A model generated the notes under the pieces. It searched no databases. It was not told the origin of the DNA and saw only the letters and a list, made by a program, of their open reading frames with translations. Of a stretch of DNA of 33,775 nucleotides, positions 1-33,775 are shown piece by piece (positions within the stretch are counted from its first letter, which is position 1; each line of letters starts with the position of its first letter). The translations under genes were made by a program, and so were the position numbers. The stretch comes from a virus (lineage: Duplodnaviria > Heunggongvirae > Uroviricota > Caudoviricetes). The stretch spans positions 1-33,775 of the IMG/VR virus record IMGVR_UViG_2671180456_000007. The stretch is one strand, 5' to 3'.

Positions 1-122
1 GGACAATCCAAATGGCGAATTACCGTCTTATATCACTGGCGCTGACATCTCCGGATGACGGGGGCAGCTGTTATCTCTGGCTCAACCGTGGGCAACCACC
101 CGCAGTTAACCGGCGACGATAA
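1..122 (+). CDS. Head-tail joining protein FII-like, C-terminal fragment (5' end lies outside the window)
   Basis: Open frame from position 3 to TAA at 120-122; translation ends ...SPDDGGSCYLWLNRGQPPAVNRRR, which resembles the C-terminus of lambda gpFII as I recall it; sits immediately upstream of Z. Confidence 0.55.
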   Translation, partial: TIQMANYRLISLALTSPDDGGSCYLWLNRGQPPAVNRRR

Positions 123-136
123 ACGCAGGGTGAATT

Positions 137-712
137 ATGGCGATAAAAGGGCTTGATCAGGCGATTGACAATCTGAGCCGGGTTCGTAAAAACGCCATTC
201 CGGCTGCTTCTGCAATGACCATTAACCGCGTGGCCACAACGGCGATTAATCAGTCTTCGTCACAGGTTGCCCGGGAAACCAGGGTGAGACGGAAACTGGT
301 AAAGGAACGGTCCAGACTGAAACGGGCGACGGTCAGAAATCCGAATGCCAGAATTATCGTTAACCGCGGTGATCTCCCTGTGATTAAGCTGGGGATCAGA
401 ATGCTGGGGCGTCGTCCGAACAGCATACTCAAAGCCGGTCAGCATCGTTATCAGCGGGCATTTATCCAGCGATTAAATAATGGGCGCTGGCATGTTATGC
501 AACGTCTTCCCCAGGCCAGATATGAGGAGGGCAATGACGACAAGGGAAGGAAAAAGCGTAATCGCCTTCCCATTCAGGTGGTGAAAATCCCGATGGCGGC
601 CCCACTGAAACAGGCATTTGATGAGAATGTTGACCGTATCCGGCGTGAACGCCTGCCTAAAGAACTGGCATACGCGCTGAAACAACAACTGAGGATTGCG
701 ATAAAACGATGA
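137..712 (+). CDS. Z: Minor tail protein Z (tail completion)
   Basis: 191-aa ORF, N-terminus MAIKGLDQAIDNLSR... and C-terminus ...[23 protein letters not shown] resemble lambda gpZ; stop overlaps the next start (ATGA). Confidence 0.85.
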   Translation: MAIKGLDQAIDNLSRVRKNAIPAASAMTINRVATTAINQSSSQVARETRVRRKLVKERSRLKRATVRNPNARIIVNRGDLPVIKLGIRMLGRRPNSILKAGQHRYQRAFIQRLNNGRWHVMQRLPQARYEEGNDDKGRKKRNRLPIQVVKIPMAAPLKQAFDENVDRIRRERLPKELAYALKQQLRIAIKR

Positions 713-1104
713 AACACACTGACATTCGTGCCGCAGTGCTGGATGCACTCGAGCAGCATGAACACGGGGCGACGCTGTTTGATGGTCGCCCCGTTGTTTT
801 TGACGAAGAGGATTTTCCTGCGATCGCGGTTTATCTGACGGATGCAGAGTATACCGGTGAAGAGCTGGATGCAGATACCTGGCGGGCCACACTGCATATT
901 GAGGTGTTTTTACCGGCACAGGTACCTGATTCGGAGCTCGATCAGTGGATGGAAAGCCGGATTTATCCGGCGATGACTGCGATCCCTGCACTGGCAGGAC
1001 TGATTACCACGATGGTTACGCAGGGCTATGAGTATCGTCGTGATGACGATATGGCGTTATGGAGCTCTGCGGATCTGACTTATTCCATTACATACGAGAT
1101 GTGA
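709..1104 (+). CDS. U: Tail terminator protein U
   Basis: 131-aa ORF (lambda gpU is 131 aa); [17 protein letters not shown]...[11 protein letters not shown] is lambda gpU-like; translationally coupled to Z. Confidence 0.85.
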
Positions 1105-1111
1105 GGACGAT

Positions 1112-1864
1112 ATGGCAACACCAAATCCCCTGGAGCCGGTAAAAGGTGCCGGTACCACTCTGTGGGTTTACAACGGCAAGGCTGATGCTTATGCAAACCC
1201 GTTGTCAGACGATGACTGGCAGCGACTGGCTAAGGTGAAGGATCTGACGCCGGGCGAGATGACGGCTGAATCCTATGATGATAACTACCTGGATGATGAA
1301 GACGCGGACTGGAGCGCGACCGGGCAGGGGCAGAAATCTGCAGGTGATACCAGTTTTACGCTGGCCTGGAAACCGGGAGAGGAAGGCCAGAAAGGGCTTA
1401 TAGGCTGGTTTGAAAGCGGCGATGTCCGGGCCTATAAAATCCGTTTTCCGAATGGCACGGTGGATGTGTTTCGTGGCTGGGTCAGCAGTATCGGTAAGGC
1501 CGTGACGGCGAAAGAAGTGATCACCCGCACGGTGAAAGTCACTAACGTGGGTAAACCTTCTGTAGCGGAAGAACGCAGCAAAATTACGCCGGTCAGTGCG
1601 ATTAAGGTGACGCCGACATCCGGTACGGTGGCAAAAGGGAAAACAACCACCCTGACGGTTTCTTTTGAGCCGGAAAGTGCAACCGACAAGACGTTCAGAG
1701 CGGTTTCCGCCGATCCGTCGAAAGCCACCATTAGTGTGAAAGATATGACAATTACGGTAAACGGCGTGGCGACAGGTAAGGTGCAGATCCCTGTGGTGAG
1801 CGGAAATGGTCAGTTCGCCGCAGTGGCTGAAGTCACCGTTACTGAAGCGGGCGCTGCAGGGTAA
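1112..1864 (+). CDS. V: Major tail tube protein V with C-terminal Ig-like domain
   Basis: 250-aa ORF; [15 protein letters not shown]...[41 protein letters not shown] is lambda gpV-like; RBS GAGGA upstream. Confidence 0.9.
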
Positions 1865-1877
1865 ACGGAGGTAATAC

Positions 1878-2309
1878 ATGTTTCTGAAAACAGAACAATT
1901 TGAATATAACGGTGTGTCTGTCACGCTTTCCGAATTGTCTGCGCTGCAGCGTATCGAGCATCTTGCCCTCCTGAAACGGCGTGCAGAACAGGCAGAATCC
2001 AGCGGCAACCTGCAGGTAAGCGTGGAAGATCTCGTCAGAACCGGCGCGTTTCTGGTGGCGATGTCCCTGTGGCATAACCATCCACAGAAAACGCAGTCAC
2101 CGTCAATGAATGAGGCCGTGATGAAGATAGAGCAGGAAGTGCTCACCACCTGGCCTGCCGATGCCATTGCCCGGGCGGAAGACGTGGTGTTGTGCCTGTC
2201 CGGGATGATCGAAGCTGTTCGTCCGGATACTGATATTACTGAAGTGGCGAAAAATAACACGCTGACTGATGATGATTTTTCTGCGGGAAAGTCTTCGACG
2301 GCGAGCTGA
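1878..2309 (+). CDS. G: Tail assembly chaperone G
   Basis: 143-aa ORF directly after V; ends ...DDDFSAGKSSTAS and contains the GGGAAAG slip site near its 3' end, as in lambda G. Confidence 0.85.
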   Translation: MFLKTEQFEYNGVSVTLSELSALQRIEHLALLKRRAEQAESSGNLQVSVEDLVRTGAFLVAMSLWHNHPQKTQSPSMNEAVMKIEQEVLTTWPADAIARAEDVVLCLSGMIEAVRPDTDITEVAKNNTLTDDDFSAGKSSTAS

Positions 2310-2749
2310 ACTTTGCCCTCAGACTGGCGCGTGAGATGGGGAGACCCGACTGGCGCGCCATGCTTGCCGGGATGACATCCACCGAATATGCCGACTGGCG
2401 CCGTTTTTACCGCACGCATTATTTTCAGGATACCCAGCTGGATATGCATTTTTCCGGGCTGACGTACGCTGTACTCAGCCTGTTTTTTTGCGATCCGGAT
2501 ATGCATCCCTCTGATTTCAGCCTGCTTGTCCCCCGGCATGAGGAAGAGCAGGTGGAGAGGCCGGATGAGGACAAAATGCTGATGCAGAAAGCGGCAGGAC
2601 TTGCCGGAGGCGTCCGGTTCGGTGGGGACGGAGGGCGCGATATTTTATCGTCTGCGGATGTGGCGGATGTCATGGTGGATGATGCCGCATTAATGATGGC
2701 TTCAGCGGGGATTCCGGGAGGTGTGAGATATGTCCCAGCCGGTTGGTGA
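1878..2749 (+). CDS. T: Tail assembly chaperone G-T fusion made by programmed -1 frameshift at 2285-2291
   Basis: The -1 frame is open from the slip site (GGG AAA GTC TTC GAC ...) through the ORF ending at 2749; lambda-like gene T sequence (RPDWRAMLAGMTSTEYADWRRFY...). Confidence 0.75.
2285..2291 (+). other. Programmed -1 ribosomal frameshift slippery heptamer G GGA AAG
   Basis: Heptamer GGGAAAG in the X XXY YYZ register of gene G (codons GCG GGA AAG), identical to the lambda G/GT slip site. Confidence 0.8.
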
Positions 2750-5303
2750 TCTTGTTATTGACCTGAGTCTGGATGCTGTCCGTTTCGATGAGCAGATGAG
2801 CCGGGTAAGGCGTCATTTTTCAGGTCTGGATACCGACGCCAGAAAAACCGCCAGTGCTGTTGAACAGGGCCTGAGCCGCCAGGCGCTGGCTGCACAAAAA
2901 GCCGGGATTTCCGTCGGGCAGTATAAAGCGGCCATGCGAACCCTGCCCGCACAGTTTACGGATATCGCCACGCAGCTTGCCGGTGGTCAGAATCCCTGGC
3001 TGATCCTGCTGCAACAGGGCGGTCAGGTGAAGGACTCCTTCGGCGGGATGATCCCCATGTTCAGGGGGCTTGCCGATGCGATCACCCTGCCGATGGTCGG
3101 GGTCACCTCGCTGGCGGTGGCGACAGGTGCACTGGTGTACGCCTGGTACCAGGGAGATTCCACGCTTTCAGCGTTTAATAAAACCCTGGTTCTTTCCGGT
3201 AATCAGTCCGGACTGACTGCCGATCGTATGCTGACTCTCTCAAGAGCCGGGCAGGCAGCAGGGCTGACGTTTAACCAGGCGAGAGAGTCACTGGCAGCCC
3301 TGGTGAATGCCGGTGTGCGTGGTGGTGAACAGTTTGATGCCATCAACCAGAGTGTCGCGCGTTTTGCGTCTGCATCCGGTGTGGAGGTGGATAAAGTCGC
3401 TGAAGCCTTCGGGAAGCTGACCACTGACCCGACGTCGGGACTGATGGCGATGGCGCGCCAGTTCCGTAACGTGACGGCAGAGCAGATTGCGTATGTTGCA
3501 CAGCTGCAGCGTTCCGGAGACGAGGCCGGGGCATTGCAGGCGGCGAACGATATCGCCACGAAAGGCTTTGATGAGCAGACCCGTCGCCTGAAAGAAAACA
3601 TGGGAACACTGGAGACCTGGGCGGATAAAACAGGGAAGGCATTCAAATCGATGTGGGATGCCATTCTGGATATCGGTCGTCCGGAATCCTCAGCGGATAT
3701 GCTCGCCAGTGCGCAGAAGGCATTTGATGAGGCGGATAAAAAATGGCAGTGGTACCAGAGTCGGAGCCAGCGCCGCGGTAAAACCTCCTCTTTCCGGGCC
3801 AACCTTCAGGGCGCATGGGATGACCGGGAAAATGCCCGTCTGGGTCTGGCAGCGGCAACGCTGCAGTCGGATATGGAAAAAGCCGGTGAACTGGCGGCAA
3901 GGGACAGGGCTGAGCGTGAGTCGTCACAGCTGAAGTATACCGGAGAGGCGCAGAAGGCGTATGAGCGCCTGCTGACGCCACTGGAGAAATATACCGCCCG
4001 GCAGGAAGAGCTGAATAAGGCCCTGAAAGACGGGAAAATCCTGCAGGCGGATTACAACACGCTGATGGCGTCGGCAAAAAAGGATTATGAGTCGACGCAG
4101 AAAAAGCCGTCCGGTGTGAAGGTGTCTGCCGGTGAGCGCCAGGAAGACCAGGCGCATGCAGCCCTGCTGGCGCTTGAAACTGAGCTCAGGACGCTGGAGA
4201 AGCACAGCGGTGCGAATGAAAAAATCAGCCAGCAGCGCCGTGATTTATGGAAAGCGGAAAATCAGTATGTGGTCCTGAAAGAGGCCGCCACGAAACGGCA
4301 GTTATCTGAGCAGGAAAAATCCCTGCTGGCCCATGAGAAAGAAACGCTGGAGTACAAACGCCAGCTGGCTGAGCTGGGCGACAAGATTGAACACCAGAAA
4401 CGGCTGAATGAGCTGGCACAGCAGGCGGCGCGGTTTGAACAGCAGCAGAGCGCGAAGCAGGCGGCAATCAGCGCAAAAGCCCGCGGACTCACCGACCGTC
4501 AGGCGCAGCGGGAGTCGGAAGAGCAGCGCCTTCGTGAGGTGTACGGTGATAATCCGGCTGCGCTGGCGAAGGCCACATCTGCACTGAAGAACACCTGGTC
4601 TGCGGAGGAGCAGCTTCGTGGAAGCTGGATGGCCGGGATGAAGTCCGGCTGGGGCGAGTGGGCGGAAAGTGCGACGGACAGTTTTTCGCAGGTTAAAAAC
4701 GCGGCCACGCAGACCTTTGACGGTATTGCACAGAATATGGCAGCGATGCTGATCGGCAGCGAACAGAACTGGCGTGGTTTCACCCGTTCTGTGCTGTCCA
4801 TGCTGACAGAGATTTTTCTGAAGCAGGCGATGGTGGGGATAGTCGGGAGTATCGGCAGCGCCATTGGCGGTGCTTTCGGTGGTGGTGCGTCTGCCTCCAC
4901 GGGGACGGCCATTCAGGCTGCGGCGGCGAACTTCCATTTCGCGACCGGGGGATTTACGGGGACGGGGGGTAAATATGAACCTGCGGGGATTGTTCATCGC
5001 GGGGAGTTTGTCTTCACGAAGGAGGCGACCAGCCGGATTGGTGTCGGCAATCTGTACCGCCTGATGCGGGGCTATGCGGAAGGTGGTTATGTCGGCGGTG
5101 CCGGAAGTCCGGCGCAGATGCGGCGGGCGGAAGGCATTAATTTTAATCAGAACAATCACGTGGTGATTCAGAACGACGGCCCCAACGGGCGGGCAGGGCC
5201 GCAGCTGATGAAAGCGGTGTATGAGATGGCCCGCAAGGGGGCACAGGATGAACTCCGGCTGCAGTTGCGTGATGGCGGTATGTTATCAGGGAGCGGTGGA
5301 TGA
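2730..5303 (+). CDS. H: Tail tape measure protein H
   Basis: 857-aa ORF (lambda gpH is about 853 aa); lambda-like N-terminus MSQPVGDLVIDLSLDAVRFDEQMSRVRRHF and C-terminus; coiled-coil-rich middle. Confidence 0.9.
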   Translation: MSQPVGDLVIDLSLDAVRFDEQMSRVRRHFSGLDTDARKTASAVEQGLSRQALAAQKAGISVGQYKAAMRTLPAQFTDIATQLAGGQNPWLILLQQGGQVKDSFGGMIPMFRGLADAITLPMVGVTSLAVATGALVYAWYQGDSTLSAFNKTLVLSGNQSGLTADRMLTLSRAGQAAGLTFNQARESLAALVNAGVRGGEQFDAINQSVARFASASGVEVDKVAEAFGKLTTDPTSGLMAMARQFRNVTAEQIAYVAQLQRSGDEAGALQAANDIATKGFDEQTRRLKENMGTLETWADKTGKAFKSMWDAILDIGRPESSADMLASAQKAFDEADKKWQWYQSRSQRRGKTSSFRANLQGAWDDRENARLGLAAATLQSDMEKAGELAARDRAERESSQLKYTGEAQKAYERLLTPLEKYTARQEELNKALKDGKILQADYNTLMASAKKDYESTQKKPSGVKVSAGERQEDQAHAALLALETELRTLEKHSGANEKISQQRRDLWKAENQYVVLKEAATKRQLSEQEKSLLAHEKETLEYKRQLAELGDKIEHQKRLNELAQQAARFEQQQSAKQAAISAKARGLTDRQAQRESEEQRLREVYGDNPAALAKATSALKNTWSAEEQLRGSWMAGMKSGWGEWAESATDSFSQVKNAATQTFDGIAQNMAAMLIGSEQNWRGFTRSVLSMLTEIFLKQAMVGIVGSIGSAIGGAFGGGASASTGTAIQAAAANFHFATGGFTGTGGKYEPAGIVHRGEFVFTKEATSRIGVGNLYRLMRGYAEGGYVGGAGSPAQMRRAEGINFNQNNHVVIQNDGPNGRAGPQLMKAVYEMARKGAQDELRLQLRDGGMLSGSGG

Positions 5304-5629
5304 AAACCTTTCGCTGGAAAGTGAAGCCGGATATGGAGGTGAACTCGCAGCCATCGGTGCGTGAAGTGCGTTTTGGTGACGGGTACTCACAGCGTATGGC
5401 GGCAGGGCTGAATGCTGACCTGAAAACATACAGGGTGACGCTTTCCGTGACCCGGGAGGAGGCCCAGCATCTGGAAGCGTTCCTGGCAGAGCACGGTGGC
5501 TGGAAGGCATTTTTGTGGAAGCCACCCTATGCATACCGGCAGATAAAGGTGACCTGTGCCGGGTGGTCTGCGCGGGTCGGGATGTTGCGCGTTGAGTTCA
5601 GCGCGGAGTTTAAGCAGGTGGTGAACTGA
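5300..5629 (+). CDS. M: Minor tail protein M
   Basis: 109-aa ORF (lambda gpM is 109 aa), ATGA overlap with H; lambda-like sequence. Confidence 0.85.
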   Translation: MKTFRWKVKPDMEVNSQPSVREVRFGDGYSQRMAAGLNADLKTYRVTLSVTREEAQHLEAFLAEHGGWKAFLWKPPYAYRQIKVTCAGWSARVGMLRVEFSAEFKQVVN

Positions 5630-6327
5630 TGCAGGATATTCGCGAAGAAAGTCTGAACGAGTCGGTTAAGTCAGAGCAGTCACCGCGGGTGGTACTCTGG
5701 GAAATCGACCTGACGGTACAGGGTGGTGAGCGGTATTTTTTCTGTAATGAGCTGAATGAAAAAGGGGAGCCGGTCACCTGGCAGGGGCGTAAGTATGAGG
5801 CATACCCGATTGACGGCAGCGGCTTTGAGATGAACGGCCGGGGCAGCAGTGCCAGACCGTCGCTGACGGTGTCCAATCTGTTCGGTCTGGTCACCGGGAT
5901 GGCGGAAGACCTGCAGAGTCTGGTGGGGGCCACGGTGGTCCGCCGCCGGGTGTATGCCCGTTTTCTGGATGCGGTGAATTTCGTTGCGGGCAATCCGGAG
6001 GCGGACCCGGAGCAGGAGCTGAGTGACCGCTGGGTGGTGGAGCAGATGTCGCAGCTGACAGCCATGACGGCCTCGTTTGTGCTGGCTACACCGACCGAGA
6101 CGGACGGGGCGCTGTTTCCCGGTCGCATCATGCTGGCGAACACCTGTATGTGGGATTACCGGGGAGATGAATGCGGGTATAACGGTCCTGCGGTGGCGGA
6201 TGAGTTCGACAACCCCACCACGGATATCCGTAAGGACAGATGCAGCAAGTGCATGCGCGGGTGTGAACTGCGCAGGAATGTCGGCAATTTTGGCGGTTTC
6301 CTTTCCATTAATAAACTTTCGCAGTAA
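5629..6327 (+). CDS. L: Minor tail protein L (C-terminal cysteine cluster)
   Basis: 232-aa ORF (lambda gpL is 232 aa); C-terminal motif CMWDYRGDECGY...CSKCMRGC consistent with the Fe-S-binding cysteines of gpL. Confidence 0.85.
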   Translation: MQDIREESLNESVKSEQSPRVVLWEIDLTVQGGERYFFCNELNEKGEPVTWQGRKYEAYPIDGSGFEMNGRGSSARPSLTVSNLFGLVTGMAEDLQSLVGATVVRRRVYARFLDAVNFVAGNPEADPEQELSDRWVVEQMSQLTAMTASFVLATPTETDGALFPGRIMLANTCMWDYRGDECGYNGPAVADEFDNPTTDIRKDRCSKCMRGCELRRNVGNFGGFLSINKLSQ

Positions 6328-6337
6328 ATCCCGGTTT

Positions 6338-7081
6338 ATGACACAGACTGAATCAGCGATTCTGGCACATGCCCGGCGGTGTGCGCCTGCGGAGTCGTGC
6401 GGCTTCGTGATAAGCACGCCGGAGGGGGAGCGGTATATCCCTTGTGTGAATATTTCCGCAGAGCCGGAGGCGTATTTTCGTATCGCACCGGAAGACTGGC
6501 TGCGGGCAGAGATGCAGGGGGAGATTGTGGCACTGGTCCACAGTCATCCCGGTGGGCTGCCCTGGCTGAGCGAGGCTGACCGGCGGTTGCAGATAAAAAG
6601 CGCACTGCCCTGGTGGTTGGTCTGCCGGGGTGACATTCACAAATTCCGCTGTGTGCCACATCTGACAGGACGGCGCTTTGAGCACGGGGTGACGGACTGT
6701 TACACGCTGTTCCGGGATGCTTATCATCTGGCGGGGACTGAAATGCCGGATTTTCATCGCGAGGATGACTGGTGGCGCAACGGTCAGAACCTTTACCTGG
6801 ACAATATGGCGGTCACCGGCTTTTACCGGGTGCCCCTGTCCTCTGCACAGGCGGGCGATATTCTGCTGTGCTGCTTTGGTGCTTCGGTACCGAACCATGC
6901 CGCCATTTACTGCGGCAACGGTGAGCTGCTTCACCATCTGCCTGAACAACTGAGTAAACGGGAGAGGTATTCCGAAAAATGGCAACGACGAACGCATTCA
7001 GTCTGGCGTCACCGCCACTGGCACGCATCTGCCTTCACGGGGATTTACAACGATTTGGCCGCCGCCTCAGCCTGTATGTGA
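6338..7081 (+). CDS. K: Tail tip assembly protein K (JAB/MPN plus NlpC/P60-like domains)
   Basis: ATG at 6338 follows the L stop; protein MTQTESAILAHARRCAPAESCGFV... has a JAMM-like motif HSHPGG...SEAD and an NlpC/P60-like Cys/His region (DCYTLFRDAYH). The ORF-finder start at 6077 is an upstream extension overlapping L; the 3' end overlaps gene I by about 100 nt. Confidence 0.75.
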   Translation: MTQTESAILAHARRCAPAESCGFVISTPEGERYIPCVNISAEPEAYFRIAPEDWLRAEMQGEIVALVHSHPGGLPWLSEADRRLQIKSALPWWLVCRGDIHKFRCVPHLTGRRFEHGVTDCYTLFRDAYHLAGTEMPDFHREDDWWRNGQNLYLDNMAVTGFYRVPLSSAQAGDILLCCFGASVPNHAAIYCGNGELLHHLPEQLSKRERYSEKWQRRTHSVWRHRHWHASAFTGIYNDLAAASACM

Positions 7082-7659
7082 ACACGGCAGCGGAAGCCAT
7101 TCGCGCCCTGTCGATGCAGATGCCGGGCTTTCGCCGTCAGATGAACGAAGGCTGGTACCAGATACGTATTGCCGGTTATGACACGGCACCGGAGGCGGTG
7201 TACGCCCGTCTTCACGAACAGCTGGGTGAGGGAACGGTCATCCACATTGTGCCGCGACTGGCCGGGGCCGGAAAGGGTGGACTGCAGATTGTGCTGGGGG
7301 CGGCAGCCATCGTGGGCTCTTTCTTCACTGCCGGGGCATCAATGGCGTTATGGGGTTCAGCCCTGGCAGCCGGTGGTTTTTCTGCCACCACGATGCTGTT
7401 TTCACTTGGAGCCAGCATGATTCTGGGCGGTGTGGCCCAGATGCTGGCCCCGAAGGCAAAAACACCGGATTACCGCGCAACGGATAACGGCAGACAGAAC
7501 ACGTACTTTTCCTCACTGGATAACATGATTGCCCAGGGGAACCCGATGCCGGTGCCTTACGGGGAAATGCTGGTTGGCTCCCGCCGTATATCCCAGGACA
7601 TCAGCACCCGTGATGAAGGCGGGGGCGGAAAGGTCGTGGTTATCGGGCGGCAGGGGTAA
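6979..7659 (+). CDS. I: Tail tip assembly protein I
   Basis: 226-aa ORF; ...ARICLHGDLQRFGRR...YQIRIAGYDT...GNPMPVPYGEMLVGSRRISQDISTRDEGGGGKVVVIGRQG is lambda gpI-like. Confidence 0.8.
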   Translation: MATTNAFSLASPPLARICLHGDLQRFGRRLSLYVNTAAEAIRALSMQMPGFRRQMNEGWYQIRIAGYDTAPEAVYARLHEQLGEGTVIHIVPRLAGAGKGGLQIVLGAAAIVGSFFTAGASMALWGSALAAGGFSATTMLFSLGASMILGGVAQMLAPKAKTPDYRATDNGRQNTYFSSLDNMIAQGNPMPVPYGEMLVGSRRISQDISTRDEGGGGKVVVIGRQG

Positions 7660-7666
7660 AAAGAAT

Positions 7667-7705
7667 AAAAAAATCCCGCAGTGATCGCGGACAGGAACTG
7701 CGGGA
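7667..7705 (-). terminator. Intrinsic terminator on the minus strand (8-bp stem TCCCGCAG/CTGCGGGA followed by a U7 tract on the minus-strand RNA)
   Basis: Plus-strand sequence AAAAAAA TCCCGCAG ...16 nt... CTGCGGGA; read on the minus strand this is a stem-loop followed by TTTTTTTATTCTTTTT. The 16-nt loop is large for a terminator. Confidence 0.5.
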
Positions 7706-7763
7706 GAGTTACGAAGATTAAGTGTAAGGAATTATTCTTATATCACGACAAAAAAATTAACGC
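7667..7763 (-). ncRNA. Candidate ~95-nt noncoding RNA from a moron in the I-J spacer
   Basis: Predicted transcript between the minus-strand sigma70-like promoter (7770-7798) and the minus-strand terminator (7667-7705); no ATG-initiated ORF inside. Confidence 0.35.
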
Positions 7764-7769
7764 AGAGAA

Positions 7770-7798
7770 ATTATACGCGCCACAGTCAGTTTGTGAAA
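7770..7798 (-). promoter_or_regulatory. Sigma70-like promoter on the minus strand: TTCACA, 17-nt spacer, TATAAT
   Basis: Minus-strand -35 TTCACA (plus 7793-7798) and -10 TATAAT (plus 7770-7775) with a 17-nt spacer; A/T-rich UP-like sequence upstream on the minus strand. Confidence 0.5.
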
Positions 7799-7872
7799 AT
7801 GTGAAGATATTCAGAATTTTTATGCCATTACCGGTTTTAACCAACAGGATTATCGGTGGGCATGAAAGAAAA

Positions 7873-7905
7873 CCCCGGTATCTGCTGATACCGGGGTTTC
7901 TCTTT
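7873..7905. terminator. Bidirectional intrinsic terminator hairpin (10-bp stem CCCCGGTATC/GATACCGGGG, loop TGCT) flanked by T-rich tracts on both strands
   Basis: Perfect 10-bp inverted repeat with a 4-nt loop; TTTCTCTTT follows on the plus strand and TTTTCTTTC on the minus strand. Confidence 0.55.
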
Positions 7906-8275
7906 AGCATGGCAGAAATGTGTTTCATGCTTTTCGGGCGAAGGATATCCGACTTCTGTACGGAATGGCAAGTGGCGGTTAATTTATTCAGGGGAAGGCT
8001 GTATGGGAAAAGGTGGCGGTAAGGCACACACGCCTCGTGAGGCGAAGGATAATCTCAAATCCACGCAGATGATGAGCGTGATTGATGCGATTGGTGAGGG
8101 ACTGATAGAAGGTCCGGTGAAGGGACTGCAGAGTATCCTGGTGAACAAAACCCCGCTGACGGACACGGACGGTAATCCCGTGATACACGGTGTGACGGCG
8201 GTCTGACGCGCCGGGGAGCAGGAGCAGACACCACCGGAAGGCTTTGAGTCCTCCGGTGCTGAAACCGGACTGGGC

Positions 8276-9919
8276 GTGGAAGTGACGAAGGCAAAACCGG
8301 TGACGCGCACCATTACGTCCGCGAACATTGACCGCCTGCGGGTTACCTTCGGGGTGCAGTCACTGGTGCAGACCACGTCAAAGGGTGACCGAAACCCGAC
8401 ATCCGTCCGCCTGCTGATTCAGTTACAGCGTAACGGTAACTGGGTGACAGAAAAGGATGTCACCATTAACGGCAAGACCACCTCGCAGTTTCTGGCGTCG
8501 GTGATTCTGGATAATCTGCCTCCCCGTCCTTTTAACATCCGGATGGTCCGGGAGACAGCGGACAGCACCACGGACCAGCTGCAGAATAAGACGCTGTGGT
8601 CGTCATACACCGAAATCATCGATGTGAAACAGTGCTACCCGAACACGGCCATTGTGGGGCTGCAGGTGGATGCGGAGCAGTTCGGCGGCCAGCAGATGAC
8701 GGTGAACTACCATATCCGCGGTCGCATCATCCAGGTGCCGTCAAACTATGACCCGGAAAAACGCACGTACAGTGGTATCTGGGACGGCAGCCTGAAACCG
8801 GCATACAGCAACAATCCGGCCTGGTGTCTGTGGGACATGCTGACTCACCCGCGCTACGGCATGGGAAAACGTCTGGGGGCGGCGGATGTGGACAAGTGGG
8901 CGCTGTATGCCATCGGGCAGTACTGCGACCAGACGGTCCCGGATAGTTTCGGGGAGACCGAGCCGCGGATGACCTTCAATGCGTACCTGGCACAACAGCG
9001 TAAGGCATGGGACGTGCTCAGTGATTTCTGCTCGGCGATGCGCTGTATGCCGGTATGGAACGGCCAGACGCTGACGTTTGTTCAGGACCGCCCGTCGGAT
9101 GTGGTGTGGCCGTACACCAACAGCGATGTGGTGGTGGATGATAACGGCGTGGGTTTCCGCTACAGCTTCAGTGCCCTGAAGGACCGGCACACGGCGGTGG
9201 AGGTGAATTATACCGACCCGCAGAACGGCTGGCAGACCTCCACGGAACTGGTGGAAGACCCGGAAGCCATACTGCGCTACGGACGCAACCTGCTGAAGAT
9301 GGACGCGTTCGGCTGTACCAGCCGCGGTCAGGCCCACCGTGCCGGACTGTGGGTGATAAAGACCGAACTGCTGGAAACGCAGACGGTGGATTTCACGCTC
9401 GGGTCTCAGGGGCTGCGGCACACACCCGGTGACATCATTGAAATCTGTGATAACGACTATGCCGGGACCCTGACCGGCGGACGTGTCCTGTCCATTGATG
9501 CTGCCACCCGCACTCTGACGCTGGACCGTGAAGTGACACTTCCGGAGACCGGTGCCGCCACGGTGAACCTGATTAACGGCAGCGGTAAGCCGGTGAGTGT
9601 GGACATCACCGAACACCCCGCGCCGGACCGGATACAGGTCAGTACCCTGCCTGATGGTGTGGAGACATACGGGGTGTGGGGACTCTCCCTGCCGTCACTG
9701 CGCCGTCGCCTGTTCCGCTGTGTCTCCGTCCGGGAAAACACGGACGGCACCTTTGCCATCACGGCGGTGCAGCACGTACTGGAAAAAGAAGCCATCGTGG
9801 ATAACGGTGCCCGCTTTGAGCCGCAGTCAGGTTCCCTGAACAGCGTCATCCCACCGGCAGTGCAGCACCTGACGGCCAGTATCTGGCGCAGGCGAAATGG
9901 GACACGCCGCGGGTGGTGA
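8276..9919 (+). CDS. J: J protein central fragment (the frame is open from 8207; GTG at 8276 is the first possible start)
   Basis: 547-aa ORF with lambda J-like sequence ([29 protein letters not shown]... [29 protein letters not shown]...). Confidence 0.6.
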
Positions 9920-11454
9920 AGGGTGTGCGCTTCAGTCTGCGCCTGACCAGTGGTAAGGGAACGGATGCCAGACTGGTGACCACCGCCATCACCGCAGACA
10001 CGGAGCACCGTTTCAGCGGCCTGCCGCTCGGGGAATACACCCTGACGGTGCGGGCGATAAACAGCTATGGCCAGCAGGGTGAACCTGCCACCACCACCTT
10101 CCGGATTGCCGCACCGGCAGCACCGTCGCGGATTGAGCTGACGCCGGGCTATTTTCAGATAACCGCAACGCCGCATCTTGCCGTTTATGACCCGACGGTA
10201 CAGTTTGAGTTCTGGTTCTCGGAAAAGCGGATTGCGGATATCAGGCAGGTTGAAACCACAGCACGCTATCTTGGCACGGCGCTGTACTGGATAGCCGCCA
10301 GTATCAATATCAAACCGGGCCATGATTATTATTTTTACGTTCGCAGTGTGAACACCGTTGGCAAATCGGCATTCGTGGAGGCTGTCGGTCGGGCGAGCGA
10401 TGATGCGGAAGGTTACCTGGATTTTTTCAAAGGAGAGATAGGGAAAACACATCTGGCTCAGGAGCTGTGGACGCAGATTGATAACGGTCAGCTTGCGCCT
10501 GACCTGGCTGAAATCAGGACGTCCATTACGGATGTCAGCAATGAAATCACGCAGACTGTCAATAAGAAACTGAAAGACCAGAGTGCGGCAATCCAGCAGA
10601 TACAGAAGGTTCAGGTTGATACAAATAATAATCTGAACAGCATGTGGGCTGTGAAGCTGCAACAGATGAAGGACGGACGCCTTTATATTGCGGGTATCGG
10701 TGCCGGTATTGAGAATACGCCAGCAGGAATGCAGAGTCAGGTGCTGCTGGCGGCAGACAGGATTGCGATGATTAATCCTGCGAATGGCAACACAAAGCCG
10801 ATGTTTGTTGGTCAGGGCGATCAGATATTCATGAACGACGTGTTCCTGAAACGCCTGACGGCTCCCACCATTACCAGCGGCGGTAATCCTCCGGCATTTT
10901 CCCTGACACCGGACGGAAAACTGACCGCTAAAAATGCAGATATCAGTGGCAGTGTGAATGCGAACGCCGGGACGCTCAACAATGTCACAATTAATGAGAA
11001 CTGTCAGATTAAGGGGAAACTGTCAGCCAACCAGATTGAAGGCGATATAGTCAAAACAGTGGGTAAGGCTTTTCCGCGGGACTCCCGGGCACCGGAGCGG
11101 TGGCCATCAGGGACCATTACCGTCAGGATTTATGACGATCAGCCTTTTGACAGGCAAATTGTTATTCCGGCGGTGGCATTCAGCGGCGCTAAACATGAGC
11201 GGGAGAATAACGATATTTATTCGTCATGCCGCCTGATAGTACGGAAAAACGGTGCTGAAATTTATAACCGTACCGCGCTGGATAATACGCTGATTTACAG
11301 TGGTGTTATTGATATGCCAGCTGGTCGCGGCCACATGACGCTGGAGTTTTCGGTGTCAGCATGGCTGGTGAATAACTGGTATCCCACAGCAAGTATCAGC
11401 GATTTGCTGGTTGTGGTGATGAAGAAAGCCACCGCAGGCATCAGTATCAGCTGA
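9913..11454 (+). CDS. J: J protein C-terminal fragment (fibronectin-like repeats and receptor-binding end)
   Basis: 513-aa ORF; ...[54 protein letters not shown]... is lambda J-like. Confidence 0.6.
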
Positions 11455-11473
11455 ATTTTATAACCCATATACG

Positions 11474-11500
11474 GGCGCCAGAAATGGCGCCTTTTTTATT
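11474..11500 (+). terminator. Rho-independent terminator after J (stem GGCGCCA/TGGCGCC, loop GAAA, T6 tract)
   Basis: GGCGCCAGAAATGGCGCCTTTTTTATT immediately downstream of the J stop codon. Confidence 0.65.
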
Positions 11501-11521
11501 GCAGAAAAGCGAGAGGTAATT

Positions 11522-12121
11522 ATGCGTAAAGTTTGTGCAGCCATTTTGTCCGCAGCCATCTGTCTGTCCGTATCCGGTGCGCCTGCATGGGCGTCTGAAC
11601 ATCAGTCCACACTGAGCGCGGGGTATCTTCATGCCCGTACGAACGCTCCCGGCAGCGATAATCTGAACGGGATTAACGTGAAATACCGTTATGAGTTTAC
11701 GGACGCGCTGGGGCTGATTACGTCCTTCAGTTATGCCAATGCTGAGGATGAGCAAAAAACGCACTACAGCGATACCCGCTGGCATGAAGATTCCGTGCGT
11801 AACCGCTGGTTCAGCGTGATGGCGGGGCCGTCTGTACGCGTGAATGAATGGTTCAGCGCGTATGCGATGGTGGGTGTGGCTTACAGCCGTGTGTCGACTT
11901 TCTCCGGGGATTATCTCCGCGTAACTGACAACAAGGGGAAAACGCACGATGTGCTGACCGGAAGTGATGACGGTCGCCACAGCAACACGTCTCTGGCGTG
12001 GGGGGCTGGCGTGCAGTTTAACCCGACCGAATCCGTGACCATTGACCTTGCTTATGAAGGTTCCGGTAGTGGTGACTGGCGAACGGATGCATTTATTGTT
12101 GGTATCGGATACCGTATCTGA
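11522..12121 (+). CDS. lom: Lom outer membrane protein (Ail/Lom family beta-barrel)
   Basis: 199-aa ORF with a signal peptide (MRKVCAAILSAAICLSVSGAPAWA) and a C-terminus ...AFIVGIGYRI typical of lambda Lom; lambda-like position downstream of J; RBS GAGAGG. Confidence 0.9.
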   Translation: MRKVCAAILSAAICLSVSGAPAWASEHQSTLSAGYLHARTNAPGSDNLNGINVKYRYEFTDALGLITSFSYANAEDEQKTHYSDTRWHEDSVRNRWFSVMAGPSVRVNEWFSAYAMVGVAYSRVSTFSGDYLRVTDNKGKTHDVLTGSDDGRHSNTSLAWGAGVQFNPTESVTIDLAYEGSGSGDWRTDAFIVGIGYRI

Positions 12122-12224
12122 CAACAGACGCCGATTTATCTTCTGTAAATATTGTTATGATACGCAGGTTCATCCACCTTATGGGGTGAACTGCGTTTGA
12201 GGAAACGTAAAGTTACACTGTCCT

Positions 12225-12258
12225 GAAGCCCGTGGCGTCACTGCTGCGGGCTTTTTTT
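12225..12258 (+). terminator. Possible rho-independent terminator between lom and the tail fiber gene (stem AGCCCG/CGGGCT, T7 tract)
   Basis: GAAGCCCG ...14 nt... CGGGCTTTTTTTAT; the loop is large, so confidence is moderate. Confidence 0.4.
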
Positions 12259-12272
12259 ATTGGTGGAAAAGT

Positions 12273-15200
12273 ATGACAGTAAAAATTTCTGGCGTGCTTA
12301 AAGATGGCACAGGAAAACCAGTACAGAACTGCACCATTGTGCTGAAGGCCAGACGAACCAGCAGCACGATGGTGGTGAACACGGTGGCCTCTGAAAATCC
12401 GGATGAAGCCGGACGTTACAGCATGGATGTTGAGCATGGTCAGTACAGCGTCACCCTGCTGGTTGAAGGTTTTCCGCCTTCACATGCCGGGACCATTACC
12501 GTCTATGAAGGTTCCAGACCAGGTACGCTGAATGATTTTCTCGGTGCCATGACGGAGGATGATGTCCGACCGGAGGCACTGCGCCGCTTTGAGCAGATGG
12601 TGGAAGAGGTGTCACGTAACGCCTCCGCGGTTGCACAGAATACGGCAGCCGCGAAAAAATCAGCCAGCGAGGCGGCAACTCATGCAACCGATGCTGCAGC
12701 CTCAGCACGTGCCGCCAGCACGTCAGCCGGACAGGCCGCGTCGTCGGCTCAGTCAGCGTCTTCCAGCGCAGGAACGGCATCGACAAAGGCCCGTGAAGCA
12801 GCAAAAAGTGCTGCTGCAGAGTCATCAAAAAGCGCGGCAGCTACCAGCGCCAGTGCCGCGAAAACGTCAGAAACGAATGCCGCAGCATCACAAAAATCGG
12901 CAGCCACTTCTGCATCCACAGCGACCACGAAGGCGTCAGAAGCTGCCACCTCGGCACGGGGTGCGGCGGCCTCAAAAGAGGCAGCGAAATCTTCAGAAAC
13001 GAATGCATCATCAAGTGCCAGTAGTGCAGCTTCCTCGGCAACGGCGGCAGGAAATTCCGCGAAGGCGGCAAAAACGTCCGAGACGAACGCTAAGTCTTCT
13101 GAAACAGCAGCGGGACAGAGCGCCTCAGCTGCGGCAGGTTCAAAAACAGCGGCTGCATTATCTGCCAGTGCCGCGTCAACAAGTGCCGGGCAGGCCTCAG
13201 CCAGTGCCACCGCCGCCGGAAAATCGGCAGAAAGCGCCGCATCATCCGCTTCAACAGCCACAACGAAGGCTGGCAAAGCCACTGAGCAAGCCACTGCAGC
13301 AGCGAGGTCTGCTTCTGCAGCAAAAACCTCTGAAACAAATGCAAAGACTTCAGCAGACAATGCTGCTTCCTCTAAGGCAGCAGCCGCATCGTCAGCCAGT
13401 TCAGCGGCGTCATCGGCATCATCTGCGTCTGCTTCAAAAGATGAGGCGACCAGACAAGCGTCAGCAGCGAAAGGTAGTGCCACGACAGCAACAACGAAAG
13501 CATCAGAGGCGGCAGGCAGTGCGACGGCTGCATCTCAGAGCAAAGTTGCTGCTGAATCCGCGGCAACGCGCGCCGAGACAGCAGCAAAACGGGCAGAGGA
13601 TATTGCATCCGCCGTGGCGCTGGAGGATGCGAGCACGACGAAAAAGGGGATAGTACAGCTCAGCAGTGCGACCAACAGCACATCTGAAACGCTGGCCGCA
13701 ACGCCAAAAGCAGTTAAAGCAGCCAATGACAATGCGAATAGCCGATTGGCGAAGAATCAGAATGGCGCTGATATCCCCGACAAGGCCCGCTTCCTGAGTA
13801 ACATTAATGCTGCCAGCAAGACTGATATGGCCTCTAAACGAGGAATGAAGTATTCGACAGTGAATGCGCCCGCAGGAGTTGAAGCAGGTAAGTTTTATCC
13901 TGTGGTCATTCGTCGTTCTGCTGGATTCGTCGATGAATTAGCATCTAGGGTAACGATAAGCACAAGTTCAAGAACAGGAAACCACAGACTGAACAACTGC
14001 GAGTTCAACGGATTTGTCATGCCCGGTGGTTGGACTGACAGAGGAAAATATGCTTATGGGATGTTTCACGCATATACTGCAAGTGAACGTGCTATTCATT
14101 CTATCATGATGGGTAACAAAGCGGATGATCTTTGTTCTGTGTTCTATGTTGAAGGTGAAGCGTTTCCTATTGCTGTATATGTAGAAGAAGGCTTATCTGT
14201 TGTTGTACCATCTGCCGATTATGTCGTCGGACAAACAACTTACAAATGGGGCGCCACTAACCCTAAAACAGAATGCGTTGCCGCTGATACTATACTTGAT
14301 TTCTCAAATGGTAGAGGGTTTTATAGTTCGCACTCATTCCTCACAAATGCAGACATTAGCGGTAATAAGGTTTACGCTAATGATGAAGTTATTGTCCGTA
14401 GTCAGAATGCGTTAAGGATGATTGCTGGCGATTACGGTGTCATATGGCGAAATGATGGAGCAAATACTTACTTGCTCATGACTGATAAAGGCGACCAGTA
14501 CGGTGGCTGGAACGGTCTTCGACCATTTGCAGTAAATAACGCAACAGGTGAAGTGACGATCAATACACCACTTAATTCTCCAAAAGGGGTTAAGGGGAAC
14601 TCTGATACAGCTACGAAACTTCAGACTGCAAGAAAAATATCCGGTGTTCCATTTGATGGCTCTACTGATATCACTTTAACCGCCGCGCATGTTGCCGCTT
14701 TCGCAAGAAGAGCAACAGGGTCATATGCTGATGCTGATGGCGGCGTGCCGTGGAATGCTGAATCTGGTGCTTATAATGTAAATAGAACGGGCGACAGTTA
14801 TATTCTTGCCAACTTTTATACTGGTGTAGGTGGTTGCCGTACGCTTCAAATTAAGGCTCACTATAAAAATGGTGGGTTGTTTTATCGTTCATCTCGCGAT
14901 GGCTATGGTTTTGAAAGTGGTTGGGAGCAGGTTTACACGACTGGATTTAGACCTCAGCCGGCTGATATAAACGCACCAACCGCTGCCGACGGATGGTTAA
15001 ATAGTGGTAACGGAACAGCATTTACGACTGCTCAGTTTATAACGTGGCTAAATAATCAGGGTGCATTTTCAAACAAATATTGGATTGCACGGTGCTCATG
15101 GTATTACGCCAACAATAATTATATAGACGACACTGGTTGCGGTAGGATCGATCTATCTGGTTCCGTGATTGAGGTGTTTAGTAATAAGACAACAAGCAAT

Positions 15201-17315
15201 TACACTATTCGTGTTACAACGACAACAACATCGGGTCATGGTGGCGTTAATAATGCGGAATTTATTTATGTGTACAATGGCAGTGATTACTCGCCAGGCT
15301 GGCGTCGTTCTTATAATACTAGAAACAAACCAACAGCTTCTGATGTAGGAGCATTATCGCTTTCTGGAGGAGCGTTAACTGGCGGATTAACTGCTGCTGG
15401 CGAGATTATTTCAAAATCGGCGAATGGTCTGCGCATTGCCTACGGAAACTACGGATTCTTTATCCGAAACGATGGTTCAAGCACATACTTCATGTTGACC
15501 GATTCGGGTAACAGCCTGGGAACCTATAATAGTTTAAGGCCGCTTATCATTAACAATGCCAATGGTGCTGTTACGATCGGTAATGGACTCAATGTTACTG
15601 GCGGCATCAATGGTAGTTTGAACGGTAATGCTTCAACAGCTACGAAGTTGCAAACAGCGAGAAACATCAATGGTGTTAAGTTTGATGGTTCAGGCGATAT
15701 CAATATTAATACATTGGTATCTCGTGGCCGAGTTACGGCGTTAAGCGGCTCTACTCAAGGCACTGCTGGCATTCAAATGTATGAGGCGTACAACAATAGC
15801 TACCCGACCACGTATGGCAACGTATTGCACATGAAAGGTGCGAGTGCTGCTGGTGAGGGCGAGTTGCTTATTGGCTGGAGCGGAACGGATGGTGCTCATG
15901 CACCGGTTTATGTTCGTTCACGCCGTGATACTTCGACAGCGAACTGGTCTGGCTGGGCGCAGATCTACACAACTGCTCATAAACCCACTGCGGCTGATGT
16001 CGGTGCGTTGCCGAGCGGTGGCGGCACACTTTCCGGCGCACTCACATTATCTATGGCTGCGCCAAGTGTCCAGTTACGAGGGCAAGGTACGGACACCAGA
16101 CAGTACATCATGGCTTACAGAACCGATGGCGCTACATCATGGTATGTGGGCAAGGCTAACAACGGCTCCGATAATGCGATGTTCTGGAACTATACCGGCT
16201 CCAACGGAATTGAATTGGCTGCCGATGGCAATGTGCGTATTAATGCGAAGGGTAAACAGTTTACGTTCGCAAACAATGGGAACTTAGGTCTTGTTGCTTC
16301 GTTGGATCAGAGTTCAGTTCCACAGGGTACTTACCATCAAGTAGCTCTTAACACTGGCACTGTTGGTGGTAAATCGTACCTTCGAAAATTCCGCGGCGGC
16401 AACACAGACACCATTTGGCATGAGACGGTTCAGGGCGGCTTACTTCGTTGGGCAACCGGCAATGCTGATGAGCAAGAAGAACTGTCTATCAGTACTGGCT
16501 ATGGTGTTCGAGCAAGAGGTGAAATCACTTCCCTTAGCGCCAATGGTCTAAGAGTGGCTTACGGGAATTACGGCTTCTTTATTCGCAATGATGGCGGAAC
16601 AACTTACTTCATGCTGACTGCTTCTGGCGACAAGTTCGGAAGCTGGAATGCTTTGCGTCCAATGTACATTAACAACGCTTCAGGCGCGGTTACGATGGGG
16701 AACGGGTTGTCGCTTGCCGGTGGCTTAAATGTCACGAGCGGAAATATCCGAATCCCGACGTCGAGTACATCTTGGATCGACATGAGAAACAATGCCGCTC
16801 TGTCTAACAGTTCTGCGGTTGCCACTTCCTCTGCATCGGCCATTATTCGTCAGGAGCACGCCGATCGTCATTATTTTGTTGGTGGTTTAGGCAACTCTCA
16901 GTTCGGGTTCTACATGATTAACAAGTCACGAACCGCGAACGGCACGGATGCGAACGCATACCTCCAGAATGACGGTACTTGGGTTTGCGGCGGTAATGGC
17001 AGCTTTAATGACGTTTATATCCGTTCTGACCGCCGTAGTAAGCGCAATATTCGCAAGATTGACCGGGCGCTCGACAAGCTGGAGCAGATCGAAGGTGTTC
17101 TCTACGAGATTCAGGTCTGTGGCCGTTATGAGCAGTCTGGTGGCCTCATCGCTCAGGATGTCCAGAATGTTCAACCTGAACTGGTAACGGTCGACCATAA
17201 CGATCAGTCAGGAGAGCCTCGTCTGCGTCTTAACTACAACGGCGTTATCGGCATGTTGGTTGAGGCTGTCAAAGAGCTGCGCGAGGAAGTGCGCGAACTG
17301 AAGGCAAAAATGTAA
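12273..17315 (+). CDS. stf: Side tail fiber protein, chimeric: lambda Stf-like N-terminus, Ala/Ser-rich repeat segment, three ~100-aa T-even-like distal fiber repeats, C-terminal intramolecular chaperone (peptidase S74-like) domain
   Basis: 1680-aa ORF; N-terminus MTVKISGVLKDGTGKPVQNCTIVLKAR... is lambda Stf-like; repeated AKTSETNA motifs; three repeats of the form (A)NGLR(I/V)AYGNYGFFIRNDG..TYFMLT..G...NSLRP..INNA.GAVT; C-terminal ...DVYIRSDRRSKRNIRKIDRALDKLEQIEGVLYE matches the SDxxxKxNI autoproteolytic chaperone motif. Confidence 0.85.
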   Translation: MTVKISGVLKDGTGKPVQNCTIVLKARRTSSTMVVNTVASENPDEAGRYSMDVEHGQYSVTLLVEGFPPSHAGTITVYEGSRPGTLNDFLGAMTEDDVRPEALRRFEQMVEEVSRNASAVAQNTAAAKKSASEAATHATDAAASARAASTSAGQAASSAQSASSSAGTASTKAREAAKSAAAESSKSAAATSASAAKTSETNAAASQKSAATSASTATTKASEAATSARGAAASKEAAKSSETNASSSASSAASSATAAGNSAKAAKTSETNAKSSETAAGQSASAAAGSKTAAALSASAASTSAGQASASATAAGKSAESAASSASTATTKAGKATEQATAAARSASAAKTSETNAKTSADNAASSKAAAASSASSAASSASSASASKDEATRQASAAKGSATTATTKASEAAGSATAASQSKVAAESAATRAETAAKRAEDIASAVALEDASTTKKGIVQLSSATNSTSETLAATPKAVKAANDNANSRLAKNQNGADIPDKARFLSNINAASKTDMASKRGMKYSTVNAPAGVEAGKFYPVVIRRSAGFVDELASRVTISTSSRTGNHRLNNCEFNGFVMPGGWTDRGKYAYGMFHAYTASERAIHSIMMGNKADDLCSVFYVEGEAFPIAVYVEEGLSVVVPSADYVVGQTTYKWGATNPKTECVAADTILDFSNGRGFYSSHSFLTNADISGNKVYANDEVIVRSQNALRMIAGDYGVIWRNDGANTYLLMTDKGDQYGGWNGLRPFAVNNATGEVTINTPLNSPKGVKGNSDTATKLQTARKISGVPFDGSTDITLTAAHVAAFARRATGSYADADGGVPWNAESGAYNVNRTGDSYILANFYTGVGGCRTLQIKAHYKNGGLFYRSSRDGYGFESGWEQVYTTGFRPQPADINAPTAADGWLNSGNGTAFTTAQFITWLNNQGAFSNKYWIARCSWYYANNNYIDDTGCGRIDLSGSVIEVFSNKTTSNYTIRVTTTTTSGHGGVNNAEFIYVYNGSDYSPGWRRSYNTRNKPTASDVGALSLSGGALTGGLTAAGEIISKSANGLRIAYGNYGFFIRNDGSSTYFMLTDSGNSLGTYNSLRPLIINNANGAVTIGNGLNVTGGINGSLNGNASTATKLQTARNINGVKFDGSGDININTLVSRGRVTALSGSTQGTAGIQMYEAYNNSYPTTYGNVLHMKGASAAGEGELLIGWSGTDGAHAPVYVRSRRDTSTANWSGWAQIYTTAHKPTAADVGALPSGGGTLSGALTLSMAAPSVQLRGQGTDTRQYIMAYRTDGATSWYVGKANNGSDNAMFWNYTGSNGIELAADGNVRINAKGKQFTFANNGNLGLVASLDQSSVPQGTYHQVALNTGTVGGKSYLRKFRGGNTDTIWHETVQGGLLRWATGNADEQEELSISTGYGVRARGEITSLSANGLRVAYGNYGFFIRNDGGTTYFMLTASGDKFGSWNALRPMYINNASGAVTMGNGLSLAGGLNVTSGNIRIPTSSTSWIDMRNNAALSNSSAVATSSASAIIRQEHADRHYFVGGLGNSQFGFYMINKSRTANGTDANAYLQNDGTWVCGGNGSFNDVYIRSDRRSKRNIRKIDRALDKLEQIEGVLYEIQVCGRYEQSGGLIAQDVQNVQPELVTVDHNDQSGEPRLRLNYNGVIGMLVEAVKELREEVRELKAKM

Positions 17316-17381
17316 TCAAGGTGAATGGTGAGGGGCCACCCTCACCAATTCAGGATATTCACATCAAAAAGGAGATTAGAT

Positions 17382-18164
17382 GTGCCAATTGTCGGTGTTC
17401 CCGGTTGGATTGGGTCTTCGGCTGTCAGTGTGACAGGCCAGAGATGGATGAGTGCGGCTCGAACGGCGGTGCAACTGCCAGCGGCTGGTTCAATGTCTCA
17501 AATGGCCGGGCGATCTAAAGAAGTTCAGTACAGCATCGGTGCGAATCATAACTACAACAAAGACACACTGATCAACTATTTAAAATCCCAGGGGGCGACG
17601 CCAGTCGTTGTTACCATTACAGGGGATCTGGTGTCGTACAGTAGCGGCGTGCCATGTTTAGATTTCCCGAGTTCACTTACCAACTCTTATATCAGCCTTG
17701 TAATCAACGCAGGTGTGACTGTCTATGGACGCGGTGGCAATGGTGGTAGTAACGCTGCCGGTGCTGCTGGTGGTAACGCAATTAATAATGGCATCGGTAC
17801 ACGCTTGCGTATTACGAATAATGGTGCAATCGCTGGAGGTGGTGGCGGCGGTGGCGGCGGTAACAGGGGTCGACTAGTATTTGGTGGTGGCGGTGGGTGC
17901 CCATTCGGTGCTGGTGGGTCTTCCTCTCATATGAGTTCCGGTGCAACTGCTGGTACTATTTCCGCTCCTGGTAAGGGATCTGTTGGTGAGGGGTCTCTTA
18001 GTGCATATACAGGCGGTTCGGGTGGTAATGTCGGTGCTGCTGGAGGAAGATGTAATACTCAAGGTAACGGTACAGAATATAACGGCGGGGCAGCTGGTAA
18101 AGCCGTAACTGGCAACGCGCCTACATGGACTAAAGCTGGGGCAATTTACGGCGCTCATGTGTAA
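17382..18164 (+). CDS. Glycine-rich tail fiber adhesin, gp38-like (T2/T6-type receptor-recognising protein)
   Basis: GTG start 7 nt after the RBS AAGGAG; N-terminus (M)PIVGVPGWIGSSAVSVTGQRWM resembles the T2-type gp38 N-terminus as I recall it; the C-terminal half has poly-Gly motifs (GGGGGGGGGNRG, GGGGG) alternating with variable segments; located directly downstream of the fiber gene. The start codon is uncertain. Confidence 0.5.
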   Translation: MPIVGVPGWIGSSAVSVTGQRWMSAARTAVQLPAAGSMSQMAGRSKEVQYSIGANHNYNKDTLINYLKSQGATPVVVTITGDLVSYSSGVPCLDFPSSLTNSYISLVINAGVTVYGRGGNGGSNAAGAAGGNAINNGIGTRLRITNNGAIAGGGGGGGGGNRGRLVFGGGGGCPFGAGGSSSHMSSGATAGTISAPGKGSVGEGSLSAYTGGSGGNVGAAGGRCNTQGNGTEYNGGAAGKAVTGNAPTWTKAGAIYGAHV

Positions 18165-18238
18165 GTACTTACCTACCAAGTGTGGGCGTTTTATGATATA
18201 AAACCGCCATCCCGATTTGACTTTTCATGGAGGAAAAC

Positions 18239-18562
18239 ATGTCGAACGAGATGGCGGGCGTTACAACAGAGCAAGTTGAGCGTATTGCCGCGATCGTTGC
18301 TCGGGAGGTTGTTGGCAAATTAGGTAAAGAGCTACGTGAAGAAATTGGCCAGGAGGTCAATGATCAGCTGAAAACCTACTTTGGTGATATGACCCCGGCG
18401 CAACATAGTATTCAACACTCCAATCTGGACAAACTCCTTAACCGGTTAGATTCCATCTCAAGTGGGTTCTTTGGCGGCATTGTTTCTAAAATAACGTCGT
18501 TCATTATTACCGCACTGCTTTTGGGGTTAGCCGCGTATGGCGTAAAAAGTGGACTGCAATAA
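18239..18562 (+). CDS. Small tail-anchored membrane protein (acidic N-terminal domain, single C-terminal TM helix); function unknown, possibly holin-like or antiholin-like
   Basis: ATG at 18239 has RBS GGAGG 5 nt upstream; C-terminal hydrophobic helix ITSFIITALLLGLAAYGV. Confidence 0.5.
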   Translation: MSNEMAGVTTEQVERIAAIVAREVVGKLGKELREEIGQEVNDQLKTYFGDMTPAQHSIQHSNLDKLLNRLDSISSGFFGGIVSKITSFIITALLLGLAAYGVKSGLQ

Positions 18563-18575
18563 CAGGAGATCAAGG

Positions 18576-19268
18576 ATGAAAACTCCGAGAGGCATTCGTA
18601 ATAACAACCCTGGCAACCTCGACAAAGGTTCGCCGTGGCAGGGGCTAATCGACAACCCTGCCGAACCGCGCTTTTGCACGTTTAAAGACCCTGTTTGGGG
18701 GATTCGTGCGCTGGCGGTGACTCTAATTACCTACCACGACAAACGTCGCGCAAAAGACGGCTCAAGTATCGATACCATTCGTGAAGTTATTGAACGTTGG
18801 GCACCGCCGAATGAAAACAATACTGACGCCTACATTAATGAGGTGTCTAAAGCCGTTGGTGTAACCGCAGACATGATTATCGATCTGCATGATTACGACA
18901 TTCTTCGACCTTTGGTTGAGGCAATCATTCGCCATGAGAATGGGCGAGGTCCGCTAAAAACGCTGAACACCTGGTATGCGGCAGAAGTTATTGAGGAAGG
19001 TCTGCGTCGAGCTGGCGTTGTTAAGCCGGCGAAAACCGTGAAGGCTGTTCCTGTAACTAAAGAAACCGCAGGCGCAACTGTTACAGCAGGTATTGGTCTG
19101 GCGCAGCTGGCCGATGTTATGCCGCAGGTTTCCGCTGCTATGGATAAAGCACAAGGTCATATCTCTAGCGGGGATACAGTACGCATCATCTTCGGTATTG
19201 CCACTATTGTTGTGGCAGGATTCATTGCCTGGTCGCAGGTAAGAAAACACCAGAAAGGGATGGTCTAA
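18576..19268 (+). CDS. Conserved phage protein with N-terminal GIRNNNPGNL motif and C-terminal TM anchor; candidate cell-wall-acting or lysis-associated protein
   Basis: ATG at 18576 has RBS AGGAG 7 nt upstream; motif RGIRNNNPGNL near the N-terminus; C-terminal TM helix IIFGIATIVVAGFIAW. Function inferred only from context. Confidence 0.5.
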   Translation: MKTPRGIRNNNPGNLDKGSPWQGLIDNPAEPRFCTFKDPVWGIRALAVTLITYHDKRRAKDGSSIDTIREVIERWAPPNENNTDAYINEVSKAVGVTADMIIDLHDYDILRPLVEAIIRHENGRGPLKTLNTWYAAEVIEEGLRRAGVVKPAKTVKAVPVTKETAGATVTAGIGLAQLADVMPQVSAAMDKAQGHISSGDTVRIIFGIATIVVAGFIAWSQVRKHQKGMV

Positions 19269-19269
19269 T

Positions 19270-19521
19270 ATGCTAGGCAGCCTGATGACAAAGCTAAAAG
19301 TTGCTTTGATTACGCTGGCTGCCGTTCTTTTCGTTCTTGTCGGCGCTTACACGATGGGCGGGAATGCGGCGCGACGAGCAATGGAAGAGAAGGCAAAACA
19401 GGAAGACAGAAAACGACTTCAAAACACAGTGAAAGTGGTGAATGAGACGAGCAGTAAAATACGTCAGAAAGATGCTTCTGCCGTTCATCGTGAGTTGTAT
19501 GATAAGTGGGTGCGTCATTAA
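19270..19521 (+). CDS. i-spanin-like (Rz-like) small inner-membrane protein
   Basis: 83 aa; N-terminal TM helix (LKVALITLAAVLFVLVGAY) followed by a charged, probably helical domain; another gene overlaps its 3' end in a different frame. Confidence 0.45.
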   Translation: MLGSLMTKLKVALITLAAVLFVLVGAYTMGGNAARRAMEEKAKQEDRKRLQNTVKVVNETSSKIRQKDASAVHRELYDKWVRH

Positions 19522-19657
19522 GCCACAAACCACTAGCGTGTTGTTCTGCGATGGCGCTGAACCTATTTATATCAGCAATGACGATGTAATGACCGAAGAA
19601 ACCGAACGCCAAATCCTTTTTCACAATACGATGGGAGAGAGAGTTTGCGGTTGGTGA
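19442..19657 (+). CDS. Outer-membrane lipoprotein overlapping the previous gene out of frame (o-spanin Rz1-like; alternatively a Cor/Llp-like superinfection-exclusion lipoprotein)
   Basis: Lipobox-like MISGC after a hydrophobic signal segment (MLLPFIVSCMISGC); starts inside the Rz-like gene in another frame and extends beyond its stop (overlapped spanin architecture). Confidence 0.45.
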   Translation: MRRAVKYVRKMLLPFIVSCMISGCVIKPQTTSVLFCDGAEPIYISNDDVMTEETERQILFHNTMGERVCGW

Positions 19658-19666
19658 TGTCGAAGT

Positions 19667-19684
19667 TCCCCTCAAATGAGGGGG
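19667..19684. terminator. Hairpin between convergent genes (stem TCCCCTC/GAGGGGA, loop AAAT); probable bidirectional terminator
   Basis: 7-bp GC-rich inverted repeat between the lipoprotein gene (+) and the GNAT toxin gene (-). Confidence 0.4.
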
Positions 19685-19689
19685 ACACA

Positions 19690-20211
19690 TTATTCTTCGA
19701 ACAATTTTTCGATAGATTTTGTAGAATAGAACAAAGAACGCTCGTTGTTACCAACCAGCTGGATAAAGCCCAAACTTTTATAAAACGCCCTGGCTTTATC
19801 GTTCAACGCCTCAACGAAAAGCCCATGAATGCCTACCGCAAGAGATGCATTGTACACAACACGCATTGCGTGAGTTACAAGCATTGAGCCAAGCCCCTGA
19901 CCTTGAAGAGATTTGTCCAAAGCCAGTCTGCCTAAAGTGATACTTGGGACATTCCGATAAGGCACTTTCTTTTGCTGACTCTTTGAAGGTAAGGTTTCTT
20001 TCTCAAAGCAGCTGCCTGACAAAGTGTAATAACCTAATACCTTTGGTATTTCTTCTTTAGTGCAAAGCACATAAGCGCGAAGAATTTTTCCTTCATGCTG
20101 TCTTTTTAAGTGGTTGGTCAAAAATGCGTTTAGTGACTCTTCGCCGCAATCAAAACCGTTTAGATCATAATCGTTCTCTCCAGAGAAAATCTCGATCGTC
20201 GTATTGCTCAC
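19690..20211 (-). CDS. GNAT-family acetyltransferase toxin (TacT/AtaT/KacT-like, tRNA-acetylating type)
   Basis: 173-aa ORF; acetyl-CoA-binding motif region GRLALDKSLQGQGLG; immediately downstream of, and co-directional with, a DUF1778-like antitoxin gene. Confidence 0.8.
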   Translation of the reverse strand: MSNTTIEIFSGENDYDLNGFDCGEESLNAFLTNHLKRQHEGKILRAYVLCTKEEIPKVLGYYTLSGSCFEKETLPSKSQQKKVPYRNVPSITLGRLALDKSLQGQGLGSMLVTHAMRVVYNASLAVGIHGLFVEALNDKARAFYKSLGFIQLVGNNERSLFYSTKSIEKLFEE

Positions 20212-20218
20212 GAGTAAA

Positions 20219-20488
20219 TTACTCCATGCTTTTCAGACGATTGGCAGCTCGTTTCAGCTTGTCGTTCGGTGCTGGAGGATTGCTTATAGCATCCATAACC
20301 AGATTCCAGGACTCTTCACTTAGAACCAGTCTACGGTGTTGCTCTATCACCTTCACGGCACGTTCGGATGCACTGCTAACCATGAACTGGGTAATGCTCT
20401 GGTTAGACATTGCGGCAGCTTCCTCGATGATGCTTTTATCGTCATCGGTTAATCTCAAATCGATGCGCTGCTTTTTCAGTGCGGACAT
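20219..20488 (-). CDS. DUF1778-family antitoxin (TacA/AtaR/KacA-like, ribbon-helix-helix)
   Basis: 89-aa ORF MSALKKQRIDLRLTDDDKSIIEEAAAMSNQSITQFMVSSASERA...; RHH-like N-terminus; 7-nt gap to the toxin gene. Confidence 0.8.
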   Translation of the reverse strand: MSALKKQRIDLRLTDDDKSIIEEAAAMSNQSITQFMVSSASERAVKVIEQHRRLVLSEESWNLVMDAISNPPAPNDKLKRAANRLKSME

Positions 20489-20543
20489 GTGTACCCCCTG
20501 ATGGCCGGTGATGTAGGAAGGCCATCATTGCTCTCTATTTAAA

Positions 20544-20637
20544 CTGAGTTTTCGACTCAAAGGTTATTTAACTGGGCTATAGCCCATTGCGTATGTGTCA
20601 TCAAATTGTGTACGGCAATTTACCGTACTCGTAATAT
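20544..20637. promoter_or_regulatory. Cluster of short palindromes in the parA/toxin-antitoxin divergent region (GGGCTATAGCCC at 20573-20584; GTACGG-N7-CCGTAC at 20619-20637; TGAGT-N5-ACTCA at 20544-20558): candidate operators or centromere-like sites
   Basis: Perfect inverted repeats read directly in the 320-bp AT-rich spacer between the divergent antitoxin and parA genes. Confidence 0.35.
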
Positions 20638-20807
20638 AGAGATGATTGTCACTTTTTTCAACAGACAAATGAAAACAGTTACTAGCAATAGGCAATAACA
20701 ACCTACTAAATAACCTTTACACCGCAGCCGTAGGCATTTAGGCTATATCACATATAAGAAAACAAGTTGTTTCAGACGATAATTATATACGCAAAGGGAA
20801 CTCTCCA

Positions 20808-21476
20808 ATGACCAAGATCTTTGTGGTTGGCGGCACAAAGGGCGGGCCTGGCAAATCCACTGTTGCCCAGCAAATTGCCGTTTGCCTGAAAGTCAAAAAG
20901 AAGAAGAAGGTTTATATCACTGATATAGATATTCAGCGCACGACAACAAGCTGGTGTGAAGACCGTAGACAGAACGAAGACCTTGAGCTGATTCCTTTTG
21001 CATACGTTCAGGATGACATCATTAAGCACCTAAAATCGCTTCAGGGTAGAGCTGAGTTTGTAGTGGTAGATGCTGGTGGCTTTGACTCCGAAATTCAGCG
21101 ACAAGCGATGCTGATGGCCGACGTTATCATTATCCCGCTTCGTCCTAAGCGTCGTGATTTGAAATCTCTGCGTGACATCGATCCTATTATCGACAATGTT
21201 CGTAATGTAAACGATAAAGTGAAGGTCCGCGCGGTCATGAACCAGTGCCCGGCTTTGCCATCACAAGTGTCTCGCATTCTGGCGGCTAAAGAGATTGTTG
21301 AGACGTTTGGCATCGAGTCTGCGCCAGTCAATCTATATAACCGCAACGTCTACGATGATGCGGAAGAGTCTGGTCGTTCTATCTTTGAAATGACCGGTAG
21401 CGAGCGCGACAAAAAGGCGGAAGCCGAGTTTGAAGAATTTGTAGATTATCTGTTGAGTCTGGAGGAAGAAGAATAA
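20808..21476 (+). CDS. parA: ParA/Soj-family partition ATPase (small, type Ib-like)
   Basis: 222 aa; deviant Walker A motif GGTKGGPGKST near the N-terminus; followed by a small RHH-like protein gene overlapping by 1 nt. Confidence 0.85.
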   Translation: MTKIFVVGGTKGGPGKSTVAQQIAVCLKVKKKKKVYITDIDIQRTTTSWCEDRRQNEDLELIPFAYVQDDIIKHLKSLQGRAEFVVVDAGGFDSEIQRQAMLMADVIIIPLRPKRRDLKSLRDIDPIIDNVRNVNDKVKVRAVMNQCPALPSQVSRILAAKEIVETFGIESAPVNLYNRNVYDDAEESGRSIFEMTGSERDKKAEAEFEEFVDYLLSLEEEE

Positions 21477-21835
21477 TGTCCATGAAAATGGGTGACCTAG
21501 CAAAGCGCAAAGAGCCTGATGCACCGGCCAAGAACACAACTCCTTTGCGCCAACCAGTCAGACCACAGGGACGCCCGACTCGTGGCAAAGAGAAAATTAA
21601 AAGCCGCACAATGTCACTGGAGGACGAATACTTCGAACTGCTGGAGATGATGAAGTTCATCCCTCGCTTCGAGAAGTTCACTCGTTCTGACGTGATTCGT
21701 GCTGCTATTTTCCATCTGGCAGAGAAGTCACCGCAGGAAATCGAGGACATCGTGAAATTGAATGAGGCGATCACCGCTGCCGATGTCACGATGCGTACCG
21801 ATGAAATCAAACGAGAGTTGATGAAGAAAGGTTAA
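21476..21835 (+). CDS. Small ParG-like centromere-binding protein (basic disordered N-terminal tail plus ribbon-helix-helix-like C-terminus)
   Basis: 119 aa; Lys/Arg/Pro-rich N-terminal 45 aa then ...KSRTMSLEDEYFELLEMM...RSDVIRAAIFHLA; TAATG coupling to parA. Confidence 0.55.
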   Translation: MSMKMGDLAKRKEPDAPAKNTTPLRQPVRPQGRPTRGKEKIKSRTMSLEDEYFELLEMMKFIPRFEKFTRSDVIRAAIFHLAEKSPQEIEDIVKLNEAITAADVTMRTDEIKRELMKKG

Positions 21836-21838
21836 AAA

Positions 21839-21873
21839 TTATGCATTGGCGCAATGTACGCGCCAATGCATAA
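21839..21873. terminator. Bidirectional terminator hairpin between convergent genes (14-bp stem TTATGCATTGGCGC/GCGCCAATGCATAA, loop AATGTAC)
   Basis: Perfect 14-bp inverted repeat located between the parG-like stop (21835) and the GIY-YIG gene stop (21888). Confidence 0.6.
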
Positions 21874-21887
21874 CTACAGTGTCAGCT

Positions 21888-22655
21888 TTATGCCGCGCTA
21901 ACACTATGTTCAGTCCTAACCACCCCAACCTTCACAAAAGGGCTACCGTAGCTTGGTGGCTTCTTGATTAATTTGCCTACATACAGTTTTCTAATATGCT
22001 CATCGGCTATTCTGCCAACAAATTCATAACGTTTTGTGTCGGGGCCAAGAGCTATATCCCTTGTAAAGTACTGCTGAGAACCGGCTTTGACCCAGCATTC
22101 AATCTGATAAACTTCCATTATTAGCCCACCATATGTAGAGTAGGCATATTTGAGATTCTCGTCTCTTGGAACCTTTGCCCATACGCCACGCGTAGCTTCA
22201 TATAATGCCAGAGCGGACATTCCTGACTTGTAGGTGCTGTTTAGCAGGAAGGCAAGACCGGCGTGCTCAGGAGCAATTTCAGTTTCCTCTTGCAGCACTA
22301 AGTGATGGTAGGCGTCCAGTGATATTCTGCCCATCATGGAACCACTTCCTCGTACCTTATTCGTAAGCTCTCCGACCCCCATAAGGTCGATGCATGTCGC
22401 CTCAACAAGTTTGGCTGTGGTTTCATCCATACCATGACGAAGTATATCTATGCCTAATTTTTTATTAGCCAAAAGTTCTTTGATCCGCATGGATTTGGGA
22501 GAGTCATCGGGATACTTGATGTGATCGAGACAACGAGTCGATTTGCCTTTTCCTATGTAAAACGGTCTTTTCATCTTGTCTTCTGTATCATAGAGACAGT
22601 AAACATAGTATTTAGCCTTATCCAATGATCTCGCGTATACCGATAAATCGTCCAT
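21888..22655 (-). CDS. GIY-YIG-family nuclease with a ~150-aa C-terminal domain of unknown function (stand-alone, opposite strand)
   Basis: 255 aa; N-terminal motifs KYYVYCLYD ... PFYIGKGKSTRCLDH match the GIY ... YIG ... R ... H pattern of GIY-YIG nucleases; the C-terminal domain (…WAKVPRDENLKYAYSTYGGLIMEVYQIECWVKAG…) was not recognised. Confidence 0.7.
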   Translation of the reverse strand: MDDLSVYARSLDKAKYYVYCLYDTEDKMKRPFYIGKGKSTRCLDHIKYPDDSPKSMRIKELLANKKLGIDILRHGMDETTAKLVEATCIDLMGVGELTNKVRGSGSMMGRISLDAYHHLVLQEETEIAPEHAGLAFLLNSTYKSGMSALALYEATRGVWAKVPRDENLKYAYSTYGGLIMEVYQIECWVKAGSQQYFTRDIALGPDTKRYEFVGRIADEHIRKLYVGKLIKKPPSYGSPFVKVGVVRTEHSVSAA

Positions 22656-22766
22656 TATTGCATCTCTTTGCTACTGACTAATGCGTTCTATTTTACACAT
22701 AAGTTTTTAATCAATTTAACAGGCTCAAAGTGTAGAGCTTCTGGGCGTCTAAGACGACAAGTTATG

Positions 22767-22821
22767 CCTGCTTCTGTATATATAAATAATAAGTAACTTA
22801 TTAAATATATACGGAAGCAGG
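22767..22821. repeat. Nested near-perfect palindrome (17-bp arms CCTGCTTCTGTATATAT / ATATATACGGAAGCAGG around a palindromic 21-nt AT-rich core); candidate operator, origin or cruciform
   Basis: Arms at 22767-22783 and 22805-22821 with one mismatch; the core AATAAGTAACTTATT is itself palindromic; lies in a divergent intergenic region. Confidence 0.5.
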
Positions 22822-22937
22822 TCTTTTAAAAGACACCACCAGAACAACTCCCTTCCGTTTCCACTTCCAAAAACTGCCACCAGTCGCTATCATCCGCTCA
22901 TCGTGATAAGTAAGTAACTACCTACCAGGTGAGCCAC

Positions 22938-23678
22938 ATGAGCCAGATCTTTTTCGATACCATCGACAACGACCAGTACGACTTCATGACAGAGTGGAAT
23001 ACCGCTGTTATGGACAAGTGGGTCGCTGAAAACATTGGTTTGTCGCGCTGTAAAGACGAGGCTGAACTCTTCGAGACGAAGTGGTTTGATTACCGCGACA
23101 TGCATCCTCTCATGGCCACCTGTCTTTTTACGGAGGCATACAAACGTCAGTACTCAAATATCATGCTGACGCACGGTCGCGAACACTTTGAAACAGCTCC
23201 GTTCACCACCGGGTTAAAACGTCTGCCTTATCAGGAGTTGTCGACTGCCAACAAAACGTCGCTATGGAAAGCACGCCAGTTTGCGGATCGCTATTGCTGC
23301 TCATACGACTACTTTATCTCCACCGTTCTTTCCGCAGCTGCACGACGACTGTGGGACAAGCTGCCGCGTCCGCAGCATTTGTGGCAGCCAGAACTGATTG
23401 AGATATTCGAAGAGAAATTAGCCAGACGCGCAACAACCCGTCTGGATGACTCTCTGGTTAGCTTTAAGCATATGGGAGACATGCAGTTCAACCCGATTCA
23501 GGAAAGCTATTTTGAGTGGATTCTGGAGCGTTTGCGCACCATCCCCCGCAGCAAGCGCATACGCGCAATTTTCTCCGCTATCTGGCTAATGGAAATCGTT
23601 CCAGAGCGCCTTATTTCCGCCCACTTTCCAGAAGAACTGGAAGAAGCACGGCGGTTTATTGATCCCCTATCTAATTAA
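22938..23678 (+). CDS. Hypothetical protein, first gene of the replication module (possible helicase loader or accessory factor)
   Basis: ATG at 22938 with RBS AGGTGA upstream (the ORF-finder start at 22929 is a GTG); 247 aa, no recognisable motif; immediately upstream of the helicase gene. Confidence 0.6.
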   Translation: MSQIFFDTIDNDQYDFMTEWNTAVMDKWVAENIGLSRCKDEAELFETKWFDYRDMHPLMATCLFTEAYKRQYSNIMLTHGREHFETAPFTTGLKRLPYQELSTANKTSLWKARQFADRYCCSYDYFISTVLSAAARRLWDKLPRPQHLWQPELIEIFEEKLARRATTRLDDSLVSFKHMGDMQFNPIQESYFEWILERLRTIPRSKRIRAIFSAIWLMEIVPERLISAHFPEELEEARRFIDPLSN

Positions 23679-23721
23679 CTAATACTAGAAAACAATTTGT
23701 TTAAAAAACAAAGGAAAGCAC

Positions 23722-25062
23722 ATGACCGAACTTTGCCATACAGGACGCGGGCTGTCCGAAGAGTTTGATGAAGATTTTCAGAACAGATTGACGGCCTATT
23801 TTTGTCGTGATCACGAGTTTCTTACTCGTGCGGGAGATCTGGTTGTACCTAGCCAATTTGCCAATGCGGCCAATGCCATATTGGTTAATATGGTTTCGGG
23901 CTATTACCGTATGTACAAGAGCGCGCCCTCTTCATCTGCGATTCTGGATATGCTTAAGCGTGCGAAACGCGATAAGACTATCCGTGAGGAACTATTCGCC
24001 GATGTTGTTGCTGCGTTTAAGCGCATCCTTGCAGAAAAATTGTCTGATACCTCGTACATGGTTGACCAGGTATCAACCTTCGCAAAAAGCGTAGCGTTTG
24101 ATGATGCTCTGATTAAGGCTGCTGAACTGAAAGAGAAGGGCGACTTTCAGGGGGCGATGGCAATCATGGCCAAGGTTCAGCAGATTGGATCGAACGAAGC
24201 GACCGGAATCTATGACTACTACACCTCCGCAAGTGAGCGATTGAAAGCGCGTGAATATGAGGCTTCAGAGGAGTATGTGCCAAACAGCATTACAACTGGA
24301 CTCCCTCTGCTCGATAGGTTGCTGTACCAAAAAGGCTGGGCGAAGCGTGAAATGGTGCTCTTCATGGGGTTCGCTAAATCCGGTAAATCGACCGCAATGG
24401 GTGAGTTTTCCATAAACGCAACGCTTGCTGGCTACAATGTTCTGTATCTCTCGCTGGAGGTTCACACCACCATTTTATCCGACCGTTTTGATGCAAGATT
24501 GTCGGAGACAGAAATGTCCAAGCTGGTGGAACGGCGCGATGAGGTTCATCGTAAGTTGGCAGAGTTGGGAGCCACGAAGGGGATTGGTAGTTTGTGGGTT
24601 GTTGAGCGTCCGTCAGGAAGTATGTCACCGGCAGATCTGGATCGTATGCTTAACAGCATGAAAGCCAATGGCATGGTGCCTGACATGGTTGTTGTCGACT
24701 ATGCAGATTTGATGCGTGCCAGTTATGACCTTCGTGATGATCGCGCCAACATACGTAGTATCTATACCGACTTACGTGCTCTTTATGACAAACACAACGT
24801 TGCTGGTATCACGGCATCGCAGACAAACCGTGAAGGTGGCGCGTCAGAAGTTGCCACAATGATGCACGCTGCCGACAACATCGAAAAAGTACGTATTGCT
24901 GACCTGGTAATAACGATCAACAAAACAGAAGAAGAAGAAGCGAAAGGAGAGGCTCGTCTCTACTTTGCTGGTTCACGTAACCAGCAGGGAGGGATCAGCA
25001 TTCGCGTTAAACAAAACCTCGAACAAATGCGCTTCATTGAGCGAATCTTAGACGTTACCTAA
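23722..25062 (+). CDS. DnaB-like replicative DNA helicase
   Basis: 446 aa; Walker A GFAKSGKST, Walker B-like VVVDYADLM, and a RecA-fold C-terminal domain with ...GITASQTNREG...; RBS AAGGAAAG. Confidence 0.85.
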   Translation: MTELCHTGRGLSEEFDEDFQNRLTAYFCRDHEFLTRAGDLVVPSQFANAANAILVNMVSGYYRMYKSAPSSSAILDMLKRAKRDKTIREELFADVVAAFKRILAEKLSDTSYMVDQVSTFAKSVAFDDALIKAAELKEKGDFQGAMAIMAKVQQIGSNEATGIYDYYTSASERLKAREYEASEEYVPNSITTGLPLLDRLLYQKGWAKREMVLFMGFAKSGKSTAMGEFSINATLAGYNVLYLSLEVHTTILSDRFDARLSETEMSKLVERRDEVHRKLAELGATKGIGSLWVVERPSGSMSPADLDRMLNSMKANGMVPDMVVVDYADLMRASYDLRDDRANIRSIYTDLRALYDKHNVAGITASQTNREGGASEVATMMHAADNIEKVRIADLVITINKTEEEEAKGEARLYFAGSRNQQGGISIRVKQNLEQMRFIERILDVT

Positions 25063-25068
25063 AAAATA

Positions 25069-25091
25069 AGCGTGGAGAACACCTCCACGCT
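25069..25091 (+). other. Hairpin (9-bp stem AGCGTGGAG/CTCCACGCT, loop AACAC) between helicase and primase genes; possible attenuator or RNA processing/stability element
   Basis: Perfect inverted repeat 7 nt after the helicase stop; no clear T tract follows. Confidence 0.35.
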
Positions 25092-25143
25092 TGATTCATT
25101 GGTGAAACAACTTTTCTTTTGCCAAACCACAAAAGAAAAACAC

Positions 25144-26325
25144 ATGAGCCTTTATGTTATATCAACATTTAGGTTGGTCACAATATTGCCTGTTAAAAGT
25201 GGAATTATCGTGAGCGAGCTGAAAGAGCTAATTACCGAATTAGATTTTGAACAATGGTTGGATACTGAAGGTATCGTTTATCGACGTGGAGGCGTGAGTA
25301 CTCGCGGTCGTGAAGTGAATATCAAGGAGTGTCCGGTATGTGGCAGCTCCAACTGGAAGGTATATTTCAATCTGACCAGTGGCGTCGGTAAATGCTTCGC
25401 TGGTGATCATCCCGAAGAGATTCAGTTCAATAAGCTGGTCTTCCTCAAGCACTACAGCGGCAAATCACGACGACAGTTCGAGGAATATGTGCAGAACGCC
25501 CTTCTTTCCCAGGGGTGGGCACCAAAGAAAGAAGAGATAGTGCTTGCAAGCACAGTCGAGTTAGAGGGACCACTTGCACTCCCTCGTCATTACGAACTTC
25601 CTATAGATGGCCGTCTTCCAGACTATCTGGTTGAACGAAACATATCGCCTGAAATGGCAAAGTATTTTGACCTACGATACTGCGTCGAAGGCAAGCACGC
25701 TTATGTAGATCCGTATACAGATCAGGTTAAAGGACAGATATTCGATATGCGAATACTGATACCGGTTTACGATCTGGATGGGGTAATGAAGACATTTCAG
25801 GGGCGAGACATTACCGGTACAGCAGAACGCCGCTACCTCTTTCCTATGCAGCTTCCAGCTTCAGGTAAGTTTCTCTACAACGGCCATAATGCGGTCGGCA
25901 AACAGACTGTAGTTGTCTGTGAGGGGGCGTTCGATGTTATGGGAGTTAAACGAGCTATTTTTGATGAAGAAACATTACGTGATTACGTGGAACCGATAGG
26001 AACGTTCGGGATGCATCTATCTGGTAACACCACTCAGGATGCAGAAGATCAGTTGGGCGCGTTCCTGACGCTCAAGGCGCGTGGATTACGTAATGTGATC
26101 ATGATGTGGGATAGTGAAAAGCAAGCTATACGCAACACTATGGCCGCAGCCAGGCGACTGACCAGTATTGGTCTTAATGTCAAAGTAGCATGTTTGGGCG
26201 AGGAAGGACTCGACCCAGGCGATGCAACGCCAGAACAAATTATCAAAGCCTATTATCGGGCAAAACCGTATACCAAACAGTTGGAGTTGCAAAGCAAGGT
26301 TTTGGGCATTAAGGCGCTATCGTAA
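25144..26325 (+). CDS. DNA primase (T7 gp4-like zinc ribbon plus TOPRIM domain), encoded separately from the helicase
   Basis: Zinc-ribbon motif ECPVCGSSNWKVYFNLTSGVGKCFAGDH; TOPRIM-like acidic motifs (VVVCEGAFDVMGV, MMWDSEKQ). The start is uncertain: the ORF-finder start at 25072 lies inside the upstream hairpin; candidate starts are ATG 25144 or GTG 25210. Confidence 0.7.
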   Translation: MSLYVISTFRLVTILPVKSGIIVSELKELITELDFEQWLDTEGIVYRRGGVSTRGREVNIKECPVCGSSNWKVYFNLTSGVGKCFAGDHPEEIQFNKLVFLKHYSGKSRRQFEEYVQNALLSQGWAPKKEEIVLASTVELEGPLALPRHYELPIDGRLPDYLVERNISPEMAKYFDLRYCVEGKHAYVDPYTDQVKGQIFDMRILIPVYDLDGVMKTFQGRDITGTAERRYLFPMQLPASGKFLYNGHNAVGKQTVVVCEGAFDVMGVKRAIFDEETLRDYVEPIGTFGMHLSGNTTQDAEDQLGAFLTLKARGLRNVIMMWDSEKQAIRNTMAAARRLTSIGLNVKVACLGEEGLDPGDATPEQIIKAYYRAKPYTKQLELQSKVLGIKALS

Positions 26326-26400
26326 CAAGTGCCGCTAAAATAAGTAGATGATTACTTATCTTTCTGTAAGAATACTTTCATCTGTTAGCTAGGAGTTGGT

Positions 26401-27177
26401 ATGAAAGACGAAATTCAGAAATTAGCCTGCGACATCATTGATAAAACTGGTTTAGAAATCAGCGAGAGCAATCGACTAGACATCATTGAAAAAGCGGTAA
26501 AAACAGCAATGGATCATATCGCCACTCGTTTGGTTGAGATCCCGCTACCAGGGCTACCTTATCTGAAAGTTGAGTTACACGTATGGGGTGAACCTTCTTG
26601 TGCACGGCGTTCTGCATTAGTTGTTTTTATTAGCAAAGAAAACCCGCTCAGTCTTAAAGTGCAGGTTGGTGCATGGATGGATGGCAAAGTGATCTACACA
26701 AATACCGTTTTTTGTCTTTCAAACGACGAAACTATTGAAGCGGCCATTCAAGAAGCAGTTCTAGCAATGCGCAGCAGCGGTTTGATGAAGAATAACTACG
26801 AAGAGTACTTGCGTTCGATAAGTGGTGAAAAGACATTATCTCTGAAAGCAGATTTCGTTACCCCGAAAAACCTGTTGGAAGTCTTGCTTAATAAAGGGGC
26901 TAATGATGCCGTAAATGTAATCAGAGAGAGTGAGTATGCGTCTCTTTGCGACATGTGCAAAAGCCAGTTGGATCTGGTGCATATCGTTATTGATGCTGGG
27001 AAGGCATGTGATGGCGTAATGGCGGAATTTGCTTGGAAGGTGGTCAGGATTGCTAACGAATTACCGATGATAGAGCAAGAGGCCAAATCATACGCCACCA
27101 ATCATGTCACAGAGCTTCTTGTCCCCTATCGCTTAGAAAGCAATCAGCGCAAGATGGTTAGCTGGGGAAGTTGGTAA
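26401..27177 (+). CDS. Hypothetical protein (replication module, unknown function)
   Basis: 258-aa ORF with RBS GGAG upstream; no recognised motif. Confidence 0.6.
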   Translation: MKDEIQKLACDIIDKTGLEISESNRLDIIEKAVKTAMDHIATRLVEIPLPGLPYLKVELHVWGEPSCARRSALVVFISKENPLSLKVQVGAWMDGKVIYTNTVFCLSNDETIEAAIQEAVLAMRSSGLMKNNYEEYLRSISGEKTLSLKADFVTPKNLLEVLLNKGANDAVNVIRESEYASLCDMCKSQLDLVHIVIDAGKACDGVMAEFAWKVVRIANELPMIEQEAKSYATNHVTELLVPYRLESNQRKMVSWGSW

Positions 27178-27232
27178 TCTCTCCGCGCGTCGTTTTTTAC
27201 GCAAATAACGATAGGTAAGTACAAGATTATTT

Positions 27233-27715
27233 ATGGCGGTAGTTGTGAAAGCTGATTTGTCAAAAATCCCTTCTATTTCAGGAAATAACGGTTATTCACT
27301 TCGTTGTGAGGAAGTAAAGATAAACGGTGAGTCGGCATATTGCAGCTATTCCGTTTGCCAGCACACCATTCTTGCCTTCAAAGAAAACCGTCTTCCTCGA
27401 ACTTCTTTCCAGTCGTGCGCAACCGCTATTAAAGCAGGCAAATGCAAGGCGTTAAAAATGATGGTTGAAGAGATTCGTAAAGGAGAATCTCTGTATTTCG
27501 AAGATATGACCGCGCTCATTAAGGAGGTTGAAGAACGGAATAAACAAGCCAGAACTATAAAACGAAAACGTGACAGTGTAACGATTAATAGCATGGTTAA
27601 GAAGAGCACCACATCACAAACAGCGATCACTGACGTGTATGCGGCGTTGCTTGAAGAAACAACAAAAGAAACACATGAGCAAATCGATCAACATATGGAG
27701 GCAAAACAACAATGA
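27233..27715 (+). CDS. Hypothetical protein with N-terminal cysteine cluster (possible zinc-binding) and charged C-terminus
   Basis: 160 aa; cysteines in ...LRCEEVKINGESAYCSYSVCQH...QSCATAIKAGKCK...; ATGA-coupled to the ligase gene. Confidence 0.5.
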   Translation: MAVVVKADLSKIPSISGNNGYSLRCEEVKINGESAYCSYSVCQHTILAFKENRLPRTSFQSCATAIKAGKCKALKMMVEEIRKGESLYFEDMTALIKEVEERNKQARTIKRKRDSVTINSMVKKSTTSQTAITDVYAALLEETTKETHEQIDQHMEAKQQ

Positions 27716-29034
27716 AAAAGTTGATCGCACTTAAGCATAAGCTGGACGAAATGAAAGCTATGGGAACCAATGCAAAAAAAGAGGCATTGGCCAACATGGA
27801 TGACTTCGAGCAAAGCATGGTTTCATTGATGCTCAACCCTTTCATCCGTTTTGGGGTAAAGAAATACAAAGTGGCAGAGCCGCTTAGTGAGTCCGTCCCA
27901 AGTGACGAAAAAGCCATTGATATACTGAATAAGCTGGCCTCTCGCGAGCTGACGGGGAACGCAGCAATAGCAGCTGTTGAGTCTATCGTGGCGTCAATGT
28001 GCGCCGATGGGCAGGACGTGTTCCGTCGTTTCCTCTTAAAAGACCCGAAAGCAGGTGTTGGGATTAGCCTATGCAACAAGGTTTTTGAAAATCCCATTCC
28101 GAAATTCGAGGTGCAGCTGGCGTCACCGTATAAAGAAAAAGGCGACAAATACCCCTTCAAGCCAAATCCTAAAGCCAAATGGCCGATGATTGGCAGCCTT
28201 AAGCTCGATGGTTTGCGAGTAATTTGTGAGGTTATTGTTGACGAGGAAGAGGTTAACTTCCTTTCTCGTACTGGTAATCCAATCACGTCTCTCGATCACC
28301 TAAAGCCAGCAATGCTCGAATTAGGCAAACTTTCAGGCCACAAACACATCTTCTTCGATGGTGAAGGAACAGCCGGTTCATTTAACCAGTCCGTATCTGC
28401 ATTGCGCAAAAAGAACGTGCAGGCAATTGGCGCTATTTATCATGTTTTCGACTTCTTCCTACCGGAATGGCGGGCACAGGCTAAATCCAAAGAGTATGCA
28501 AAGACAGGTATGAAGCTGAAAGAGCGCCTGGCTATGCTGGTGGCGTTGTTTAAAAACGATCGCAGTGAAGGCTACGCACAAGACATTCACCTGCATCCGT
28601 TCTATATCATCCATAGCCACGAAGACTTCATCGAACGCTTCATGAAACGCCTGGACGATAACGAAGAAGGGGAGATGGGCAAAGATCCGAACTCTGTTTA
28701 CGAGTTTAAACGTACCCGCAGCTGGTGGAAGTTAAAAGACGAAGATTCAGAAGATGGTGAAATTATCGACTTTGAGCCTGGCGACCCGGACTCTGGTTTT
28801 GCCAACACGCTTGGAAAAATTGTTATTCGCCTTGAAAACGGTGTGATTGTTCGTGCGAGCGGCATTAAGCATAAATATCTGGACGAGATCTGGAACAACA
28901 AAGAGAAGTACCGTGGTCGTATTGTCGAGGTTCATTGTCACGAGAAAACGCCGGATGGCAGCTTACGCCACCCACGACTGAAATGGCCGCGTTGCTTACG
29001 CGATACCGAAGATCGAATCGGAGATAAAGAATGA
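27712..29034 (+). CDS. ATP-dependent DNA ligase with N-terminal extension
   Basis: 440 aa; adenylation motif I KLDGLR (SLKLDGLRVICEV); OB-fold-like C-terminal region ending ...RHPRLKWPRCLRDTED; RBS GGAGG. Confidence 0.85.
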   Translation: MKKLIALKHKLDEMKAMGTNAKKEALANMDDFEQSMVSLMLNPFIRFGVKKYKVAEPLSESVPSDEKAIDILNKLASRELTGNAAIAAVESIVASMCADGQDVFRRFLLKDPKAGVGISLCNKVFENPIPKFEVQLASPYKEKGDKYPFKPNPKAKWPMIGSLKLDGLRVICEVIVDEEEVNFLSRTGNPITSLDHLKPAMLELGKLSGHKHIFFDGEGTAGSFNQSVSALRKKNVQAIGAIYHVFDFFLPEWRAQAKSKEYAKTGMKLKERLAMLVALFKNDRSEGYAQDIHLHPFYIIHSHEDFIERFMKRLDDNEEGEMGKDPNSVYEFKRTRSWWKLKDEDSEDGEIIDFEPGDPDSGFANTLGKIVIRLENGVIVRASGIKHKYLDEIWNNKEKYRGRIVEVHCHEKTPDGSLRHPRLKWPRCLRDTEDRIGDKE

Positions 29035-29210
29035 TGATCGGCTGGATGATTGCATTTTTAGCAGTTGGTTTTTTCATCGGTATTGTGGTGATGTCCAGTT
29101 GCATTAATGACTACATTAAAAACGGTGTTATAGAAAGACGAGGTCGCATTTATCGCATTGTAGAAATAACCAACACCGTGAAGGAGATTAAGGATGATCG
29201 TATTAAGTAA
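29031..29210 (+). CDS. Small single-pass membrane protein (59 aa; below the ORF-track size cutoff), paralogue 1
   Basis: ATG overlaps the ligase stop (ATGA); MMIGWMIAFLAVGFFIGIVVMSS... has a TM helix then the basic tail RRGRIYRIVEITNTVKE. Confidence 0.4.
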   Translation: MMIGWMIAFLAVGFFIGIVVMSSCINDYIKNGVIERRGRIYRIVEITNTVKEIKDDRIK

Positions 29211-29409
29211 AAGGGAGAAAGAAACGCTTCATGAAATCAGTAAGTGGCCGGAGTTCCCTGAGTACTGGAAGCCTAAAACGCGAGCTAAGTTAGAGCGTTT
29301 AGGGTTGGTTGCAAACGTTTCTGAAACGTGGTGCTCGGCCAACTACCAGTTAACTGATAAAGGGAAAGTATTGCTACAGCAATTAGTAGAATCAGGAGTG
29401 TTAAAATGA
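29194..29409 (+). CDS. Hypothetical small protein (71 aa)
   Basis: RBS AAGGAG 9 nt upstream; overlaps both neighbouring small genes. Confidence 0.5.
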   Translation: MIVLSKREKETLHEISKWPEFPEYWKPKTRAKLERLGLVANVSETWCSANYQLTDKGKVLLQQLVESGVLK

Positions 29410-29558
29410 TTCCATACATCTCGTTAGCTTTTATGGGTGGCTTCCTTATCGGCTTCGGCATCTGTCGTGATTTAATTAAGCAGGAACTTAAAACCAAAAC
29501 ACTGTGCATCGGAAAGCGTGTGTATCGGGTAGTTCATGAAACAAAGGTGAAAAAATGA
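29406..29558 (+). CDS. Small single-pass membrane protein (50 aa), paralogue 2
   Basis: MIPYISLAFMGGFLIGFGICRD... TM helix then GKRVYRVVHETKVKK, similar in layout and C-terminal motif to the 29031 gene; ATGA-coupled to the next gene. Confidence 0.4.
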   Translation: MIPYISLAFMGGFLIGFGICRDLIKQELKTKTLCIGKRVYRVVHETKVKK

Positions 29559-29845
29559 GCAATTTAACTTCTTGGGAATGGTGGTTGGCCACCTATTTCT
29601 TAGCGGCCGGAGTAGCATTCGCCTTTTACGTAGGTCAGTTAGTCGTAAAACTGTTGCTGATTAAATTTGCTAGTCATAAACGTATCGATGATGGTCTGTG
29701 GCGTCTTGGCACCCTGGTGGAAACTCGCTACGGGCAACTTAAGGAGAACGAAACCATTACTATCCAAGCGAAACGATTCACTGCCACCATTACAAGAACA
29801 CCTAGTCGTAGAGTGGCCTTGATCAAAAAAGTCACAACCGAATAA
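29555..29845 (+). CDS. Small membrane protein (96 aa) with N-terminal TM helix
   Basis: MSNLTSWEWWLATYFLAAGVAFAFYVGQLVV... hydrophobic helix; last gene of the translationally coupled run. Confidence 0.55.
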   Translation: MSNLTSWEWWLATYFLAAGVAFAFYVGQLVVKLLLIKFASHKRIDDGLWRLGTLVETRYGQLKENETITIQAKRFTATITRTPSRRVALIKKVTTE

Positions 29846-29862
29846 AAACATATCGATAAGTA

Positions 29863-29884
29863 TTTACTTACTTATCTTTTGTGT
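29863..29884 (+). other. AT-rich hairpin GATAAGTA-N6-TACTTATC followed by TTTTG; possible terminator or regulatory palindrome of the TAAGTA family
   Basis: 8-bp inverted repeat 18 nt after the stop of the 29555 gene. Confidence 0.35.
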
Positions 29885-30236
29885 ATAAGATGACTTTGTT
29901 TTCGTTGAGACGCGACTGTTTGAACTTAAATACAAGTGCAAACGAAGAAGTCTATCTGGCAGTAGCCTAATAAGCCAAACACCAGCGAGGTCAGTTTCCA
30001 GCCTCGTTACCGAAATGGGACACACTGAGCGAGTGTGATTGCAGAACGCAGGAGGGAACATGAATGTTCCCTCCGATGAAGTAACAGAATGGGCCGGTTG
30101 GTATATTTTCAACTCCATATGACTCCCGGATTCTTAGCCACTGACCGCCCATCCTGTTACGTCATTTTGTTCAATTATGTCGTTTATACTGGGTTAAAAA
30201 GCGGCGACGTAGCCCGGCTGGTATGGTTAGCCAGTA

Positions 30237-30358
30237 CACAACGTTGAGGCCATTACATTTTTATCAATTCTAAGGTTCTATTCACAGAGATACCGGCGAG
30301 CGTTGATATGTAACATGTTGGGCAAACATTCAATCGGAGTAGTGGCCTCAACGTTGTG
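30237..30358 (+). repeat. Long hairpin element A (about 20-bp terminal stem CACAACGTTGAGGCCATTAC / GTAGTGGCCTCAACGTTGTG, about 80-nt interior)
   Basis: The two arms are exact reverse complements apart from one position; termini match those of elements B, C and D. Confidence 0.5.
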
Positions 30359-30624
30359 AAGACAGGATTGTTGTGTAGGTTTAACCACTGTTGCCATTGG
30401 TGCCTGTTTTCACAACAAATGATTCCATACATCACATTGTATAAATTACAAAGTAGGTGCTGTCCTCAGAAACATCATCTACTTAAAGATTTTGCCTTCT
30501 ACTATTGAGCGAAGTCGAAAGCGTCTGGCACTAACGAAAAGTGCAAGTAGCGGTGCGTTTCCTGGCAGAAACTAAACCGTCGCGATTGGCACTGTTGAGT
30601 AATAAATACTGGCAGTGCTGAATT

Positions 30625-30699
30625 GATGGTGTAGCTCAGCGGTAGAGCAGTTGGCTGTTAACCAACTGGTCGGTGGTTCGAATCCACCCACCATCGCCA
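30625..30699 (+). tRNA. tRNA-Asn (anticodon GTT)
   Basis: Manual fold: acceptor GATGGTG/CACCATC, D-stem GCTC/GAGC, anticodon stem GTTGG/CCAAC with loop CTGTTAA, T-arm GGTGG-TTCGAAT-CCACC, discriminator G plus encoded CCA. Confidence 0.8.
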
Positions 30700-30704
30700 A
30701 TTTA

Positions 30705-30791
30705 GGGGAGTTAGTCCGTAGGGGCAGCGGGGTAGACTGTAAATCTACTGTCATTGCGACTCGGGTGGTTCGACTCCATCACTCCCCACCA
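30705..30791 (+). tRNA. tRNA-Tyr (anticodon GTA), class II with long variable arm
   Basis: Acceptor GGGGAGT/ACTCCCC, anticodon stem GTAGA/TCTAC with loop CTGTAAA, variable stem-loop, T-arm GGTGG-TTCGACT-CCATC, encoded CCA; the D-arm region is non-canonical (4-nt linker). Confidence 0.7.
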
Positions 30792-30795
30792 AATT

Positions 30796-30871
30796 GCCGG
30801 TTTAGCTCAGTTGGTAGAGCGTCTGCCTTGTAAGCAGGATGTCAGCGGTTCGATCCCGTTAACCGGCACCA
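30796..30871 (+). tRNA. tRNA-Thr (anticodon TGT)
   Basis: Acceptor GCCGGTT/AACCGGC, D-arm GCTC-AGTTGGTA-GAGC, anticodon stem TCTGC/GCAGG with loop CTTGTAA, T-arm AGCGG-TTCGATC-CCGTT, encoded CCA. Confidence 0.8.
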
Positions 30872-30872
30872 A

Positions 30873-30962
30873 CACAACAGGTAAGAGCATTGGGCGAATC
30901 GGCGATACTGACCCACAAGCCCGTAAATCGATAGAGTCAGACCAGTGCTCTTACCGTTGTGA
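30873..30962 (+). repeat. Long hairpin element B (terminal stem CACAACAGGTAAGAGCATTGG / CCAGTGCTCTTACCGTTGTG), directly abutting the tRNA-Thr 3' end
   Basis: About 20-bp inverted repeat with compensatory changes relative to elements A, C and D; begins 2 nt after the tRNA-Thr CCA. Confidence 0.5.
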
Positions 30963-31013
30963 GGAAGTGCAGCTCTTTGAAGCAACCAGAAGATAAGCAT
31001 CTGGCTTCACAAC

Positions 31014-31092
31014 ACAACGATAAGATCATTACGGTTAATCGTCGTTCATGTGCACAATGACTGGTCGAAAGGTAGTGATCTTACCGTTGTGA
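31014..31092 (+). repeat. Long hairpin element C (terminal stem CACAACGATAAGATCATTAC / GTAGTGATCTTACCGTTGTG)
   Basis: Inverted repeat with the same CACAACG ... CGTTGTG termini as elements A and B. Confidence 0.5.
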
Positions 31093-31191
31093 TGAATGCA
31101 CAGGCTGATGTGCCGCAACTACAGTAGTGCGCGCTTTGCGGGGGTTGCTACAACCCTGTGTCGGAGTTCAGCACCGACCATCACAATAGCT

Positions 31192-31278
31192 GGAGAGTAG
31201 GGAGCATGGTGCTCAAGCGGTCTTGAAAACCGTCCCATTGCGCAAGCGATGATGGTTCGATTCCATTACTCTCCGCCA
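31192..31278 (+). tRNA. tRNA-Ser (anticodon TGA), class II with long variable arm
   Basis: Acceptor GGAGAGT/ACTCTCC, D-stem GAGC/GCTC, anticodon stem GCGGT/ACCGT with loop CTTGAAA, variable arm ATTGC-GCAA-GCGAT, T-arm GATGG-TTCGATT-CCATT, discriminator G plus CCA. Confidence 0.8.
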
Positions 31279-31280
31279 GA

Positions 31281-31358
31281 CACAGCGTTGAGCGGTTTGG
31301 CCTTTTAATCACCCAGATTAAGACTCCGCTAACATAAACCAGACCGCTCAACGCTGTG
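31281..31358 (+). repeat. Long hairpin element D (terminal stem CACAGCGTTGAGCGGTTTGG / CCAGACCGCTCAACGCTGTG), directly abutting the tRNA-Ser 3' end
   Basis: 20-bp inverted repeat with one mismatch; termini CACAGCG ... CGCTGTG are a covarying variant of the A-C termini. Confidence 0.5.
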
Positions 31359-31432
31359 ATAGACAATTACGGCAGACGTTCTTAACCATAGCTTGCTAAC
31401 ATCCTAGCAACACTTTTTTCAGCGCAAAATTC

Positions 31433-31456
31433 AAAGGGGCTTCGGCCCCTTTTTTG
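31433..31456 (+). terminator. Rho-independent terminator closing the tRNA cluster (stem AAAGGGGC/GCCCCTTT, loop TTCG, T6 tract)
   Basis: AAAGGGGCTTCGGCCCCTTTTTTG; a second weaker hairpin with a T tract lies at 31393-31419 (TTGCTA-ACATCC-TAGCAA-CAC-TTTTTT). Confidence 0.75.
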
Positions 31457-31498
31457 CAACTGAAAGAGTCAAGTCTACGAACTTTGTAGGAAGAAATA

Positions 31499-31849
31499 AT
31501 GACCAGCAAAGATAACACACCACTAAAAGTCACCCCTGAACACATTGAACAACTCATTCAAAGTGAACATTATTTCACTGCATATGATGCCAGCCACGGG
31601 GATAACTTCATCTCTGTTTACAATTCAAAAACAGATATCGACAAAGGTCATGAGTCGTTAAAACTCTTAACGTTCTGCGTTATGGTTCTCAAAAATGGAT
31701 ATACCGTAACGGGAAAATCTGCGTGCGTAAGACCAGAAATCTTCAACTTTGATGTTGGTCGCGAGTACGCTCGAAAAGATGCTATCGATCAAATCTGGCC
31801 CCTGGAAGGCTATCTCCTGAAGCAAAAGTGGCATGAGGCAAAGCAATGA
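31499..31849 (+). CDS. Gp49-like conserved phage protein (function unknown)
   Basis: 116 aa; the motif ...GYTVTGKSACVRPEIFNFDVGREYARKDAIDQIWPLEGYLLKQK matches, from memory, a widespread family of small phage proteins (GxSACVxPxNFDxxxGRxxA...LEGYLL); RBS AGGAAG. Confidence 0.6.
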   Translation: MTSKDNTPLKVTPEHIEQLIQSEHYFTAYDASHGDNFISVYNSKTDIDKGHESLKLLTFCVMVLKNGYTVTGKSACVRPEIFNFDVGREYARKDAIDQIWPLEGYLLKQKWHEAKQ

Positions 31850-32091
31850 CGATCACTATCTACGGACGAGATAACTGCTCATACTGCAAACGTGCAGTCG
31901 AGCTGGCGAAGCAACTAAAGGGACATGGCTACGGTGATTATGAGTACATCGACATCACCACTGCCGGTATCGACAAGGAAAAACTAAGTGAAATTGTTGG
32001 TAAACCGGTAGAGACTATCCCCCAGGTGCTGATCGATGGCCAGCCGATTGGCGGATACACAGAACTGGCTGCATACGTCAGCACCCTCTGA
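31846..32091 (+). CDS. Glutaredoxin (NrdC/NrdH-like thiol-disulfide oxidoreductase)
   Basis: 81 aa; CxxC active site CSYC near the N-terminus and a glutaredoxin-like C-terminus ...IPQVLIDGQPIGGYTEL; ATGA-coupled to the upstream gene. Confidence 0.75.
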   Translation: MTITIYGRDNCSYCKRAVELAKQLKGHGYGDYEYIDITTAGIDKEKLSEIVGKPVETIPQVLIDGQPIGGYTELAAYVSTL

Positions 32092-32096
32092 TTTTA

Positions 32097-32121
32097 ACGG
32101 CTCACAGGAGCCGTTTTTATT
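32097..32121 (+). terminator. Rho-independent terminator after the glutaredoxin gene (stem ACGGCTC/GAGCCGT, loop ACAG, T tract)
   Basis: ACGGCTCACAGGAGCCGTTTTTATT, 6 nt after the stop codon. Confidence 0.75.
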
Positions 32122-32170
32122 CCCACCAAACTCACTCCCATTTCCCTTAAAATTCAAAAAACAACGTCAA

Positions 32171-32203
32171 AATGATTCCATACCTACTATGTATGGAATC
32201 ATT
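32171..32203. promoter_or_regulatory. Inverted repeat AATGATTCCATAC-N7-GTATGGAATCATT about 100 bp upstream of the integrase gene; candidate operator or recombination site
   Basis: 13-bp arms are exact reverse complements; the same sequence occurs as single copies at 29404-29420 and 30418-30434. Confidence 0.45.
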
Positions 32204-32301
32204 AGTAAAAATGAGTTACTTTTACTCTTGATCCTATAAGAATCTATGCCTAATATACTGTTTACTTATACAGTACATCGGCGTAACTCGGTGATTGTCA
32301 T

Positions 32302-33405
32302 ATGAAAAATAGCTTTGACAGAGCACGCGCTGCGGAGAACACCTCAAAAGAGGCGATAGAGTATCTCGAAAGAGCATCTCAAATGCAGGCCGTTATGATC
32401 TCCCAGGTCAGCAATGACATGAGATTCTCGGACGCATTCATGTTATTCACTCGCTTATCTCTGCTCATAACCAGACGTCGGCCAGAGATCGCTGTTCATT
32501 GTATTTTGATACATGTTTTTCCGCACATTGCCGATGTAAAAGTAAGTGATATTAATAGGTTCATGGTGAACCAACTGGTCAACCCACTAATACTGGATGG
32601 CAAAATTGTTATGGGCCGCCGCGTTTTCTCTCTGATGAAGCAGTTCCTTAGCTGGTGCGCCTTCCAGGGGATGATAGACGTGTCACCGTTAAACGATATG
32701 TCACTTAACAAAGTTGCCGGTGGCGCAAAGCCCACGCCCCGCGAGCGGAAGCTGACTGACGCAGAGGTATGGGTGTTCTGGAATATATGGGACTACTTCA
32801 ATGTGTGTGCTGGTACAAAATGGGCGGCCAGGCTATGTCTTGTATCCGCAAGACGACCTGACGAAGTACTGCGGGCTAAAAAAAGTGAGTTCAATCTTAA
32901 GCGTGGGGTTTGGAATCAAGGCAAGAGGAACAAATCTGCCCGTGAGCATTCTCTGCCTTTAAGCTCATTAATGCGCACTTGTATTGAAGAGTTGTTCGAA
33001 TATGGTAAAGACAGCCAGTGGCTCGTGCCTTCGAATAAAAAAATCGGGAAAGACCTTCCTATGTCTAAAGTGGCAATAGCCCAGGCATTACGTCGTATTC
33101 TGGAACGACCAGAACTGATGGAGCTTGAGCCATTTACACCCCGAGATTTGCGCCGTACTGCGCGTAGTTACTTCCCAGCATTAGGCATAAGCCAGGAGGT
33201 ATCACGTAAAATCATGAACCACAGTCTTGAGGGGATAGATCGGGTCTACGACCGGCACGATTATATGGACGAGATGCGAGACGCCTTAGAAAGTTTCTCG
33301 ACGTACATCGCATCAATCGTAGAGCAACCGGATTTAGACGAAATTGACCACAAATTTAAGGGAGATCGTCTATCAACAGAGCTTATTCGTGTAAATTTTT
33401 CATAG
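32302..33405 (+). CDS. int: Tyrosine recombinase / phage integrase (P4-like family)
   Basis: 367 aa; conserved catalytic regions ...LVSARRPDEVL... (box I Arg), ...FTPRDLRRTARSYF... (box II) and ...MNHSLEGIDRVYDRHDY (His ... Tyr nucleophile region). Arg replaces the usual box II His; the N-terminal arm-binding domain is atypical. Confidence 0.75.
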   Translation: MKNSFDRARAAENTSKEAIEYLERASQMQAVMISQVSNDMRFSDAFMLFTRLSLLITRRRPEIAVHCILIHVFPHIADVKVSDINRFMVNQLVNPLILDGKIVMGRRVFSLMKQFLSWCAFQGMIDVSPLNDMSLNKVAGGAKPTPRERKLTDAEVWVFWNIWDYFNVCAGTKWAARLCLVSARRPDEVLRAKKSEFNLKRGVWNQGKRNKSAREHSLPLSSLMRTCIEELFEYGKDSQWLVPSNKKIGKDLPMSKVAIAQALRRILERPELMELEPFTPRDLRRTARSYFPALGISQEVSRKIMNHSLEGIDRVYDRHDYMDEMRDALESFSTYIASIVEQPDLDEIDHKFKGDRLSTELIRVNFS

Positions 33406-33729
33406 AGACTTTATGGCCTCAACAACCTTTTGTGATGCGCCTTTCTCTTTACCGAATCGCTCGTTATATGCAGCAAGAACCTGTTTTTCGTCCTCGTTAA
33501 GAGGAGCAGTGCCTTCTTTGTATAAAAATGCTGCGAGTTCGGGTTGGCGTTCTTCCAGCACCATCATCATAAGACGACTTGGCTCAATACCCAGTGCCAG
33601 CGCCAGCGGACGAACCTTATCGATAGGCAAAGGAATTTTGCCGCTTTTAATTAAAGAAAGGTTGTTGGCGTTTTTATACCCAATTGTTTTGGCTATCTGG
33701 GCCTGGCTCATAGGTGAGGATTCAATCAA
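33400..33729 (-). CDS. XRE-family helix-turn-helix transcriptional regulator (Cro/CI-like DNA-binding domain only)
   Basis: 109 aa; HTH segment SQAQIAKTIGYKNANNLSLIKSGK; convergent with the integrase gene and overlapping it by 6 nt. Confidence 0.7.
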   Translation of the reverse strand: MIESSPMSQAQIAKTIGYKNANNLSLIKSGKIPLPIDKVRPLALALGIEPSRLMMMVLEERQPELAAFLYKEGTAPLNEDEKQVLAAYNERFGKEKGASQKVVEAIKSL

Positions 33730-33775
33730 CCCTGCGATAAAAGCAGCGTAGCGACTTTCTATAAATTCAATCTTG

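What the first reader, a model, noticed from the sequence alone, without database searches (positions are those of the whole stretch)
7660..8002. Moron between tail genes I and J: strong antisense promoter plus terminator predicting a ~95-nt noncoding RNA
In lambda, I and J are contiguous; here a 343-bp AT-rich insert separates them. On the minus strand it carries a near-consensus sigma70 promoter (TTCACA, 17-nt spacer, TATAAT; plus coordinates 7770-7798) with an A/T-rich upstream region, and about 60 nt downstream a stem-loop followed by a U7 tract (7667-7705). The predicted transcript has no ATG-initiated ORF. A second, perfect 10-bp bidirectional terminator hairpin sits at 7873-7905. This is the layout of a lysogen-expressed moron, but it encodes an RNA rather than a protein, and it is antisense to the 3' end of I and the 5' leader of J.
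Basis: partly seen in the sequence, partly recalled or inferred. Interest (0 to 1): 0.62.

Follow-up and report, generated by a model that had tools for sequence, protein, structure and literature searches.

The report
PasB-family prophage small RNA gene
The insert between tail genes I and J carries a self-contained gene for a roughly 97-nt Hfq-type regulatory RNA of the already known PasB/EcOnc22-24 prophage family, here in a divergent version that the published survey of the family could not have detected.

Summary
On the minus strand there is a near-consensus sigma-70 promoter (TTCACA, 16 nt, TATAAT; 7797..7770), a predicted start at G7763, and a strong intrinsic terminator (stem 7705..7674, U7 7673..7667). 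No AUG lies in between.

It is not new in kind. It is the window's copy of pasB, an Hfq-dependent 83-nt sRNA shown by Northern blot and RIL-seq in EPEC E2348/69. There it sits at the same place, directly after the stop codon of I and antisense to the tail operon.

The EHEC sRNAs EcOnc22/23/24 (~85 nt, Hfq-dependent) are another allele of the same gene. Their published Northern probe maps to it.

The window allele is only 72% identical to PasB. It keeps the promoter, an upstream box, the terminator and two short single-stranded motifs. A blastn search with word size 28, as in the 2026 survey, does not find it. Yet it is at least 99% identical in 613 of 5,426 complete E. coli genomes and is never annotated.

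Only 7660-7826 is the RNA module. The rest (7827-8002, with the 10-bp hairpin) is an alternative J leader, and lambda has its own hairpin there.

Expression and function of this allele are inferred, not shown.

The parts
7667..7763 (-). Predicted primary transcript of the pasB-family sRNA gene (97 nt, from G7763 to the end of the U7 tract). The published 83-nt PasB of E2348/69 maps to 7748..7667.
   Evidence: Mapping of NC_011601 1466343..1466261 onto the window. A profile built from 21 alleles less than 80% identical to the window hits 7763..7668 end to end, E 1.8e-13. No ATG is present.
7770..7775 (-). -10 hexamer TATAAT
   Evidence: Its position is conserved in all alleles, as nATAAT or TATCAT.
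7792..7797 (-). -35 hexamer TTCACA, with a 16-nt spacer to the -10
   Evidence: The same hexamers occur in E2348/69. This element is variable in other alleles.
7798..7822 (-). Conserved upstream box (AATAAAAWTTCTGAAnnTCTTCACATTT, about -35 to -59). It is the best conserved block of the spacer and is probably a regulator-binding or UP-like element.
   Evidence: Mean pairwise identity is 0.94, against 0.67-0.85 for every other segment, including the 3' end of I.
7667..7705 (-). Intrinsic terminator: stem arms 7705..7695 and 7686..7674, then U7 at 7673..7667. This is the presumed Hfq-binding 3' module.
   Evidence: It is the only consensus structure found across 24 alleles.
7706..7763 (-). Single-stranded body. 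It holds the 5' GCGUUA, a U-run, the ARN repeat AAGAAUAAU (7739..7731), UUCCUU (7731..7726) and UUAAUCUUC (7721..7713). This is the presumed seed region.
   Evidence: No conserved pairing is predicted here. The motifs are conserved across alleles. ARN repeats were found.
7827..8002 (+). J leader, 'module B'. It contains a 10-bp perfect hairpin (7873-7896, extendable to 13 bp) and the J ribosome-binding site. It is not part of the sRNA gene.
   Evidence: It is replaced by unrelated ~75-bp leaders in other phages. It is at least 99% identical in 1442 of 1451 E. coli records.
6979..7659 (+). Tail assembly gene I (upstream neighbour, convergent with the sRNA gene)
   Evidence: Pfam Lambda_tail_I, 6.3e-17. 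RefSeq annotation of the identical region.
8003..11454 (+). Tail tip gene J. Here it is a pseudogene, with W68* (TGA at 8204-8206) and a 22-bp deletion at 9868.

Best explanation
Window 7660-7826 is a pasB-family small-RNA gene. It is a moron inserted directly after the stop codon of tail gene I and read against the tail operon.

Proposed mechanism:
1. In the lysogen, host sigma-70 RNA polymerase starts at about G7763 from its own promoter. An unidentified factor bound to the conserved upstream box probably assists (inferred).
2. Transcription stops at the hairpin plus U7 at 7667.
3. The product is a 97-nt RNA, possibly trimmed to about 83-85 nt as in its relatives. It has an unstructured A/U-rich 5' two-thirds and a 3' terminator hairpin with a U-tail.
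4. Hfq binds the U-tail and the ARN repeat (inferred).
5. The RNA then pairs in trans with host and prophage mRNAs through its single-stranded region, UUCCUU...UUAAUCUUC (inferred).

Because that region differs between alleles while the expression signals are kept, this allele probably has a target set different from PasB of E2348/69.

Shown here: the anatomy, the homology, the conservation pattern and the distribution. Shown by others for two other alleles: the transcript, its size, its Hfq dependence and its Hfq-bound RNA partners. Inferred for this allele: expression, Hfq binding and the pairing mechanism. Targets are unknown.
For: - Promoter and terminator lie on the minus strand at the right spacing.
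- PasB of E2348/69 (Table S6 of PMC8550237: NC_011601 minus strand, 1466343..1466261, 83 nt) lies in the I-J spacer and maps to window 7748..7667.
- Its Northern probe matches the window at 20 of 23 bases.
- Its promoter hexamers are identical to the window's.
- The whole module aligns at 80.5% over 169 nt, E 1e-36. A profile built from distant alleles hits the window at E 1.8e-13.
- In that study PasB levels fell in the hfq mutant (log2 fold change -6.8 and -2.4) and PasB had 37 RIL-seq partners.
- EcOnc22/23/24 of Sakai are ~85 nt and destabilised without Hfq. They sit in the I-J spacers of Sp15, Sp14 and Sp11, and their probe maps to the same gene.
- The only consensus structure across 24 alleles is the terminator; the rest is single-stranded.
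- GC content is 36.5% in the module against 56-60% in the flanks.
- Lambda lacks the module.
- The window allele is at least 99% identical in 613 complete E. coli genomes. Here it is intact while the adjacent J is a pseudogene.
Against: - There are no expression data for this allele.
- The body is only 72% identical to PasB, so PasB's targets cannot be transferred to it.
- The terminator pairs are invariant, so there is no covariation support. Part of that invariance comes from the search pattern I used to collect alleles.
- The published 5' ends and sizes (83 and ~85 nt) are 6-15 nt shorter than the promoter predicts. The start site or a processing step is therefore uncertain.
- No physiological function has been shown for any allele.
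- No Rfam model exists against which to score it.
Confidence: 0.82

Rival explanations
1. Cis-antisense regulator. The RNA's main job would be to pair with the perfectly complementary I-J intercistronic stretch of the late transcript. That would give an RNase III substrate or a transcriptional collision, silencing leaky expression of J, lom and stf in lysogens or uncoupling I from J during lytic growth.
For: - The gene is found only at this junction, in every allele.
- The only strong duplex partner in the window is the sense strand at 7667-7763.
- The gene is convergent with I.
Against: - The RNA overlaps no coding sequence or ribosome-binding site. The I stop is at 7659 and the J ATG at 8003.
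- PasB has many Hfq-bound trans partners in RIL-seq.
- The gene is kept intact here although J is already a pseudogene.
- It is also kept as the 3' end of a sodC transcription unit in other prophages.
- This reading is not exclusive of trans action.
Confidence: 0.1
2. Inert remnant in this host. The signals are intact but the gene does nothing useful here. It is simply carried along with a decaying prophage tail region.
For: - J is a pseudogene, and the tail module is fused to phage-plasmid genes.
- No function is known for any allele.
Against: - The 97-nt allele is at least 99% identical in 613 genomes.
- The upstream box is better conserved than the coding 3' end of I.
- The 541 bp spanning the module (7560-8100) are 100% identical to those of strains in which J is annotated as intact.
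Confidence: 0.06
3. A small protein gene rather than an RNA gene. Candidates are the + strand ORF that some phage records annotate in the spacer, or the 66-codon ORF that runs through module B (ATG at 7823).
For: - Hypothetical CDSs are annotated in the spacers of 1720a-02 and PhiR12_1.
- AAGGA followed 9 nt later by ATG occurs on the + strand in some alleles.
Against: - In the window that ATG is ATA, and in the E2348/69 type it is absent.
- Indels that are not multiples of three separate the alleles.
- There are no Pfam or significant PHROG matches.
- There is no Shine-Dalgarno sequence before 7823.
- The minus-strand RNA has been seen experimentally in two alleles.
Confidence: 0.02

Closest known systems
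PasB (pathogenicity-associated sRNA B) of EPEC O127:H6 E2348/69, prophage PP6 (Pearl Mizrahi et al. 2021, PMC8550237; survey by Zhu, Shabalina and Storz 2026, bioRxiv 10.64898/2026.05.13.724894)
   Same: - Same locus (I-J spacer, 3' end a few nt after the I stop) and same strand.
- Same -35 and -10 hexamers and 16-nt spacer.
- Same upstream box.
- Identical last 25 nt, covering the 3' arm of the terminator hairpin and the U7 tail.
- Shared motifs CCUU and AUCUUC, and an ARN-rich tract.
   Different: - Only 72% identity over the 83 nt, and the longest shared word is 25 nt.
- The region proposed as the seed differs (UUAAUCUUCGUAACUC against UUGAUCUUCAUUUGUCUG).
- The terminator loop is 5 nt longer.
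- The J leader next to it is a different module.
- The survey's search settings (word 28, coverage above 75%) return no hit on the window.
EcOnc22 / EcOnc23 / EcOnc24 of EHEC O157:H7 Sakai, prophages Sp15, Sp14 and Sp11 (Tree et al. 2014, PMC4104026)
   Same: - Same locus and strand.
- Same upstream box, terminator arms and U7 tail.
- About 85 nt, bound by Hfq and destabilised without it.
- The Northern probe maps to the body of the gene.
   Different: - About 71% identity to the window over the module.
- The -35 region is not consensus-like, and the -10 is AATAAT.
- Neither PasB paper held in the library mentions these RNAs.
AgvB / AsxR anti-sRNAs of EHEC prophages (Rfam RF02702, RF02703)
   Same: They are prophage-borne, Hfq-binding short RNAs with their own promoter and terminator, at a fixed moron site. 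They have a conserved 3' part and a variable 5' part, and they carry ARN motifs.
   Different: - They sit at a different site, downstream of PR' and Q rather than in the tail operon.
- Their sequences are unrelated, and no Rfam hit was found in the window.
- They act as sponges for GcvB and FnrS. Nothing indicates that role here.
Protein-coding morons of lambdoid phages, such as lom and bor in lambda, or sodC in the I-J spacer of Sakai Sp10
   Same: Extra DNA lies between genes that are close neighbours in lambda. It has its own promoter and terminator, a lower GC content, and is expressed from the prophage. sodC occupies the very same spacer in the same antisense orientation.
   Different: The product here is an RNA, not a protein.

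Membership tests
PasB / EcOnc22-24 sRNA family | The gene lies in the I-J spacer of a lambdoid tail operon, is transcribed against it, and has its 3' end just past the I stop codon | tested here: met
   The window RNA ends at 7667 and the I stop codon ends at 7659. The arrangement is the same in E2348/69, Sakai Sp11, Sp14 and Sp15 and 13 phage records.
PasB / EcOnc22-24 sRNA family | Sequence homology to the described members | tested here: met
   The module aligns to E2348/69 at 80.5% over 169 nt, E 1e-36. The transcript alone is 72% identical. A profile of 21 alleles less than 80% identical to the window hits it end to end at E 1.8e-13.
PasB / EcOnc22-24 sRNA family | [quoted passage not shown] | tested here: met
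   The stem never varies, so there is no covariation evidence.
PasB / EcOnc22-24 sRNA family | A transcript of about 83-85 nt detectable in the lysogen | not testable with these tools
   Shown by Northern blot only for the E2348/69 and Sakai alleles.
PasB / EcOnc22-24 sRNA family | Hfq binding and Hfq-dependent stability | not testable with these tools
   Shown only for the E2348/69 and Sakai alleles. In the window, only the sequence module (U7 tail, ARN repeat) is present.
Moron (in the sense of Juhala and Hendrix) | Extra DNA between genes that are adjacent in related phages | tested here: met
   The lambda I-J spacer is 60 bp and has no pasB module. The window spacer is 343 bp.
Moron (in the sense of Juhala and Hendrix) | Own promoter and terminator, and a base composition unlike the flanks | tested here: met
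   GC is 36.5% in the module against 60% in I and 56.5% in J.
Moron (in the sense of Juhala and Hendrix) | Expressed from the repressed prophage | not testable with these tools
   True for the alleles studied in uninduced E2348/69 and Sakai cultures.
Cis-antisense phage RNAs (lambda OOP type) | Overlaps the coding region or ribosome-binding site of the gene it controls | tested here: not met
   The transcript 7667-7763 overlaps neither I (ends 7659) nor the J ribosome-binding site or ATG (8003).
AgvB/AsxR anti-sRNA family (RF02702, RF02703) | Match to the Rfam covariance models, i.e. the conserved 3' region | tested here: not met
   No such hit was found at gathering score or at E up to 10.

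The most novel reading that the evidence does not exclude
pasB may not be one slowly evolving sRNA. It may be an exchangeable cassette.

- A fixed expression frame (upstream box, -10, 5' GCGUUA, terminator) surrounds a fast-diverging pairing region.
- The cassette recombines between prophages at its conserved ends.
- In some phages it is multiplied into arrays of 2-4 divergent copies in the same I-J spacer.
- In others it has been co-opted as the 3' end of a sodC gene.

On this reading each allele, including the unstudied one in the window, rewires a different set of host mRNAs. The antisense position in the late operon would add a cis effect on J, lom and stf expression.
Probability: 0.2. Interest if true: 0.55.

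Novelty: new member of a known kind. Interest (0 to 1): 0.3.

Why it matters
The kind of element is known, so the finding itself is ordinary. The follow-up adds four points.

1. The family is larger and more diverse than the published survey concluded. At least five alleles at 70-80% identity were seen, and the window allele alone is in 11% of complete E. coli genomes, many from human clinical sources such as urine and blood. The survey called PasB the least diverse Pas sRNA. That is probably an effect of its word-28 search.
2. PasB of EPEC and EcOnc22-24 of EHEC, described separately, are alleles of one gene.
3. The conserved upstream box is a concrete target for finding the regulator.
4. Allele-specific pairing regions imply strain-specific regulation that current annotation misses completely.

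Tried and rejected
- **Rfam.** Searches at gathering score and at E up to 10 gave only tRNAs elsewhere in the window and sub-threshold terminator look-alikes in the spacer.
- **Target scan.** An RNAduplex scan of the sRNA body against both strands of the window found only the trivial antisense site. The other hits were loose, loop-rich duplexes. Genome-wide target prediction was not possible with the data available.
- **Module B as a decayed second copy.** I tested whether 7827-8002 is a degenerate pasB copy or a remnant of an array linker. nhmmer with the module profile, and sensitive blastn against all loci, found nothing beyond the shared upstream box and the hairpin matching itself. The weak minus-strand promoter at 7971..7942 (9 of 12) plus the bidirectional hairpin could still give a ~65-nt RNA, but nothing supports that.
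- **Identity of the upstream-box factor.**
  - TCTGA-N6-TCACA resembles the CRP core in 9 of 10 positions, but its centre is at about -44.5 rather than -41.5 or -61.5.
  - A LexA-like CTG-N10-CAT lacks the critical final G.
  - No FNR-like match was seen.
  - These were judged by eye and are left open.
- **Coordinates of EcOnc22-24.** In the current Sakai record they appear to lie upstream of the pasB promoter. This was traced to the 128-bp difference between record versions, using AgvB1 as an anchor. The published probe sequence then settled it.
- **ORFs in the spacer.** No family matches were found.
- **Second profile hit.** The hit at 23313-23356 (E 0.0012) lies inside a coding ORF and is taken as chance.
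- **Taxonomic range.** The genome-collection scan returned mostly chance terminator matches outside enterobacteria. Three true copies sat in small contigs assigned to other organisms and are likely contamination.

Full report
**What is in the sequence**

Gene I ends at 7659 and J starts at 8003, which leaves a 343-bp spacer. Its GC content is 41.7%, against 60% and 56.5% for the flanking genes.

On the minus strand the scanner finds TTCACA, 16 nt, TATAAT at 7797..7770, matching 11 of 12 consensus positions. This is the only site of that quality in the window. It is not significant on its own: shuffles give 0.17 expected, and 17 of 100 shuffles contain at least one.

Seven bases after the -10 lies G7763. 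Starting 58 nt further downstream, RNAfold gives a GC-rich hairpin at 7705..7674 followed by U7 at 7673..7667. The predicted 97-nt RNA has no AUG, and its GUG and UUG frames stop within three codons.

The second hairpin also exists as described. It has a perfect 10-bp stem at 7873-7896 and folds at about -29 kcal/mol on either strand, z about -7. Two corrections apply: the promoter spacer is 16 nt, not 17, and lambda's I and J are 60 bp apart rather than contiguous.

**What it is**

The 541 bp around the spacer are 100% identical to the chromosomes of many E. coli strains, most of those listed being human isolates. PGAP annotates nothing between I and J in those records.

A literature search led to PasB, one of five prophage sRNAs found by RIL-seq in EPEC E2348/69 (PMC8550237).
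- Table S6 of that paper places PasB on the minus strand of NC_011601 at 1466343..1466261. It is 83 nt long, lies in prophage PP6, and was probed with AATCCCGCAGTGATCGCGGAGCT.
- That interval is the I-J spacer of PP6.
- It aligns with the window so that PasB corresponds to 7748..7667.
- The probe matches the window's + strand at 20 of 23 positions.
- The PP6 promoter has the same hexamers and spacing as the window's.
- In that study PasB was confirmed by Northern blot. It fell strongly in the hfq mutant (log2 fold change -6.8 and -2.4), had 37 RIL-seq partners, and was higher in overnight static LB than under virulence-inducing conditions.

A second, older description turned out to be the same gene.
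- Tree et al. 2014 (PMC4104026) list EcOnc22, 23 and 24 in Sakai prophages Sp15, Sp14 and Sp11. They are ~85 nt on Northern blots and destabilised without Hfq.
- All three peaks lie in I-J spacers, on the strand antisense to the tail genes.
- In today's record their coordinates appear to fall upstream of the pasB promoter. The record has since grown by 128 bp, and the AgvB1 anchor shows a shift of that order. With the shift applied, the EcOnc22 peak lies inside the predicted transcript.
- The published Northern probe for EcOnc22/23/24 settles the matter. It aligns to the I/J-sense strand across the body of the gene.
- Neither PasB paper held in the library mentions these names.

**The window allele is divergent**

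Over the 83 nt the window is 72% identical to PasB. The longest shared word is the last 25 nt, covering the 3' arm of the terminator hairpin and the U-tail.

A profile built only from 21 alleles less than 80% identical to the window still matches it end to end at E 1.8e-13. The whole module aligns to E2348/69 at E 1e-36. Membership in the family by homology is therefore secure.

The 2026 survey of Pas sRNAs searched with the 83-nt query, word size 28 and coverage above 75%. With those settings the window gives no hit. That survey described PasB variants as differing by a few nucleotides and called PasB the least diverse Pas sRNA.

In the complete-genome collection used here:
- The window allele is at least 99% identical in 613 records, and a 90-95% relative (the Stx2c/Stx1a phage type) is in 588 more.
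- The E2348/69 type is at least 95% identical in about 925 records.
- No feature is annotated under any listed match.

**Anatomy of the family**

I aligned 15 spacers from phage records and 55 distinct modules collected with a pattern scan of IMG/VR. At least five body types appear, at 70-80% identity to one another.

The conserved parts are:
- the -10 position;
- the first six nucleotides of the predicted RNA (GCGUUA);
- a U-run;
- an A-rich ARN-type tract;
- CCUU;
- UUAAUCUUC;
- the terminator arms and the U7 tail;
- above all, a box upstream of the -35 (AATAAAAWTTCTGAAnnTCTTCACATTT).

Mean pairwise identity in the box is 0.94. That compares with 0.67-0.79 for the other parts of the gene and 0.85 for the coding 3' end of I. 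The -35 itself is poor in several alleles, which suggests that a factor bound at the box drives the promoter.

RNAalifold on 24 alleles predicts only the terminator hairpin and shows no covariation. Part of the invariance of the terminator arms and of GAAGAT is imposed by my search pattern. The BLAST-derived set shows the same features, however.

**The spacer is two modules**

Only 7660-7826 is shared with other spacers. From 7827 to the J ATG the window and the PPompW phages carry module B. E2348/69, PhiR5_1, the Stx phages and others carry unrelated ~75-bp leaders instead.

The two halves recombine. PPompW joins the E2348/69 body to module B, and PhiR5_1 joins the window body to the other leader.

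Module B is at least 99% identical in 1442 of 1451 E. coli records that contain it.

Each leader type has a different strong hairpin followed by a T-rich run on the + strand, just before J:
- the window type;
- the E2348/69 type, scored as a terminator;
- lambda, ACCGCC-TGCG-GGCGGT-TTTT.

It is not part of the moron. Whether it also ends a second minus-strand RNA from the weak promoter at 7971..7942 could not be supported.

**How it most likely works**

The anatomy is that of an Hfq-dependent trans-acting sRNA:
- an independent sigma-70 promoter;
- a long unstructured A/U-rich 5' part with an ARN repeat;
- a 3' hairpin with a U7 tail.

Two other alleles bind Hfq and need it for stability, and PasB ligates to many mRNAs on Hfq. 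I therefore take trans pairing through the single-stranded region as the mechanism. [quoted passage not shown] Because the region differs between alleles, I expect allele-specific targets.

A cis-antisense role on the late transcript is possible but secondary. The RNA overlaps no coding sequence or ribosome-binding site. It is kept intact here although J carries W68* and a 22-bp deletion. Its body and terminator are also retained downstream of a sodC gene inserted in the same spacer in Sakai Sp10 and several Stx2 phages.

**Verdict**

This is a real feature, correctly read by the first stage, and it belongs to a known family. The window carries a common but unsurveyed and unannotated allele. 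Expression, Hfq dependence and targets of this allele remain to be shown.

Noticed in passing
L080 300-1200; L071 4400-5050; L075; L037, L048, L086, L105 (IMG/VR contigs): Some phages carry 2-4 pasB-like modules in tandem in one I-J spacer, with a period of 179-240 bp. Each module has its own terminator, divergent body, -10 and upstream box. Seven of about 126 loci that contain the box show this. I did not find this mentioned in the PasB papers.
   Followed up: partly
L014 601-1301 (Stx2_EH2201); L159 18484-19336 (Sakai Sp10); L033, L104, L117, L121: In these prophages a Cu/Zn superoxide dismutase gene (sodC) sits in the I-J spacer on the pasB strand and replaces the pasB promoter. The pasB body and terminator remain directly downstream of sodC, where they would serve as its 3' UTR and terminator.
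   Followed up: partly
window 8003-11454: J is a pseudogene. It has TGG to TGA at 8204-8206 (W68*) and a 22-bp deletion at 9868, relative to the intact J of strain 50579417.
   Followed up: yes
window 12273-33775: The lambdoid tail module is joined, within the side tail fibre gene (lambda-type N-terminus plus T4 gp34-like trimer domains), to genes typical of SSU5-like phage-plasmids. These include a gp38 adhesin, GNAT, ParA, a DnaB-like helicase, an ATP-dependent ligase, three tRNAs at 30625-30868, and an integrase-family gene. No complete E. coli record covers both halves.
   Followed up: partly
window 7798-7822 (minus strand): The box upstream of the -35 is the most conserved block of the whole I-J spacer (0.94 mean identity). 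It contains TCTGA-N6-TCACA, a 9-of-10 match to the CRP core, centred at about -44.5. The factor that binds it is unknown.
   Followed up: partly
window 7827-8002: The 176-bp J leader is at least 99% identical in 1442 of 1451 E. coli records, with no diverged copies, although it is linked to two pasB alleles that differ by 28%. This points either to a recent spread by recombination or to strong constraint.
   Followed up: partly
L158 146-205 (lambda 15445-15504); L002 1931-1954; window 7873-7896: Three unrelated I-J leaders each carry a strong hairpin followed by a T-rich run on the sense strand, just upstream of J. Lambda, which lacks pasB, has one too. This looks like a conserved terminator-like element inside the late operon.
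   Followed up: no
L028 (contig labelled Streptomyces flavalbus), L023 (Parendozoicomonas haliclonae, 460-bp contig), L031 (Clostridiales MAG): True pasB modules occur on small contigs of unrelated organisms. These are most likely E. coli or phage contamination, or misbinning. Among species representatives, only Escherichia albertii (L025, L033) is a credible host.
   Followed up: no

What the first reader, a model, noticed from the sequence alone, without database searches (positions are those of the whole stretch)
8198..8212. In-frame opal codon interrupting tail fiber gene J in a leaky context
The J reading frame runs ...G V T A V TGA R A G E Q E Q T P P E G F E S S..., with lambda J-like sequence on both sides of the TGA at 8204-8206 and no frame change. 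The stop is followed by C (UGA-C), one of the more readthrough-prone contexts in E. coli. Either J is a nonsense pseudogene, so the element could not make infectious tails without complementation, or full-length J is made at reduced level by readthrough, or this is a sequencing or assembly error.
Basis: seen in the sequence. Interest (0 to 1): 0.5.

Follow-up and report, generated by a model that had tools for sequence, protein, structure and literature searches.

The report
Dead tail-tip gene in Shigella prophage remnant
The stop codon inside the phage tail-tip gene J is real and inherited, but it is only one of several disabling mutations in a decayed, headless prophage remnant of Shigella sonnei, so it is an ordinary pseudogene and not a case of stop-codon readthrough.

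Summary
J starts at ATG 8003, and an in-frame TGA at 8204-8206, followed by C, interrupts lambda-J-like sequence. The closest intact J genes (98% and 95% identical) have TGG (Trp) there, so the lesion is one G>A transition.

A 22-bp deletion between two 7-nt direct repeats (CTGACGG, one copy left at 9869-9875) shifts the frame, which then stops at 9917-9919. Readthrough of the opal codon therefore could not give full-length J.

Four more substitutions hit residues that are invariant in 14 full-length J proteins, including lambda J.

Both lesions occur together in all 14 other sequences examined, including Shigella sonnei 53G. The exact 67-aa truncated product is on 551 contigs, which rules out a sequencing error. 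Two of those sequences carry a further 17-bp deletion.

In S. sonnei chromosomes, two IS elements replace everything between the holin region and gene Z: endolysin, terminase, portal, capsid and head-tail genes. The element cannot make virions whatever the state of J.

The window is a whole S. sonnei draft contig. Its right 20 kb is an SSU5-like phage-plasmid, joined inside a 59-nt identical stretch of the tail-fibre gene. That join is probably an assembly chimera.

Verdict: a real but ordinary pseudogene, of low interest.

The parts
8003..11454 (+). Pseudogene of lambda-type tip attachment / host specificity protein J (3452 nt; intact relatives are 3474 nt and 1157 aa)
   Evidence: 98.0% identical over window 7600-11500, which contains J, to the E. 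coli FDAARGOS_1255 locus with intact gpJ, and 95% to the phage vB_EcoS-783R2 locus. Pfam gpJ domains lie on both sides of the lesions.
8204..8206 (+). In-frame opal codon (W68*), followed by C at 8207. It derives from TGG by a G>A change at 8206
   Evidence: Searches show the stop. One search shows TGG in both close intact relatives. One search shows W or F at this column in all 14 full-length J proteins compared.
8003..8206 (+). The 67-aa N-terminal fragment, which is all that normal termination at the opal codon would yield
   Evidence: The exact product is recorded on 551 contigs and in 633 blocks of the collection, and is named Shigella sonnei in source records.
9869..9876 (+). Scar of a 22-bp deletion. 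One copy of the 7-nt direct repeat CTGACGG is left. Relatives have CTGACGG-TGGAGGTGAGCGCAG-CTGACGG. The result is a frameshift
   Evidence: Alignment to L001 and L002. All close relatives span 3922-3924 bases where the window has 3901. The deletion lies inside the first Ig-like domain, where the Ig_J profile match starts only at position 26.
9917..9919 (+). First stop codon met in the shifted frame after the deletion. It ends any readthrough product at 638 aa
9877..11454 (+). C-terminal third of J (Ig_J, Ig_J_second, Phage_Tail_Tip and the Ig_GpJ_C receptor-binding domain), now out of frame with the N-terminal part
   Evidence: Gene callers report it as a 513-aa ORF from GTG 9913. No Shine-Dalgarno sequence lies before that GTG.
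8103..8103 (+). P34L (CCG>CTG) at a residue invariant in 14 full-length J proteins
   Evidence: The ancestral C is still present in L007, which already carries TGA and the 22-bp deletion.
8945..8955 (+). G315S (8945, GGT>AGT) and G318E (8955, GGG>GAG) in the invariant motif VPDGFGGTEPR
   Evidence: L007 keeps the ancestral G at 8945.
9780..9780 (+). P593L (CCG>CTG) at a residue invariant in 14 full-length J proteins
1..47 (.). Outer end of an IS21-family element (the terminal ...CGCTGACA reads TGTCAGCG... inwards). It abuts the last ~75 nt of the FII-like head-tail joining gene and marks the left edge of the surviving tail module
   Evidence: Homology to intact lambdoid prophages starts at window 48. 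Positions 1-47 match S. sonnei chromosomes just next to istA/istB genes. That 1-47 is the IS terminus itself is read from the sequence and was not shown by comparison with an IS.
137..7659 (+). Tail genes Z, U, V, G, T, H, M, L, K and I, apparently intact in this contig
   Evidence: ORF lengths equal those of intact relatives.

Best explanation
J is a dead gene in a decaying lambdoid prophage remnant of the Shigella sonnei chromosome. The remnant lost its selective constraint, at the latest when two IS elements and an associated deletion removed the endolysin, terminase, portal, capsid and head-tail genes. Whether that loss came before or after the J lesions is not resolved. J then picked up ordinary spontaneous mutations: a TGG>TGA transition at codon 68, a 22-bp slippage deletion between two CTGACGG repeats that shifts the frame, and G:C>A:T missense changes at conserved residues. 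These were inherited clonally. Some sublineages have added a 17-bp deletion. Translation of any J mRNA ends at the opal codon after 67 residues. The few percent of ribosomes that might read UGA-C as Trp would stop again at 9917-9919 and could not make the receptor-binding part. Shown here: the lesions, their ancestral states, their co-inheritance and the loss of partner genes. Inferred: the order 'loss of constraint, then lesions', and the absence of any function for the fragments.
For: TGG in the closest intact alleles, and W or F in all 14 full-length homologues. The 22-bp deletion, frameshift and downstream stop. Both lesions are present in all 4 IMG/VR contigs and all 10 NCBI assemblies examined, including S. 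sonnei 53G HE616528.1. The truncated product is on 551 contigs, with source names Shigella sonnei. No single-piece match to the deletion junction appears among the top-ranked hits from 5,426 complete E. coli genomes, where one would rank first. Four missense changes hit invariant residues. L007 carries the two main lesions but only two of the four missense changes, and L005 and L016 carry an extra 17-bp deletion, so decay is stepwise and continuing. In the S. sonnei chromosome an IS3-family and an IS21-family element sit between holin/DUF1327 and Z, where intact relatives have lysozyme, Rz, Nu1, A, W, B, C, D, E, FI and FII. Other strains show further damage to H, I and stf. There is no slippery site, no Shine-Dalgarno sequence before the internal GTGs and no suppressor tRNA in the window. 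S. sonnei is known for IS expansion and for pseudogenes made by nonsense and frameshift mutations (PMC7373316).
Against: J is the only tail gene broken in this contig, although it makes up only about a quarter of the 12.8-kb module. The chance that both truncating lesions fall in J is about 0.07, so selection for losing J cannot be excluded. dN/dS against the closest intact allele is 0.16, which shows that most divergence predates inactivation and that decay is recent and slight. Expression was not measured. The 10 NCBI chromosomes were retrieved through the truncated product, so they say nothing about whether the TGA is fixed in the species. They do show that the 22-bp deletion always accompanies it.
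Confidence: 0.94

Rival explanations
1. Leaky termination: full-length J is made at a low level by readthrough of the UGA-C codon.
For: The UGA-C context is present. UGA is read through at about 2-4% in E. coli K-12 through competition of Trp-tRNA(Trp) with RF2 (PMC10570021). Trp is the ancestral residue. From my own knowledge, UGAC is the weakest E. coli stop signal in Poole, Brown and Tate 1995.
Against: The 22-bp deletion shifts the frame 1.67 kb downstream, so the readthrough product ends at 9917-9919 without the tail-tip and receptor-binding domains. No -1 slippery heptamer could restore the frame. Homologues have a sense codon, so the stop is not a conserved recoding signal. The remnant has no head genes to go with a tail.
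Confidence: 0.01
2. Sequencing or assembly error: the true sequence has a sense codon.
For: The window is a short-read draft contig, and a single-base substitution is the kind of error such data can hold.
Against: The identical TGA is in 14 other sequences from other assemblies, including finished chromosomes. The exact truncated 67-aa product is on 551 contigs. The 22-bp deletion always accompanies it.
Confidence: 0.01
3. Loss of J was selected for, or a fragment is kept for a function. For example, the intact 513-aa receptor-binding C-terminal ORF, or the remaining tail genes, might serve the host, and J inactivation is adaptive and not neutral decay.
For: Both truncating lesions fall in J while Z to I, lom and stf stay open in this contig. 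The 1.5-kb C-terminal ORF has no further stops.
Against: At this young age (dN/dS 0.16, few lineage-specific changes), open frames are what chance alone would give. There is no ribosome-binding site before GTG 9913 or GTG 8276. Other strains break H, I, stf and J again. The late-operon promoter region is separated from the tail genes by two IS elements.
Confidence: 0.04

Closest known systems
Lambda gpJ (tip attachment / host specificity protein J) of lambdoid prophages, closest to the ompW-site prophages of E. coli and to phage vB_EcoS-783R2
   Same: Same gene order (K, I, J, lom, stf). 98% and 95% nucleotide identity over window 7600-11500, which contains J. The same Pfam domain series: FNIII-A_GpJ, Phage-tail_3, Ig_J, Ig_J_second, Phage_Tail_Tip, Ig_GpJ_C.
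   Different: The reading frame is broken by W68* and by a 22-bp frameshifting deletion, and four invariant residues are replaced. No single product can contain all the domains.
Shigella pseudogenes and IS-mediated genome degradation (Hawkey et al. 2020, PMC7373316)
   Same: Inactivation by a nonsense mutation and a frameshifting indel, fixed in a clonal lineage, next to IS-mediated deletion, with strain-to-strain differences in further decay.
   Different: Nothing essential. This is one more example, in prophage cargo and not in a metabolic gene.
Defective lambdoid prophages of E. coli K-12, such as Rac, Qin and e14 (own knowledge)
   Same: Partial lambdoid modules kept in the chromosome after loss of the genes needed for virion production.
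   Different: Here a nearly complete tail module survives with only J broken, and the head module is replaced by IS elements.
Programmed stop-codon readthrough, for example the Q-beta A1 protein at UGA (own knowledge)
   Same: An in-frame UGA in a weak context, with coding sequence continuing in frame immediately downstream.
   Different: The stop is not conserved in homologues. The downstream frame is broken. No function depends on the extension.

Membership tests
Lambda gpJ tip attachment protein (functional member) | Sequence and domain homology to gpJ over the whole length | tested here: met
   All six gpJ Pfam domains are found across the fragments. 98% nucleotide identity to the locus of an intact gpJ.
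Lambda gpJ tip attachment protein (functional member) | Position in the tail operon between I and lom/stf | tested here: met
   Gene order Z-U-V-G-T-H-M-L-K-I-J-lom-stf.
Lambda gpJ tip attachment protein (functional member) | One uninterrupted ORF of about 1130-1160 codons | tested here: not met
   Stop at codon 68 and a frameshift after codon 624.
Programmed stop-codon readthrough (recoding) | The stop codon is conserved at the same position in homologues | tested here: not met
   TGG in the closest relatives, and W or F in 14 of 14 full-length J proteins.
Programmed stop-codon readthrough (recoding) | The downstream frame stays open to a functional C-terminus | tested here: not met
   The 22-bp deletion brings a stop at 9917-9919.
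Programmed stop-codon readthrough (recoding) | A weak termination context (UGA followed by C) | tested here: met
   TGAC at 8204-8207. That this context is weak rests on the literature and on my own knowledge.
Programmed stop-codon readthrough (recoding) | The extended product is detectable | not testable with these tools
   This needs a reporter assay or proteomics.
Bacterial pseudogene in a defective prophage | Disabling lesions relative to intact orthologues | tested here: met
   W68*, the 22-bp deletion and four changes at invariant residues.
Bacterial pseudogene in a defective prophage | Lesions are inherited and are not artefacts of one assembly | tested here: met
   Both lesions are in 14 of 14 other sequences from other assemblies, and the truncated product is on 551 contigs.
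Bacterial pseudogene in a defective prophage | Partner genes needed for the same function are lost | tested here: met
   The endolysin-to-FII block is absent and replaced by IS3-family and IS21-family elements.
Bacterial pseudogene in a defective prophage | Continuing, lineage-specific decay | tested here: met
   An extra 17-bp deletion in L005 and L016. H, I and stf are broken in other strains.
Bacterial pseudogene in a defective prophage | No functional product | not testable with these tools
   This needs expression data.

The most novel reading that the evidence does not exclude
The join between the chromosomal prophage remnant and the SSU5-like phage-plasmid at 13623-13681 might be real and not an assembly chimera. 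In that isolate the phage-plasmid would have recombined with the chromosome through the shared tail-fibre segment. This would create a 1680-aa hybrid side tail fibre and place a dead J next to a live phage-plasmid, with the surviving lambdoid tail genes or J fragments available for exchange. The second part of this reading is less likely.
Probability: 0.08. Interest if true: 0.35.

Novelty: already known. Interest (0 to 1): 0.07.

Why it matters
It matters little beyond annotation. Gene callers report the three J fragments (67, 547 and 513 aa) as separate 'host specificity proteins' in hundreds of S. sonnei assemblies. They should be read as one pseudogene. The two linked lesions (W68* and the 22-bp deletion), with the later P34L and G315S changes and the 17-bp deletion, give a small ordered series of markers for the decay of this prophage remnant in the S. 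sonnei lineage. The case also shows that a single in-frame stop in a leaky context should not be read as recoding until the whole gene has been checked against intact homologues.

Tried and rejected
1. Recoding. I looked for a -1 slippery heptamer in the overlap of the two frames (9821-9917) and for Shine-Dalgarno sequences before GTG 8276 and GTG 9913. None were found.

2. Suppressor tRNA. The four tRNA genes in the window are Asn-GTT, Tyr-GTA, Thr-TGT and Ser-TGA. The last has anticodon UGA and reads UCA, so none is an opal suppressor.

3. RNA families. Rfam at gathering thresholds finds only tRNAs in the window and nothing near the stop.

4. Source among complete E. coli genomes. The best match is only 98%, and the top-ranked matches to the deletion junction are all two-piece, so none of them has the deletion. 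This pointed to Shigella.

5. GTDB species representatives. A scan for the TGA allele gave no hit.

6. Fixation in S. sonnei, tested independently of J through the IS/FII junction pattern in IMG/VR. The extra contigs were too short or were scaffolds that do not reach J, so the test was uninformative.

7. A paper in the library stating the weakness of the E. coli UGAC context. I found only mammalian statements, so the E. coli claim rests on my own knowledge.

8. Selenocysteine. I did not pursue it, because the ancestral codon is TGG.

Full report
**Observation.** The window reads GTC TGA CGC at 8201-8209 in the J frame. The TGA is at 8204-8206 and is followed by C. J begins at ATG 8003, which matches the annotated gpJ start of the closest relative. 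The frame is otherwise open from 8003 to 9917. The text on both sides is lambda-J-like...HGVTAV*RAGEQEQTPPEGFESS..., where lambda has ...GVTVVFRAGEQEQTPPEGFESS.

**A second lesion.** The map of stops in the three frames shows that J does not continue in this frame to its end. Frame 2 stops at 9917-9919, and the rest of J runs in frame 1 to 11454. I aligned 7600-11500 with the two best intact relatives. These are E. coli FDAARGOS_1255 (98.0% identity, annotated 'phage attachment tail tip protein J', 3474 nt) and phage vB_EcoS-783R2 (95.1%). The alignment shows two things.
- Both relatives have TGG where the window has TGA, so the stop is a single G>A change at 8206 (W68*).
- The window lacks 22 bases that the relatives have between two copies of CTGACGG (CTGACGG-TGGAGGTGAGCGCAG-CTGACGG). 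One copy remains at 9869-9875.

This is the usual footprint of slippage or recombination between short direct repeats. Because 22 is not a multiple of three, the frame shifts. All full-length matches in the phage and E. coli collections span 3922-3924 bases where the window has 3901.

**Consequences for the readthrough idea.** The residue at the stop is Trp in the close relatives and Phe in the lambda type (14 of 14 full-length J proteins). UGA is read through mainly by Trp-tRNA competing with RF2, at about 2-4% in K-12 reporters (PMC10570021). From my own knowledge, UGA-C is the weakest E. coli stop signal (Poole, Brown and Tate 1995). But a ribosome that reads through would meet the frameshift and stop at 9917-9919, giving 638 residues. 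That product holds FNIII-A_GpJ and Phage-tail_3. It lacks most of Ig_J and all of Ig_J_second, Phage_Tail_Tip and the C-terminal receptor-binding domain Ig_GpJ_C, which lie in the other frame. There is no X XXY YYZ heptamer in the 9821-9917 overlap that could restore the frame. There is no Shine-Dalgarno sequence before the internal GTGs at 8276 and 9913. The four tRNA genes in the window are not suppressors. Full-length J by readthrough is therefore excluded.

**Not an error.**
- Exact-pattern scans of IMG/VR found the TGA allele in four contigs from four different genome entries. The deletion junction was found in the same four.
- Looking up the exact 67-aa product (8003-8206) found it in 633 blocks of the assembly collection. 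Ten NCBI assemblies were read, nine of them on contigs of 4.5-5.0 Mb, including HE616528.1. All ten also carry the 22-bp deletion.
- HE616528 is cited in Shigella sonnei genome papers.
- The cluster look-up gives 551 contigs for the 67-aa product, with source names Shigella sonnei for all three fragments. The longest contig listed for the 513-aa fragment is 33,775 bp, the length of the window.
- A further look-up identifies the window as contig CXDZ01000040.1 of GCA_001258175.1.
- Among 5,426 complete E. coli genomes, the top-ranked matches to the deletion junction are all two-piece matches spanning 122 bases, so none of them has the deletion.

**More decay.**
- Against the closest intact allele there are about 35 synonymous and 19 non-synonymous differences, giving dN/dS of 0.16. 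Most of the divergence therefore predates inactivation, which is recent.
- Four of the non-synonymous changes hit residues invariant in all 14 full-length J proteins compared, lambda included: P34L, G315S, G318E and P593L. All are G:C>A:T transitions, like W68*.
- Among the S. sonnei-type sequences, L007 has the TGA and the 22-bp deletion but still has the ancestral bases for P34 and G315. L005 and L016 carry a further 17-bp deletion at 9656-9672.
- The lesions thus form an ordered, continuing series, as expected without selection.

**The element.**
- Window 1-13717 matches S. sonnei chromosomes at 99.9%.
- Homology to intact lambdoid prophages starts only at window 48, within the last ~75 nt of the FII-like gene. 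I read window 1-47 as the end of an IS21-family element, because istA/istB lie directly upstream in the chromosomes.
- In the S. sonnei chromosome, the order upstream of Z is RusA, Q-type antiterminator, a methylase, a NanS-like esterase, holin, DUF1327, an IS3-family element, an IS21-family element, then Z.
- Intact relatives have lysozyme, Rz, Nu1, A, W, portal, protease, D, E, FI and FII in that place. The remnant therefore cannot package DNA, build heads or lyse the cell, whatever the state of J.
- Other strains show added damage: H split in L015, I split in L013, IS insertions in stf in L014 and L017.
- This fits what is known of S. sonnei, namely IS expansion and many lineage-fixed and strain-variable pseudogenes defined by nonsense or frameshift mutations (PMC7373316).

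**The rest of the window.**
- From about 13682 to the end, the window is 98.4% identical to the corresponding part of pEC16-2 (111.8 kb) and matches other plasmids of about 107-120 kb at 97-99%. These carry a DnaB-like helicase, primase, ligase, integrase and a receptor-recognising protein, which I read as an SSU5-like phage-plasmid. One such plasmid is known in S. sonnei.
- The switch from 'equals chromosome' to 'equals plasmid' happens cleanly inside a 59-nt stretch (13623-13681) that is identical in both. It lies within a ~900-bp tail-fibre segment the two share at about 87% identity.
- The resulting 1680-aa hybrid tail-fibre ORF exists on this one contig only, out of the whole collection.
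- The contig also starts at an IS end, so the simplest reading is a short-read assembly chimera. A true recombinant is not excluded.

**Comparison and verdict.** By sequence, domains and position, the gene belongs to the lambda gpJ family. As a functional member it fails the test of an uninterrupted ORF. It fails two defining tests of programmed readthrough: the stop is not conserved, and the downstream frame is not open. It meets every testable criterion of a pseudogene in a defective prophage. The finding is real, explained and ordinary.

Noticed in passing
window 12813-13718; switch point 13623-13681: The contig changes from S. sonnei chromosome (prophage stf gene) to an SSU5-like ~110-kb phage-plasmid inside a 59-nt stretch that is identical in both. 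The resulting 1680-aa hybrid tail-fibre ORF (12273-17315) is found on this contig only. The join is probably an assembly chimera and possibly a real recombinant.
   Followed up: partly
window 1-47: The contig starts with the outer end of an IS21-family element that abuts the last ~75 nt of the FII-like gene. In S. sonnei chromosomes this IS and an IS3-family element replace the whole endolysin-to-FII block of the prophage.
   Followed up: yes
window 7660-8002 (spacer between I and J): This 343-bp non-coding spacer is 60 nt in lambda but is also present in the close relatives. It holds a perfect 13-nt hairpin (7870-7882 / 7887-7899). On the minus strand it has an 11-of-12 sigma-70-like promoter (7797 to 7770) followed by a terminator-like hairpin (7691 to 7675). 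This could be a small antisense or sRNA unit. There is no Rfam match.
   Followed up: no
window 30625-31278: A cluster of four tRNA genes (Asn-GTT, Tyr-GTA, Thr-TGT, Ser-TGA) lies in the phage-plasmid part. None is a suppressor.
   Followed up: partly
L005 and L016, corresponding to window 9656-9672: Two of the S. sonnei-type sequences examined carry an additional 17-bp deletion in J. This is a third truncating lesion and a possible lineage marker.
   Followed up: partly
window 10259-10263: There are three clustered substitutions in which this contig differs from all 13 other S. sonnei-type sequences. Two of them match the E. coli allele. This could be a small gene-conversion patch from another J copy, or a local assembly mix of paralogous prophage reads.
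   Followed up: no
window 19310-20211 (minus strand): A GNAT-family acetyltransferase lies next to a small TacA/DUF1778-like gene, which looks like a TacT/TacA-type toxin-antitoxin pair. It is on the phage-plasmid part, as in pEC16-2.
   Followed up: no
L028 (IMGVR_UViG_2698536458_000001): This contig has the same IS/FII junction sequence but a tail module only 93% identical, and its J is only 77% identical. The same IS-truncated architecture therefore occurs with a different tail cassette.
   Followed up: no

What the first reader, a model, noticed from the sequence alone, without database searches (positions are those of the whole stretch)
9866..9919. Frameshift within J separating the central and C-terminal portions
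Lambda J-like sequence continues from frame A (...PPAVQHLTA) into frame B (...[26 protein letters not shown]...), with the switch near 9870-9880. Frame A runs into a stop at 9917-9919. Compared with lambda J as I recall it, a few codons appear to be missing at the junction, consistent with a small deletion. Together with the opal codon this makes J a twice-disrupted gene, while every other tail gene is intact.
Basis: seen in the sequence. Interest (0 to 1): 0.45.

Follow-up and report, generated by a model that had tools for sequence, protein, structure and literature searches.

The report
Dead tail-tip gene in prophage remnant
The frame break in the lambda-like J gene is real: a 22-base deletion between two 7-base repeats, inherited by a whole Shigella sonnei lineage inside a headless prophage remnant, which is ordinary gene decay and not programmed frameshifting.

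Summary
J starts at 8003 and reads in one frame to 9868. J-homologous coding then continues in the -1 frame, and the old frame stops at 9917-9919.

Compared with a 98.4%-identical intact gpJ (E. coli ECAMP047, 1157 aa), the window has two disabling lesions:
- TGG>TGA at codon 68 (8204-8206).
- A 22-bp deletion. Intact relatives read CAC-CTGACGG-TGGAGGTGAGCGCAG-CTGACGG-CCAG. The window keeps one CTGACGG (9869-9875), the signature of slippage between short direct repeats.

The deletion is not an assembly error. The window is contig CXDZ01000040.1, whose J fragments are named Shigella sonnei in public records. All 24 other public loci I fetched, including seven complete chromosomes, carry both lesions.

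It is not programmed recoding. There is no slippery heptamer in the 100-nt overlap, no unusual RNA structure, and 1,887 E. coli genomes keep a single frame.

In a complete chromosome of this lineage the remnant has lost its head and packaging genes to IS3/IS21. Some sub-lineages carry a third J deletion.

This is a routine pseudogene of low interest. Separately, the contig switches at 13623-13681 into an SSU5-like phage-plasmid, which may be an assembly chimera.

The parts
18..119 (+). 3' remnant (last 34 codons) of the FII-like head-tail joining gene. Everything upstream is missing, and the contig starts at an IS21 boundary.
   Evidence: tblastn with the ECAMP047 protein matches only residues 84-117. 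In chromosomes of this lineage, IS21 istA/istB lies directly upstream of the position matching window base 1.
137..7659 (+). Intact lambda-like tail genes Z, U, V, G, T, H, M, L, K, I.
   Evidence: Full-length, gap-free tblastn matches (Z has an in-frame 14-aa difference) at 88-100% identity to an intact prophage.
8003..8206 (+). J fragment 1: codons 1-67 followed by the opal stop.
   Evidence: This exact 67-aa product is recorded on 551 public contigs.
8204..8206 (+). Nonsense mutation TGG(Trp68)>TGA, followed by C.
   Evidence: Codon-by-codon comparison with intact gpJ. No complete E. coli genome matches this context at 100%.
8207..9868 (+). J central part in frame A (codons 69-622 of the intact gene). 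It is called as a 547-aa ORF from GTG 8276.
9869..9875 (+). Deletion junction: the single retained copy of the direct repeat CTGACGG. Intact genes have two copies 15 bp apart, and 22 bp are missing here.
   Evidence: Three-way DNA alignment with the E2348/69 and VT1-Sakai J genes and a global alignment with ECAMP047 gpJ.
9875..9919 (+). Out-of-frame tail of frame A ([14 protein letters not shown]) ending in TGA at 9917-9919.
9876..11454 (+). J C-terminal part in frame B (codons 632-1157 of the intact gene). Frame B is open from 9820, the first start codon is GTG 9913 (513-aa ORF), and an alternative GTG lies at 9925 (509 aa).
11522..12121 (+). lom (Ail/Lom outer-membrane protein), intact.

Best explanation
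The J gene (tip attachment / host-specificity protein) of a lambdoid prophage remnant in the Shigella sonnei chromosome is a pseudogene. The frame break at 9869-9875 is a 22-bp deletion. It removed one copy of a 7-bp direct repeat (CTGACGG) plus the 15 bp between the two copies. The most likely cause is slipped-strand mispairing during replication, or another microhomology-mediated deletion. The deletion takes out 7 codons plus one base inside the first Ig-like domain of J. Translation then shifts out of frame and stops 14 codons later at 9917-9919. The gene also carries an upstream nonsense mutation (W68*, 8204-8206). Both lesions became fixed in an ancestor of the sampled S. sonnei lineage and are inherited vertically. 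They are tolerated because the prophage cannot make particles anyway: its head and packaging module and part of its lysis module have been replaced by IS3 and IS21. Shown here: the deletion, its repeat signature, its presence in independent assemblies, the absence of frameshift signals, and the loss of the head genes. Inferred: the molecular mechanism (slippage), the neutrality of the lesions, and their unknown order.
For: 1. Intact relatives differ at the junction only by the extra 22 bp and contain CTGACGG twice, 15 bp apart. The window has one copy.
2. Against a 98.4%-identical intact gpJ, the only frame- or stop-changing differences are W68* and this deletion. The other 55 differences are substitutions, 37 of them synonymous.
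3. The long form is ancestral. It is in frame, has the same length as phage lambda J in this stretch, and is present in 1,887 of 5,426 complete E. coli genomes. None of those genomes has the junction.
4. The junction and the opal codon are both present in all 24 other loci fetched. These are four IMG/VR contigs, nine loci found through the 547-aa product, CP032523, and ten loci found through the 67-aa product. They include complete chromosomes CP044151, CP044191, CP060117, CP041511, CP032523, CP029794 and CP026802.
5. Public records name the exact products as Shigella sonnei proteins, on 62, 38 and 551 contigs. CP060117 is S. sonnei UKMCC1015.
6. In CP032523 the genes upstream of Z are holin, DUF1327, IS3 and IS21. 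Intact relatives have lysozyme, Rz, Nu1, A, W, B, C, D, E, FI and FII there. The window keeps only the last 34 codons of FII.
7. Decay continues in sister strains. Examples are a 17-bp deletion between GGTGTGG repeats in J (L032 and L033), a split gene I, and IS insertions in stf.
8. The break lies inside Pfam Ig_J (residues 609-712 of the intact protein) and not at a domain boundary.
Against: No read-level data were available for this particular assembly. Support comes from other assemblies of the same lineage. Every other tail gene in the window is intact, which could suggest selection to keep them, but S. sonnei is a young clone and few lesions are expected in about 8 kb. A GTG at 9925 with a moderate Shine-Dalgarno-like match (-7.2 kcal/mol) means some translation of a C-terminal fragment cannot be excluded. 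The slippage mechanism is inferred from the repeat signature alone.
Confidence: 0.95

Rival explanations
1. Sequencing or assembly artefact: the 22 bp are present in the real genome and were lost in this draft assembly.
For: The window is a short-read-style draft contig (CXDZ01000040.1), and its downstream half may be chimeric.
Against: The identical junction occurs in 24 other loci from independent assemblies, including seven complete chromosomes. A 22-bp loss flanked by a 7-bp repeat is not a typical base-calling error.
Confidence: 0.01
2. Programmed recoding: a -1 ribosomal frameshift in the 9820-9919 overlap, with UGA read-through at codon 68, yields full-length J.
For: The needed shift is -1, the direction used by lambda G/GT. 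UGA followed by C is a weak terminator and is misread as Trp, the ancestral residue (my own knowledge, not tested here).
Against: There is no X_XXY_YYZ heptamer, no site where both tRNAs could re-pair, and no homopolymer of 4 or more in the 100-nt overlap. The downstream RNA folds no better than shuffled sequence (z = 0.09). Any shifted product would still lack 7 conserved residues of the Ig_J domain. The arrangement is confined to one clone, while diverged homologues have a single frame. Sub-lineages add a further frameshifting deletion.
Confidence: 0.01
3. Functional split gene: the C-terminal 509-513-aa fragment, which carries the receptor-binding domain, is made by re-initiation at GTG 9913, 9916 or 9925, next to or overlapping the frame-A stop. 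It serves some purpose, such as receptor masking or supply to co-resident lambdoid prophages.
For: GTG 9916 overlaps the TGA at 9917-9919 in a GTGA arrangement, and GTG 9925 has a moderate SD-like match. The C-terminal ORF has no further lesion in most copies. Defective prophages can complement and recombine with one another in E. coli O157 (PMC2669165).
Against: Ribosomes must first pass the opal at codon 68 or restart at GTG 8276 (SD -3.2). The fragment lacks the first third of its Ig_J domain and has no link to the tail-tip hub. The arrangement is a few-hundred-SNP-scale clonal feature, so its persistence says nothing about selection. The overlap of start and stop is created by chance by the new frame.
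Confidence: 0.03

Closest known systems
Phage lambda gpJ (tip attachment / central tail fibre protein; PDB 8iyk and related entries)
   Same: The intact relatives match lambda J over residues 1-834 and 865-1157 (E = 0 and 3e-186). They have the same six Pfam domains in the same order and the same gene neighbourhood, I-J-lom-stf.
   Different: Here the reading frame is broken twice (W68* and the 22-bp deletion), so no full-length protein is encoded. A 343-bp low-GC spacer precedes J, compared with 60 bp in lambda.
Split J gene of the Stx1 prophage VT1-Sakai / Sp15 of E. coli O157:H7 Sakai
   Same: This J is also a lambda-type J of a resident prophage, annotated as two CDS 'truncated protein by a mutation'. 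Sp15 is described as having multiple defects in morphogenetic functions (PMC2669165).
   Different: It is an independent lesion at another position: the break lies near codon 390, and the 22-bp segment is intact there. Sp15 still has its head genes and can be induced, whereas the S. sonnei remnant has lost its head module.
Pseudogene formation and IS-driven genome decay in Shigella
   Same: The locus shows IS3 and IS21 replacing the head genes, IS insertions in stf in sister strains, and small deletions and nonsense mutations fixed in a clonal, host-restricted lineage. This matches the pattern described in PMC7373316.
   Different: The lesion studied here is a repeat-mediated small deletion, not an IS insertion.
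Lambda G/GT programmed -1 frameshift
   Same: Both involve two overlapping frames in a tail gene with a -1 relationship.
   Different: G/GT has a conserved slippery heptamer, and the arrangement is conserved across diverged phages. Neither is true here.

Membership tests
Lambda gpJ family (tip attachment protein J) | Domain set FNIII-A_GpJ, Phage-tail_3, Ig_J, Ig_J_second, Phage_Tail_Tip, Ig_GpJ_C in order | tested here: met
   All six domains are found, but they are split over two frames, and Ig_J is reduced to profile positions 38-104. An intact relative matches the solved lambda gpJ structure at E = 0.
Lambda gpJ family (tip attachment protein J) | One uninterrupted reading frame of about 1130-1160 codons | tested here: not met
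   The frame is broken by TGA at 8204-8206 and by the 22-bp frameshifting deletion at 9869-9875. It is a pseudogene of this family, not a functional member.
Programmed -1 ribosomal frameshift site | Slippery heptamer X_XXY_YYZ in the zero frame within the overlap | tested here: not met
   None is present in 9820-9919, and there is no relaxed site where both tRNAs re-pair.
Programmed -1 ribosomal frameshift site | Stimulatory downstream RNA structure | tested here: not met
   The minimum free energy of 9860-9980 is -44.5 kcal/mol against a shuffle mean of -44.8 (z = 0.09).
Programmed -1 ribosomal frameshift site | Two-frame arrangement conserved among diverged homologues | tested here: not met
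   The arrangement is seen only in copies 99.4-99.97% identical to the window. A total of 1,887 E. coli genomes and lambda have one frame.
Pseudogene by short-direct-repeat (slippage) deletion | The intact homologue has two copies of a short repeat flanking the missing segment, and the mutant keeps one | tested here: met
   The intact sequence is CTGACGG-15 bp-CTGACGG, and the window has a single CTGACGG. A chance 7-bp match at a given junction has a probability of about 6e-5.
Pseudogene by short-direct-repeat (slippage) deletion | Deletion length not a multiple of 3, with a premature stop downstream | tested here: met
   The deletion is 22 bp, and the stop falls 14 codons later at 9917-9919.
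Pseudogene by short-direct-repeat (slippage) deletion | The lesion is real in the genome (independent sequencing) | tested here: met
   24 other public loci carry it, seven of them complete chromosomes. Reads of this particular assembly were not available.
Defective (cryptic) prophage remnant | Loss of genes essential for particle formation besides J | tested here: met
   Terminase, portal, protease, decoration, capsid, FI and most of FII are absent and replaced by IS3 and IS21 in CP032523. The FII stub lies at window 18-119.

The most novel reading that the evidence does not exclude
The broken J is not inert. The C-terminal 509-513-aa fragment carrying the receptor-binding domain would be translated by re-initiation at GTG 9913 or 9925. 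Together with the intact Z-I tail genes of this headless remnant, it would be used by the host or by co-resident lambdoid prophages, for example for receptor masking, for tail-part donation, or as a recombination reservoir for host-range switching.
Probability: 0.03. Interest if true: 0.4.

Novelty: already known. Interest (0 to 1): 0.08.

Why it matters
It matters little beyond annotation. The three ORFs at 8003-8206, 8276-9919 and 9913-11454 should be annotated as one J pseudogene ('frameshifted; internal stop') and not as three 'host specificity proteins', which is how they appear in public S. sonnei records. The paired lesions are a convenient clonal marker for this S. sonnei prophage remnant. 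They are also a clean example of repeat-mediated small deletions (22 bp here, 17 bp in a sub-lineage) eroding a prophage that had already lost its head genes to IS elements.

Tried and rejected
- **Programmed frameshifting:** scanned the 100-nt overlap for canonical and relaxed slippery sites and homopolymers and found none. Folded 9860-9980 and found no excess structure.
- **Assembly error:** searched for the junction elsewhere. It is absent from 5,426 complete E. coli genomes and from GTDB species representatives. It is present in four IMG/VR contigs and in every lineage-matched NCBI locus fetched, so the artefact reading was rejected.
- **Order of the two lesions:** looked for copies with only one of them, using the opal context against E. 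coli genomes and ten loci found through the 67-aa fragment. None was found, so the order remains unknown.
- **Translational coupling:** Shine-Dalgarno pairing energies at candidate restarts are weak for 8276, 9913 and 9916 and moderate for 9925. This is not evidence of function.
- **Known RNA elements:** an Rfam scan of the whole window found only three tRNAs in the plasmid-like part and nothing near J.
- **Domain boundary:** I considered that the split might coincide with a domain boundary and so be a tolerable split. It does not, because it cuts inside Ig_J.

Full report
**What is in the sequence**

The lambda-like J gene starts at ATG 8003. Six-frame translation and the ORF list show three features:
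- Frame A is interrupted by TGA at 8204-8206.
- Frame A reopens (first start codon GTG 8276) and runs to TGA at 9917-9919.
- The -1 frame is open from 9820 to the normal J stop at 11454.

gpJ Pfam domains are divided between the two long ORFs. FNIII-A_GpJ and Phage-tail_3 lie on 8276-9919. A truncated Ig_J (profile positions 38-104 only), Ig_J_second, Phage_Tail_Tip and Ig_GpJ_C lie on 9913-11454.

**What the lesion is**

A 361-bp query around the site matched gpJ genes in 1,887 of 5,426 complete E. coli genomes. The best matches span 383 bp, which is 22 bp more than the window.

A three-way alignment with the J genes of E. coli E2348/69 and prophage VT1-Sakai shows the difference. The intact genes read CAC CTGACGG TGGAGGTGAGCGCAG CTGACGG CCAGTAT. 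The window reads CAC CTGACGG CCAGTAT. One copy of a 7-bp direct repeat and the 15-bp spacer are gone.

A global alignment of the whole gene with the closest intact relative (E. coli ECAMP047 gpJ, 3474 nt, 1157 aa) gives two collinear blocks separated only by this 22-bp gap, plus 56 substitutions. One substitution is TGG>TGA at codon 68. Of the other 55, 37 are synonymous and 18 are amino-acid changes.

The intact protein reads ...[32 protein letters not shown].... Lambda J has the same length here (...HLT-AEVTADS-GEYQVLARWDTPKVVKG...). The long form is therefore ancestral, and the window has a deletion of 7 codons plus 1 nt. The cut falls inside the first Ig-like domain (Pfam Ig_J, residues 609-712), not between domains.

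**Is it real?**

The window is the entire contig CXDZ01000040.1 of NCBI assembly GCA_001258175.1.

The junction is absent from two collections:
- No complete E. coli genome has it as a single piece.
- The GTDB species representatives do not have it.

It is present elsewhere:
- Four IMG/VR contigs have the junction exactly, and all four also carry the opal codon.
- The exact 547-aa frameshift product is encoded on 62 public contigs, the 513-aa product on 38, and the 67-aa product on 551.
- The sources name the 547-aa and 513-aa products Shigella sonnei; the 67-aa fragment is also labelled E. coli in some records.
- One of the complete chromosomes, CP060117, is S. sonnei UKMCC1015.

Every one of the 24 other loci I fetched has both lesions. 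They include complete chromosomes CP044151, CP044191, CP060117, CP041511, CP032523, CP029794 and CP026802. The full-length copies match the window at about 99.9% over 13.7 kb; the lowest is 99.4%. The lesion is a genuine, vertically inherited mutation of a clone. It is not an assembly error, and the shared arrangement is not independently conserved.

**Is it programmed?**

No. The evidence is as follows:
- The shift needed is -1, but the 100-nt overlap (9820-9919) has no X_XXY_YYZ heptamer, no site where both tRNAs could re-pair, and no homopolymer of 4 or more.
- RNA from 9860-9980 folds no better than shuffled sequence (z = 0.09).
- A shifted product would still lack seven residues of Ig_J.
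- Ribosomes would first have to read through the opal codon at position 68.
- Diverged homologues all have one frame.

Candidate restart codons have weak Shine-Dalgarno pairing: -3.2 kcal/mol at 8276 and -3.9 at 9913 and 9916. GTG 9925 is moderate at -7.2. Some gene callers use GTG 9925 (509-aa product), but this is what chance would give.

**Context**

The element is nevertheless a remnant:
- Only the last 34 codons of the FII-like head-tail joining gene remain, at 18-119.
- The contig begins exactly where IS21 abuts the prophage in complete chromosomes.
- In CP032523 the genes upstream of Z are Q, a methylase, a SASA-domain protein, holin, DUF1327, IS3 and IS21. Intact relatives have lysozyme, Rz, Nu1, A, W, B, C, D, E, FI and FII there.

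The prophage cannot build heads or package DNA, so a dead J costs nothing.

Decay continues in sister strains. L032 and L033 have a third J lesion, a 17-bp deletion between GGTGTGG repeats, which is the same signature. One strain has a split gene I (the same record as L012 and L029), and several have IS insertions in stf.

This is the pattern described for Shigella genome degradation (PMC7373316). It also parallels the mutationally split J of the O157 Sakai Stx1 prophage (PMC2669165).

**Mechanism**

A deletion bounded by a 7-bp direct repeat with one copy retained is the classical signature of slipped-strand mispairing or microhomology-mediated deletion. That attribution rests on my own knowledge of spontaneous-deletion spectra. 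The event itself cannot be observed from sequence.

The order of the two lesions is unknown, because no copy with only one of them was found.

**Verdict**

This is an ordinary, already-sequenced pseudogene in a degraded prophage, and its interest is low.

**Side observation: the contig joins two replicon types**

- Up to 13681 the contig is identical, apart from four SNPs, to the S. sonnei chromosomal remnant.
- From 13682 it follows SSU5/pHCM2-like phage-plasmids of about 110 kb. It is 98.4% identical to E. coli pEC16-2 and 97.2% identical to S. sonnei plasmid NZ_CP034066.1.
- The crossover lies in a 59-bp stretch shared by both (13623-13681).
- The resulting 1680-aa hybrid tail-fibre ORF is on record only in this contig.

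I could not decide between an assembly chimera and a strain-specific recombination.

Noticed in passing
window 13623-13681 (crossover); 12273-17315 (hybrid ORF): The contig switches from the S. sonnei chromosomal lambdoid remnant (identical up to 13681) to an SSU5/pHCM2-like ~110-kb phage-plasmid (98.4% to E. coli pEC16-2, 97.2% to S. sonnei plasmid NZ_CP034066.1). The switch occurs within a 59-bp shared tail-fibre stretch. The resulting 1680-aa hybrid fibre is recorded only in this contig. It is either an assembly chimera or a real prophage/phage-plasmid recombinant.
   Followed up: partly
window 8204-8206: The opal codon replaces Trp68 (TGG>TGA) and is followed by C. It is present in every lineage copy together with the 22-bp deletion, and no copy with only one lesion was found.
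   Followed up: yes
window 10259, 10260, 10263: A cluster of three substitutions within 5 bp is private to this contig (ACAGCA versus AGCGCC in L010). Every other full-length lineage copy compared differs from the window here, except L030, whose C-terminal part is diverged. This could be gene conversion from a paralogous J or a mix of paralogous reads.
   Followed up: partly
L032 and L033, equivalent to window 9656-9672: A sub-lineage has a third J lesion, a 17-bp deletion between 7-bp direct repeats GGTGTGG. This is the same kind of event as the 22-bp deletion.
   Followed up: yes
window 7660-8002: A 343-bp low-GC (39-45%) spacer lies between I and J. It is shared with intact E. coli relatives but absent from lambda, where the gap is 60 bp. 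Gene callers sometimes place a 78-84-aa ORF there in relatives. Its function is unknown.
   Followed up: no
window 1-136; L021 6871-9810: The contig starts at an IS21 boundary. In complete chromosomes, IS3 plus IS21 replace the lysozyme-to-FII segment of the prophage, about 10 kb of head and packaging genes.
   Followed up: yes
L016 10021-14213; L009 12035-14220: In two draft contigs the disrupted J is followed, after part of its third ORF, by a second J about 90% identical (an intact 1159-aa ORF in L016). This is a paralogous prophage joined either by rearrangement or by assembly.
   Followed up: no
window 30625-30868: Three tRNA genes lie in the phage-plasmid part, matching the Asn/Thr/Ser tRNA cluster annotated in pEC16-2.
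   Followed up: no

What the first reader, a model, noticed from the sequence alone, without database searches (positions are those of the whole stretch)
12273..18164. Chimeric tail fiber locus: lambda Stf N-terminus, T-even-like distal repeats, intramolecular chaperone, and a glycine-rich gp38-like adhesin gene
The 1680-aa fiber combines (i) a lambda Stf-like N-terminal anchor, (ii) an Ala/Ser-rich region with reiterated AKTSETNA-type units, about 12640-13650, which is a likely recombination hotspot, (iii) three ~100-aa repeats of the kind found in T-even distal fiber proteins, and (iv) a C-terminal SDRRSKRNI intramolecular chaperone module that is normally cleaved off. Immediately downstream, a ~260-aa protein with an (M)PIVGVPGWIGSSAV... 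N-terminus and poly-Gly motifs flanking variable segments resembles T2-type gp38 adhesins. An autoprocessed fiber plus a separate tip adhesin in a lambda-tailed phage is an unusual receptor-binding arrangement.
Basis: partly seen in the sequence, partly recalled or inferred. Interest (0 to 1): 0.55.

Follow-up and report, generated by a model that had tools for sequence, protein, structure and literature searches.

The report
Phage-plasmid T2-type fibre, doubtful lambdoid fusion
The fibre and glycine-rich adhesin are real, but they are the ordinary T2-type receptor-binding module of a common Shigella/E. coli phage-plasmid, and its apparent fusion to a lambda-type fibre head comes from a draft contig joining a dead chromosomal prophage to the plasmid within 59 shared bases, more likely an assembly error than biology.

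Summary
Observation confirmed. ORF 12273-17315 (1680 aa) has a lambda Stf N-terminus, an Ala/Ser-rich region, three gp34-type repeats and a C-terminal S74 chaperone. The 17382-18164 product is a true gp38 adhesin (Pfam 3e-70; model TM 0.80 to S16 gp38).

- A self-cleaving fibre capped by gp38 is the canonical T2/S16 arrangement, not an unusual one.
- The pair is native to SSU5-supergroup phage-plasmids. Their fibres have a different N-terminus, and the same distal part (99.9% nt).
- The window is a whole Shigella sonnei draft contig. Bases 3522-13681 match the S. sonnei chromosome, a lambdoid remnant with a broken J gene whose native Stf is 918 aa followed by Tfa. From 13623 onward it is phage-plasmid DNA. 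The switch lies in a 59-bp tract identical in both.
- No closed genome or plasmid shows this or two other such joins. All 264 complete E. coli genomes with this backbone carry it on plasmids.
- A sister assembly from the same project has wrong joins marked by N-gaps at phage tail genes.

I put a misjoin at about 0.6 and a real recombinational cointegrate at about 0.33. Similar hybrids in other draft assemblies keep the second option open. Low-to-moderate interest.

The parts
1..13681 (+). Chromosomal lambdoid prophage remnant of Shigella sonnei: head-tail and tail genes, a split J gene, lom, and the 5' 1.4 kb of stf.
   Evidence: Window 3522-13717 matches the strain 53G chromosome (HE616528.1, L094) at 99.86%. 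There are no mismatches in 12273-13681, and the first mismatch is at 13682. The same gene order, with J split into 547+513 aa, occurs in several complete S. sonnei chromosomes.
7681..11454 (+). J (central tail fibre) pseudogene in three pieces: 7681-8022, 8276-9919 and 9913-11454.
   Evidence: tblastn against an intact 1165-aa J shows a frame change near 9.9 kb, and there is an in-frame stop between 8022 and 8276. The split is identical in complete chromosomes.
11522..12121 (+). lom (Ail/Lom outer membrane protein).
   Evidence: Pfam Ail_Lom 2e-125. The exact protein was used to find the native chromosomal context.
12273..17315 (+). The 1680-aa tail fibre ORF as it stands in the contig. Residues up to about 450-470 are chromosomal Stf, and the remainder is phage-plasmid fibre.
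12273..12674 (+). Lambda Stf-type N-terminal anchor (aa 1-134).
   Evidence: Pfam phage_tail_N 8e-69. PDB 9e7m_Ta 'tail fiber protein' matches aa 1-94 at 1.5e-46.
12854..13681 (+). Region homologous between lambdoid stf and phage-plasmid fibre genes. It covers the Ala/Ser-rich part and the conserved KKGIVQLSSATNST motif.
   Evidence: The two versions are about 90-97% identical here, with exact tracts of 51, 74 and 68 bp plus the final tract. Phage-plasmid megablast matches all begin at 12854.
13623..13681 (+). The 59-bp switch tract, identical in the S. sonnei chromosome and the phage-plasmid.
   Evidence: The last mismatch against the plasmid parent L010 is at 13622. The first mismatch against chromosome 53G is at 13682.
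13623..33775 (+). SSU5-supergroup phage-plasmid segment: distal fibre, gp38, lysis genes, TacT/TacA-like toxin-antitoxin pair, ParA, DnaB-like helicase, primase-like gene, ligase and integrase-like gene.
   Evidence: Only 4 mismatches against L010 over 13623-18164. Window 18200-25000 is 99.4% identical to plasmid pEC16-2. Gene content.
14196..14531 (+). Shaft repeat 1 (aa 642-753), Gp34_trimer type.
   Evidence: Pfam best stretch; self-BLAST.
15336..15611 (+). Shaft repeat 2 (aa 1022-1113).
   Evidence: Self-BLAST shows 63% identity to repeat 3. T4 gp34 structures match aa 1025-1258.
16464..16730 (+). Shaft repeat 3 (aa 1398-1486).
   Evidence: Self-BLAST. Mu S (5yvq) matches aa 1408-1595.
16773..17024 (+). 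Mu S-like distal domain ending in DVYIR. This is the predicted mature tip and gp38 docking surface.
   Evidence: 5yvq_A E=1.5e-26. The DVYIR motif is that of T2-like fPS phages (PMC7917993).
17025..17312 (+). Intramolecular chaperone (aa 1585-1680, Peptidase S74), predicted to be cleaved off at R1584|S1585.
   Evidence: Pfam PF13884. Alignment to S16 gp37 6F45_A pairs SDRRsK with SDRRiK. Positions.
17327..17346 (+). GC-rich hairpin (8-bp stem, 4-nt loop) between the fibre stop codon and the gp38 ribosome-binding site. It has no T-run.
   Evidence: Read directly from the sequence. It was not reported by the terminator scan.
17382..18164 (+). gp38-type tail fibre adhesin (260 aa, GTG start).
   Evidence: Pfam GP38 3e-70 and Gp38_N 1e-14. 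6F45_D E=1.3e-47. The AF2 model has pLDDT 91 and TM 0.80/0.83 to 6F45_D. W9 and W22 are invariant and there are ten Gly runs.
18227..19657 (+). Phage-plasmid lysis cassette: phrog_5093 protein, endolysin-like protein, Rz-like spanin and an overlapping Rz1-like ORF.
   Evidence: PHROG hits; ORFs.

Best explanation
What is there (shown). The distal fibre and the gene after it form a T2/S16-type long-fibre tip module that belongs to an SSU5-supergroup phage-plasmid of Shigella sonnei and E. coli.

How it works (inferred from the S16/T2 precedent). The fibre protein trimerises with the help of its own C-terminal S74 chaperone. The chaperone then cuts itself off between R1584 and S1585, using Ser1585 and Lys1590. 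This exposes a DVYIR tip, onto which the gp38 adhesin docks through its N-terminal domain (W9, W22). The loops of gp38's polyglycine-sandwich domain bind the host receptor, probably an outer-membrane porin or the LPS core.

The native fibre. In the native element the fibre has a different, plasmid-type N-terminus (MWYREGTITF...) that mounts it on the plasmid's own J-like tail tip.

The lambda end. The lambda Stf N-terminus in this window comes from a separate replicon, a defective lambdoid remnant in the S. sonnei chromosome. Its own stf encodes a 918-aa protein and is followed by Tfa genes and an invertible segment. The contig switches from chromosome to plasmid within a 59-bp identical tract (13623-13681) at the end of a roughly 0.8-kb region that the two fibre genes share.

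How the join arose (my judgement). Most likely the join was made during short-read assembly, scaffolding or gap closing. If so, the 1680-aa lambda-headed fibre is not a protein the cell makes.

Confidence. The figure of 0.6 is for the whole statement including the misjoin. The identity and mechanism of the module alone I hold at above 0.9.
For: Module identity:
- Pfam, PHROG and PDB sequence hits.
- Fold match to S16 gp38.
- The published mechanism and the DVYIR^SD cleavage context (PMC7917993).

Native to phage-plasmids:
- pEC16-2 encodes a 1685-aa fibre with a different N-terminus, followed by gp38.
- P0001/L010 is identical to the window fibre from aa 427 to the end apart from one residue, and differs at only 4 nt over 4.5 kb.
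- The S74+gp38 end occurs in 35 of 5426 complete E. coli genomes. 34 of these are on plasmids of about 105-140 kb (two larger), and the one chromosomal hit is partial.
- None of 80 native lambdoid loci has the S74 tip or gp38.

Left half is chromosome:
- It is 99.86% identical to strain 53G, with no mismatches in stf up to 13681.
- The J gene is split in the same way, and the native Stf is 918 aa followed by Tfa.

Artefact reading:
- The backbone is in 264 of 5426 complete genomes, at 495 places, all on plasmids.
- No complete genome, plasmid or phage record spans the junction of the window, of L005 or of L009.
- SSU5-type elements are reported as exclusively extrachromosomal in complete genomes (PMC9600943).
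- Sister-assembly contig L097 is a mosaic that contradicts all complete chromosomes, and its N-gaps of 9, 1 and 1 N sit exactly at the joins.
- The switch lies at the very end of the collinear homology, where contigs would break and then be merged.
- In the other draft hybrids the contig runs for about one plasmid length after the join and then ends: 107.7, 107.8 and 109.4 kb.
- S. sonnei is noted as hard to assemble from short reads (bioRxiv 2025.09.12.675607).
Against: - Lambda-N/plasmid-distal hybrids recur in at least five other draft assemblies. These come from other projects and use different alleles and different switch points: the left edge of the shared region in P0127, about aa 325-375 in L009, and the right edge here.
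- From my own knowledge, and not verifiable here, several of those accession series are SKESA assemblies. SKESA rarely misjoins across exact repeats of 74 bp or less.
- The window has no Ns, and the switch is single and clean.
- A 59-bp tract is shorter than most Illumina reads, so only short reads or small k would confuse an assembler. The read length is unknown.
- Hybrids are rare enough that finding none among 264 closed plasmid carriers does not exclude real events.
- P1-like phage-plasmids have been found integrated next to resident prophages (PMC10879196).
Confidence: 0.6

Rival explanations
1. The join is real. Homologous recombination within the shared fibre-gene region fused the circular phage-plasmid into the chromosomal lambdoid remnant by a single crossover. 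The result is a cointegrate carrying a lambda-N/plasmid-distal hybrid fibre at one junction and the reciprocal hybrid at the other.
For: - The switch sits in an exact 59-bp tract, long enough for RecA- or Red-type recombination, and it is clean.
- Several other exact tracts of 51, 74 and 68 bp exist, and other hybrids switch at other places within the region, as independent crossovers would.
- Hybrids recur in independent assemblies, including a 216-kb contig that runs from chromosome through an intact lambdoid tail into the plasmid backbone.
- There is a precedent of P1-like phage-plasmids integrated beside prophages.
- Chromosomal lambdoid Stf genes in closed genomes already contain segments homologous to the plasmid fibre, which shows past exchange between the two gene families (one search hits H82 and H90).
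Against: - None of 264 complete E. coli genomes with the backbone has it in the chromosome, and no closed record holds any of the three hybrid junctions tested.
- The literature reports the SSU5 type as exclusively extrachromosomal.
- A pure cointegrate gives the assembler no reason to stop at the second junction, yet the long hybrid contigs end after about one plasmid length.
- The same project's pipeline demonstrably misjoins phage tail regions.
- A cointegrate made through 90%-identical DNA should be rare and reversible, so its fixation in several isolates needs an explanation.
Confidence: 0.33
2. One reading: a functional lambda-tailed temperate phage that natively uses a self-processing side fibre capped by a gp38 adhesin.
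For: The gene order J-lom-fibre-gp38 is contiguous in the contig. Stf-type N-termini do mount fibres on lambda-like tails.
Against: - J is a pseudogene here and in all complete S. sonnei chromosomes examined.
- The genes after gp38 are plasmid partition and replication genes, not lambdoid genes.
- None of 80 native lambdoid loci has S74 or gp38.
- The native stf of this very prophage encodes 918 aa and is followed by Tfa.
Confidence: 0.03
3. The phage-plasmid itself captured a lambdoid patch (J C-terminus, lom and Stf-N) by double crossover. It would then remain a plasmid but carry a lambda-type fibre anchor.
For: Contigs L006 and L009 are about plasmid-sized (109.9 and 111.7 kb) and begin with only lom, or with the J C-terminus and lom, before the hybrid fibre. 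Both J-type proteins share the Phage_Tail_Tip domain.
Against: In the window the lambdoid part extends at least 13.6 kb upstream, and at least 10 kb of it is identical to the chromosome. In L005 it extends about 100 kb. No complete plasmid shows such a patch.
Confidence: 0.04

Closest known systems
Salmonella phage S16 / T2-type long tail fibre tip (gp37 with C-terminal intramolecular chaperone, plus gp38 adhesin; PDB 6F45)
   Same: The adhesin has the same Pfam families and the same fold: E=1.3e-47 and TM 0.80/0.83 to 6F45_D. It has conserved N-terminal Trp residues and polyglycine motifs. The fibre C-terminus aligns to S16 gp37, including the SDRRxK cleavage and catalytic motif. The gene order fibre-then-adhesin is the same (PMC7917993).
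   Different: The host element is a temperate, siphovirus-type phage-plasmid rather than a virulent T-even myovirus. The domain just before the tip is Mu S-like rather than S16-like. The shaft is one long protein with an Ala/Ser-rich region, not a gp34-37 assembly.
SSU5 / pHCM2-supergroup phage-plasmids of E. coli and Shigella (e.g. pEC16-2 NZ_CP074122.1, S. sonnei NZ_CP034066.1, phage CMS-2020a)
   Same: From 13623 to the end of the window the sequence is 97-99.9% identical and collinear with these plasmids. This covers the distal fibre, gp38, lysis genes, toxin-antitoxin pair, ParA and helicase.
   Different: Their fibre starts with a plasmid-type N-terminus (MWYREGTITF..., no Pfam hit) and sits behind the plasmid's own J-like gene. 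The window instead has a lambda Stf N-terminus and chromosomal lambdoid genes upstream.
Lambda side tail fibre Stf with Tfa chaperone (and the native S. sonnei 53G stf)
   Same: The first 1.4 kb of the gene is identical to the 53G chromosomal stf. It has the phage_tail_N domain, the Ala/Ser-rich region and the conserved KGIVQLSSA motif.
   Different: Native Stf proteins end in a Tfa-dependent tip, here within an invertible segment. The window's ORF ends in an S74 chaperone and has gp38 in place of Tfa.
Mosaic tail fibre genes shared among lambda, P2, Mu, P1 and T-even phages (classical horizontal exchange of fibre segments; own knowledge)
   Same: The fibre has segments homologous to T4 gp34, Mu S and lambda Stf, and the switches fall at conserved motifs.
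   Different: In this window the last 'exchange' joins two replicons of one cell within a draft contig, and it may not be biological.

Membership tests
T2-type gp38 tail fibre adhesin (PF05268 + PF21721) | N-terminal gp37-attachment domain with conserved tryptophans | tested here: met
   Gp38_N 9.7e-15. W9 and W22 are invariant across 26 homologues and align to S16 gp38.
T2-type gp38 tail fibre adhesin (PF05268 + PF21721) | C-terminal polyglycine-rich receptor-binding domain with the S16 gp38 fold | tested here: met
   GP38 3e-70 over profile positions 1-217 of 218. Ten Gly runs and 34% Gly in aa 110-260. The AF2 model has pLDDT 91.1 and TM 0.80/0.83 to 6F45_D, and 0.74-0.86 to PP01 gp38.
T2-type gp38 tail fibre adhesin (PF05268 + PF21721) | Encoded directly after a fibre gene whose tip is exposed by chaperone cleavage | tested here: met
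   The gene starts 66 nt after the fibre stop codon. The fibre ends in DVYIR|SDRRSK plus an S74 domain.
T2-type gp38 tail fibre adhesin (PF05268 + PF21721) | Present at the fibre tip in virions and binds the receptor | not testable with these tools
   Needs virion mass spectrometry and adsorption assays.
Peptidase S74 intramolecular chaperone | S74 domain at the extreme C-terminus of a trimeric fibre | tested here: met
   PF13884, 42.9 bits against a cut-off of 22, at aa 1585-1639. It aligns to the S16 gp37 chaperone region in 6F45_A.
Peptidase S74 intramolecular chaperone | Ser nucleophile at the cleavage site with Lys five residues downstream | tested here: met
   S1585 and K1590 in SDRRSK align with SDRRIK of S16, whose cleavage site is published.
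Peptidase S74 intramolecular chaperone | Autoproteolytic release after trimerisation | not testable with these tools
   Needs protein expression or mass spectrometry.
Lambda-type side tail fibre (Stf/Tfa) | phage_tail_N anchor domain | tested here: met
   PF08400 8e-69. 9e7m_Ta 1.5e-46.
Lambda-type side tail fibre (Stf/Tfa) | Tfa (Caudo_TAP) assembly chaperone encoded downstream | tested here: not met
   There is no Caudo_TAP gene after the window's fibre. The native S. sonnei stf does have one.
Functional lambdoid prophage tail | Intact J tip protein | tested here: not met
   J has a frameshift and an in-frame stop. It is split identically in complete chromosomes.
SSU5-supergroup phage-plasmid | Collinear backbone with partition and replication genes next to phage genes | tested here: met
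   99.4% identity to pEC16-2 over 18200-25000. ParA/MipZ, DnaB-like helicase, ligase and integrase-like genes are present.
SSU5-supergroup phage-plasmid | Extrachromosomal, circular replicon in this isolate | not testable with these tools
   Only a 33.8-kb draft contig is available. In closed genomes all 495 places are on plasmids.

The most novel reading that the evidence does not exclude
SSU5-type phage-plasmids, so far seen only as free plasmids, would occasionally integrate into resident lambdoid prophages by homologous recombination within the conserved Ala/Ser-rich part of the tail fibre genes. This would happen recurrently in Shigella and E. coli. Each event would fuse lambda-type fibre anchors to T2-type self-processing tips with gp38 adhesins, and would create the reciprocal fusion on the plasmid's own tail. 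That would be a one-step swap of host range between two unrelated temperate phages, and a route by which a plasmid-borne prophage becomes chromosomal.
Probability: 0.33. Interest if true: 0.55.

Novelty: new member of a known kind. Interest (0 to 1): 0.28.

Why it matters
- If the join is an artefact, the practical lesson is that tail-fibre 'chimeras' in draft contigs can be cross-replicon misjoins, and that this protein (GenBank CSR45558.1) should not be used as a natural receptor-binding-protein design.
- The real module still matters modestly. A T2-type gp38 adhesin up to 85% identical to those of virulent T4-like phages sits on a temperate phage-plasmid found in about 18% of UK S. sonnei isolates. 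That points to recent exchange of host-range determinants between virulent and temperate phages. It also suggests which receptors this clinically widespread element uses.
- If the join is real, it would be the first evidence of chromosomal integration of an SSU5-type phage-plasmid, and a simple mechanism for swapping host range between phage types.

Tried and rejected
- Taking 12854 as the junction, because all plasmid megablast hits start there. Rejected: that position is only the start of the shared homology, and the true switch is at 13623-13681.
- Using 'samples_with_this_contig = 2' as independent support. Rejected: complete chromosomes show the same value, so it probably reflects duplicate records.
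- Testing whether the position of the switch discriminates assembler collapse (switch at a boundary) from recombination (switch anywhere). Inconclusive: the window and P0127 switch at boundaries, while L009 switches mid-region, and the 59-bp tract is one of four comparable tracts.
- Searching viral contigs for the exact 92-nt junction. No hits.
- Checking the single chromosomal gp38 hit in a closed genome (H125) as a possible verified hybrid. It is a different, non-lambdoid prophage.
- Treating P0079/L012 as a reciprocal product. It has a plasmid-type N-terminus with a Collar-type distal part and runs off the contig end, so I cannot tell a reciprocal hybrid from a native variant.
- Comparing right-hand contig breakpoints with a Logan plasmid contig. 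The breakpoints differ, so this was uninformative.
- NCBIfam gave no hits for the fibre, the adhesin or the lysis proteins.
- I could not confirm which assembler or read length produced any of the draft assemblies.


Full report
**1. Observation**

- A 1680-aa ORF lies at 12273-17315, followed by an ORF ending at 18164.
- Pfam on the large protein finds phage_tail_N (aa 1-134, 8e-69), three Gp34_trimer stretches (6e-83), a gp37_trimer stretch, and Peptidase_S74 at aa 1585-1639 (42.9 bits against a cut-off of 22).
- The Ala/Ser/Thr fraction is 0.73-0.78 over aa 121-420, and there are four K[TS]SETNA units.
- Self-comparison places three shaft repeats at about aa 642-753, 1022-1113 and 1398-1486.
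- The downstream gene is best read from the GTG at 17382, which has an AAGGAG site upstream. RefSeq annotates it the same way in related plasmids.
- Its 260-aa product hits Pfam GP38 (3e-70) and Gp38_N (1e-14).

**2. The receptor-binding module**

*The adhesin.*
- It matches the solved S16 gp38 over nearly its whole length (6F45_D, E=1.3e-47).
- An AlphaFold model built from 26 homologues has pLDDT 91.1. It superposes on 6F45_D with TM 0.80/0.83, and the only significant PDB matches are gp38 structures.
- W9 and W22 are invariant in the family alignment, and there are ten glycine runs.

*The fibre C-terminus.*
- It aligns to the S16 gp37 fragment in the same crystal, with SDRRSK opposite SDRRIK.
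- The published work on S16 and T2-like phages says the last ~113 residues of gp37 are an intramolecular chaperone. It is autocleaved at DLNVS^SDRRIKK (DVYIR^SDGRLKI in the fPS phages), and this exposes the docking surface for gp38 (PMC7917993).
- The window reads DVYIR|SDRRSKR. I therefore predict cleavage at R1584|S1585, release of a 96-aa chaperone, and gp38 capping the tip.
- A processed fibre plus a separate adhesin is thus the canonical T2-type design, not an odd combination.
- The domain just before DVYIR is Mu S-like (5yvq, E=1.5e-26).

**3. Whose module it is**

- Megablast shows the window is two things. Bases 48 to about 12.6-13.7 kb match lambdoid prophages, and 12854 onward matches non-mobilizable plasmids of about 105-120 kb. 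No record spans both.
- In plasmid pEC16-2 the fibre is 1685 aa. It has a different N-terminus (MWYREGTITF..., no Pfam hit), sits behind the plasmid's own J-like gene, and is followed by the same gp38, lysis genes, toxin-antitoxin pair, ParA and helicase.
- A plasmid-type fibre (P0001, locus L010) is identical to the window protein from aa 427 to the end apart from one residue. It differs at only 4 nt over 13623-18164.
- The S74+gp38 end occurs in 35 of 5426 complete E. coli genomes, 34 of them on plasmids.
- Among 80 native lambdoid loci with a Stf N-terminus, none has the S74 tip or gp38.
- These plasmids are SSU5/pHCM2-supergroup phage-plasmids, which are present in about 18% of UK S. sonnei isolates (bioRxiv 2025.09.12.675607).

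**4. What the left half is**

- The window is the entire 33,775-bp contig CXDZ01000040.1 of a Shigella sonnei draft genome.
- Looking up its exact Lom protein found the native context in complete S. sonnei chromosomes such as 53G. There is the same tail module with J split into 547+513 aa, the same Lom, then a native 918-aa Stf followed by Tfa genes and a 2.95-kb invertible segment.
- The window is 99.86% identical to 53G over 3522-13717, with no mismatches in stf up to 13681.
- J is broken, so this is a defective remnant and not a working lambda-type tail.

**5. The junction**

- Against the chromosome, the first mismatch is at 13682. Against the plasmid parent, the last mismatch is at 13622. 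The contig therefore switches replicon inside a 59-bp identical tract that encodes the conserved KKGIVQLSSATNST motif.
- This tract lies at the right end of a roughly 0.8-kb region where the two fibre genes are 90-97% identical. That region also contains exact tracts of 51, 74 and 68 bp.
- GC content falls from 0.56 to 0.46 across the join, and the window contains no Ns.

**6. Real or artefact?**

*For an artefact.*
- The plasmid backbone is in 264 of 5426 complete E. coli genomes, at 495 places, all on plasmids.
- None of three different hybrid architectures (the window, L005 and L009) occurs in any complete genome, PLSDB plasmid or phage record.
- The literature states that SSU5-type elements are exclusively extrachromosomal in complete genomes (PMC9600943).
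- A contig from a sister assembly of the same project (L097) strings P2 baseplate genes, a foreign J allele, the 53G segment and P2 genes together. This contradicts every complete chromosome. Its N-gaps of 9, 1 and 1 N sit exactly at the joins, so that pipeline scaffolds and nearly closes gaps across phage tail homologies.
- The other long hybrid contigs run for about one plasmid length after the join and then stop, as a walk once round a circle would.

*For a real event.*
- Lambda-N/plasmid-distal hybrids recur in at least five other draft assemblies, with different alleles and different switch points.
- One of them lies on a 216-kb contig with an intact J gene.
- Several of those accession series are, to my knowledge, SKESA assemblies, which seldom misjoin over repeats this short. 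I could not verify this here.
- A 59-bp tract is ample for recombination.
- P1-like phage-plasmids have been found integrated next to prophages (PMC10879196).
- Hybrids are rare enough that finding none among 264 closed carriers is not decisive.

*My judgement.* I put a misjoin at about 0.6 and a real single-crossover cointegrate at about 0.33. Only read-level or long-read data can settle it.

**7. Comparison and novelty**

- The module is a member of the T2/S16 gp37-IMC/gp38 system, and every sequence-level defining feature I tested was met.
- Its setting on a temperate phage-plasmid appears in database annotation as 'receptor-recognizing protein'. I found no paper that describes it; a search for gp38 together with SSU5 returned one unrelated paper.
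- The adhesin is up to 85% identical to that of virulent phage JSE. This indicates recent exchange between virulent and temperate phages.
- The headline 'lambda-tailed phage with gp38' is not supported.

**8. Verdict**

The claimed oddity is ordinary, and the lambda fusion is doubtful. Interest is low to moderate. It would rise to moderate if read data prove recombinational integration.

Noticed in passing
window 7681-11454: The lambdoid J gene is a pseudogene, with an in-frame stop and a frameshift near 9.9 kb. It is split identically (547+513 aa) in complete S. sonnei chromosomes, so it is an old, fixed defect.
   Followed up: yes
L094 10591-13540 (53G chromosome); inverted in L095 and L100: The native distal end of the S. 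sonnei stf lies in a 2.95-kb invertible segment with opposed Tfa genes and a small resolvase ORF nearby. Both orientations occur among complete genomes.
   Followed up: partly
L097 3732-3740, 7066, 13266: A sister-assembly contig from the same project is a mosaic of P2-like and lambdoid tail genes. Its N-gaps sit exactly at the three incoherent joins, which is direct evidence of scaffolding errors in that pipeline.
   Followed up: yes
L008 15983-20342 (E. coli TO6 chromosome NZ_LS992166.1): A different, non-lambdoid chromosomal siphophage (with a serine recombinase, next to the csg genes) carries a fibre gene plus a gp38-like adhesin (67% aa identity) between its head and tail-tube genes. gp38 adhesins therefore occur in several temperate phage types.
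   Followed up: partly
window 17382-18164: The adhesin is 85% identical to gp38 of virulent phage JSE and 80% to that of phage 236Ecol005PP, and there is a DNA-level hit to a Krischvirus. This suggests recent transfer between virulent T4-like phages and the temperate phage-plasmid.
   Followed up: partly
window 16773-17024: The fibre domain just before the cleavage site is Mu S-like (5yvq, E=1.5e-26). Only the last five residues (DVYIR) and the chaperone are T2-like, so the mosaic boundary is very tight.
   Followed up: partly
window 19442-19657: A 71-aa ORF overlaps the end of the Rz-like spanin gene (19270-19521) in another frame. It has a lipobox-like ISGC and is a likely Rz1-type outer-membrane spanin.
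   Followed up: no
window 19690-20488 (minus strand): A GNAT toxin plus DUF1778/TacA-like antitoxin pair lies between the lysis cassette and parA. It is conserved in the phage-plasmid family.
   Followed up: no
window 17327-17346: A GC-rich 8-bp-stem hairpin without a T-run lies between the fibre stop codon and the gp38 ribosome-binding site. It might affect coupling or relative expression of the two genes.
   Followed up: no
window 12225-12254: A strong terminator-like hairpin (13 pairs followed by a T-run) lies between lom and the stf start codon.
   Followed up: no
L012 10001-14043 (GCA_043997615.1): A fibre with the plasmid-type N-terminus has a Collar domain in its distal part and runs off the contig end. 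It is either a native plasmid variant or a reciprocal hybrid.
   Followed up: partly
window 1-12272 vs 17316-33775: GC content is 0.56 in the lambdoid part and 0.46 in the plasmid part, consistent with two separate origins.
   Followed up: yes

What the first reader, a model, noticed from the sequence alone, without database searches (positions are those of the whole stretch)
18239..19657. Non-canonical membrane-protein cluster downstream of the adhesin: tail-anchored protein, NNPGN-motif protein with C-terminal TM anchor, overlapping spanin-like pair
Four genes encode membrane-targeted products: a 107-aa protein with an acidic cytoplasmic domain and a single C-terminal TM; a 230-aa protein with the conserved GIRNNNPGNL motif and a C-terminal TM; an 83-aa N-terminally anchored protein; and a lipoprotein (lipobox ISGC) that overlaps it out of frame. 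The overlap resembles Rz/Rz1 spanins, but the first two proteins do not look like a classical holin and endolysin, and the cluster sits beside the tail fiber genes rather than in a typical late lysis cassette. Alternative roles are superinfection exclusion (Cor/Llp-like lipoprotein) or envelope remodelling.
Basis: partly seen in the sequence, partly recalled or inferred. Interest (0 to 1): 0.5.

Follow-up and report, generated by a model that had tools for sequence, protein, structure and literature searches.

The report
Lysis cassette of an SSU5-like phage-plasmid
These four genes are the cell-bursting (lysis) module of a well-known group of E. coli phage-plasmids, built around an already characterised, unusual membrane-anchored cell-wall enzyme, so the finding is largely ordinary, apart from an unstudied first gene whose label "holin" may be wrong.

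Summary
The four genes are in the sequence as described: 18239-18562 (107 aa, C-terminal TM), 18576-19268 (230 aa, GIRNNNPGN motif, C-terminal TM), 19270-19521 (83 aa, N-terminal TM) and 19442-19657 (71 aa, lipobox ISGC, overlapping out of frame).

Together they form the lysis cassette of an SSU5-like phage-plasmid. Phage Cyrano (97% identical) and SSU5 annotate the same genes as holin/endolysin/Rz/Rz1.

- **230-aa protein:** an Enc34 ORF39/M4Lys-type endolysin. It matches PDB 7Q47 at E 6.6e-54 and is 56% identical end to end to M4Lys. The catalytic Trp, Tyr and Glu are conserved. This class has been shown by experiment to be muralytic and to lyse cells through its C-terminal TM domain.
- **Last two genes:** an overlapped i-/o-spanin pair. 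The o-spanin belongs to the Chi family already catalogued for SSU5.
- **Position after the tail-fibre genes:** normal for SSU5-like and Chi-like phages.
- **Exclusion role:** no support for Cor/Llp-like exclusion.

The open point is the 107-aa protein (phrog_5093, function unknown). It is unrelated to the Chi-like "holin". In 12 distant loci it always opens a lysis cassette, next to five different endolysin types. In two of those loci a recognised holin sits beside it, so it may be a lysis regulator rather than the holin.

The parts
18165..18238 (+). 74-nt intergenic gap between the gp38-type adhesin gene and the first lysis gene. It holds a weak hairpin plus T-run at 18172-18186 and the GGAGG ribosome-binding site of p107.
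   Evidence: In 12 distant relatives a gap of about 40-280 nt (mostly about 70-150) likewise separates the family member from the tail genes, whereas the gene downstream abuts or overlaps it. No sigma-70-like promoter was found.
18239..18562 (+). p107: a tail-anchored inner-membrane protein, member of phrog_5093 (function unknown). It is annotated 'holin' by position in Cyrano and SSU5. Here I read it as the first gene of the lysis cassette, either a hole-former or a lysis-timing regulator.
   Evidence: phrog_5093 at E 2e-68, with no Pfam, NCBIfam or PADLOC hit. TM at residues 81-103. AlphaFold2 with a 64-sequence alignment gives pLDDT 85.9 and two long helices, 10-48 and 53-104. G49, H56 and H60 are invariant across 64 family members.
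18576..19268 (+). p230: an Enc34 ORF39/M4Lys-type endolysin. Its parts are an N-terminal PHA02564-type catalytic domain (residues about 1-150; W75, Y86, E121), a linker, an amphipathic helix (about 166-190), a C-terminal TM helix (204-222) and a basic tail.
   Evidence: PDB 7q47_A at E 6.6e-54 over residues 3-152, with W/Y/E aligned to Enc34 Trp79/Tyr95/Glu131. It is 56% identical to M4Lys over residues 2-228, TM domain included (E 5e-92). It also hits phrog_873 'endolysin' at E 9e-88.
19270..19521 (+). p83: the i-spanin (Rz-like), with an N-terminal TM at about 11-29 and a charged helical periplasmic domain of about 54 residues.
   Evidence: phrog_1026 'Rz-like spanin' at E 7e-25. TM. It is collinear with, though only weakly similar to, the BSPM4 i-spanin (23% identity, E 5e-4). 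Annotated Rz in Cyrano and SSU5.
19442..19657 (+). p71: the o-spanin (Rz1-like) outer-membrane lipoprotein. The lipobox ISGC lies at 19502-19513 (Cys24, Val at +2). The mature protein is 48 aa and contains two further Cys. The gene overlaps the i-spanin gene by 80 nt in the +1 frame ('overlapped' architecture).
   Evidence: phrog_1275 'Rz-like spanin' at E 3e-25. It is 41% identical to the BSPM4 o-spanin, E 5e-19. The SSU5 o-spanin is listed in the Chi o-spanin family by Kongari et al. 2018 (PMC6139136).
19665..19686 (.). GC-rich hairpin (9-bp stem, 6 GC pairs) between the convergent o-spanin gene and the KacT-like toxin gene. It is a possible terminator for the lysis operon (tentative).
   Evidence: The number of terminator-like sites in the region is not above the shuffled expectation (3 found against 2.1 expected), so this part is weak.

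Best explanation
The cluster is the host-lysis cassette of an SSU5-like phage-plasmid. It is transcribed after the tail and tail-fibre genes and consists of four parts.

1. p107, a small tail-anchored inner-membrane protein.
2. p230, an Enc34/M4Lys-type endolysin. Its N-terminal all-helical lysozyme-alpha-lobe-like domain cleaves peptidoglycan (in homologues, a GH73-like beta-N-acetylglucosaminidase). Its own C-terminal TM domain tethers it to the inner membrane.
3. p83, an i-spanin.
4. p71, an o-spanin encoded in an overlapping frame.

Most likely mechanism:
- p230 accumulates at the inner membrane. Its catalytic domain reaches the murein by a route that depends on its TM domain and not on Sec. 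This is shown for M4Lys, which is 56% identical, and inferred here.
- p107 controls when this happens. I put about 45% on a timing regulator or accessory factor acting from the cytoplasmic face, and about 35% on a true hole-former.
- Once the murein is degraded, the Rz/Rz1-like pair disrupts the outer membrane. This is inferred from family membership.
For: **Synteny and annotation**
- The block is 97% identical to phage Cyrano, where the genes are annotated Holin/Endolysin/Rz/Rz1, and 82% identical to SSU5, annotated putative holin/endolysin/Rz-like spanins.

**Endolysin**
- It matches the solved Enc34 catalytic domain 7Q47 at E 6.6e-54, with the Trp/Tyr/Glu catalytic triad conserved.
- It aligns end to end with M4Lys, including the TM helix and the basic tail.
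- Published experiments show that the Enc34 and M4Lys catalytic domains are muralytic. Full-length M4Lys lyses E. coli without a holin and despite azide. Deleting the TM domain abolishes lysis (PMC8943055; PMC7143992).

**Spanins**
- The proteins show homology to the BSPM4 pair.
- A lipobox with a non-Asp residue at +2 and an N-terminal TM are present.
- SSU5 is listed in the spanin census.

**p107 belongs to the lysis module**
- It lies 13 nt upstream of the endolysin gene.
- In 12 distant loci its relatives are always the first gene of a cassette that holds an endolysin: Enc34-type, SLT with an N-terminal TM, GH19, two kinds of M15, or GH24. They abut or overlap the next gene.

**No competing cassette**
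- No other lysis genes are annotated in the complete SSU5 genome.
Against: - Nothing in this cassette has itself been tested. The functional evidence comes from homologues at 56% identity (endolysin) and 23-41% identity (spanins).
- p107 matches no known holin family and lacks the charged C-terminal tail typical of holins.
- How an N-terminal catalytic domain without a signal peptide crosses the membrane is unknown even for M4Lys and Enc34.
- The i-spanin is short (83 aa) and only weakly similar to its Chi-like counterpart.
- RefSeq/PGAP annotates these genes only as hypothetical proteins and does not call the o-spanin.
Confidence: 0.9

Rival explanations
1. This is a standard holin-endolysin-spanin cassette in which p107 is the true holin. 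It would be an unusual single-TM, tail-anchored class: it oligomerises in the inner membrane, triggers at a set time, and releases or activates the membrane-tethered endolysin.
For: - p107 sits immediately upstream of the endolysin gene and is annotated 'Holin' in Cyrano and SSU5.
- It is small, has one TM helix with a polar face (S83, K84, S87, T91 invariant among close relatives), and opens the lysis cassette in every locus examined.
- No other small membrane protein is present in the SSU5-type cassette.
Against: - It hits no holin family in Pfam, PHROGs or NCBIfam and has no charged C-terminal tail.
- In L089 and L099 a recognised holin (PF13272; also phrog_1528 in L089) lies directly after the family member. 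In six other cassette types a separate small protein with hydrophobic, TM-like segments is present.
- The homologous endolysin M4Lys lyses cells without any holin, through its own TM domain.
Confidence: 0.35
2. The cluster, or at least the lipoprotein and p107, serves superinfection exclusion or envelope remodelling during plasmid-state lysogeny (Cor/Llp-like) rather than lysis.
For: - It lies next to receptor-binding genes.
- It encodes a small lipoprotein and small membrane proteins.
- SSU5 does carry a Cor-type gene in the same neighbourhood.
Against: - The lipoprotein matches spanin families only (phrog_1275, E 3e-25) and is 41% identical to a Chi-like o-spanin.
- It overlaps an i-spanin gene in the classic architecture.
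- None of the four proteins hits PADLOC.
- The Cor gene of SSU5 (SSU5_025) is a different gene, upstream of the cassette, and is absent from this window.
- The neighbouring p230 has an intact muralytic active site.
Confidence: 0.04
3. The cassette is an inactive relic carried by a plasmid that no longer completes a lytic cycle.
For: - The window looks chimeric: lambdoid tail genes joined to an SSU5-like backbone.
- A J-like gene appears split into three ORFs.
- Many SSU5-like elements are known only as plasmids.
Against: - All four ORFs are intact, with good ribosome-binding sites and conserved catalytic residues.
- The cassette is 99.6% identical to those of several 105-112-kb plasmids and 97% identical to that of phage Cyrano.
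- By contrast, degenerate versions do exist elsewhere (L093 and L095 have lost the catalytic Glu), which shows that decay can be detected when it is present.
Confidence: 0.06

Closest known systems
Enc34 ORF39 (PDB 7Q47) and M4Lys of Salmonella phage BSPM4: Enc34-type endolysins with a PHA02564 catalytic domain and a C-terminal TM domain
   Same: - p230 has the same domain order and length.
- It is 56% identical to M4Lys over the whole protein, including the TM helix and basic tail. It matches 7Q47 at E 6.6e-54.
- The catalytic Trp/Tyr/Glu are conserved.
- It holds the same position, between a small membrane protein and an overlapped spanin pair, after the tail genes.
   Different: - The host element is a roughly 110-kb phage-plasmid, not a 60-kb Chi-like virulent siphovirus.
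- The linker is shorter (a six-residue deletion after RHENG).
- The main texts of the two experimental papers do not mention SSU5-like elements.
Lysis cassette of Salmonella phage SSU5 (SSU5_026-030) and Escherichia phage Cyrano (CYRAN_22-25)
   Same: It is orthologous gene for gene. The block shows 82% (SSU5) and 97% (Cyrano) nucleotide identity, with the same order and spacing.
   Different: - The upstream neighbour differs. Here it is a T-even gp38-type adhesin. SSU5 has a short adhesin, an OMP-like gene and Cor. Cyrano has a P1 S-like fibre.
- Cyrano's Rz1 is annotated from an internal start that omits the lipobox.
Chi-family o-spanins and overlapped two-component spanins (Kongari et al. 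2018, PMC6139136)
   Same: - A lipobox and three Cys residues are present, with a conserved C-terminal ER(V/L)CGW motif.
- The architecture is overlapped.
- The SSU5 o-spanin is already placed in the Chi family.
   Different: - The i-spanin is a singleton family in that census. It is only 23% identical to the Chi-like one.
- Both spanins are short (83 aa, and 48 aa mature).
BSPM4 ORF_37 / Enc34 ORF38 (the 'lysis protein B'/'holin' of Chi-like phages)
   Same: Like p107, it is a single-pass membrane protein of about 110 aa encoded directly upstream of an Enc34-type endolysin. ORF_37 was not needed for M4Lys lysis in vitro and slightly delayed it.
   Different: - There is no sequence relationship (BLASTP E 17; hhalign probability 0.7%).
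- The layout is opposite. ORF_37 has an N-terminal TM and a C-terminal coiled-coil tail, whereas p107 has an N-terminal helical domain and a C-terminal TM.
Antiholins and accessory lysis regulators (for example T4 RI/RIII, P1 LydB, P2 LysA); the comparison is from general knowledge
   Same: These are small proteins encoded in or beside lysis cassettes that tune the timing of lysis rather than forming the lesion. That would fit a family member that sits alongside a recognised holin (L089, L099).
   Different: - There is no sequence or fold similarity to any of them.
- p107 relatives accompany at least four unrelated putative holin types, which argues against a partner-specific antiholin.

Membership tests
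Enc34/M4Lys-type endolysin | N-terminal PHA02564-type catalytic domain homologous to Enc34 ORF39 | tested here: met
   phmmer against the PDB: 7q47_A at E 6.6e-54, query residues 3-152. phrog_873 'endolysin' at E 9e-88.
Enc34/M4Lys-type endolysin | Catalytic Glu131 together with Trp79 and Tyr95 (Enc34 numbering) | tested here: met
   E121 (RHENG), W75 (ERWAPP) and Y86 (DAYINE) align to these residues.
Enc34/M4Lys-type endolysin | C-terminal TM domain (amphipathic helix plus hydrophobic helix) followed by a basic tail, with no N-terminal signal or SAR sequence | tested here: met
   The only hydropathy peak is at 204-222, followed by the tail RKHQKGMV. It aligns with the M4Lys TM domain.
Enc34/M4Lys-type endolysin | Muralytic activity, and lysis that depends on the TM domain and not on Sec or a holin | not testable with these tools
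   Shown only for the homologues (PMC8943055, PMC7143992).
Two-component spanin (overlapped Rz/Rz1 type) | i-spanin: N-terminal TM plus a helical periplasmic domain | tested here: met
   TM at 11-29. phrog_1026 at E 7e-25.
Two-component spanin (overlapped Rz/Rz1 type) | o-spanin: lipoprotein signal with lipobox Cys and an outer-membrane sorting residue (not Asp) at +2 | tested here: met
   ISGC with Cys24 and Val25. phrog_1275 at E 3e-25. 41% identical to the BSPM4 o-spanin.
Two-component spanin (overlapped Rz/Rz1 type) | The o-spanin gene starts inside the i-spanin gene in another frame and runs past its end; the pair is the last in the lysis cassette | tested here: met
   19442-19657 against 19270-19521: an 80-nt overlap in the +1 frame.
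Two-component spanin (overlapped Rz/Rz1 type) | Physical i-/o-spanin complex and outer-membrane disruption | not testable with these tools
Holin (for p107) | Small membrane protein with at least one TM, encoded next to the endolysin gene | tested here: met
   107 aa, one TM, 13 nt upstream of p230. The same position is found in 12 distant loci.
Holin (for p107) | Hydrophilic, highly charged C-terminal tail | tested here: not met
   The protein ends ...AAYGVKSGLQ, only 4-5 residues after the TM and with a single charge.
Holin (for p107) | Homology to a described holin family | tested here: not met
   No Pfam or NCBIfam hit. The only PHROG is phrog_5093, 'unknown function', and all 29 diverse members tested hit only that family. 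No fold match.
Holin (for p107) | It is the membrane-lesion-forming component of its cassette | tested here: inconclusive
   Relatives sit beside a recognised holin in L089 and L099 (PF13272 in both; phrog_1528 in L089) and beside other small hydrophobic (TM-like) proteins in six further cassette types. In SSU5-type cassettes the only other candidate is the endolysin's own TM domain.
Cor/Llp-type superinfection-exclusion lipoprotein (for p71) | Sequence homology to Cor/Llp families, as a stand-alone gene near the tail-fibre genes | tested here: not met
   The only PHROG hit is a spanin family. No PADLOC hit. The Cor gene of SSU5 is a different gene (SSU5_025).

The most novel reading that the evidence does not exclude
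The 107-aa protein annotated 'holin' in SSU5-like phage-plasmids is not the holin. It belongs to an undescribed family (phrog_5093) of tail-anchored inner-membrane proteins:
- two long helices;
- an invariant G-x6-H-x3-H motif just on the cytoplasmic side of the TM;
- at least 56 clusters at 50% identity.

The family heads the lysis cassette across a broad clade of roughly 100-110-kb phages, whatever endolysin (five types) or holin accompanies it. It would therefore act as a generic lysis-timing or lysis-licensing factor. In the SSU5 and Chi type of cassette, the real membrane-breaching element would be the endolysin's own C-terminal TM domain, in effect a fused holin-endolysin.
Probability: 0.4. 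Interest if true: 0.5.

Novelty: already known. Interest (0 to 1): 0.25.

Why it matters
As a cassette it matters little. It is the annotated lysis module of a common family of enterobacterial phage-plasmids, present in about 4.6% of complete E. coli genomes.

Two points keep some value.

1. These clinically widespread plasmids, several of which carry resistance genes, encode the Enc34/M4Lys class of endolysin. How that enzyme reaches the cell wall without a signal peptide or a holin is still unexplained. The cassette offers an E. coli-native system in which to study the question. RefSeq currently labels all of these genes 'hypothetical'.
2. The first gene belongs to a conserved, uncharacterised family that travels with many kinds of endolysin and holin. 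Working out its role could reveal a new type of lysis regulator and would correct a widespread 'holin' annotation.

Tried and rejected
- **Pfam, NCBIfam and PADLOC scans of the four proteins.** Nothing significant for p107, p83 or p71, and nothing for the catalytic domain of p230. Only PHROGs and the PDB sequence search were informative.
- **First AlphaFold2 run of p107, using 14 close homologues.** Uninformative (pLDDT 47). A 64-sequence alignment raised this to 85.9. Foldseek searches of BFVD and the PDB then gave no match better than E 2.6, which is expected for a two-helix protein.
- **The search for related loci with the diverse alignments A2 and A4.** With A3 it returned only loci at least 91% identical to the query.
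- **tblastn of a distant member (P0041) against cultured phages.** It found only the 12 SSU5-like records. Distant contexts therefore had to come from metagenome contigs through the look-up of encoding contigs.
- **Possible remote homology between p107 and the Chi-like 'lysis protein B' (ORF_37).** Rejected (BLASTP E 17, hhalign probability 0.7%).
- **GTG start at 18549 for the endolysin and ATG at 18227 for p107.** Rejected in favour of 18576 and 18239, on ribosome-binding sites and the N-termini of homologues.
- **Search for a second lysis cassette.** None is annotated in SSU5. I did not rescan the SSU5 proteins myself.
Full report
**Observation**

- p107, 18239-18562: GGAGG lies 5 nt upstream of the ATG. 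The only hydrophobic segment is at residues 81-103.
- p230, 18576-19268: it has an AGGAG ribosome-binding site and starts MKTPRGIRNNNPGNL. The only strong hydrophobic segment is at 204-222, followed by RKHQKGMV.
- p83, 19270-19521: TM at about 11-29.
- p71, 19442-19657: lipobox ISGC with Cys24 and Val at +2. It overlaps p83 by 80 nt in another frame.

The genes are real. PHROG E-values run from 3e-25 to 9e-88. The block is conserved on 403 PLSDB plasmids and in 250 of 5426 complete E. coli genomes, always on plasmids of about 105-114 kb and never on chromosomes.

**What the element is**

The region 17300-19800 is 95.6% identical to Escherichia phage CMS-2020a. From the first lysis gene onward it is 97% identical to phage Cyrano and 82% identical to Salmonella phage SSU5.
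- Cyrano annotates the four genes as Holin, Endolysin, Rz spanin and Rz1 spanin. They are followed, as in the window, by a KacT-type toxin/antitoxin pair and ParA.
- The SSU5 RefSeq record annotates them as putative holin, endolysin and Rz-like spanins.
- The rest of the SSU5 genome carries no other annotated holin or endolysin.

**The NNPGN protein**

Pfam and NCBIfam have no model for its N-terminal domain, which explains why it looked unclassifiable.

A sequence search of the PDB gives 7q47_A, 'Endolysin', at E 6.6e-54 over residues 3-152. 7Q47 is the catalytic domain of Hafnia phage Enc34 ORF39 (PMC8943055).

What that paper reports:
- The domain (family PHA02564) is muralytic on outer-membrane-permeabilised E. 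coli, P. aeruginosa and H. alvei.
- It has an all-helical fold resembling the alpha-lobe of lysozyme.
- It shares a catalytic Glu131 and the aromatic residues Trp79 and Tyr95 with GH73 and GH23 enzymes.

In p230 these residues are E121, W75 and Y86, and all three are conserved.

p230 also aligns end to end with M4Lys of Chi-like phage BSPM4: 56% identity, E 5e-92, including the amphipathic helix, the TM helix and the basic tail.

What was shown for M4Lys (PMC7143992):
- The full-length protein alone lyses E. coli.
- Azide does not block the lysis.
- Deleting the TM domain abolishes it, and the TM domain alone is only bacteriostatic.
- The catalytic domain acts as an N-acetylglucosaminidase.

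The same domain also occurs inside ejection and internal-virion proteins of many podoviruses and siphoviruses. The PDB entry 9vvp, Gp29, is another example.

**The spanins**

- p83 hits phrog_1026 and p71 hits phrog_1275, both labelled Rz-like spanins.
- p71 is 41% identical (E 5e-19) to the o-spanin I read from the BSPM4 cassette. The two share the lipobox, three Cys residues and the C-terminal ER(V/L)CGW motif.
- p83 is collinear with the BSPM4 i-spanin but only 23% identical.
- The spanin census of Kongari et al. already lists the SSU5 o-spanin in the Chi family (with Enc34) and its i-spanin as a singleton (PMC6139136).
- Nothing points to a Cor/Llp function. PADLOC gives no hits, and the Cor gene of SSU5 is a separate gene upstream of the cassette that is missing from the window.

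**Position in the genome**

[quoted passage not shown] The same holds in BSPM4, SSU5 and Cyrano. A place beside the tail-fibre genes is thus the norm for this lineage.

**The first gene**

This is the only part that is not already explained.
- p107 matches only phrog_5093, a family of unknown function.
- It is unrelated to the protein in the equivalent position in Chi-like phages, ORF_37, which has the opposite layout: an N-terminal TM and a C-terminal coiled coil.
- Among cultured phages, only the 12 SSU5-like records contain it.

An exhaustive profile search found 56 cluster representatives at E <= 1e-3. Most (about 45 of the 56) are 94-150 aa and collinear; the rest are shorter fragments.

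An alignment of 64 members shows only three invariant positions: G49, H56 and H60. They form a G-x6-H-x3-H motif ahead of the C-terminal TM. With that alignment AlphaFold2 predicts two long helices, 10-48 and 53-104, at pLDDT 85.9. The second helix runs straight into the membrane. No fold match was found.

I then read the genomic context of 12 distant members.

- In all 12 loci the member follows the tail-fibre or other upstream genes after a gap of about 40-280 nt (mostly about 70-150). It abuts or overlaps the next gene (at most 9 nt apart).
- In all but one locus (L092) the next genes include a recognisable or evident endolysin. Its type varies:

| Loci | Endolysin type next to the family member |
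|---|---|
| L093, L095 | Enc34-type with C-terminal TM domain |
| L089, L099 | SLT with an N-terminal TM |
| L090 | soluble GH19 |
| L087, L096 | M15-like |
| L094, L097 | Peptidase_M15_3 |
| L098 | GH24 |

- Wherever the endolysin lacks its own C-terminal TM domain, a further small protein with hydrophobic, TM-like segments is present. In L089 and L099 it is a recognised holin (PF13272 in both; phrog_1528 in L089). The others are holin-like by architecture only.

What this shows and what I infer from it:
- Shown: p107 belongs to the lysis module. It is the module's most stable component across a clade of roughly 100-110-kb phages.
- Inferred: it may not be the lesion-former. It lacks the charged C-terminal tail of holins and sits alongside recognised holins. 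In the SSU5/Chi type of cassette, the endolysin's own TM domain is sufficient for lysis in the homologue.
- I put about 45% on a lysis-timing or accessory role, 35% on a genuine but unusual holin, and the rest on something else.
- The contexts are not fully independent. Several share a downstream PhoH gene and a 390-450-aa gene, which indicates a common phage lineage.

**Verdict**

The cluster is the already annotated lysis cassette of SSU5-like phage-plasmids. It contains an experimentally characterised endolysin class and catalogued spanins. Novelty: already known. Interest is low to moderate.

Two open questions remain:
- the unresolved export mechanism of Enc34-type endolysins;
- the uncharacterised phrog_5093 family, for which I give a testable alternative to the 'holin' label.

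Noticed in passing
window 48-13718 versus 12854-25000: The window looks chimeric. Positions 48 to about 13.7 kb match lambdoid prophage tail genes at 92-97% identity (GC 0.53-0.61). From 12.85 kb onward it matches SSU5-like phage-plasmids (98% to NZ_CP074122.1). The two matches overlap in the Ala/Ser-rich N-terminal part of the 1680-aa fibre gene. No PLSDB plasmid and no complete E. coli genome holds the junction in one piece. It is either a natural recombinant within the fibre gene or an assembly chimera at a shared repeat.
   Followed up: partly
window 7681-11454: The lambda J-like tail-tip gene appears as three consecutive ORFs (7681-8022, 8276-9919, 9913-11454) instead of one. This could mean frameshifts, a pseudogene or sequencing errors.
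   Followed up: no
window 17325-18164: A T-even gp38-type adhesin gene (Pfam GP38, E 3.9e-70; 82-90% nucleotide identity to the gp38 genes of RB49, JSE and similar T4-like phages) sits directly after a 1680-aa fibre gene in a siphovirus-type phage-plasmid. The fibre's C-terminus looks like an S74-type intramolecular chaperone domain; that reading comes from the sequence only and was not scanned. SSU5 and Cyrano carry different genes at this position, so the receptor-binding module appears to be exchanged across phage families.
   Followed up: partly
window 19690-20488 (- strand): A GNAT-toxin (KacT/TacT-like, 173 aa) and RHH-antitoxin (89 aa) pair lies convergent with the lysis cassette. A GC-rich hairpin at 19665-19686 is the only sequence between the o-spanin stop codon and the toxin stop codon. 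The genes are named after the Cyrano annotation.
   Followed up: no
L093 3368-4063 and L095 3375-4070: In two AT-rich (GC 0.32-0.34) distant SSU5-like contigs the Enc34-type protein has lost the catalytic Glu (RHENG has become VMYNG or IMNNG) as well as the Trp/Tyr positions. It keeps the linker, the TM domain and the basic tail almost unchanged. The membrane-acting part seems to be under stronger constraint than the enzyme. No other endolysin was seen in the 3 kb downstream.
   Followed up: partly
window 18384-18419 (p107 residues 49-60) and alignment A6: Across 64 diverse phrog_5093 members the only invariant residues are G49, H56 and H60 (FGDMxxxQHxIQH), one helical turn apart and about 20 residues before the TM. 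This may be a metal- or partner-binding site. It is unexplained.
   Followed up: partly
RefSeq E. coli plasmids, e.g. NZ_CP074122.1 34475-35893: PGAP annotates the cassette as 'hypothetical protein (x3)' (occasionally 'membrane protein') under the match and does not call the o-spanin. Cyrano's Rz1 is annotated from an internal start that omits the lipobox. This is a systematic annotation gap for about 250 complete E. coli genomes.
   Followed up: yes
L092 3387-4243: In one distant cassette the family member is followed by a 72-aa protein with two TM helices, a 150-aa lipoprotein (lipobox LIGC) and a 61-aa soluble protein. There is no recognisable endolysin. The lysis enzyme there is unidentified.
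   Followed up: no

Follow-up and report, generated by a model that had tools for sequence, protein, structure and literature searches.

The window that we analysed, the whole of a 33,775-nt stretch of viral DNA, contains a two-gene operon that, judged by its sequence, is a complete type II toxin-antitoxin operon of the GNAT/DUF1778 family, placed in clade A beside AtaRT and KacAT. It lies next to the partition genes of an SSU5/pHCM2-like phage-plasmid of E. coli. We hold it to be very probable that the pair is a functional module of the AtaRT/KacAT type. The operon is intact and, by analogy with characterised systems, it is likely that it is autoregulated and that its main job would be post-segregational killing that keeps the plasmid prophage in its host; for the narrower statement that addiction is the main role, our confidence is more measured, and we regard it simply as probable. 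The positions of the genes and sites are collected in Table 1.

Table 1. Features of the toxin-antitoxin region and its neighbours, in coordinates of the window
Feature	Position	Strand	Basis or remark
Lysis cassette: holin, endolysin, Rz, Rz1	18227-19657		Identified via the Cyrano and SSU5 annotations
Optional cassette, 1.07 kb, between Rz1 and parA	about 19642-20711	none	blastn against relatives that lack the toxin-antitoxin pair
GC-rich hairpin, terminator-like on the plus strand	19665..19686	none	Lies where the Rz1 and toxin genes converge, between their stops at 19657 and 19690
Toxin gene, 173 aa, GTG start	20211..19690	minus	ORF list; GNAT, AtaT/KacT homologue, clade A
Antitoxin gene, 89 aa, ATG start	20488..20219	minus	Six-frame ORF list; Pfam and PDB matches
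Leader, 121 nt, from operator to antitoxin ATG	20489..20609	minus	Shine-Dalgarno AGGGGG at 20494-20499
Putative operator palindrome GTACGG-N7-CCGTAC	20610..20628	none	Begins 4 nt after the -10 and covers the expected transcription start
Putative sigma-70-like promoter, -35 TTGAAA, 17-nt spacer, -10 TATATT	20633..20661	minus	10 of 12 consensus positions
ParA/MipZ-type ATPase, 222 aa	20808-21476	plus	Pfam MipZ, AAA_31, CbiA, ParA
Partner gene of ParA, 119 aa	21476-21835	plus	Position after parA
PD-T4-3 homologue	21888-22655		PADLOC E 6.5e-23; far side of the par genes

A first-pass annotation of this DNA, made from its letters, had described an 89-aa antitoxin followed on the minus strand by a 173-aa GNAT toxin with an acetyl-CoA-binding motif, had assigned the pair to the TacAT/AtaRT/KacAT family, and had placed it between lysis-like genes and a partition locus. 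All of this stands: both open reading frames are exactly where they had been put, the holin-endolysin-Rz-Rz1 genes and the ParA/MipZ ATPase lie on either side, and the family assignment is borne out by sequence matches, key residues, and a conserved operator. Only 7 nt separate the antitoxin stop from the toxin start, with GGAG 10 nt upstream of the toxin GTG, and this closely spaced, antitoxin-first order on one strand is the arrangement of the GNAT/DUF1778 family. The antitoxin matches Pfam TacA1/DUF1778 (E 3.5e-26), and the toxin matches the Pfam GNAT family Acetyltransf_1 (E 1.6e-8). Against PDB sequences, residues 1-172 of the toxin align with AtaT (6GTS, 6AJM; E 8e-78) and with KacT (5ZGN, 5XUN; E 9e-75), and the antitoxin aligns over its full length with KacA (E 2.5e-41) and AtaR (E 5e-40). 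Global identity is 68.8% to AtaT and 65.9% to KacT for the toxin, and 75% to AtaR and 78-79% to KacA for the antitoxin. The lineage is a distinct one, roughly equally far from AtaRT, from KacAT, and from a lineage found on IncF plasmids.

The residues on which function depends in the characterised relatives are kept in both proteins. In the toxin, the acetyl-CoA loop is QGQGLG at residues 103-108, including G108, and follows the family pattern Q/R-x-x-G-x-G/A; the catalytic tyrosine is kept as Tyr144 (Y144 in AtaT, Y145 in KacT). A lack of conserved catalytic residues on alignment had been named in the first-pass annotation as telling against its assignment; QGQGLG, G108, and Y144 are invariant across six aligned toxin homologues. 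The antitoxin has an N-terminal ribbon-helix-helix and retains R8, D10, and R12. In the crystal of KacAT with DNA, these residues touch operator bases, and mutating them weakens or abolishes binding (PMC6698736). The C-terminal toxin-binding region of the antitoxin aligns with KacA and AtaR: M65 and I68 are kept, and N70 and K77 stand in place of Q70 and R77 of KacA, the same as in AtaR. Every feature of the GNAT/DUF1778 family that can be checked from sequence is present in the pair. Alternative gene models for this region were also considered. A longer antitoxin of 306 nt, as annotated in Escherichia phage Cyrano, was rejected, given an in-frame TGA in the window, 13 codons before the ATG, and the fact that KacA and AtaR begin at the aligned Met. 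Three overlapping open reading frames (19310..19690, minus, 126 aa; 20124..20501, plus, 125 aa; 19645..19887, plus, 80 aa) clash with the well-supported Rz/Rz1 and toxin-antitoxin genes and were taken as non-coding.

RefSeq labels the toxin “GNAT family N-acetyltransferase”, and the label is generic because the NCBIfam matches, to generic GNAT models (RimI, MshD), are weak and all below the cut-offs. Both the name and these matches would suit an ordinary, non-toxic housekeeping or phage acetyltransferase, with the upstream gene being merely a transcription factor. We regard this reading as extremely improbable: AtaT and KacT match along the whole toxin (66-69% identity, E about 1e-77), far above the generic GNAT matches, the partner is a TacA/DUF1778 antitoxin with a toxin-binding C-terminus aligned to those of KacA and AtaR, and the operator upstream is a toxin-antitoxin operator.

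The promoter scan alone performed no better than chance, returning 2 sites against 2.7 expected. What makes the promoter call credible is that the hexamers are conserved and that the operator adjoins them: when the region is aligned with those of Cyrano, kacAT, and two homologues from IncF plasmids, the -35 GTTGA and -10 CTATATT are shared by all and the surrounding DNA is not conserved. The operator palindrome occurs once in the window, compared with 0.03 occurrences expected by chance. Its half-sites and 7-nt spacing are identical to those of the KacAT operator that was crystallised with KacA4KacT2 as a 27-bp DNA, AAATGTACGGTTATTAACCGTACATGA (PMC6698736). Among the SSU5-like loci of IMG/VR, the exact operator is found in 26 of 27, the remaining one having a single mismatch, and the motif also lies upstream in three non-SSU5 viral contigs. 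Each homologue that we inspected has it, ataRT, kacAT, the two IncF-plasmid copies, Cyrano, and pEC16-2 included. The palindromic operator that the family carries at its promoter is, by sequence comparison, present and conserved here as a putative binding site.

The distance from the operator to the antitoxin ATG differs among these versions. It is 26 nt in the chromosomal ataRT of O157:H7 and 30 nt in the kacAT copy examined, compared with 112 and 120 nt in two IncF-plasmid homologues and 120 and 121 nt in Cyrano and pEC16-2. Plasmids and phage-plasmids thus have a leader of 112-121 nt, versus 26-30 nt in the other two. We considered the leader as a structured RNA or riboswitch and rejected this, as its fold is not significantly stable (z = -1.6) and it has no Rfam match (E <= 1). 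At the other end of the operon, the hairpin after the toxin gene has nine pairs, six of them G-C, then ACATTATTCT, and was also found by an inverted-repeat search. Whether the toxin-antitoxin transcript ends at this hairpin is uncertain because no T-run follows it on the minus strand. From promoter through operator, leader, and antitoxin to toxin, the operon is complete.

The surroundings of the operon point to the element that carries it. Positions 18001-23000 of the window are 99.4% identical to pEC16-2, a 111.8-kb circular, non-mobilizable plasmid, and the window has 94.7% identity to Escherichia phage Cyrano and shows synteny with Salmonella phage SSU5. The identity to pEC16-2, the synteny with SSU5, and the place of the cassette beside parA together indicate a low-copy, extrachromosomal, vertically inherited replicon, which is the setting that an addiction module needs. 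The partition locus (20808..21835, plus strand) is divergent from the toxin-antitoxin promoter. The 119-aa protein encoded after parA has no Pfam family and no PDB relative; we infer that it is the centromere-binding partner of ParA. In Cyrano this gene is labelled “RelE/ParE putative toxin”, a label that we set aside, finding neither Pfam nor PDB support for it. The depositors of Cyrano named the pair itself “KacT Acetyltransferase-type toxin” and “putative antitoxin”, between the Rz1 spanin and ParA, and annotations of the genes already exist in over 140 plasmid records as well.

Comparison with relatives that lack the pair shows it to be an optional cassette. In blastn, the window matches pECOH89 over 19000-19641 and 20712-21833, and it matches SSU5 up to 19639 and again from 20711, such that homology is lost in the last codons of Rz1 and returns 96 nt before parA. 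In place of the pair, SSU5 and pECOH89 carry two plus-strand genes in the same slot; neither of the two SSU5 proteins belongs to a Pfam family, and none of the four SSU5 and pECOH89 proteins has a PADLOC match. A repeat search of 19600-20850 for traces of transposition or site-specific insertion turned up, apart from the operator and the hairpin, only matches of chance size and no direct or inverted repeats flanking the cassette, and the cassette boundaries look like plain homologous replacement.

The cassette is present in 143 of the 661 PLSDB records that match the region. The positive records listed are nearly all from Escherichia (E. coli, E. fergusonii, E. marmotae, and E. albertii), with one from an Enterobacter sp., and the Klebsiella, Enterobacter, Salmonella, and Cronobacter relatives in PLSDB match on the parA side only. 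In the phage collection, the cassette occurs only in Cyrano and two “CMS-2020a” records. IMG/VR holds 27 SSU5-like loci; the gene order in every one is Rz, toxin, antitoxin, ParA, and in the phage-plasmids examined the cassette is always in the slot between Rz1 and parA. More distant homologues (toxin identity 66-73%) are carried by conjugative IncF plasmids and by other mobile DNA. Their neighbours include ParA/ParM genes, a DNA methylase, and, on a single viral contig, a lambda-type integrase gene. Among 5,426 complete E. coli genomes, the cassette itself was found at >=90% identity in 152 records, and ataRT-like copies of about 64.5% DNA identity were found in about 1,627 chromosomal places, with about 30% of the genomes carrying a chromosomal ataRT. 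Summary counts of plasmid-borne copies against chromosomal ataRT, in which phage-plasmid and IncF copies are pooled, are only roughly consistent with independence.

Two alleles of the cassette occupy the slot, distinguished by the operator spacer, which is TAAATTG in the window type and TGATATG in the Cyrano type. Their coding DNA is 91.6% identical and their leader and promoter DNA only 80%; the flanks are much closer, with 99.1% identity for parA and 96% for the endolysin gene between the window and Cyrano. In IMG/VR, loci with the window-type allele usually have a neighbouring Rz that is only 69% identical to the Rz of the window, and loci with the Cyrano-type allele have an Rz at 96-100%. 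Alleles and flanks are shuffled in these combinations, and therefore the cassette moves by recombination independently of the backbone. Across this exchange the genes remain intact. Both open reading frames are full length at all 27 IMG/VR phage-plasmid loci, each with the GTG toxin start, Y144, and the acetyl-CoA motif, and comparison of the two phage-plasmid alleles gives a dN/dS of 0.062 for the toxin (dS 0.47) and 0.035 for the antitoxin (dS 0.27). Both proteins are under strong purifying selection.

This pattern of gain, loss, and exchange bears on whether the pair does anything for the element that carries it. A selfish hitch-hiker of no benefit to the phage-plasmid, kept by being hard to lose and by recombination between elements, would be expected to be optional, as the cassette is in the PLSDB records, to show alleles about 8% apart in one slot between flanks that are 96-99% identical, in shuffled combinations, and to have relatives on IncF plasmids, on chromosomes, and beside a lambda-type integrase on a viral contig, as is also the case. 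We nonetheless find it quite improbable as a full account, as both genes and the operator are under strong purifying selection, which points to maintained activity. In addition, it does not conflict with the mechanism proposed below, since a selfish pair would still stabilise its replicon.

AtaR-AtaT of E. coli O157:H7 (6GTS, 6AJM, 6AJN) is antitoxin-first like the pair in the window, resembles it over the full length of both proteins at the identities given above, and has in common with it Y144, G108, QGQGxG, and a promoter-adjacent GTACGG-N7-CCGTAC. Unlike the pair described here, it is chromosomal, between panM and livJ, its operator is only 26 nt away from the start codon, and its toxin starts with ATG, whereas our pair is phage-plasmid cargo whose leader is 121 nt long and whose toxin starts with GTG, and the two are only about 64.5% identical in DNA. 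KacA-KacT of Klebsiella pneumoniae (5ZGN, 5XUN), with its somewhat lower toxin and higher antitoxin identity (65.9% and 78-79%), shares R8/D10/R12 and the operator half-sites with their 7-nt spacing; it differs in Q70 and R77 of KacA, which contact the toxin and are N70 and K77 in our antitoxin, in the central operator spacer, and in the leader, which is 30 nt in the copy examined. What sets the lineage in the window apart is its toxin start, a GTG, together with its long leader, the latter also present in the other copies on plasmids.

Two further systems are comparable by setting. GmvAT of the Shigella flexneri plasmid pINV, which we liken to the pair by function and not by sequence, is a GNAT/ribbon-helix-helix pair on a low-copy plasmid with par systems, has been shown to stabilise that plasmid by Lon-dependent post-segregational killing (PMC6519299), and serves as the functional model for our proposal; it differs in that its effect is temperature dependent (21 C) and that pINV is not a phage. 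The phd/doc module of the phage-plasmid P1 is an addiction module of a plasmid prophage and shows conditional cooperativity (PMC6698736, PMC7969092). Its protein families and its toxin biochemistry are unrelated to those of a GNAT acetyltransferase. Doc is a Fic-type kinase that acts on EF-Tu.

From these relatives, we can outline how the operon would work. As in the characterised homologues, a T-A2-A2-T heterohexamer would bind the operator and repress the operon, and excess toxin would destabilise this complex and relieve repression, following the conditional cooperativity by which KacAT is regulated (PMC6698736). Free toxin would, like AtaT and KacT, acetylate the alpha-amine of charged elongator tRNAs. 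Clade A AtaT and KacT acetylate Gly-tRNA and hydrophobic aminoacyl-tRNAs in vivo, with Pth counteracting them (PMC9177977), and the expected targets are Gly-tRNA and the tRNAs that carry hydrophobic residues (Trp, Tyr, Phe, Met), although the range could differ at 66-69% identity. Acetylation of these tRNAs would stall elongation and lead to growth arrest. In a cell that keeps the element, the GTG start and coupled translation would probably hold the toxin below the antitoxin. In a daughter cell that receives no copy of the low-copy plasmid prophage, the antitoxin would be degraded (by Lon, on the precedent of GmvAT) and not replenished, and the toxin would then arrest the cured cell, providing post-segregational killing as a backup to the adjoining ParA system.

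An addiction role fits this setting, that is, a low-copy plasmid prophage with the cassette beside par, and GmvAT offers a direct precedent, as this GNAT system stabilises both low-copy pINV and a test vector, an effect that depends on Lon (PMC6519299). The toxicity, neutralisation, tRNA targets, and plasmid stabilisation that we propose are transferred from homologues that are 66-69% (toxin) and 75-79% (antitoxin) identical. The size of any plasmid-stabilising effect is uncertain because stabilisation by GmvAT is mainly seen at 21 C and is not significant at 37 C (PMC6519299). The cassette is also dispensable for maintenance, because SSU5, pECOH89, and most SSU5-like elements of Klebsiella, Enterobacter, and Salmonella persist without it. 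In E. coli hosts with a chromosomal ataRT, which has the same operator half-sites, cross-repression or cross-neutralisation of the cassette might blunt addiction.

On the far side of the par genes lies a gene of a different kind, which raises the question of defence. The window has there a homologue of PD-T4-3, which has been reported from E. coli phage-plasmids of the SSU5 group (bioRxiv 10.1101/2025.09.12.675607), and Cyrano and pECOH89 have a PDC-S31/DUF2971 protein in the same slot. The first-pass annotation had raised a possible abortive-infection-type defence for the pair. The fuller form of this idea is that the cassette is mainly an anti-phage or anti-competitor module, in which infection shuts down host transcription or depletes the labile antitoxin and the toxin then blocks translation before the invader finishes, the cassette forming a small defence island with the gene across the par locus. 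Defence against phages is known for several type II toxin-antitoxin systems and for other toxins that target tRNA, and the exchange of recognised or candidate defence genes in the far-side slot among relatives is in keeping with such an island. We consider this reading unlikely, as neither the toxin nor the antitoxin has a PADLOC match (E <= 0.01), unlike the neighbour across the par locus, and the alternative occupants of the slot between Rz1 and parA carry no defence annotation. A literature search on the GNAT/DUF1778 family and phage defence found no report, and a defence gene that adjoins the cassette on a compact mobile element is weak evidence of a shared role. The earlier suggestion of defence did not gain support from these comparisons. 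In a broader variant, which we rate as speculative and of low probability, the cassette would, besides addiction, belong to a region for defence and competition that surrounds the par locus in SSU5-like phage-plasmids of E. coli, and the long leader specific to mobile elements and the two co-circulating alleles would reflect infection sensing or conflict with related elements, possibly including crosstalk with chromosomal ataRT as an anti-addiction locus. Post-segregational killing, as outlined above, is the reading that we prefer for the main role of the pair.

The first-pass annotation had also singled out the placement of the pair in a phage genome as its notable part, and here we differ. 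The element is a phage-plasmid, and such elements are expected to carry addiction modules: phd/doc is found on P1, and toxin-antitoxin systems belong to the shell genome of SSU5 (PMC7969092). The placement is unsurprising because toxin-antitoxin pairs on phage-plasmids are well established, and the genes had been annotated before. A literature search found no description of this pair in a phage-plasmid. Retention of a plasmid prophage would be an ordinary job for such an element, and our findings add little that is new and leave current understanding unchallenged. What they do add is a phage-plasmid-borne lineage of the AtaRT/KacAT clade, with a toxin 66-69% identical to the characterised ones and the family operator fully conserved. 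They also place the par locus of E. coli SSU5-like phage-plasmids between two exchangeable cargo slots, with toxin-antitoxin or other genes on one side and defence genes on the other. This is useful for annotating elements that are clinically common and able to carry CTX-M-15, and also for studies of plasmid curing and stability.

Between Rz1 and parA, the same slot holds two co-circulating alleles of the toxin-antitoxin cassette, one represented by the window and the other by phage Cyrano, with further copies at IMG/VR loci L009-L038. Coding-DNA identity between the two alleles is 91.6% and leader identity is 80%, against 96-99% for the flanking DNA. At the protein level, just 2 residues separate the two antitoxins and 11 the two toxins. 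Combinations of allele and flank are shuffled among Cyrano, the window, and the IMG/VR loci; the window itself carries the less common allele beside lysis genes that mostly accompany the other. In SSU5 and pECOH89, relatives without the cassette, the slot encodes proteins of ~140 aa and of 233 or 257 aa, for which no match was found in Pfam or PADLOC. These genes are alternative cargo, and the Rz1-parA slot is a recombination hotspot.

A second variable slot (~21834-22756) lies directly past the par genes. In the window it is occupied by a homologue of PD-T4-3, a single-gene anti-phage system in PADLOC; the match covers almost the full length at E 6.5e-23. The N-terminus of this homologue is GIY-YIG-like (Pfam LEM-3_GIY-YIG, 5.5e-7). 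The occupant in Cyrano and pECOH89 is a DUF2971 protein matching PDC-S31 (E ~1e-41). Both genes are missing from the slot in some IMG/VR relatives. Of the par genes, the one following parA is annotated in Cyrano as a "RelE/ParE putative toxin". No Pfam family or PDB relative was found for its protein, but its position and a ribbon-helix-helix-like stretch judged by eye (residues ~44-85) point to a ParG-like protein that binds the centromere as ParA's partner, and the Cyrano label is probably wrong.

Coordinates of the features discussed
Feature	Sequence	Interval	Strand	Remarks
Cassette allele	Window	19690-20711	-	
Cassette allele	Cyrano (L001)	6291-7311		
Alternative slot occupants	SSU5 (L002)	4787-5943		Two co-oriented genes
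Alternative slot occupants	pECOH89 (L007)	3189-4366		Two co-oriented genes
255-aa ORF	Window	21888-22655	-	PD-T4-3
119-aa gene	Window	21476-21835	+	Overlaps parA stop codon
GC-rich hairpin, 9 pairs	Window	19665-19686		In 32-nt gap between convergent Rz1 and toxin stop codons
Leader	Window	20489-20609		
Leader	IncF-plasmid homologue (L005)	3791-3902		
Leader	IncF-plasmid homologue (L006)	3806-3925		
Leader	Chromosomal ataRT (L008)	2225-2250		
Leader	kacAT copy (L004)	2239-2268		

The hairpin between Rz1 and the toxin gene looks like an intrinsic terminator of the plus-strand lysis operon. On the minus strand the hairpin lacks a following T-run, and transcripts of the toxin-antitoxin operon may therefore extend antisense into the spanin genes. 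At the other end of the cassette, phage-plasmid and IncF-plasmid copies have 112-121 nt between operator and antitoxin start codon (121 nt in the window), whereas just 26 nt separate the two in chromosomal ataRT, and 30 nt in the kacAT copy that was compared. Conservation of the additional leader sequence is poor, and the leader showed no significant structure on folding (z = -1.6) and no Rfam match.

Chromosomal ataRT is present in ~30% of complete E. coli genomes, and in O157:H7 SS17 it sits between panM and livJ. Its operator half-sites are identical to those of the phage-plasmid cassette, and cross-repression or cross-neutralisation (anti-addiction) between the two is conceivable.

What the first reader, a model, noticed from the sequence alone, without database searches (positions are those of the whole stretch)
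22767..22821. 55-bp nested palindrome in the divergent region between the nuclease gene and the replication module
17-bp arms (one mismatch) flank a 21-nt AT-rich core that is itself palindromic and contains TATAAATA. The size and symmetry are beyond what a simple terminator needs. It could be a cruciform-forming origin element, a bidirectional operator controlling the nuclease and replication genes, or a recombination site.
Basis: seen in the sequence. Interest (0 to 1): 0.42.

Follow-up and report, generated by a model that had tools for sequence, protein, structure and literature searches.

The report
Repeated long-stem terminator palindrome, phage-plasmid
The 55-bp palindrome is real and is one of three near-identical copies found in every SSU5-type phage-plasmid, and this copy most likely forms a long RNA hairpin that stops transcription from running into the phage's DNA-replication genes, not an operator or a proven origin.

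Summary
The palindrome at 22767-22821 is real and far beyond chance. The window is an SSU5/pHCM2-type phage-plasmid. The element is not unique. A complete close relative carries three copies with the same arms: before the replication module (this one), before the terminase genes, and after an adenine methyltransferase gene. All 101 instances placed by their flanks map to these three sites in Escherichia, Salmonella, Klebsiella and Yersinia elements. In the complete relative, SSU5 and Cyrano, copies behind a co-oriented gene start 22-24 nt after its stop codon, and the next start codon lies 108-116 nt on. The "nuclease" gene is variable GIY-YIG cargo, and homology to other relatives begins at the palindrome's left edge.

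Best reading (about 0.5) is an unusually long-stem intrinsic terminator that insulates the replication operon:
- The stem base is GC-rich and followed by a conserved U-run.
- Published Cyrano RNA-seq shows a 9-fold to over 100-fold drop across the element.
- Distant relatives have an ordinary terminator at the same spot.

Three things exceed what a terminator needs: three sequence-conserved copies, variants shared between copies, and a wider flanking symmetry. A DNA-level role (origin, packaging, recombination) is therefore not excluded. The divergent-operator idea is not supported.

The parts
22767..22821 (+). 55-bp nested palindrome, the 'rep-site' copy of a three-copy family. It consists of GC-rich outer arms and an AT-rich inner palindrome.
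   Evidence: It is 100% identical to the copy before terS in the complete relative pM-199-4197.
22767..22783 (+). Left outer arm, CCTGCTTCTGTATATAT. Position 9 (T) is polymorphic across relatives.
   Evidence: I1.
22805..22821 (+). Right outer arm, ATATATACGGAAGCAGG.
   Evidence: I1.
22822..22827 (+). U-run TCTTTT directly after the 3' arm, on the sense strand only.
   Evidence: The tail score is 2.57 on the sense strand and 0.49 on the antisense strand. 94% of the distinct rep-site flank variants exceed the 95th percentile of background. The run is kept even where the following sequence differs.
22739..22744 (.). Outer inverted-repeat motif TTCTGG, 22 nt left of the palindrome. In other copies it reads (G)GTCTGGGAG.
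   Evidence: Sequence. It recurs at all three sites and in otherwise unrelated left flanks.
22839..22844 (.). Partner motif CCAGAA, 17 nt right of the palindrome. In other copies it reads CTCCCAGAC(C).
22865..22893 (+). Sigma-70-like promoter candidate of the replication operon: TTCCAA, 17 nt, TATCAT.
   Evidence: Read. Both hexamers and the spacing are conserved in E. coli, Salmonella and Klebsiella relatives (TATCAT or TATGAT) while the spacer varies. The site was not listed by the consensus scan because the -35 matches only 3/6.
22938..23678 (+). First gene of the replication module. It encodes a 246-aa all-helical protein of unknown function (phrog_2500).
   Evidence: The AlphaFold model has pLDDT 77, with no significant fold match.
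21888..22655 (-). GIY-YIG nuclease-domain gene. It is variable cargo and not part of the conserved element.
   Evidence: PF22945 at E = 5.5e-7. It is absent from Cyrano and SSU5, where other genes occupy the slot.
21839..21873 (-). Perfect 14-nt inverted repeat that has a T-run only on the - strand. It is read here as the terminator of the GIY-YIG gene. It has no U-run for + strand parA/parB-like transcripts.

Best explanation
The window is part of an SSU5/pHCM2-type phage-plasmid. The palindrome is the replication-module copy of a three-copy family of conserved intergenic palindromes.

Mechanism proposed for this copy. + strand RNA transcribed through it folds into a hairpin of about 25 bp. 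The hairpin has an 18-bp outer stem with a GC-rich base, an AT-rich inner stem and a 3-nt loop, and it is followed at once by UCUUUU. It would act as a long-stem intrinsic terminator. Its job would be to stop transcripts of the constitutively expressed partition/cargo region (parA, the parB-like gene, then variable genes) from reading into the replication operon. That operon (246-aa protein, DnaB-like helicase, primase, ligase) has its own conserved promoter 43 nt further on.

In this window the gene next to the palindrome has been replaced by an inverted GIY-YIG cargo gene, so the region only looks divergent. parA/parB-like read-through would still reach the palindrome, because the hairpin at 21839-21873 has its T-run on the other strand.

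Shown: the structure, the three copies and their fixed positions, the conserved U-run, the expression drop in a close relative, and substitution by canonical terminators in distant relatives. Inferred: that termination happens at this hairpin in this element, and that the long stem serves to make it a tight or antitermination-resistant barrier.
For: 1. Identity of the element. The window is 99% identical to phage CMS-2020a and PhiR41_1 and related to Cyrano and SSU5. The 361-bp query around the palindrome is 100% identical in plasmid pM-199-4197.

2. Fixed position. Copies in pM-199-4197 lie at 33964, 66991 and 96029, all in the same orientation. Where the upstream gene is co-oriented, the palindrome starts 22-24 nt after its stop codon (ter and mtase sites of pM-199-4197; rep site of Cyrano and SSU5). 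The next ATG lies 108-116 nt downstream.

3. Fold. + strand RNA gives -30.2 kcal/mol, z = -8. The only arm mismatch is G.U on the sense strand. In the rep-site alignment, non-Watson-Crick cells are 24 G.U-type against 6 A.C-type.

4. U-run. The sense tail score averages 2.82 at rep sites (window 2.57). 94% of the distinct rep-site flank variants exceed the 95th percentile of background. The antisense score in the window is 0.49. The run is kept as TCTTTT, TCTTTTT or CTTTTTT while the sequence after it changes.

5. Expression. In E. coli LF82, which carries Cyrano, the co-oriented upstream gene CYRAN_30 reads log2 5.7-10.4. CYRAN_31, the orthologue of 22938-23678, reads 2.3-4.2, near the floor. 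This is 8.8-fold in LB and up to more than 100-fold in other conditions (PMC9928086, S1 table).

6. Functional substitution. Morganella-type relatives (L139, L141) have no palindrome. They carry a canonical terminator (TGGGAGCA, 12 nt, TGCTCCCA, then TTTCTTTC) about 110 nt before the orthologous ATG, even though their upstream gene is divergent. K. quasipneumoniae pKqq_SB1124_3 has a canonical terminator at the apex of a rearranged palindrome.

7. Precedent. Stems longer than 14 bp make terminators resistant to processive antitermination (PMC10325885).
Against: 1. Only the rep copy has a convincing U-run. The terminase copy has none (mean tail score 1.55) and the methyltransferase copy is marginal (1.94). 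Termination therefore cannot be the property shared by all three copies.

2. The same 17-nt arms are kept at three paralogous sites and across genera whose flanks are only 75% identical. A terminator does not need this.

3. Arm substitutions are mostly one-sided (G.A, A.A, T.C, C.A). All four combinations occur at position 9. The RNAalifold covariation term is only -0.27. There is thus no positive evidence that pairing itself is selected.

4. A wider symmetry (TCTGG...CCAGA) extends to about 110-140 bp at the terminase site.

5. In this window no co-oriented gene ends next to the hairpin.

6. The U-run is short (5 of 6 U). Its score is below classical terminators, which score 3.4-4.9.

7. No 3'-end mapping exists. 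The RNA-seq drop could partly reflect processing or mRNA stability.
Confidence: 0.5

Rival explanations
1. DNA-level symmetric element used in lytic DNA metabolism. The GC-rich arms would bind a dimeric phage protein, or the AT-rich centre would melt or extrude as a cruciform. The three copies would serve as lytic replication origins or unwinding elements, or as packaging-related sites. Any terminator activity of the rep copy would be a by-product.
For: The primary sequence is conserved at three sites and across genera. Lineage-specific variants are shared between paralogous copies, for example GTATATTAAATAATAAAT in both the ter and mtase copies of two contigs. The core of about 35 bp is almost pure A/T. 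Wider symmetric flanks are present. Very distant relatives (TerL 59-64% identical) always have a large inverted repeat with GC-rich arms and an AT-rich centre between the 88-aa gene and terS, with unrelated sequence. The SSU5 and Cyrano linear records both begin inside the terminase-site palindrome. This copy lies next to helicase and primase genes.
Confidence: 0.2
2. RNA processing or stability element. The long double-stranded hairpin would be an RNase III site (as between phage T7 genes), or a 3' stabiliser or retro-regulator (as lambda tI/sib). It would separate or differentially stabilise the mRNAs of adjacent modules. The outer TCTGG/CCAGA pairing would form only in read-through transcripts.
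For: The nearly continuous helix of about 25 bp is long enough for RNase III. There are three intergenic copies at module boundaries. The terminase copy lacks a U-run but extends the helix symmetrically instead. The 3' arm of the outer repeat lies beyond the U-run. What is known of T7 RNase III sites and of lambda sib is from my own knowledge.
Against: There are no cleavage data. Sense-strand mismatches (C.A, T.C) are tolerated in Klebsiella methyltransferase-site copies. There is no covariation signal. The palindrome can be inverted relative to its flanks (L088).
Confidence: 0.1
3. Recombination 'linker'. The conserved cassette (stem-loop plus promoter) would mainly act as a substrate for homologous or site-specific recombination that swaps cargo genes, like the PeSL cassettes of T4-type phages.
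For: The homology breakpoint with Cyrano, SSU5 and CMS-2020a (SCU-175) falls at 22757-22767. Most plasmid hits start at query position 26-28, which is the first base of the palindrome. At least 12 unrelated left flanks abut the palindrome. Variants are shared between copies, and inverted or 'inside-out' versions exist. PeSLs are described as composite terminator/promoter motifs that mediate shuffling (PMC2839356, PMC4122927).
Against: Only the rep site is a mosaic junction. Both flanks of the other two copies are conserved in all lineages. The breakpoint pattern is equally expected if a selected element simply borders a cargo slot. Three directly repeated recombination sites would risk deleting 29-50 kb of essential genes.
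Confidence: 0.08
4. Bidirectional operator, or dispersed centromere. A dimeric regulator or ParB-like protein would bind the palindrome to control the flanking divergent genes, or to partition the plasmid (compare the dispersed centromeres of N15 and the KorB operators of RK2).
For: The site is palindromic and multi-copy, and it lies 930 bp downstream of a parA / small-partner gene pair. Two ParB-N-domain genes lie upstream of the terminase copy. The N15 and RK2 precedents are from my own knowledge.
Against: The nuclease gene is cargo, and the divergent arrangement is specific to this lineage. The palindrome lies 43 nt upstream of the -35 of the replication promoter, with its centre at about -106, and about 50 nt beyond the nuclease promoter-like site. 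A different dispersed 13-bp palindrome, AAACAANTTGTTT, has about 21 copies placed next to -10-like boxes. It is a much better operator candidate. No repeats resembling the palindrome lie next to parA.
Confidence: 0.05

Closest known systems
Intrinsic (Rho-independent) terminators with extraordinarily long stems, e.g. TerR of Bacillus plasmid pLS20 (PMC10325885)
   Same: A hairpin with a GC-rich base followed by a U-run, at the end of one transcription unit of a mobile element. The stem is far longer than the 7-9 bp norm. It is imperfect and its loop is irrelevant. It is thought to form a tight barrier between operons.
   Different: TerR has a 15-bp stem, a 10-U tail, and is a single copy defined by experiment. 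Here the helix is about 25 bp and the U-run is only 5 of 6. There are three sequence-conserved copies, two of which have poor U-runs. No antitermination system has been demonstrated in this element.
PeSL (promoter-early stem-loop) cassettes of T4-type phages (PMC2839356, PMC4122927)
   Same: Sequence-conserved composite terminator-stem-loop plus promoter cassettes, repeated within one phage genome. They sit in intergenic regions and coincide with insertion, deletion and replacement junctions of accessory genes.
   Different: PeSLs have short stems, occur in dozens of copies, and lie inside hyperplastic regions. Here there are exactly three copies at fixed, orthologous module boundaries. The palindrome is 55 bp and AT-rich in the centre, and only one copy is a mosaic junction.
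Lambda tI/sib and phage T7 intergenic RNase III sites (own knowledge)
   Same: Intergenic hairpins of similar length between phage modules. In sib, a terminator hairpin becomes a longer RNase III substrate only in read-through transcripts. The outer TCTGG/CCAGA pairing could allow the same here.
   Different: No processing evidence exists for this element. The arms tolerate sense-strand mismatches.
AT-centred palindromic replication origins, e.g. herpes simplex oriS/oriL (own knowledge)
   Same: An AT-rich centre flanked by inverted GC-richer arms, several copies per genome, and a location between transcription units next to replication genes.
   Different: No origin-binding protein, no skew or other replication signal, and the rep copy is replaceable by an ordinary terminator in relatives.

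Membership tests
Intrinsic terminator | Stable RNA stem-loop with a GC-rich stem base on the transcribed strand | tested here: met
   The fold is -30.2 kcal/mol, z = -8.0. The stem base is CCUGCUUC/GGAAGCAGG.
Intrinsic terminator | U-rich tract immediately 3' of the stem | tested here: met
   UCUUUU at 22822-27, tail score 2.57, above the 95th percentile of background but below classical terminators (3.4-4.9). It is conserved at rep sites. It is poor at the terminase copy and marginal at the methyltransferase copy.
Intrinsic terminator | Lies at the 3' end of a co-oriented transcription unit | tested here: inconclusive
   It lies 22-24 nt after a co-oriented stop codon in Cyrano and SSU5 and at the other two sites. 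In this window the adjacent gene is divergent. Only parA/parB-like read-through, from 930 nt upstream, could reach it.
Intrinsic terminator | Transcript abundance falls across the element | tested here: met
   This was tested in the relative Cyrano, not in this element. CYRAN_30 reads log2 5.7-10.4 and CYRAN_31 reads 2.3-4.2 (PMC9928086, S1 table). No 3'-end mapping is available.
Intrinsic terminator | Stem of ordinary size (about 7-11 bp), with a sequence free to drift by compensatory change | tested here: not met
   The helix is about 25 bp. The arms are nearly invariant at three sites, and the covariation term is -0.27.
Antitermination-resistant long-stem terminator (TerR type) | Stem longer than 14 bp at the end of an operon | tested here: met
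   The outer stem is 18 bp and the inner stem 7 bp. The criterion is from PMC10325885.
Antitermination-resistant long-stem terminator (TerR type) | A processive antitermination system operates in the same element | not testable with these tools
   There is only a hint: a GC hairpin plus U-run in the leader just before terS in relatives.
Operator of divergent promoters | Overlaps or abuts the -35/-10 of the regulated promoters | tested here: not met
   The palindrome ends 43 nt before the conserved -35 at 22865. The nuclease gene's promoter-like site lies at about 22680-22715.
Operator of divergent promoters | Co-occurs with the regulated gene pair across relatives | tested here: not met
   The nuclease gene is absent in Cyrano, SSU5 and many plasmids that keep the palindrome. 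Two further copies have other neighbours.
Replication origin | AT-rich unwinding element flanked by initiator-binding repeats | tested here: inconclusive
   The AT-rich core and inverted arms are present. No iterons were found and no binding protein is known.
Replication origin | Adjacent or cognate initiator protein | tested here: inconclusive
Replication origin | Strand-composition switch at the site | tested here: not met
   Skew is positive almost throughout, with no switch at any of the three copies. The test is weak because nearly all genes are co-oriented.
PeSL-like mobile regulatory cassette | Conserved stem-loop plus promoter, repeated in one genome, at accessory-gene junctions | tested here: inconclusive
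   Three conserved copies are each followed by a promoter-like region. Only the rep copy is a mosaic junction.

The most novel reading that the evidence does not exclude
The three palindromes would form one conserved, concertedly evolving family of symmetric DNA elements of about 110-140 bp. Each has TCTGG, GC arms, an AT core, GC arms, then CCAGA. Their primary role would be in lytic DNA transactions of SSU5-type phage-plasmids, such as origin or unwinding sites, or packaging or cruciform-recognition sites. The founding member would be the ancient palindrome in front of terS. The replication-module copy would be a later duplicate that acquired a U-run and doubles as a terminator.
Probability: 0.25. 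Interest if true: 0.6.

Novelty: new variant of a known kind. Interest (0 to 1): 0.38.

Why it matters
SSU5/pHCM2/pMT1-type phage-plasmids are common in clinical Enterobacteriaceae. The palindrome is present in 255 of 5,426 complete E. coli genomes, always on plasmids of roughly 100-140 kb. These elements carry resistance genes, yet their regulation is essentially unstudied and this element is annotated in none of the records examined.

- If it is a tight insulator in front of the lytic replication operon, it helps explain how the element stays a quiet low-copy plasmid while its partition and cargo genes are expressed.
- It marks the fixed right-hand border of the slot where cargo genes are exchanged.
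- If the three copies turn out to be DNA-level sites (origin or packaging), they would give the first handle on lytic replication or packaging of this family.
- For assembly and annotation, the three identical 55-bp palindromes are likely break points of assemblies. Two reference phage records are linearised inside one of them.

Tried and rejected
- **Rfam.** An E-value-mode search of 22600-23000 gave only sub-threshold miRNA-precursor look-alikes, i.e. generic hairpins.
- **Consensus scan.** The promoter/terminator scan did not list the element, because its loop and bulge rules exclude it. It also missed the conserved TTCCAA-17-TATCAT site.
- **Orientation by ORFs.** Orienting the IMG/VR instances by flanking ORFs was too noisy. 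I replaced it with flank BLAST to the complete relative.
- **Covariation.** Tests for base-pair selection were uninformative. The pairs are almost invariant, and one arm was fixed by the search pattern, which is an ascertainment bias.
- **Centromere idea.** No palindrome-like repeats lie next to parA.
- **Origin idea.** The neighbouring 246-aa protein gave no Pfam, PDB-sequence or significant fold match. GC skew was uninformative.
- **Literature.** Searches for SSU5/pHCM2/pMT1 palindromes, terminators or genome termini found nothing relevant. One preprint on phage-plasmid heteroresistance could not be opened.
- **Chance matches.** Single-arm matches in unrelated IMG/VR contigs are chance hits inside coding sequence.
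- **Unavailable resource.** The afdb50 fold library was not available.

Full report
**Observation**

The sequence at 22767-22821 is CCTGCTTCTGTATATATAAATAATAAGTAACTTATTAAATATATACGGAAGCAGG. The repeat finder reports 17-nt arms (16/17 complementary) separated by 21 nt. It also reports an inner AT-rich inverted repeat of 16 nt (88%) around a single central base. The whole is therefore a 55-bp imperfect palindrome.

An inverted repeat of this quality occurs at only two loci in the window and in none of 100 dinucleotide-preserving shuffles.
- As + strand RNA it folds to -30.2 kcal/mol, z = -8.0.
- As - strand RNA it folds to -23.7 kcal/mol.
- As ssDNA it folds to -16.3 kcal/mol.

The single arm mismatch is T:G, a wobble pair only in + strand RNA.

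**What the window is**

The region is 98-99% identical to Escherichia phages CMS-2020a and PhiR41_1 and related to Cyrano and Salmonella phage SSU5. The 361 bp around the palindrome are 100% identical in E. coli plasmid pM-199-4197. This is an SSU5/pHCM2-type phage-plasmid.

Genes to the left of the palindrome:
- parA-like ATPase, 20808-21476.
- A 119-aa partner gene, 21476-21835.
- A - strand GIY-YIG nuclease-domain gene, 21888-22655.

Genes to the right:
- A 246-aa protein of unknown function, 22938-23678.
- A DnaB-like helicase, a primase and further genes.

**The divergent arrangement is a local accident**

In Cyrano and SSU5 the gene upstream of the palindrome is a different, co-oriented gene. 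It ends 22-24 nt before the palindrome. Homology between the window and these phages begins at window 22757-22767. Among 824 matching plasmids, most alignments start at query position 26-28, the first base of the palindrome. At least a dozen unrelated left flanks abut it. The nuclease gene is therefore exchangeable cargo, and the palindrome is the fixed right border of the cargo slot.

**The palindrome is a three-copy family**

Yersinia pestis pMT1 and a Klebsiella phage matched the query only over the palindrome. There it lies between an 88-aa gene and the small and large terminase genes.

In the complete relative pM-199-4197 there are exactly three copies:
- One before the replication module, which is the window's copy.
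- One before terS, 55/55 identical to the window's copy.
- One after an N6-adenine methyltransferase gene, with the same arms and a different AT-rich centre.

All three share one orientation relative to transcription. Behind a co-oriented gene, the palindrome starts 22-24 nt after the stop codon. The next ATG follows 108-116 nt later.

A pattern scan of IMG/VR gave 104 palindromes. The 101 outside the reference relative all map by flank BLAST to these three sites. The elements come from Escherichia, Salmonella, Klebsiella, Yersinia and others, with flanks down to 75% identity. The remaining single-arm matches are chance hits in coding DNA.

In 5,426 complete E. coli genomes the palindrome occurs in 255. 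It is always on plasmids of roughly 100-140 kb, never on chromosomes, with 1-3 places per genome, and it is never annotated.

**Evidence that this copy is a terminator**

1. The GC-rich stem base is followed at once by TCTTTT. The U-tail score at rep sites averages 2.82 (window 2.57). 94% of the distinct rep-site flank variants exceed the 95th percentile of background. The antisense side of the window scores 0.49.
2. The U-run persists (TCTTTT, TCTTTTT, CTTTTTT) while the sequence after it differs between lineages. It persists even where the upstream gene is divergent, as in L133.
3. In the rep-site alignment the non-Watson-Crick cells are mostly G.U on the sense strand, 24 against 6 A.C. These cells are not independent events.
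4. Published RNA-seq of E. coli LF82 carrying Cyrano shows a sharp drop. The co-oriented upstream gene CYRAN_30 reads log2 5.7-10.4. CYRAN_31, directly behind the palindrome, reads 2.3-4.2, near the floor. The drop is 8.8-fold in LB and over 100-fold in several conditions (PMC9928086, S1 table).
5. In more distant relatives the position keeps a + strand terminator while the palindrome is lost. Morganella-type elements carry TGGGAGCA, 12 nt, TGCTCCCA, then TTTCTTTC, about 110 nt before the orthologous ATG. They do so although their upstream gene is divergent. K. quasipneumoniae pKqq_SB1124_3 has a classical A-tract/GC-stem/U-tract terminator at the apex of a rearranged, 'inside-out' version of the palindrome.
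6. A conserved sigma-70-like promoter (TTCCAA, 17 nt, TATCAT or TATGAT; window 22865-22893) lies 43 nt behind the palindrome. This gives a terminator-then-promoter arrangement.
7. In this window the hairpin at 21839-21873 has its T-run on the - strand, so it serves the nuclease gene. parA/parB-like transcripts are thus likely to read on towards the palindrome.
8. Stems above 14 bp are known to make terminators resistant to processive antitermination (PMC10325885). A GC hairpin plus U-run in the leader of terS hints that late genes here may be under antitermination.

**What the terminator reading does not explain**

- The terminase copy has no U-run (score 1.55) and the methyltransferase copy is marginal (1.94).
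- The arms are almost invariant at three paralogous sites. Changes are mostly one-sided (G.A, A.A, T.C, C.A), and position 9 shows all four combinations. One arm was fixed by my search pattern, which inflates this conservation. Less biased Klebsiella examples still keep the arms, with one to four changes.
- Lineage-specific variants are shared between copies of one genome, which indicates gene conversion or co-evolution with a partner.
- The palindrome can be inverted relative to its flanks (L088).
- A wider inverted repeat, (G)GTCTGGGAG ... CTCCCAGAC(C), flanks the palindrome at all three sites. In the window it is TTCTGG at 22739-44 and CCAGAA at 22839-44. At the terminase site the symmetry extends to about 140 bp and -50 to -60 kcal/mol.
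- A Raoultella relative keeps the palindrome with three two-sided, symmetry-preserving substitutions. Either a hairpin or a dimer-binding site would produce this.
- Very distant relatives (TerL 59-64% identical) always have a large inverted repeat with GC-rich arms and an AT-rich centre in front of terS, with unrelated sequence.
- The linear records of SSU5 and Cyrano both start inside the terminase-site palindrome. This may be a physical end or merely an assembly break at a repeat. One IMG/VR contig is truncated there as well.

**Rivals**

*DNA-level role (origin, unwinding element, packaging or cruciform site).* This remains possible for the family as a whole. No binding protein was found. 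The neighbouring 246-aa protein gave no Pfam or PDB match and no significant fold match. The plasmid replicon lies 34 kb away. GC skew shows no switch.

*RNase III or retro-regulation.* This fits the helix length and the outer pairing but is untested.

*Recombination linker.* A role like the PeSL cassettes of T4-type phages (PMC2839356, PMC4122927) fits the mosaic junction at this copy. It does not fit the other two copies, whose flanks are conserved.

*Divergent operator.* This idea fails on position and on co-occurrence. A different dispersed 13-bp palindrome, AAACAANTTGTTT, has about 21 copies beside -10-like boxes and is the better operator candidate.

**Verdict**

This copy is most likely an unusually long-stem intrinsic terminator and insulator in front of the replication operon, with confidence about 0.5. 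It belongs to an undescribed, conserved three-copy palindrome family whose common function is not settled.

I class it as a new variant of a known kind, of moderate interest. Rfam holds nothing like it and I found no literature on it.

Noticed in passing
window 20760-20772 and 23690-23702; about 21 sites in L007+L008+L009: A second dispersed motif: the 13-bp palindrome AAACAANTTGTTT. It is usually preceded by ...ACAC, about 6 nt, then (T/C)ATAAGA (a -10-like box). An SD and ATG follow 10-35 nt later. It occurs upstream of parA and of the helicase gene, and twice before terS. It is a candidate promoter/operator set of a global phage regulator.
   Followed up: partly
window 21839-21873: A perfect 14-nt inverted repeat (TTATGCATTGGCGC, 7 nt, GCGCCAATGCATAA) between the convergent parB-like gene and the GIY-YIG gene. 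Its T-run is on the - strand only, so it is probably the unidirectional terminator of the cargo gene.
   Followed up: partly
window 21888-22655 (-): A 255-aa protein with a LEM-3-like GIY-YIG nuclease domain (PF22945, phrog_5356). It sits in an exchangeable slot between the partition genes and the palindrome. It may be a free-standing homing endonuclease.
   Followed up: no
window 22850-22868: The box CCCTTCCGTTTCCACTTCC, just upstream of and overlapping the -35 of the replication-operon promoter. It is strongly conserved from E. coli to Klebsiella relatives and may be a regulator-binding site.
   Followed up: no
window 30625-31278 and 31281-31358: A cluster of four tRNA genes (Asn, Tyr, Thr, Ser). 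Immediately after it lies a second long inverted repeat with 20-nt arms (95% complementary) and a 38-nt spacer. A classical terminator, AAAGGGGCTTCGGCCCCTTTTTT, follows near 31434-31456.
   Followed up: no
window 32171-32203: A 33-bp palindrome, AATGATTCCATACCTA C TATGTATGGAATCATT, about 100 nt upstream of the site-specific integrase gene (32302-33405). It may be a recombinase or regulator site.
   Followed up: no
L008, terminase site (pM-199-4197 about 66875-66990); also L004, L005, L135, L137: Between the terminase-site palindrome and terS lie two AAACAAGTTGKTT motifs. They are followed by a GC hairpin (AGAGCGC, 6 nt, GCGCTCT) and GTGTGTTTT just before the terS ribosome-binding site. This looks like a leader terminator, which suggests late genes are controlled by antitermination.
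   Followed up: no
L135-L138 (ends of the Cyrano OV696614.1 and SSU5 NC_018843.1 records): Both linear phage records start and end inside the terminase-site copy of the palindrome (...ACTTATTA | AATATATACGGAAGCAGG...). This is either a real virion end or an assembly break at a repeated palindrome.
   Followed up: partly
L129 2640-2880 (K. quasipneumoniae pKqq_SB1124_3): An 'inside-out' version of the element. The right half of the palindrome comes first, then CTCCCAGA, a canonical terminator, TCTGGGG, and the left half. Together they form a hairpin of about 230 nt at -80 kcal/mol.
   Followed up: partly
L139 about 2860-2880 and L148 about 2325-2345 (Morganella psychrotolerans contig LZEW01000035.1): In this distant relative a different motif, TATGGGAGCACGGCTTAGA, recurs at both the replication-module and the terminase intergenic regions. 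This suggests lineage-specific shared cassettes at the same sites.
   Followed up: no
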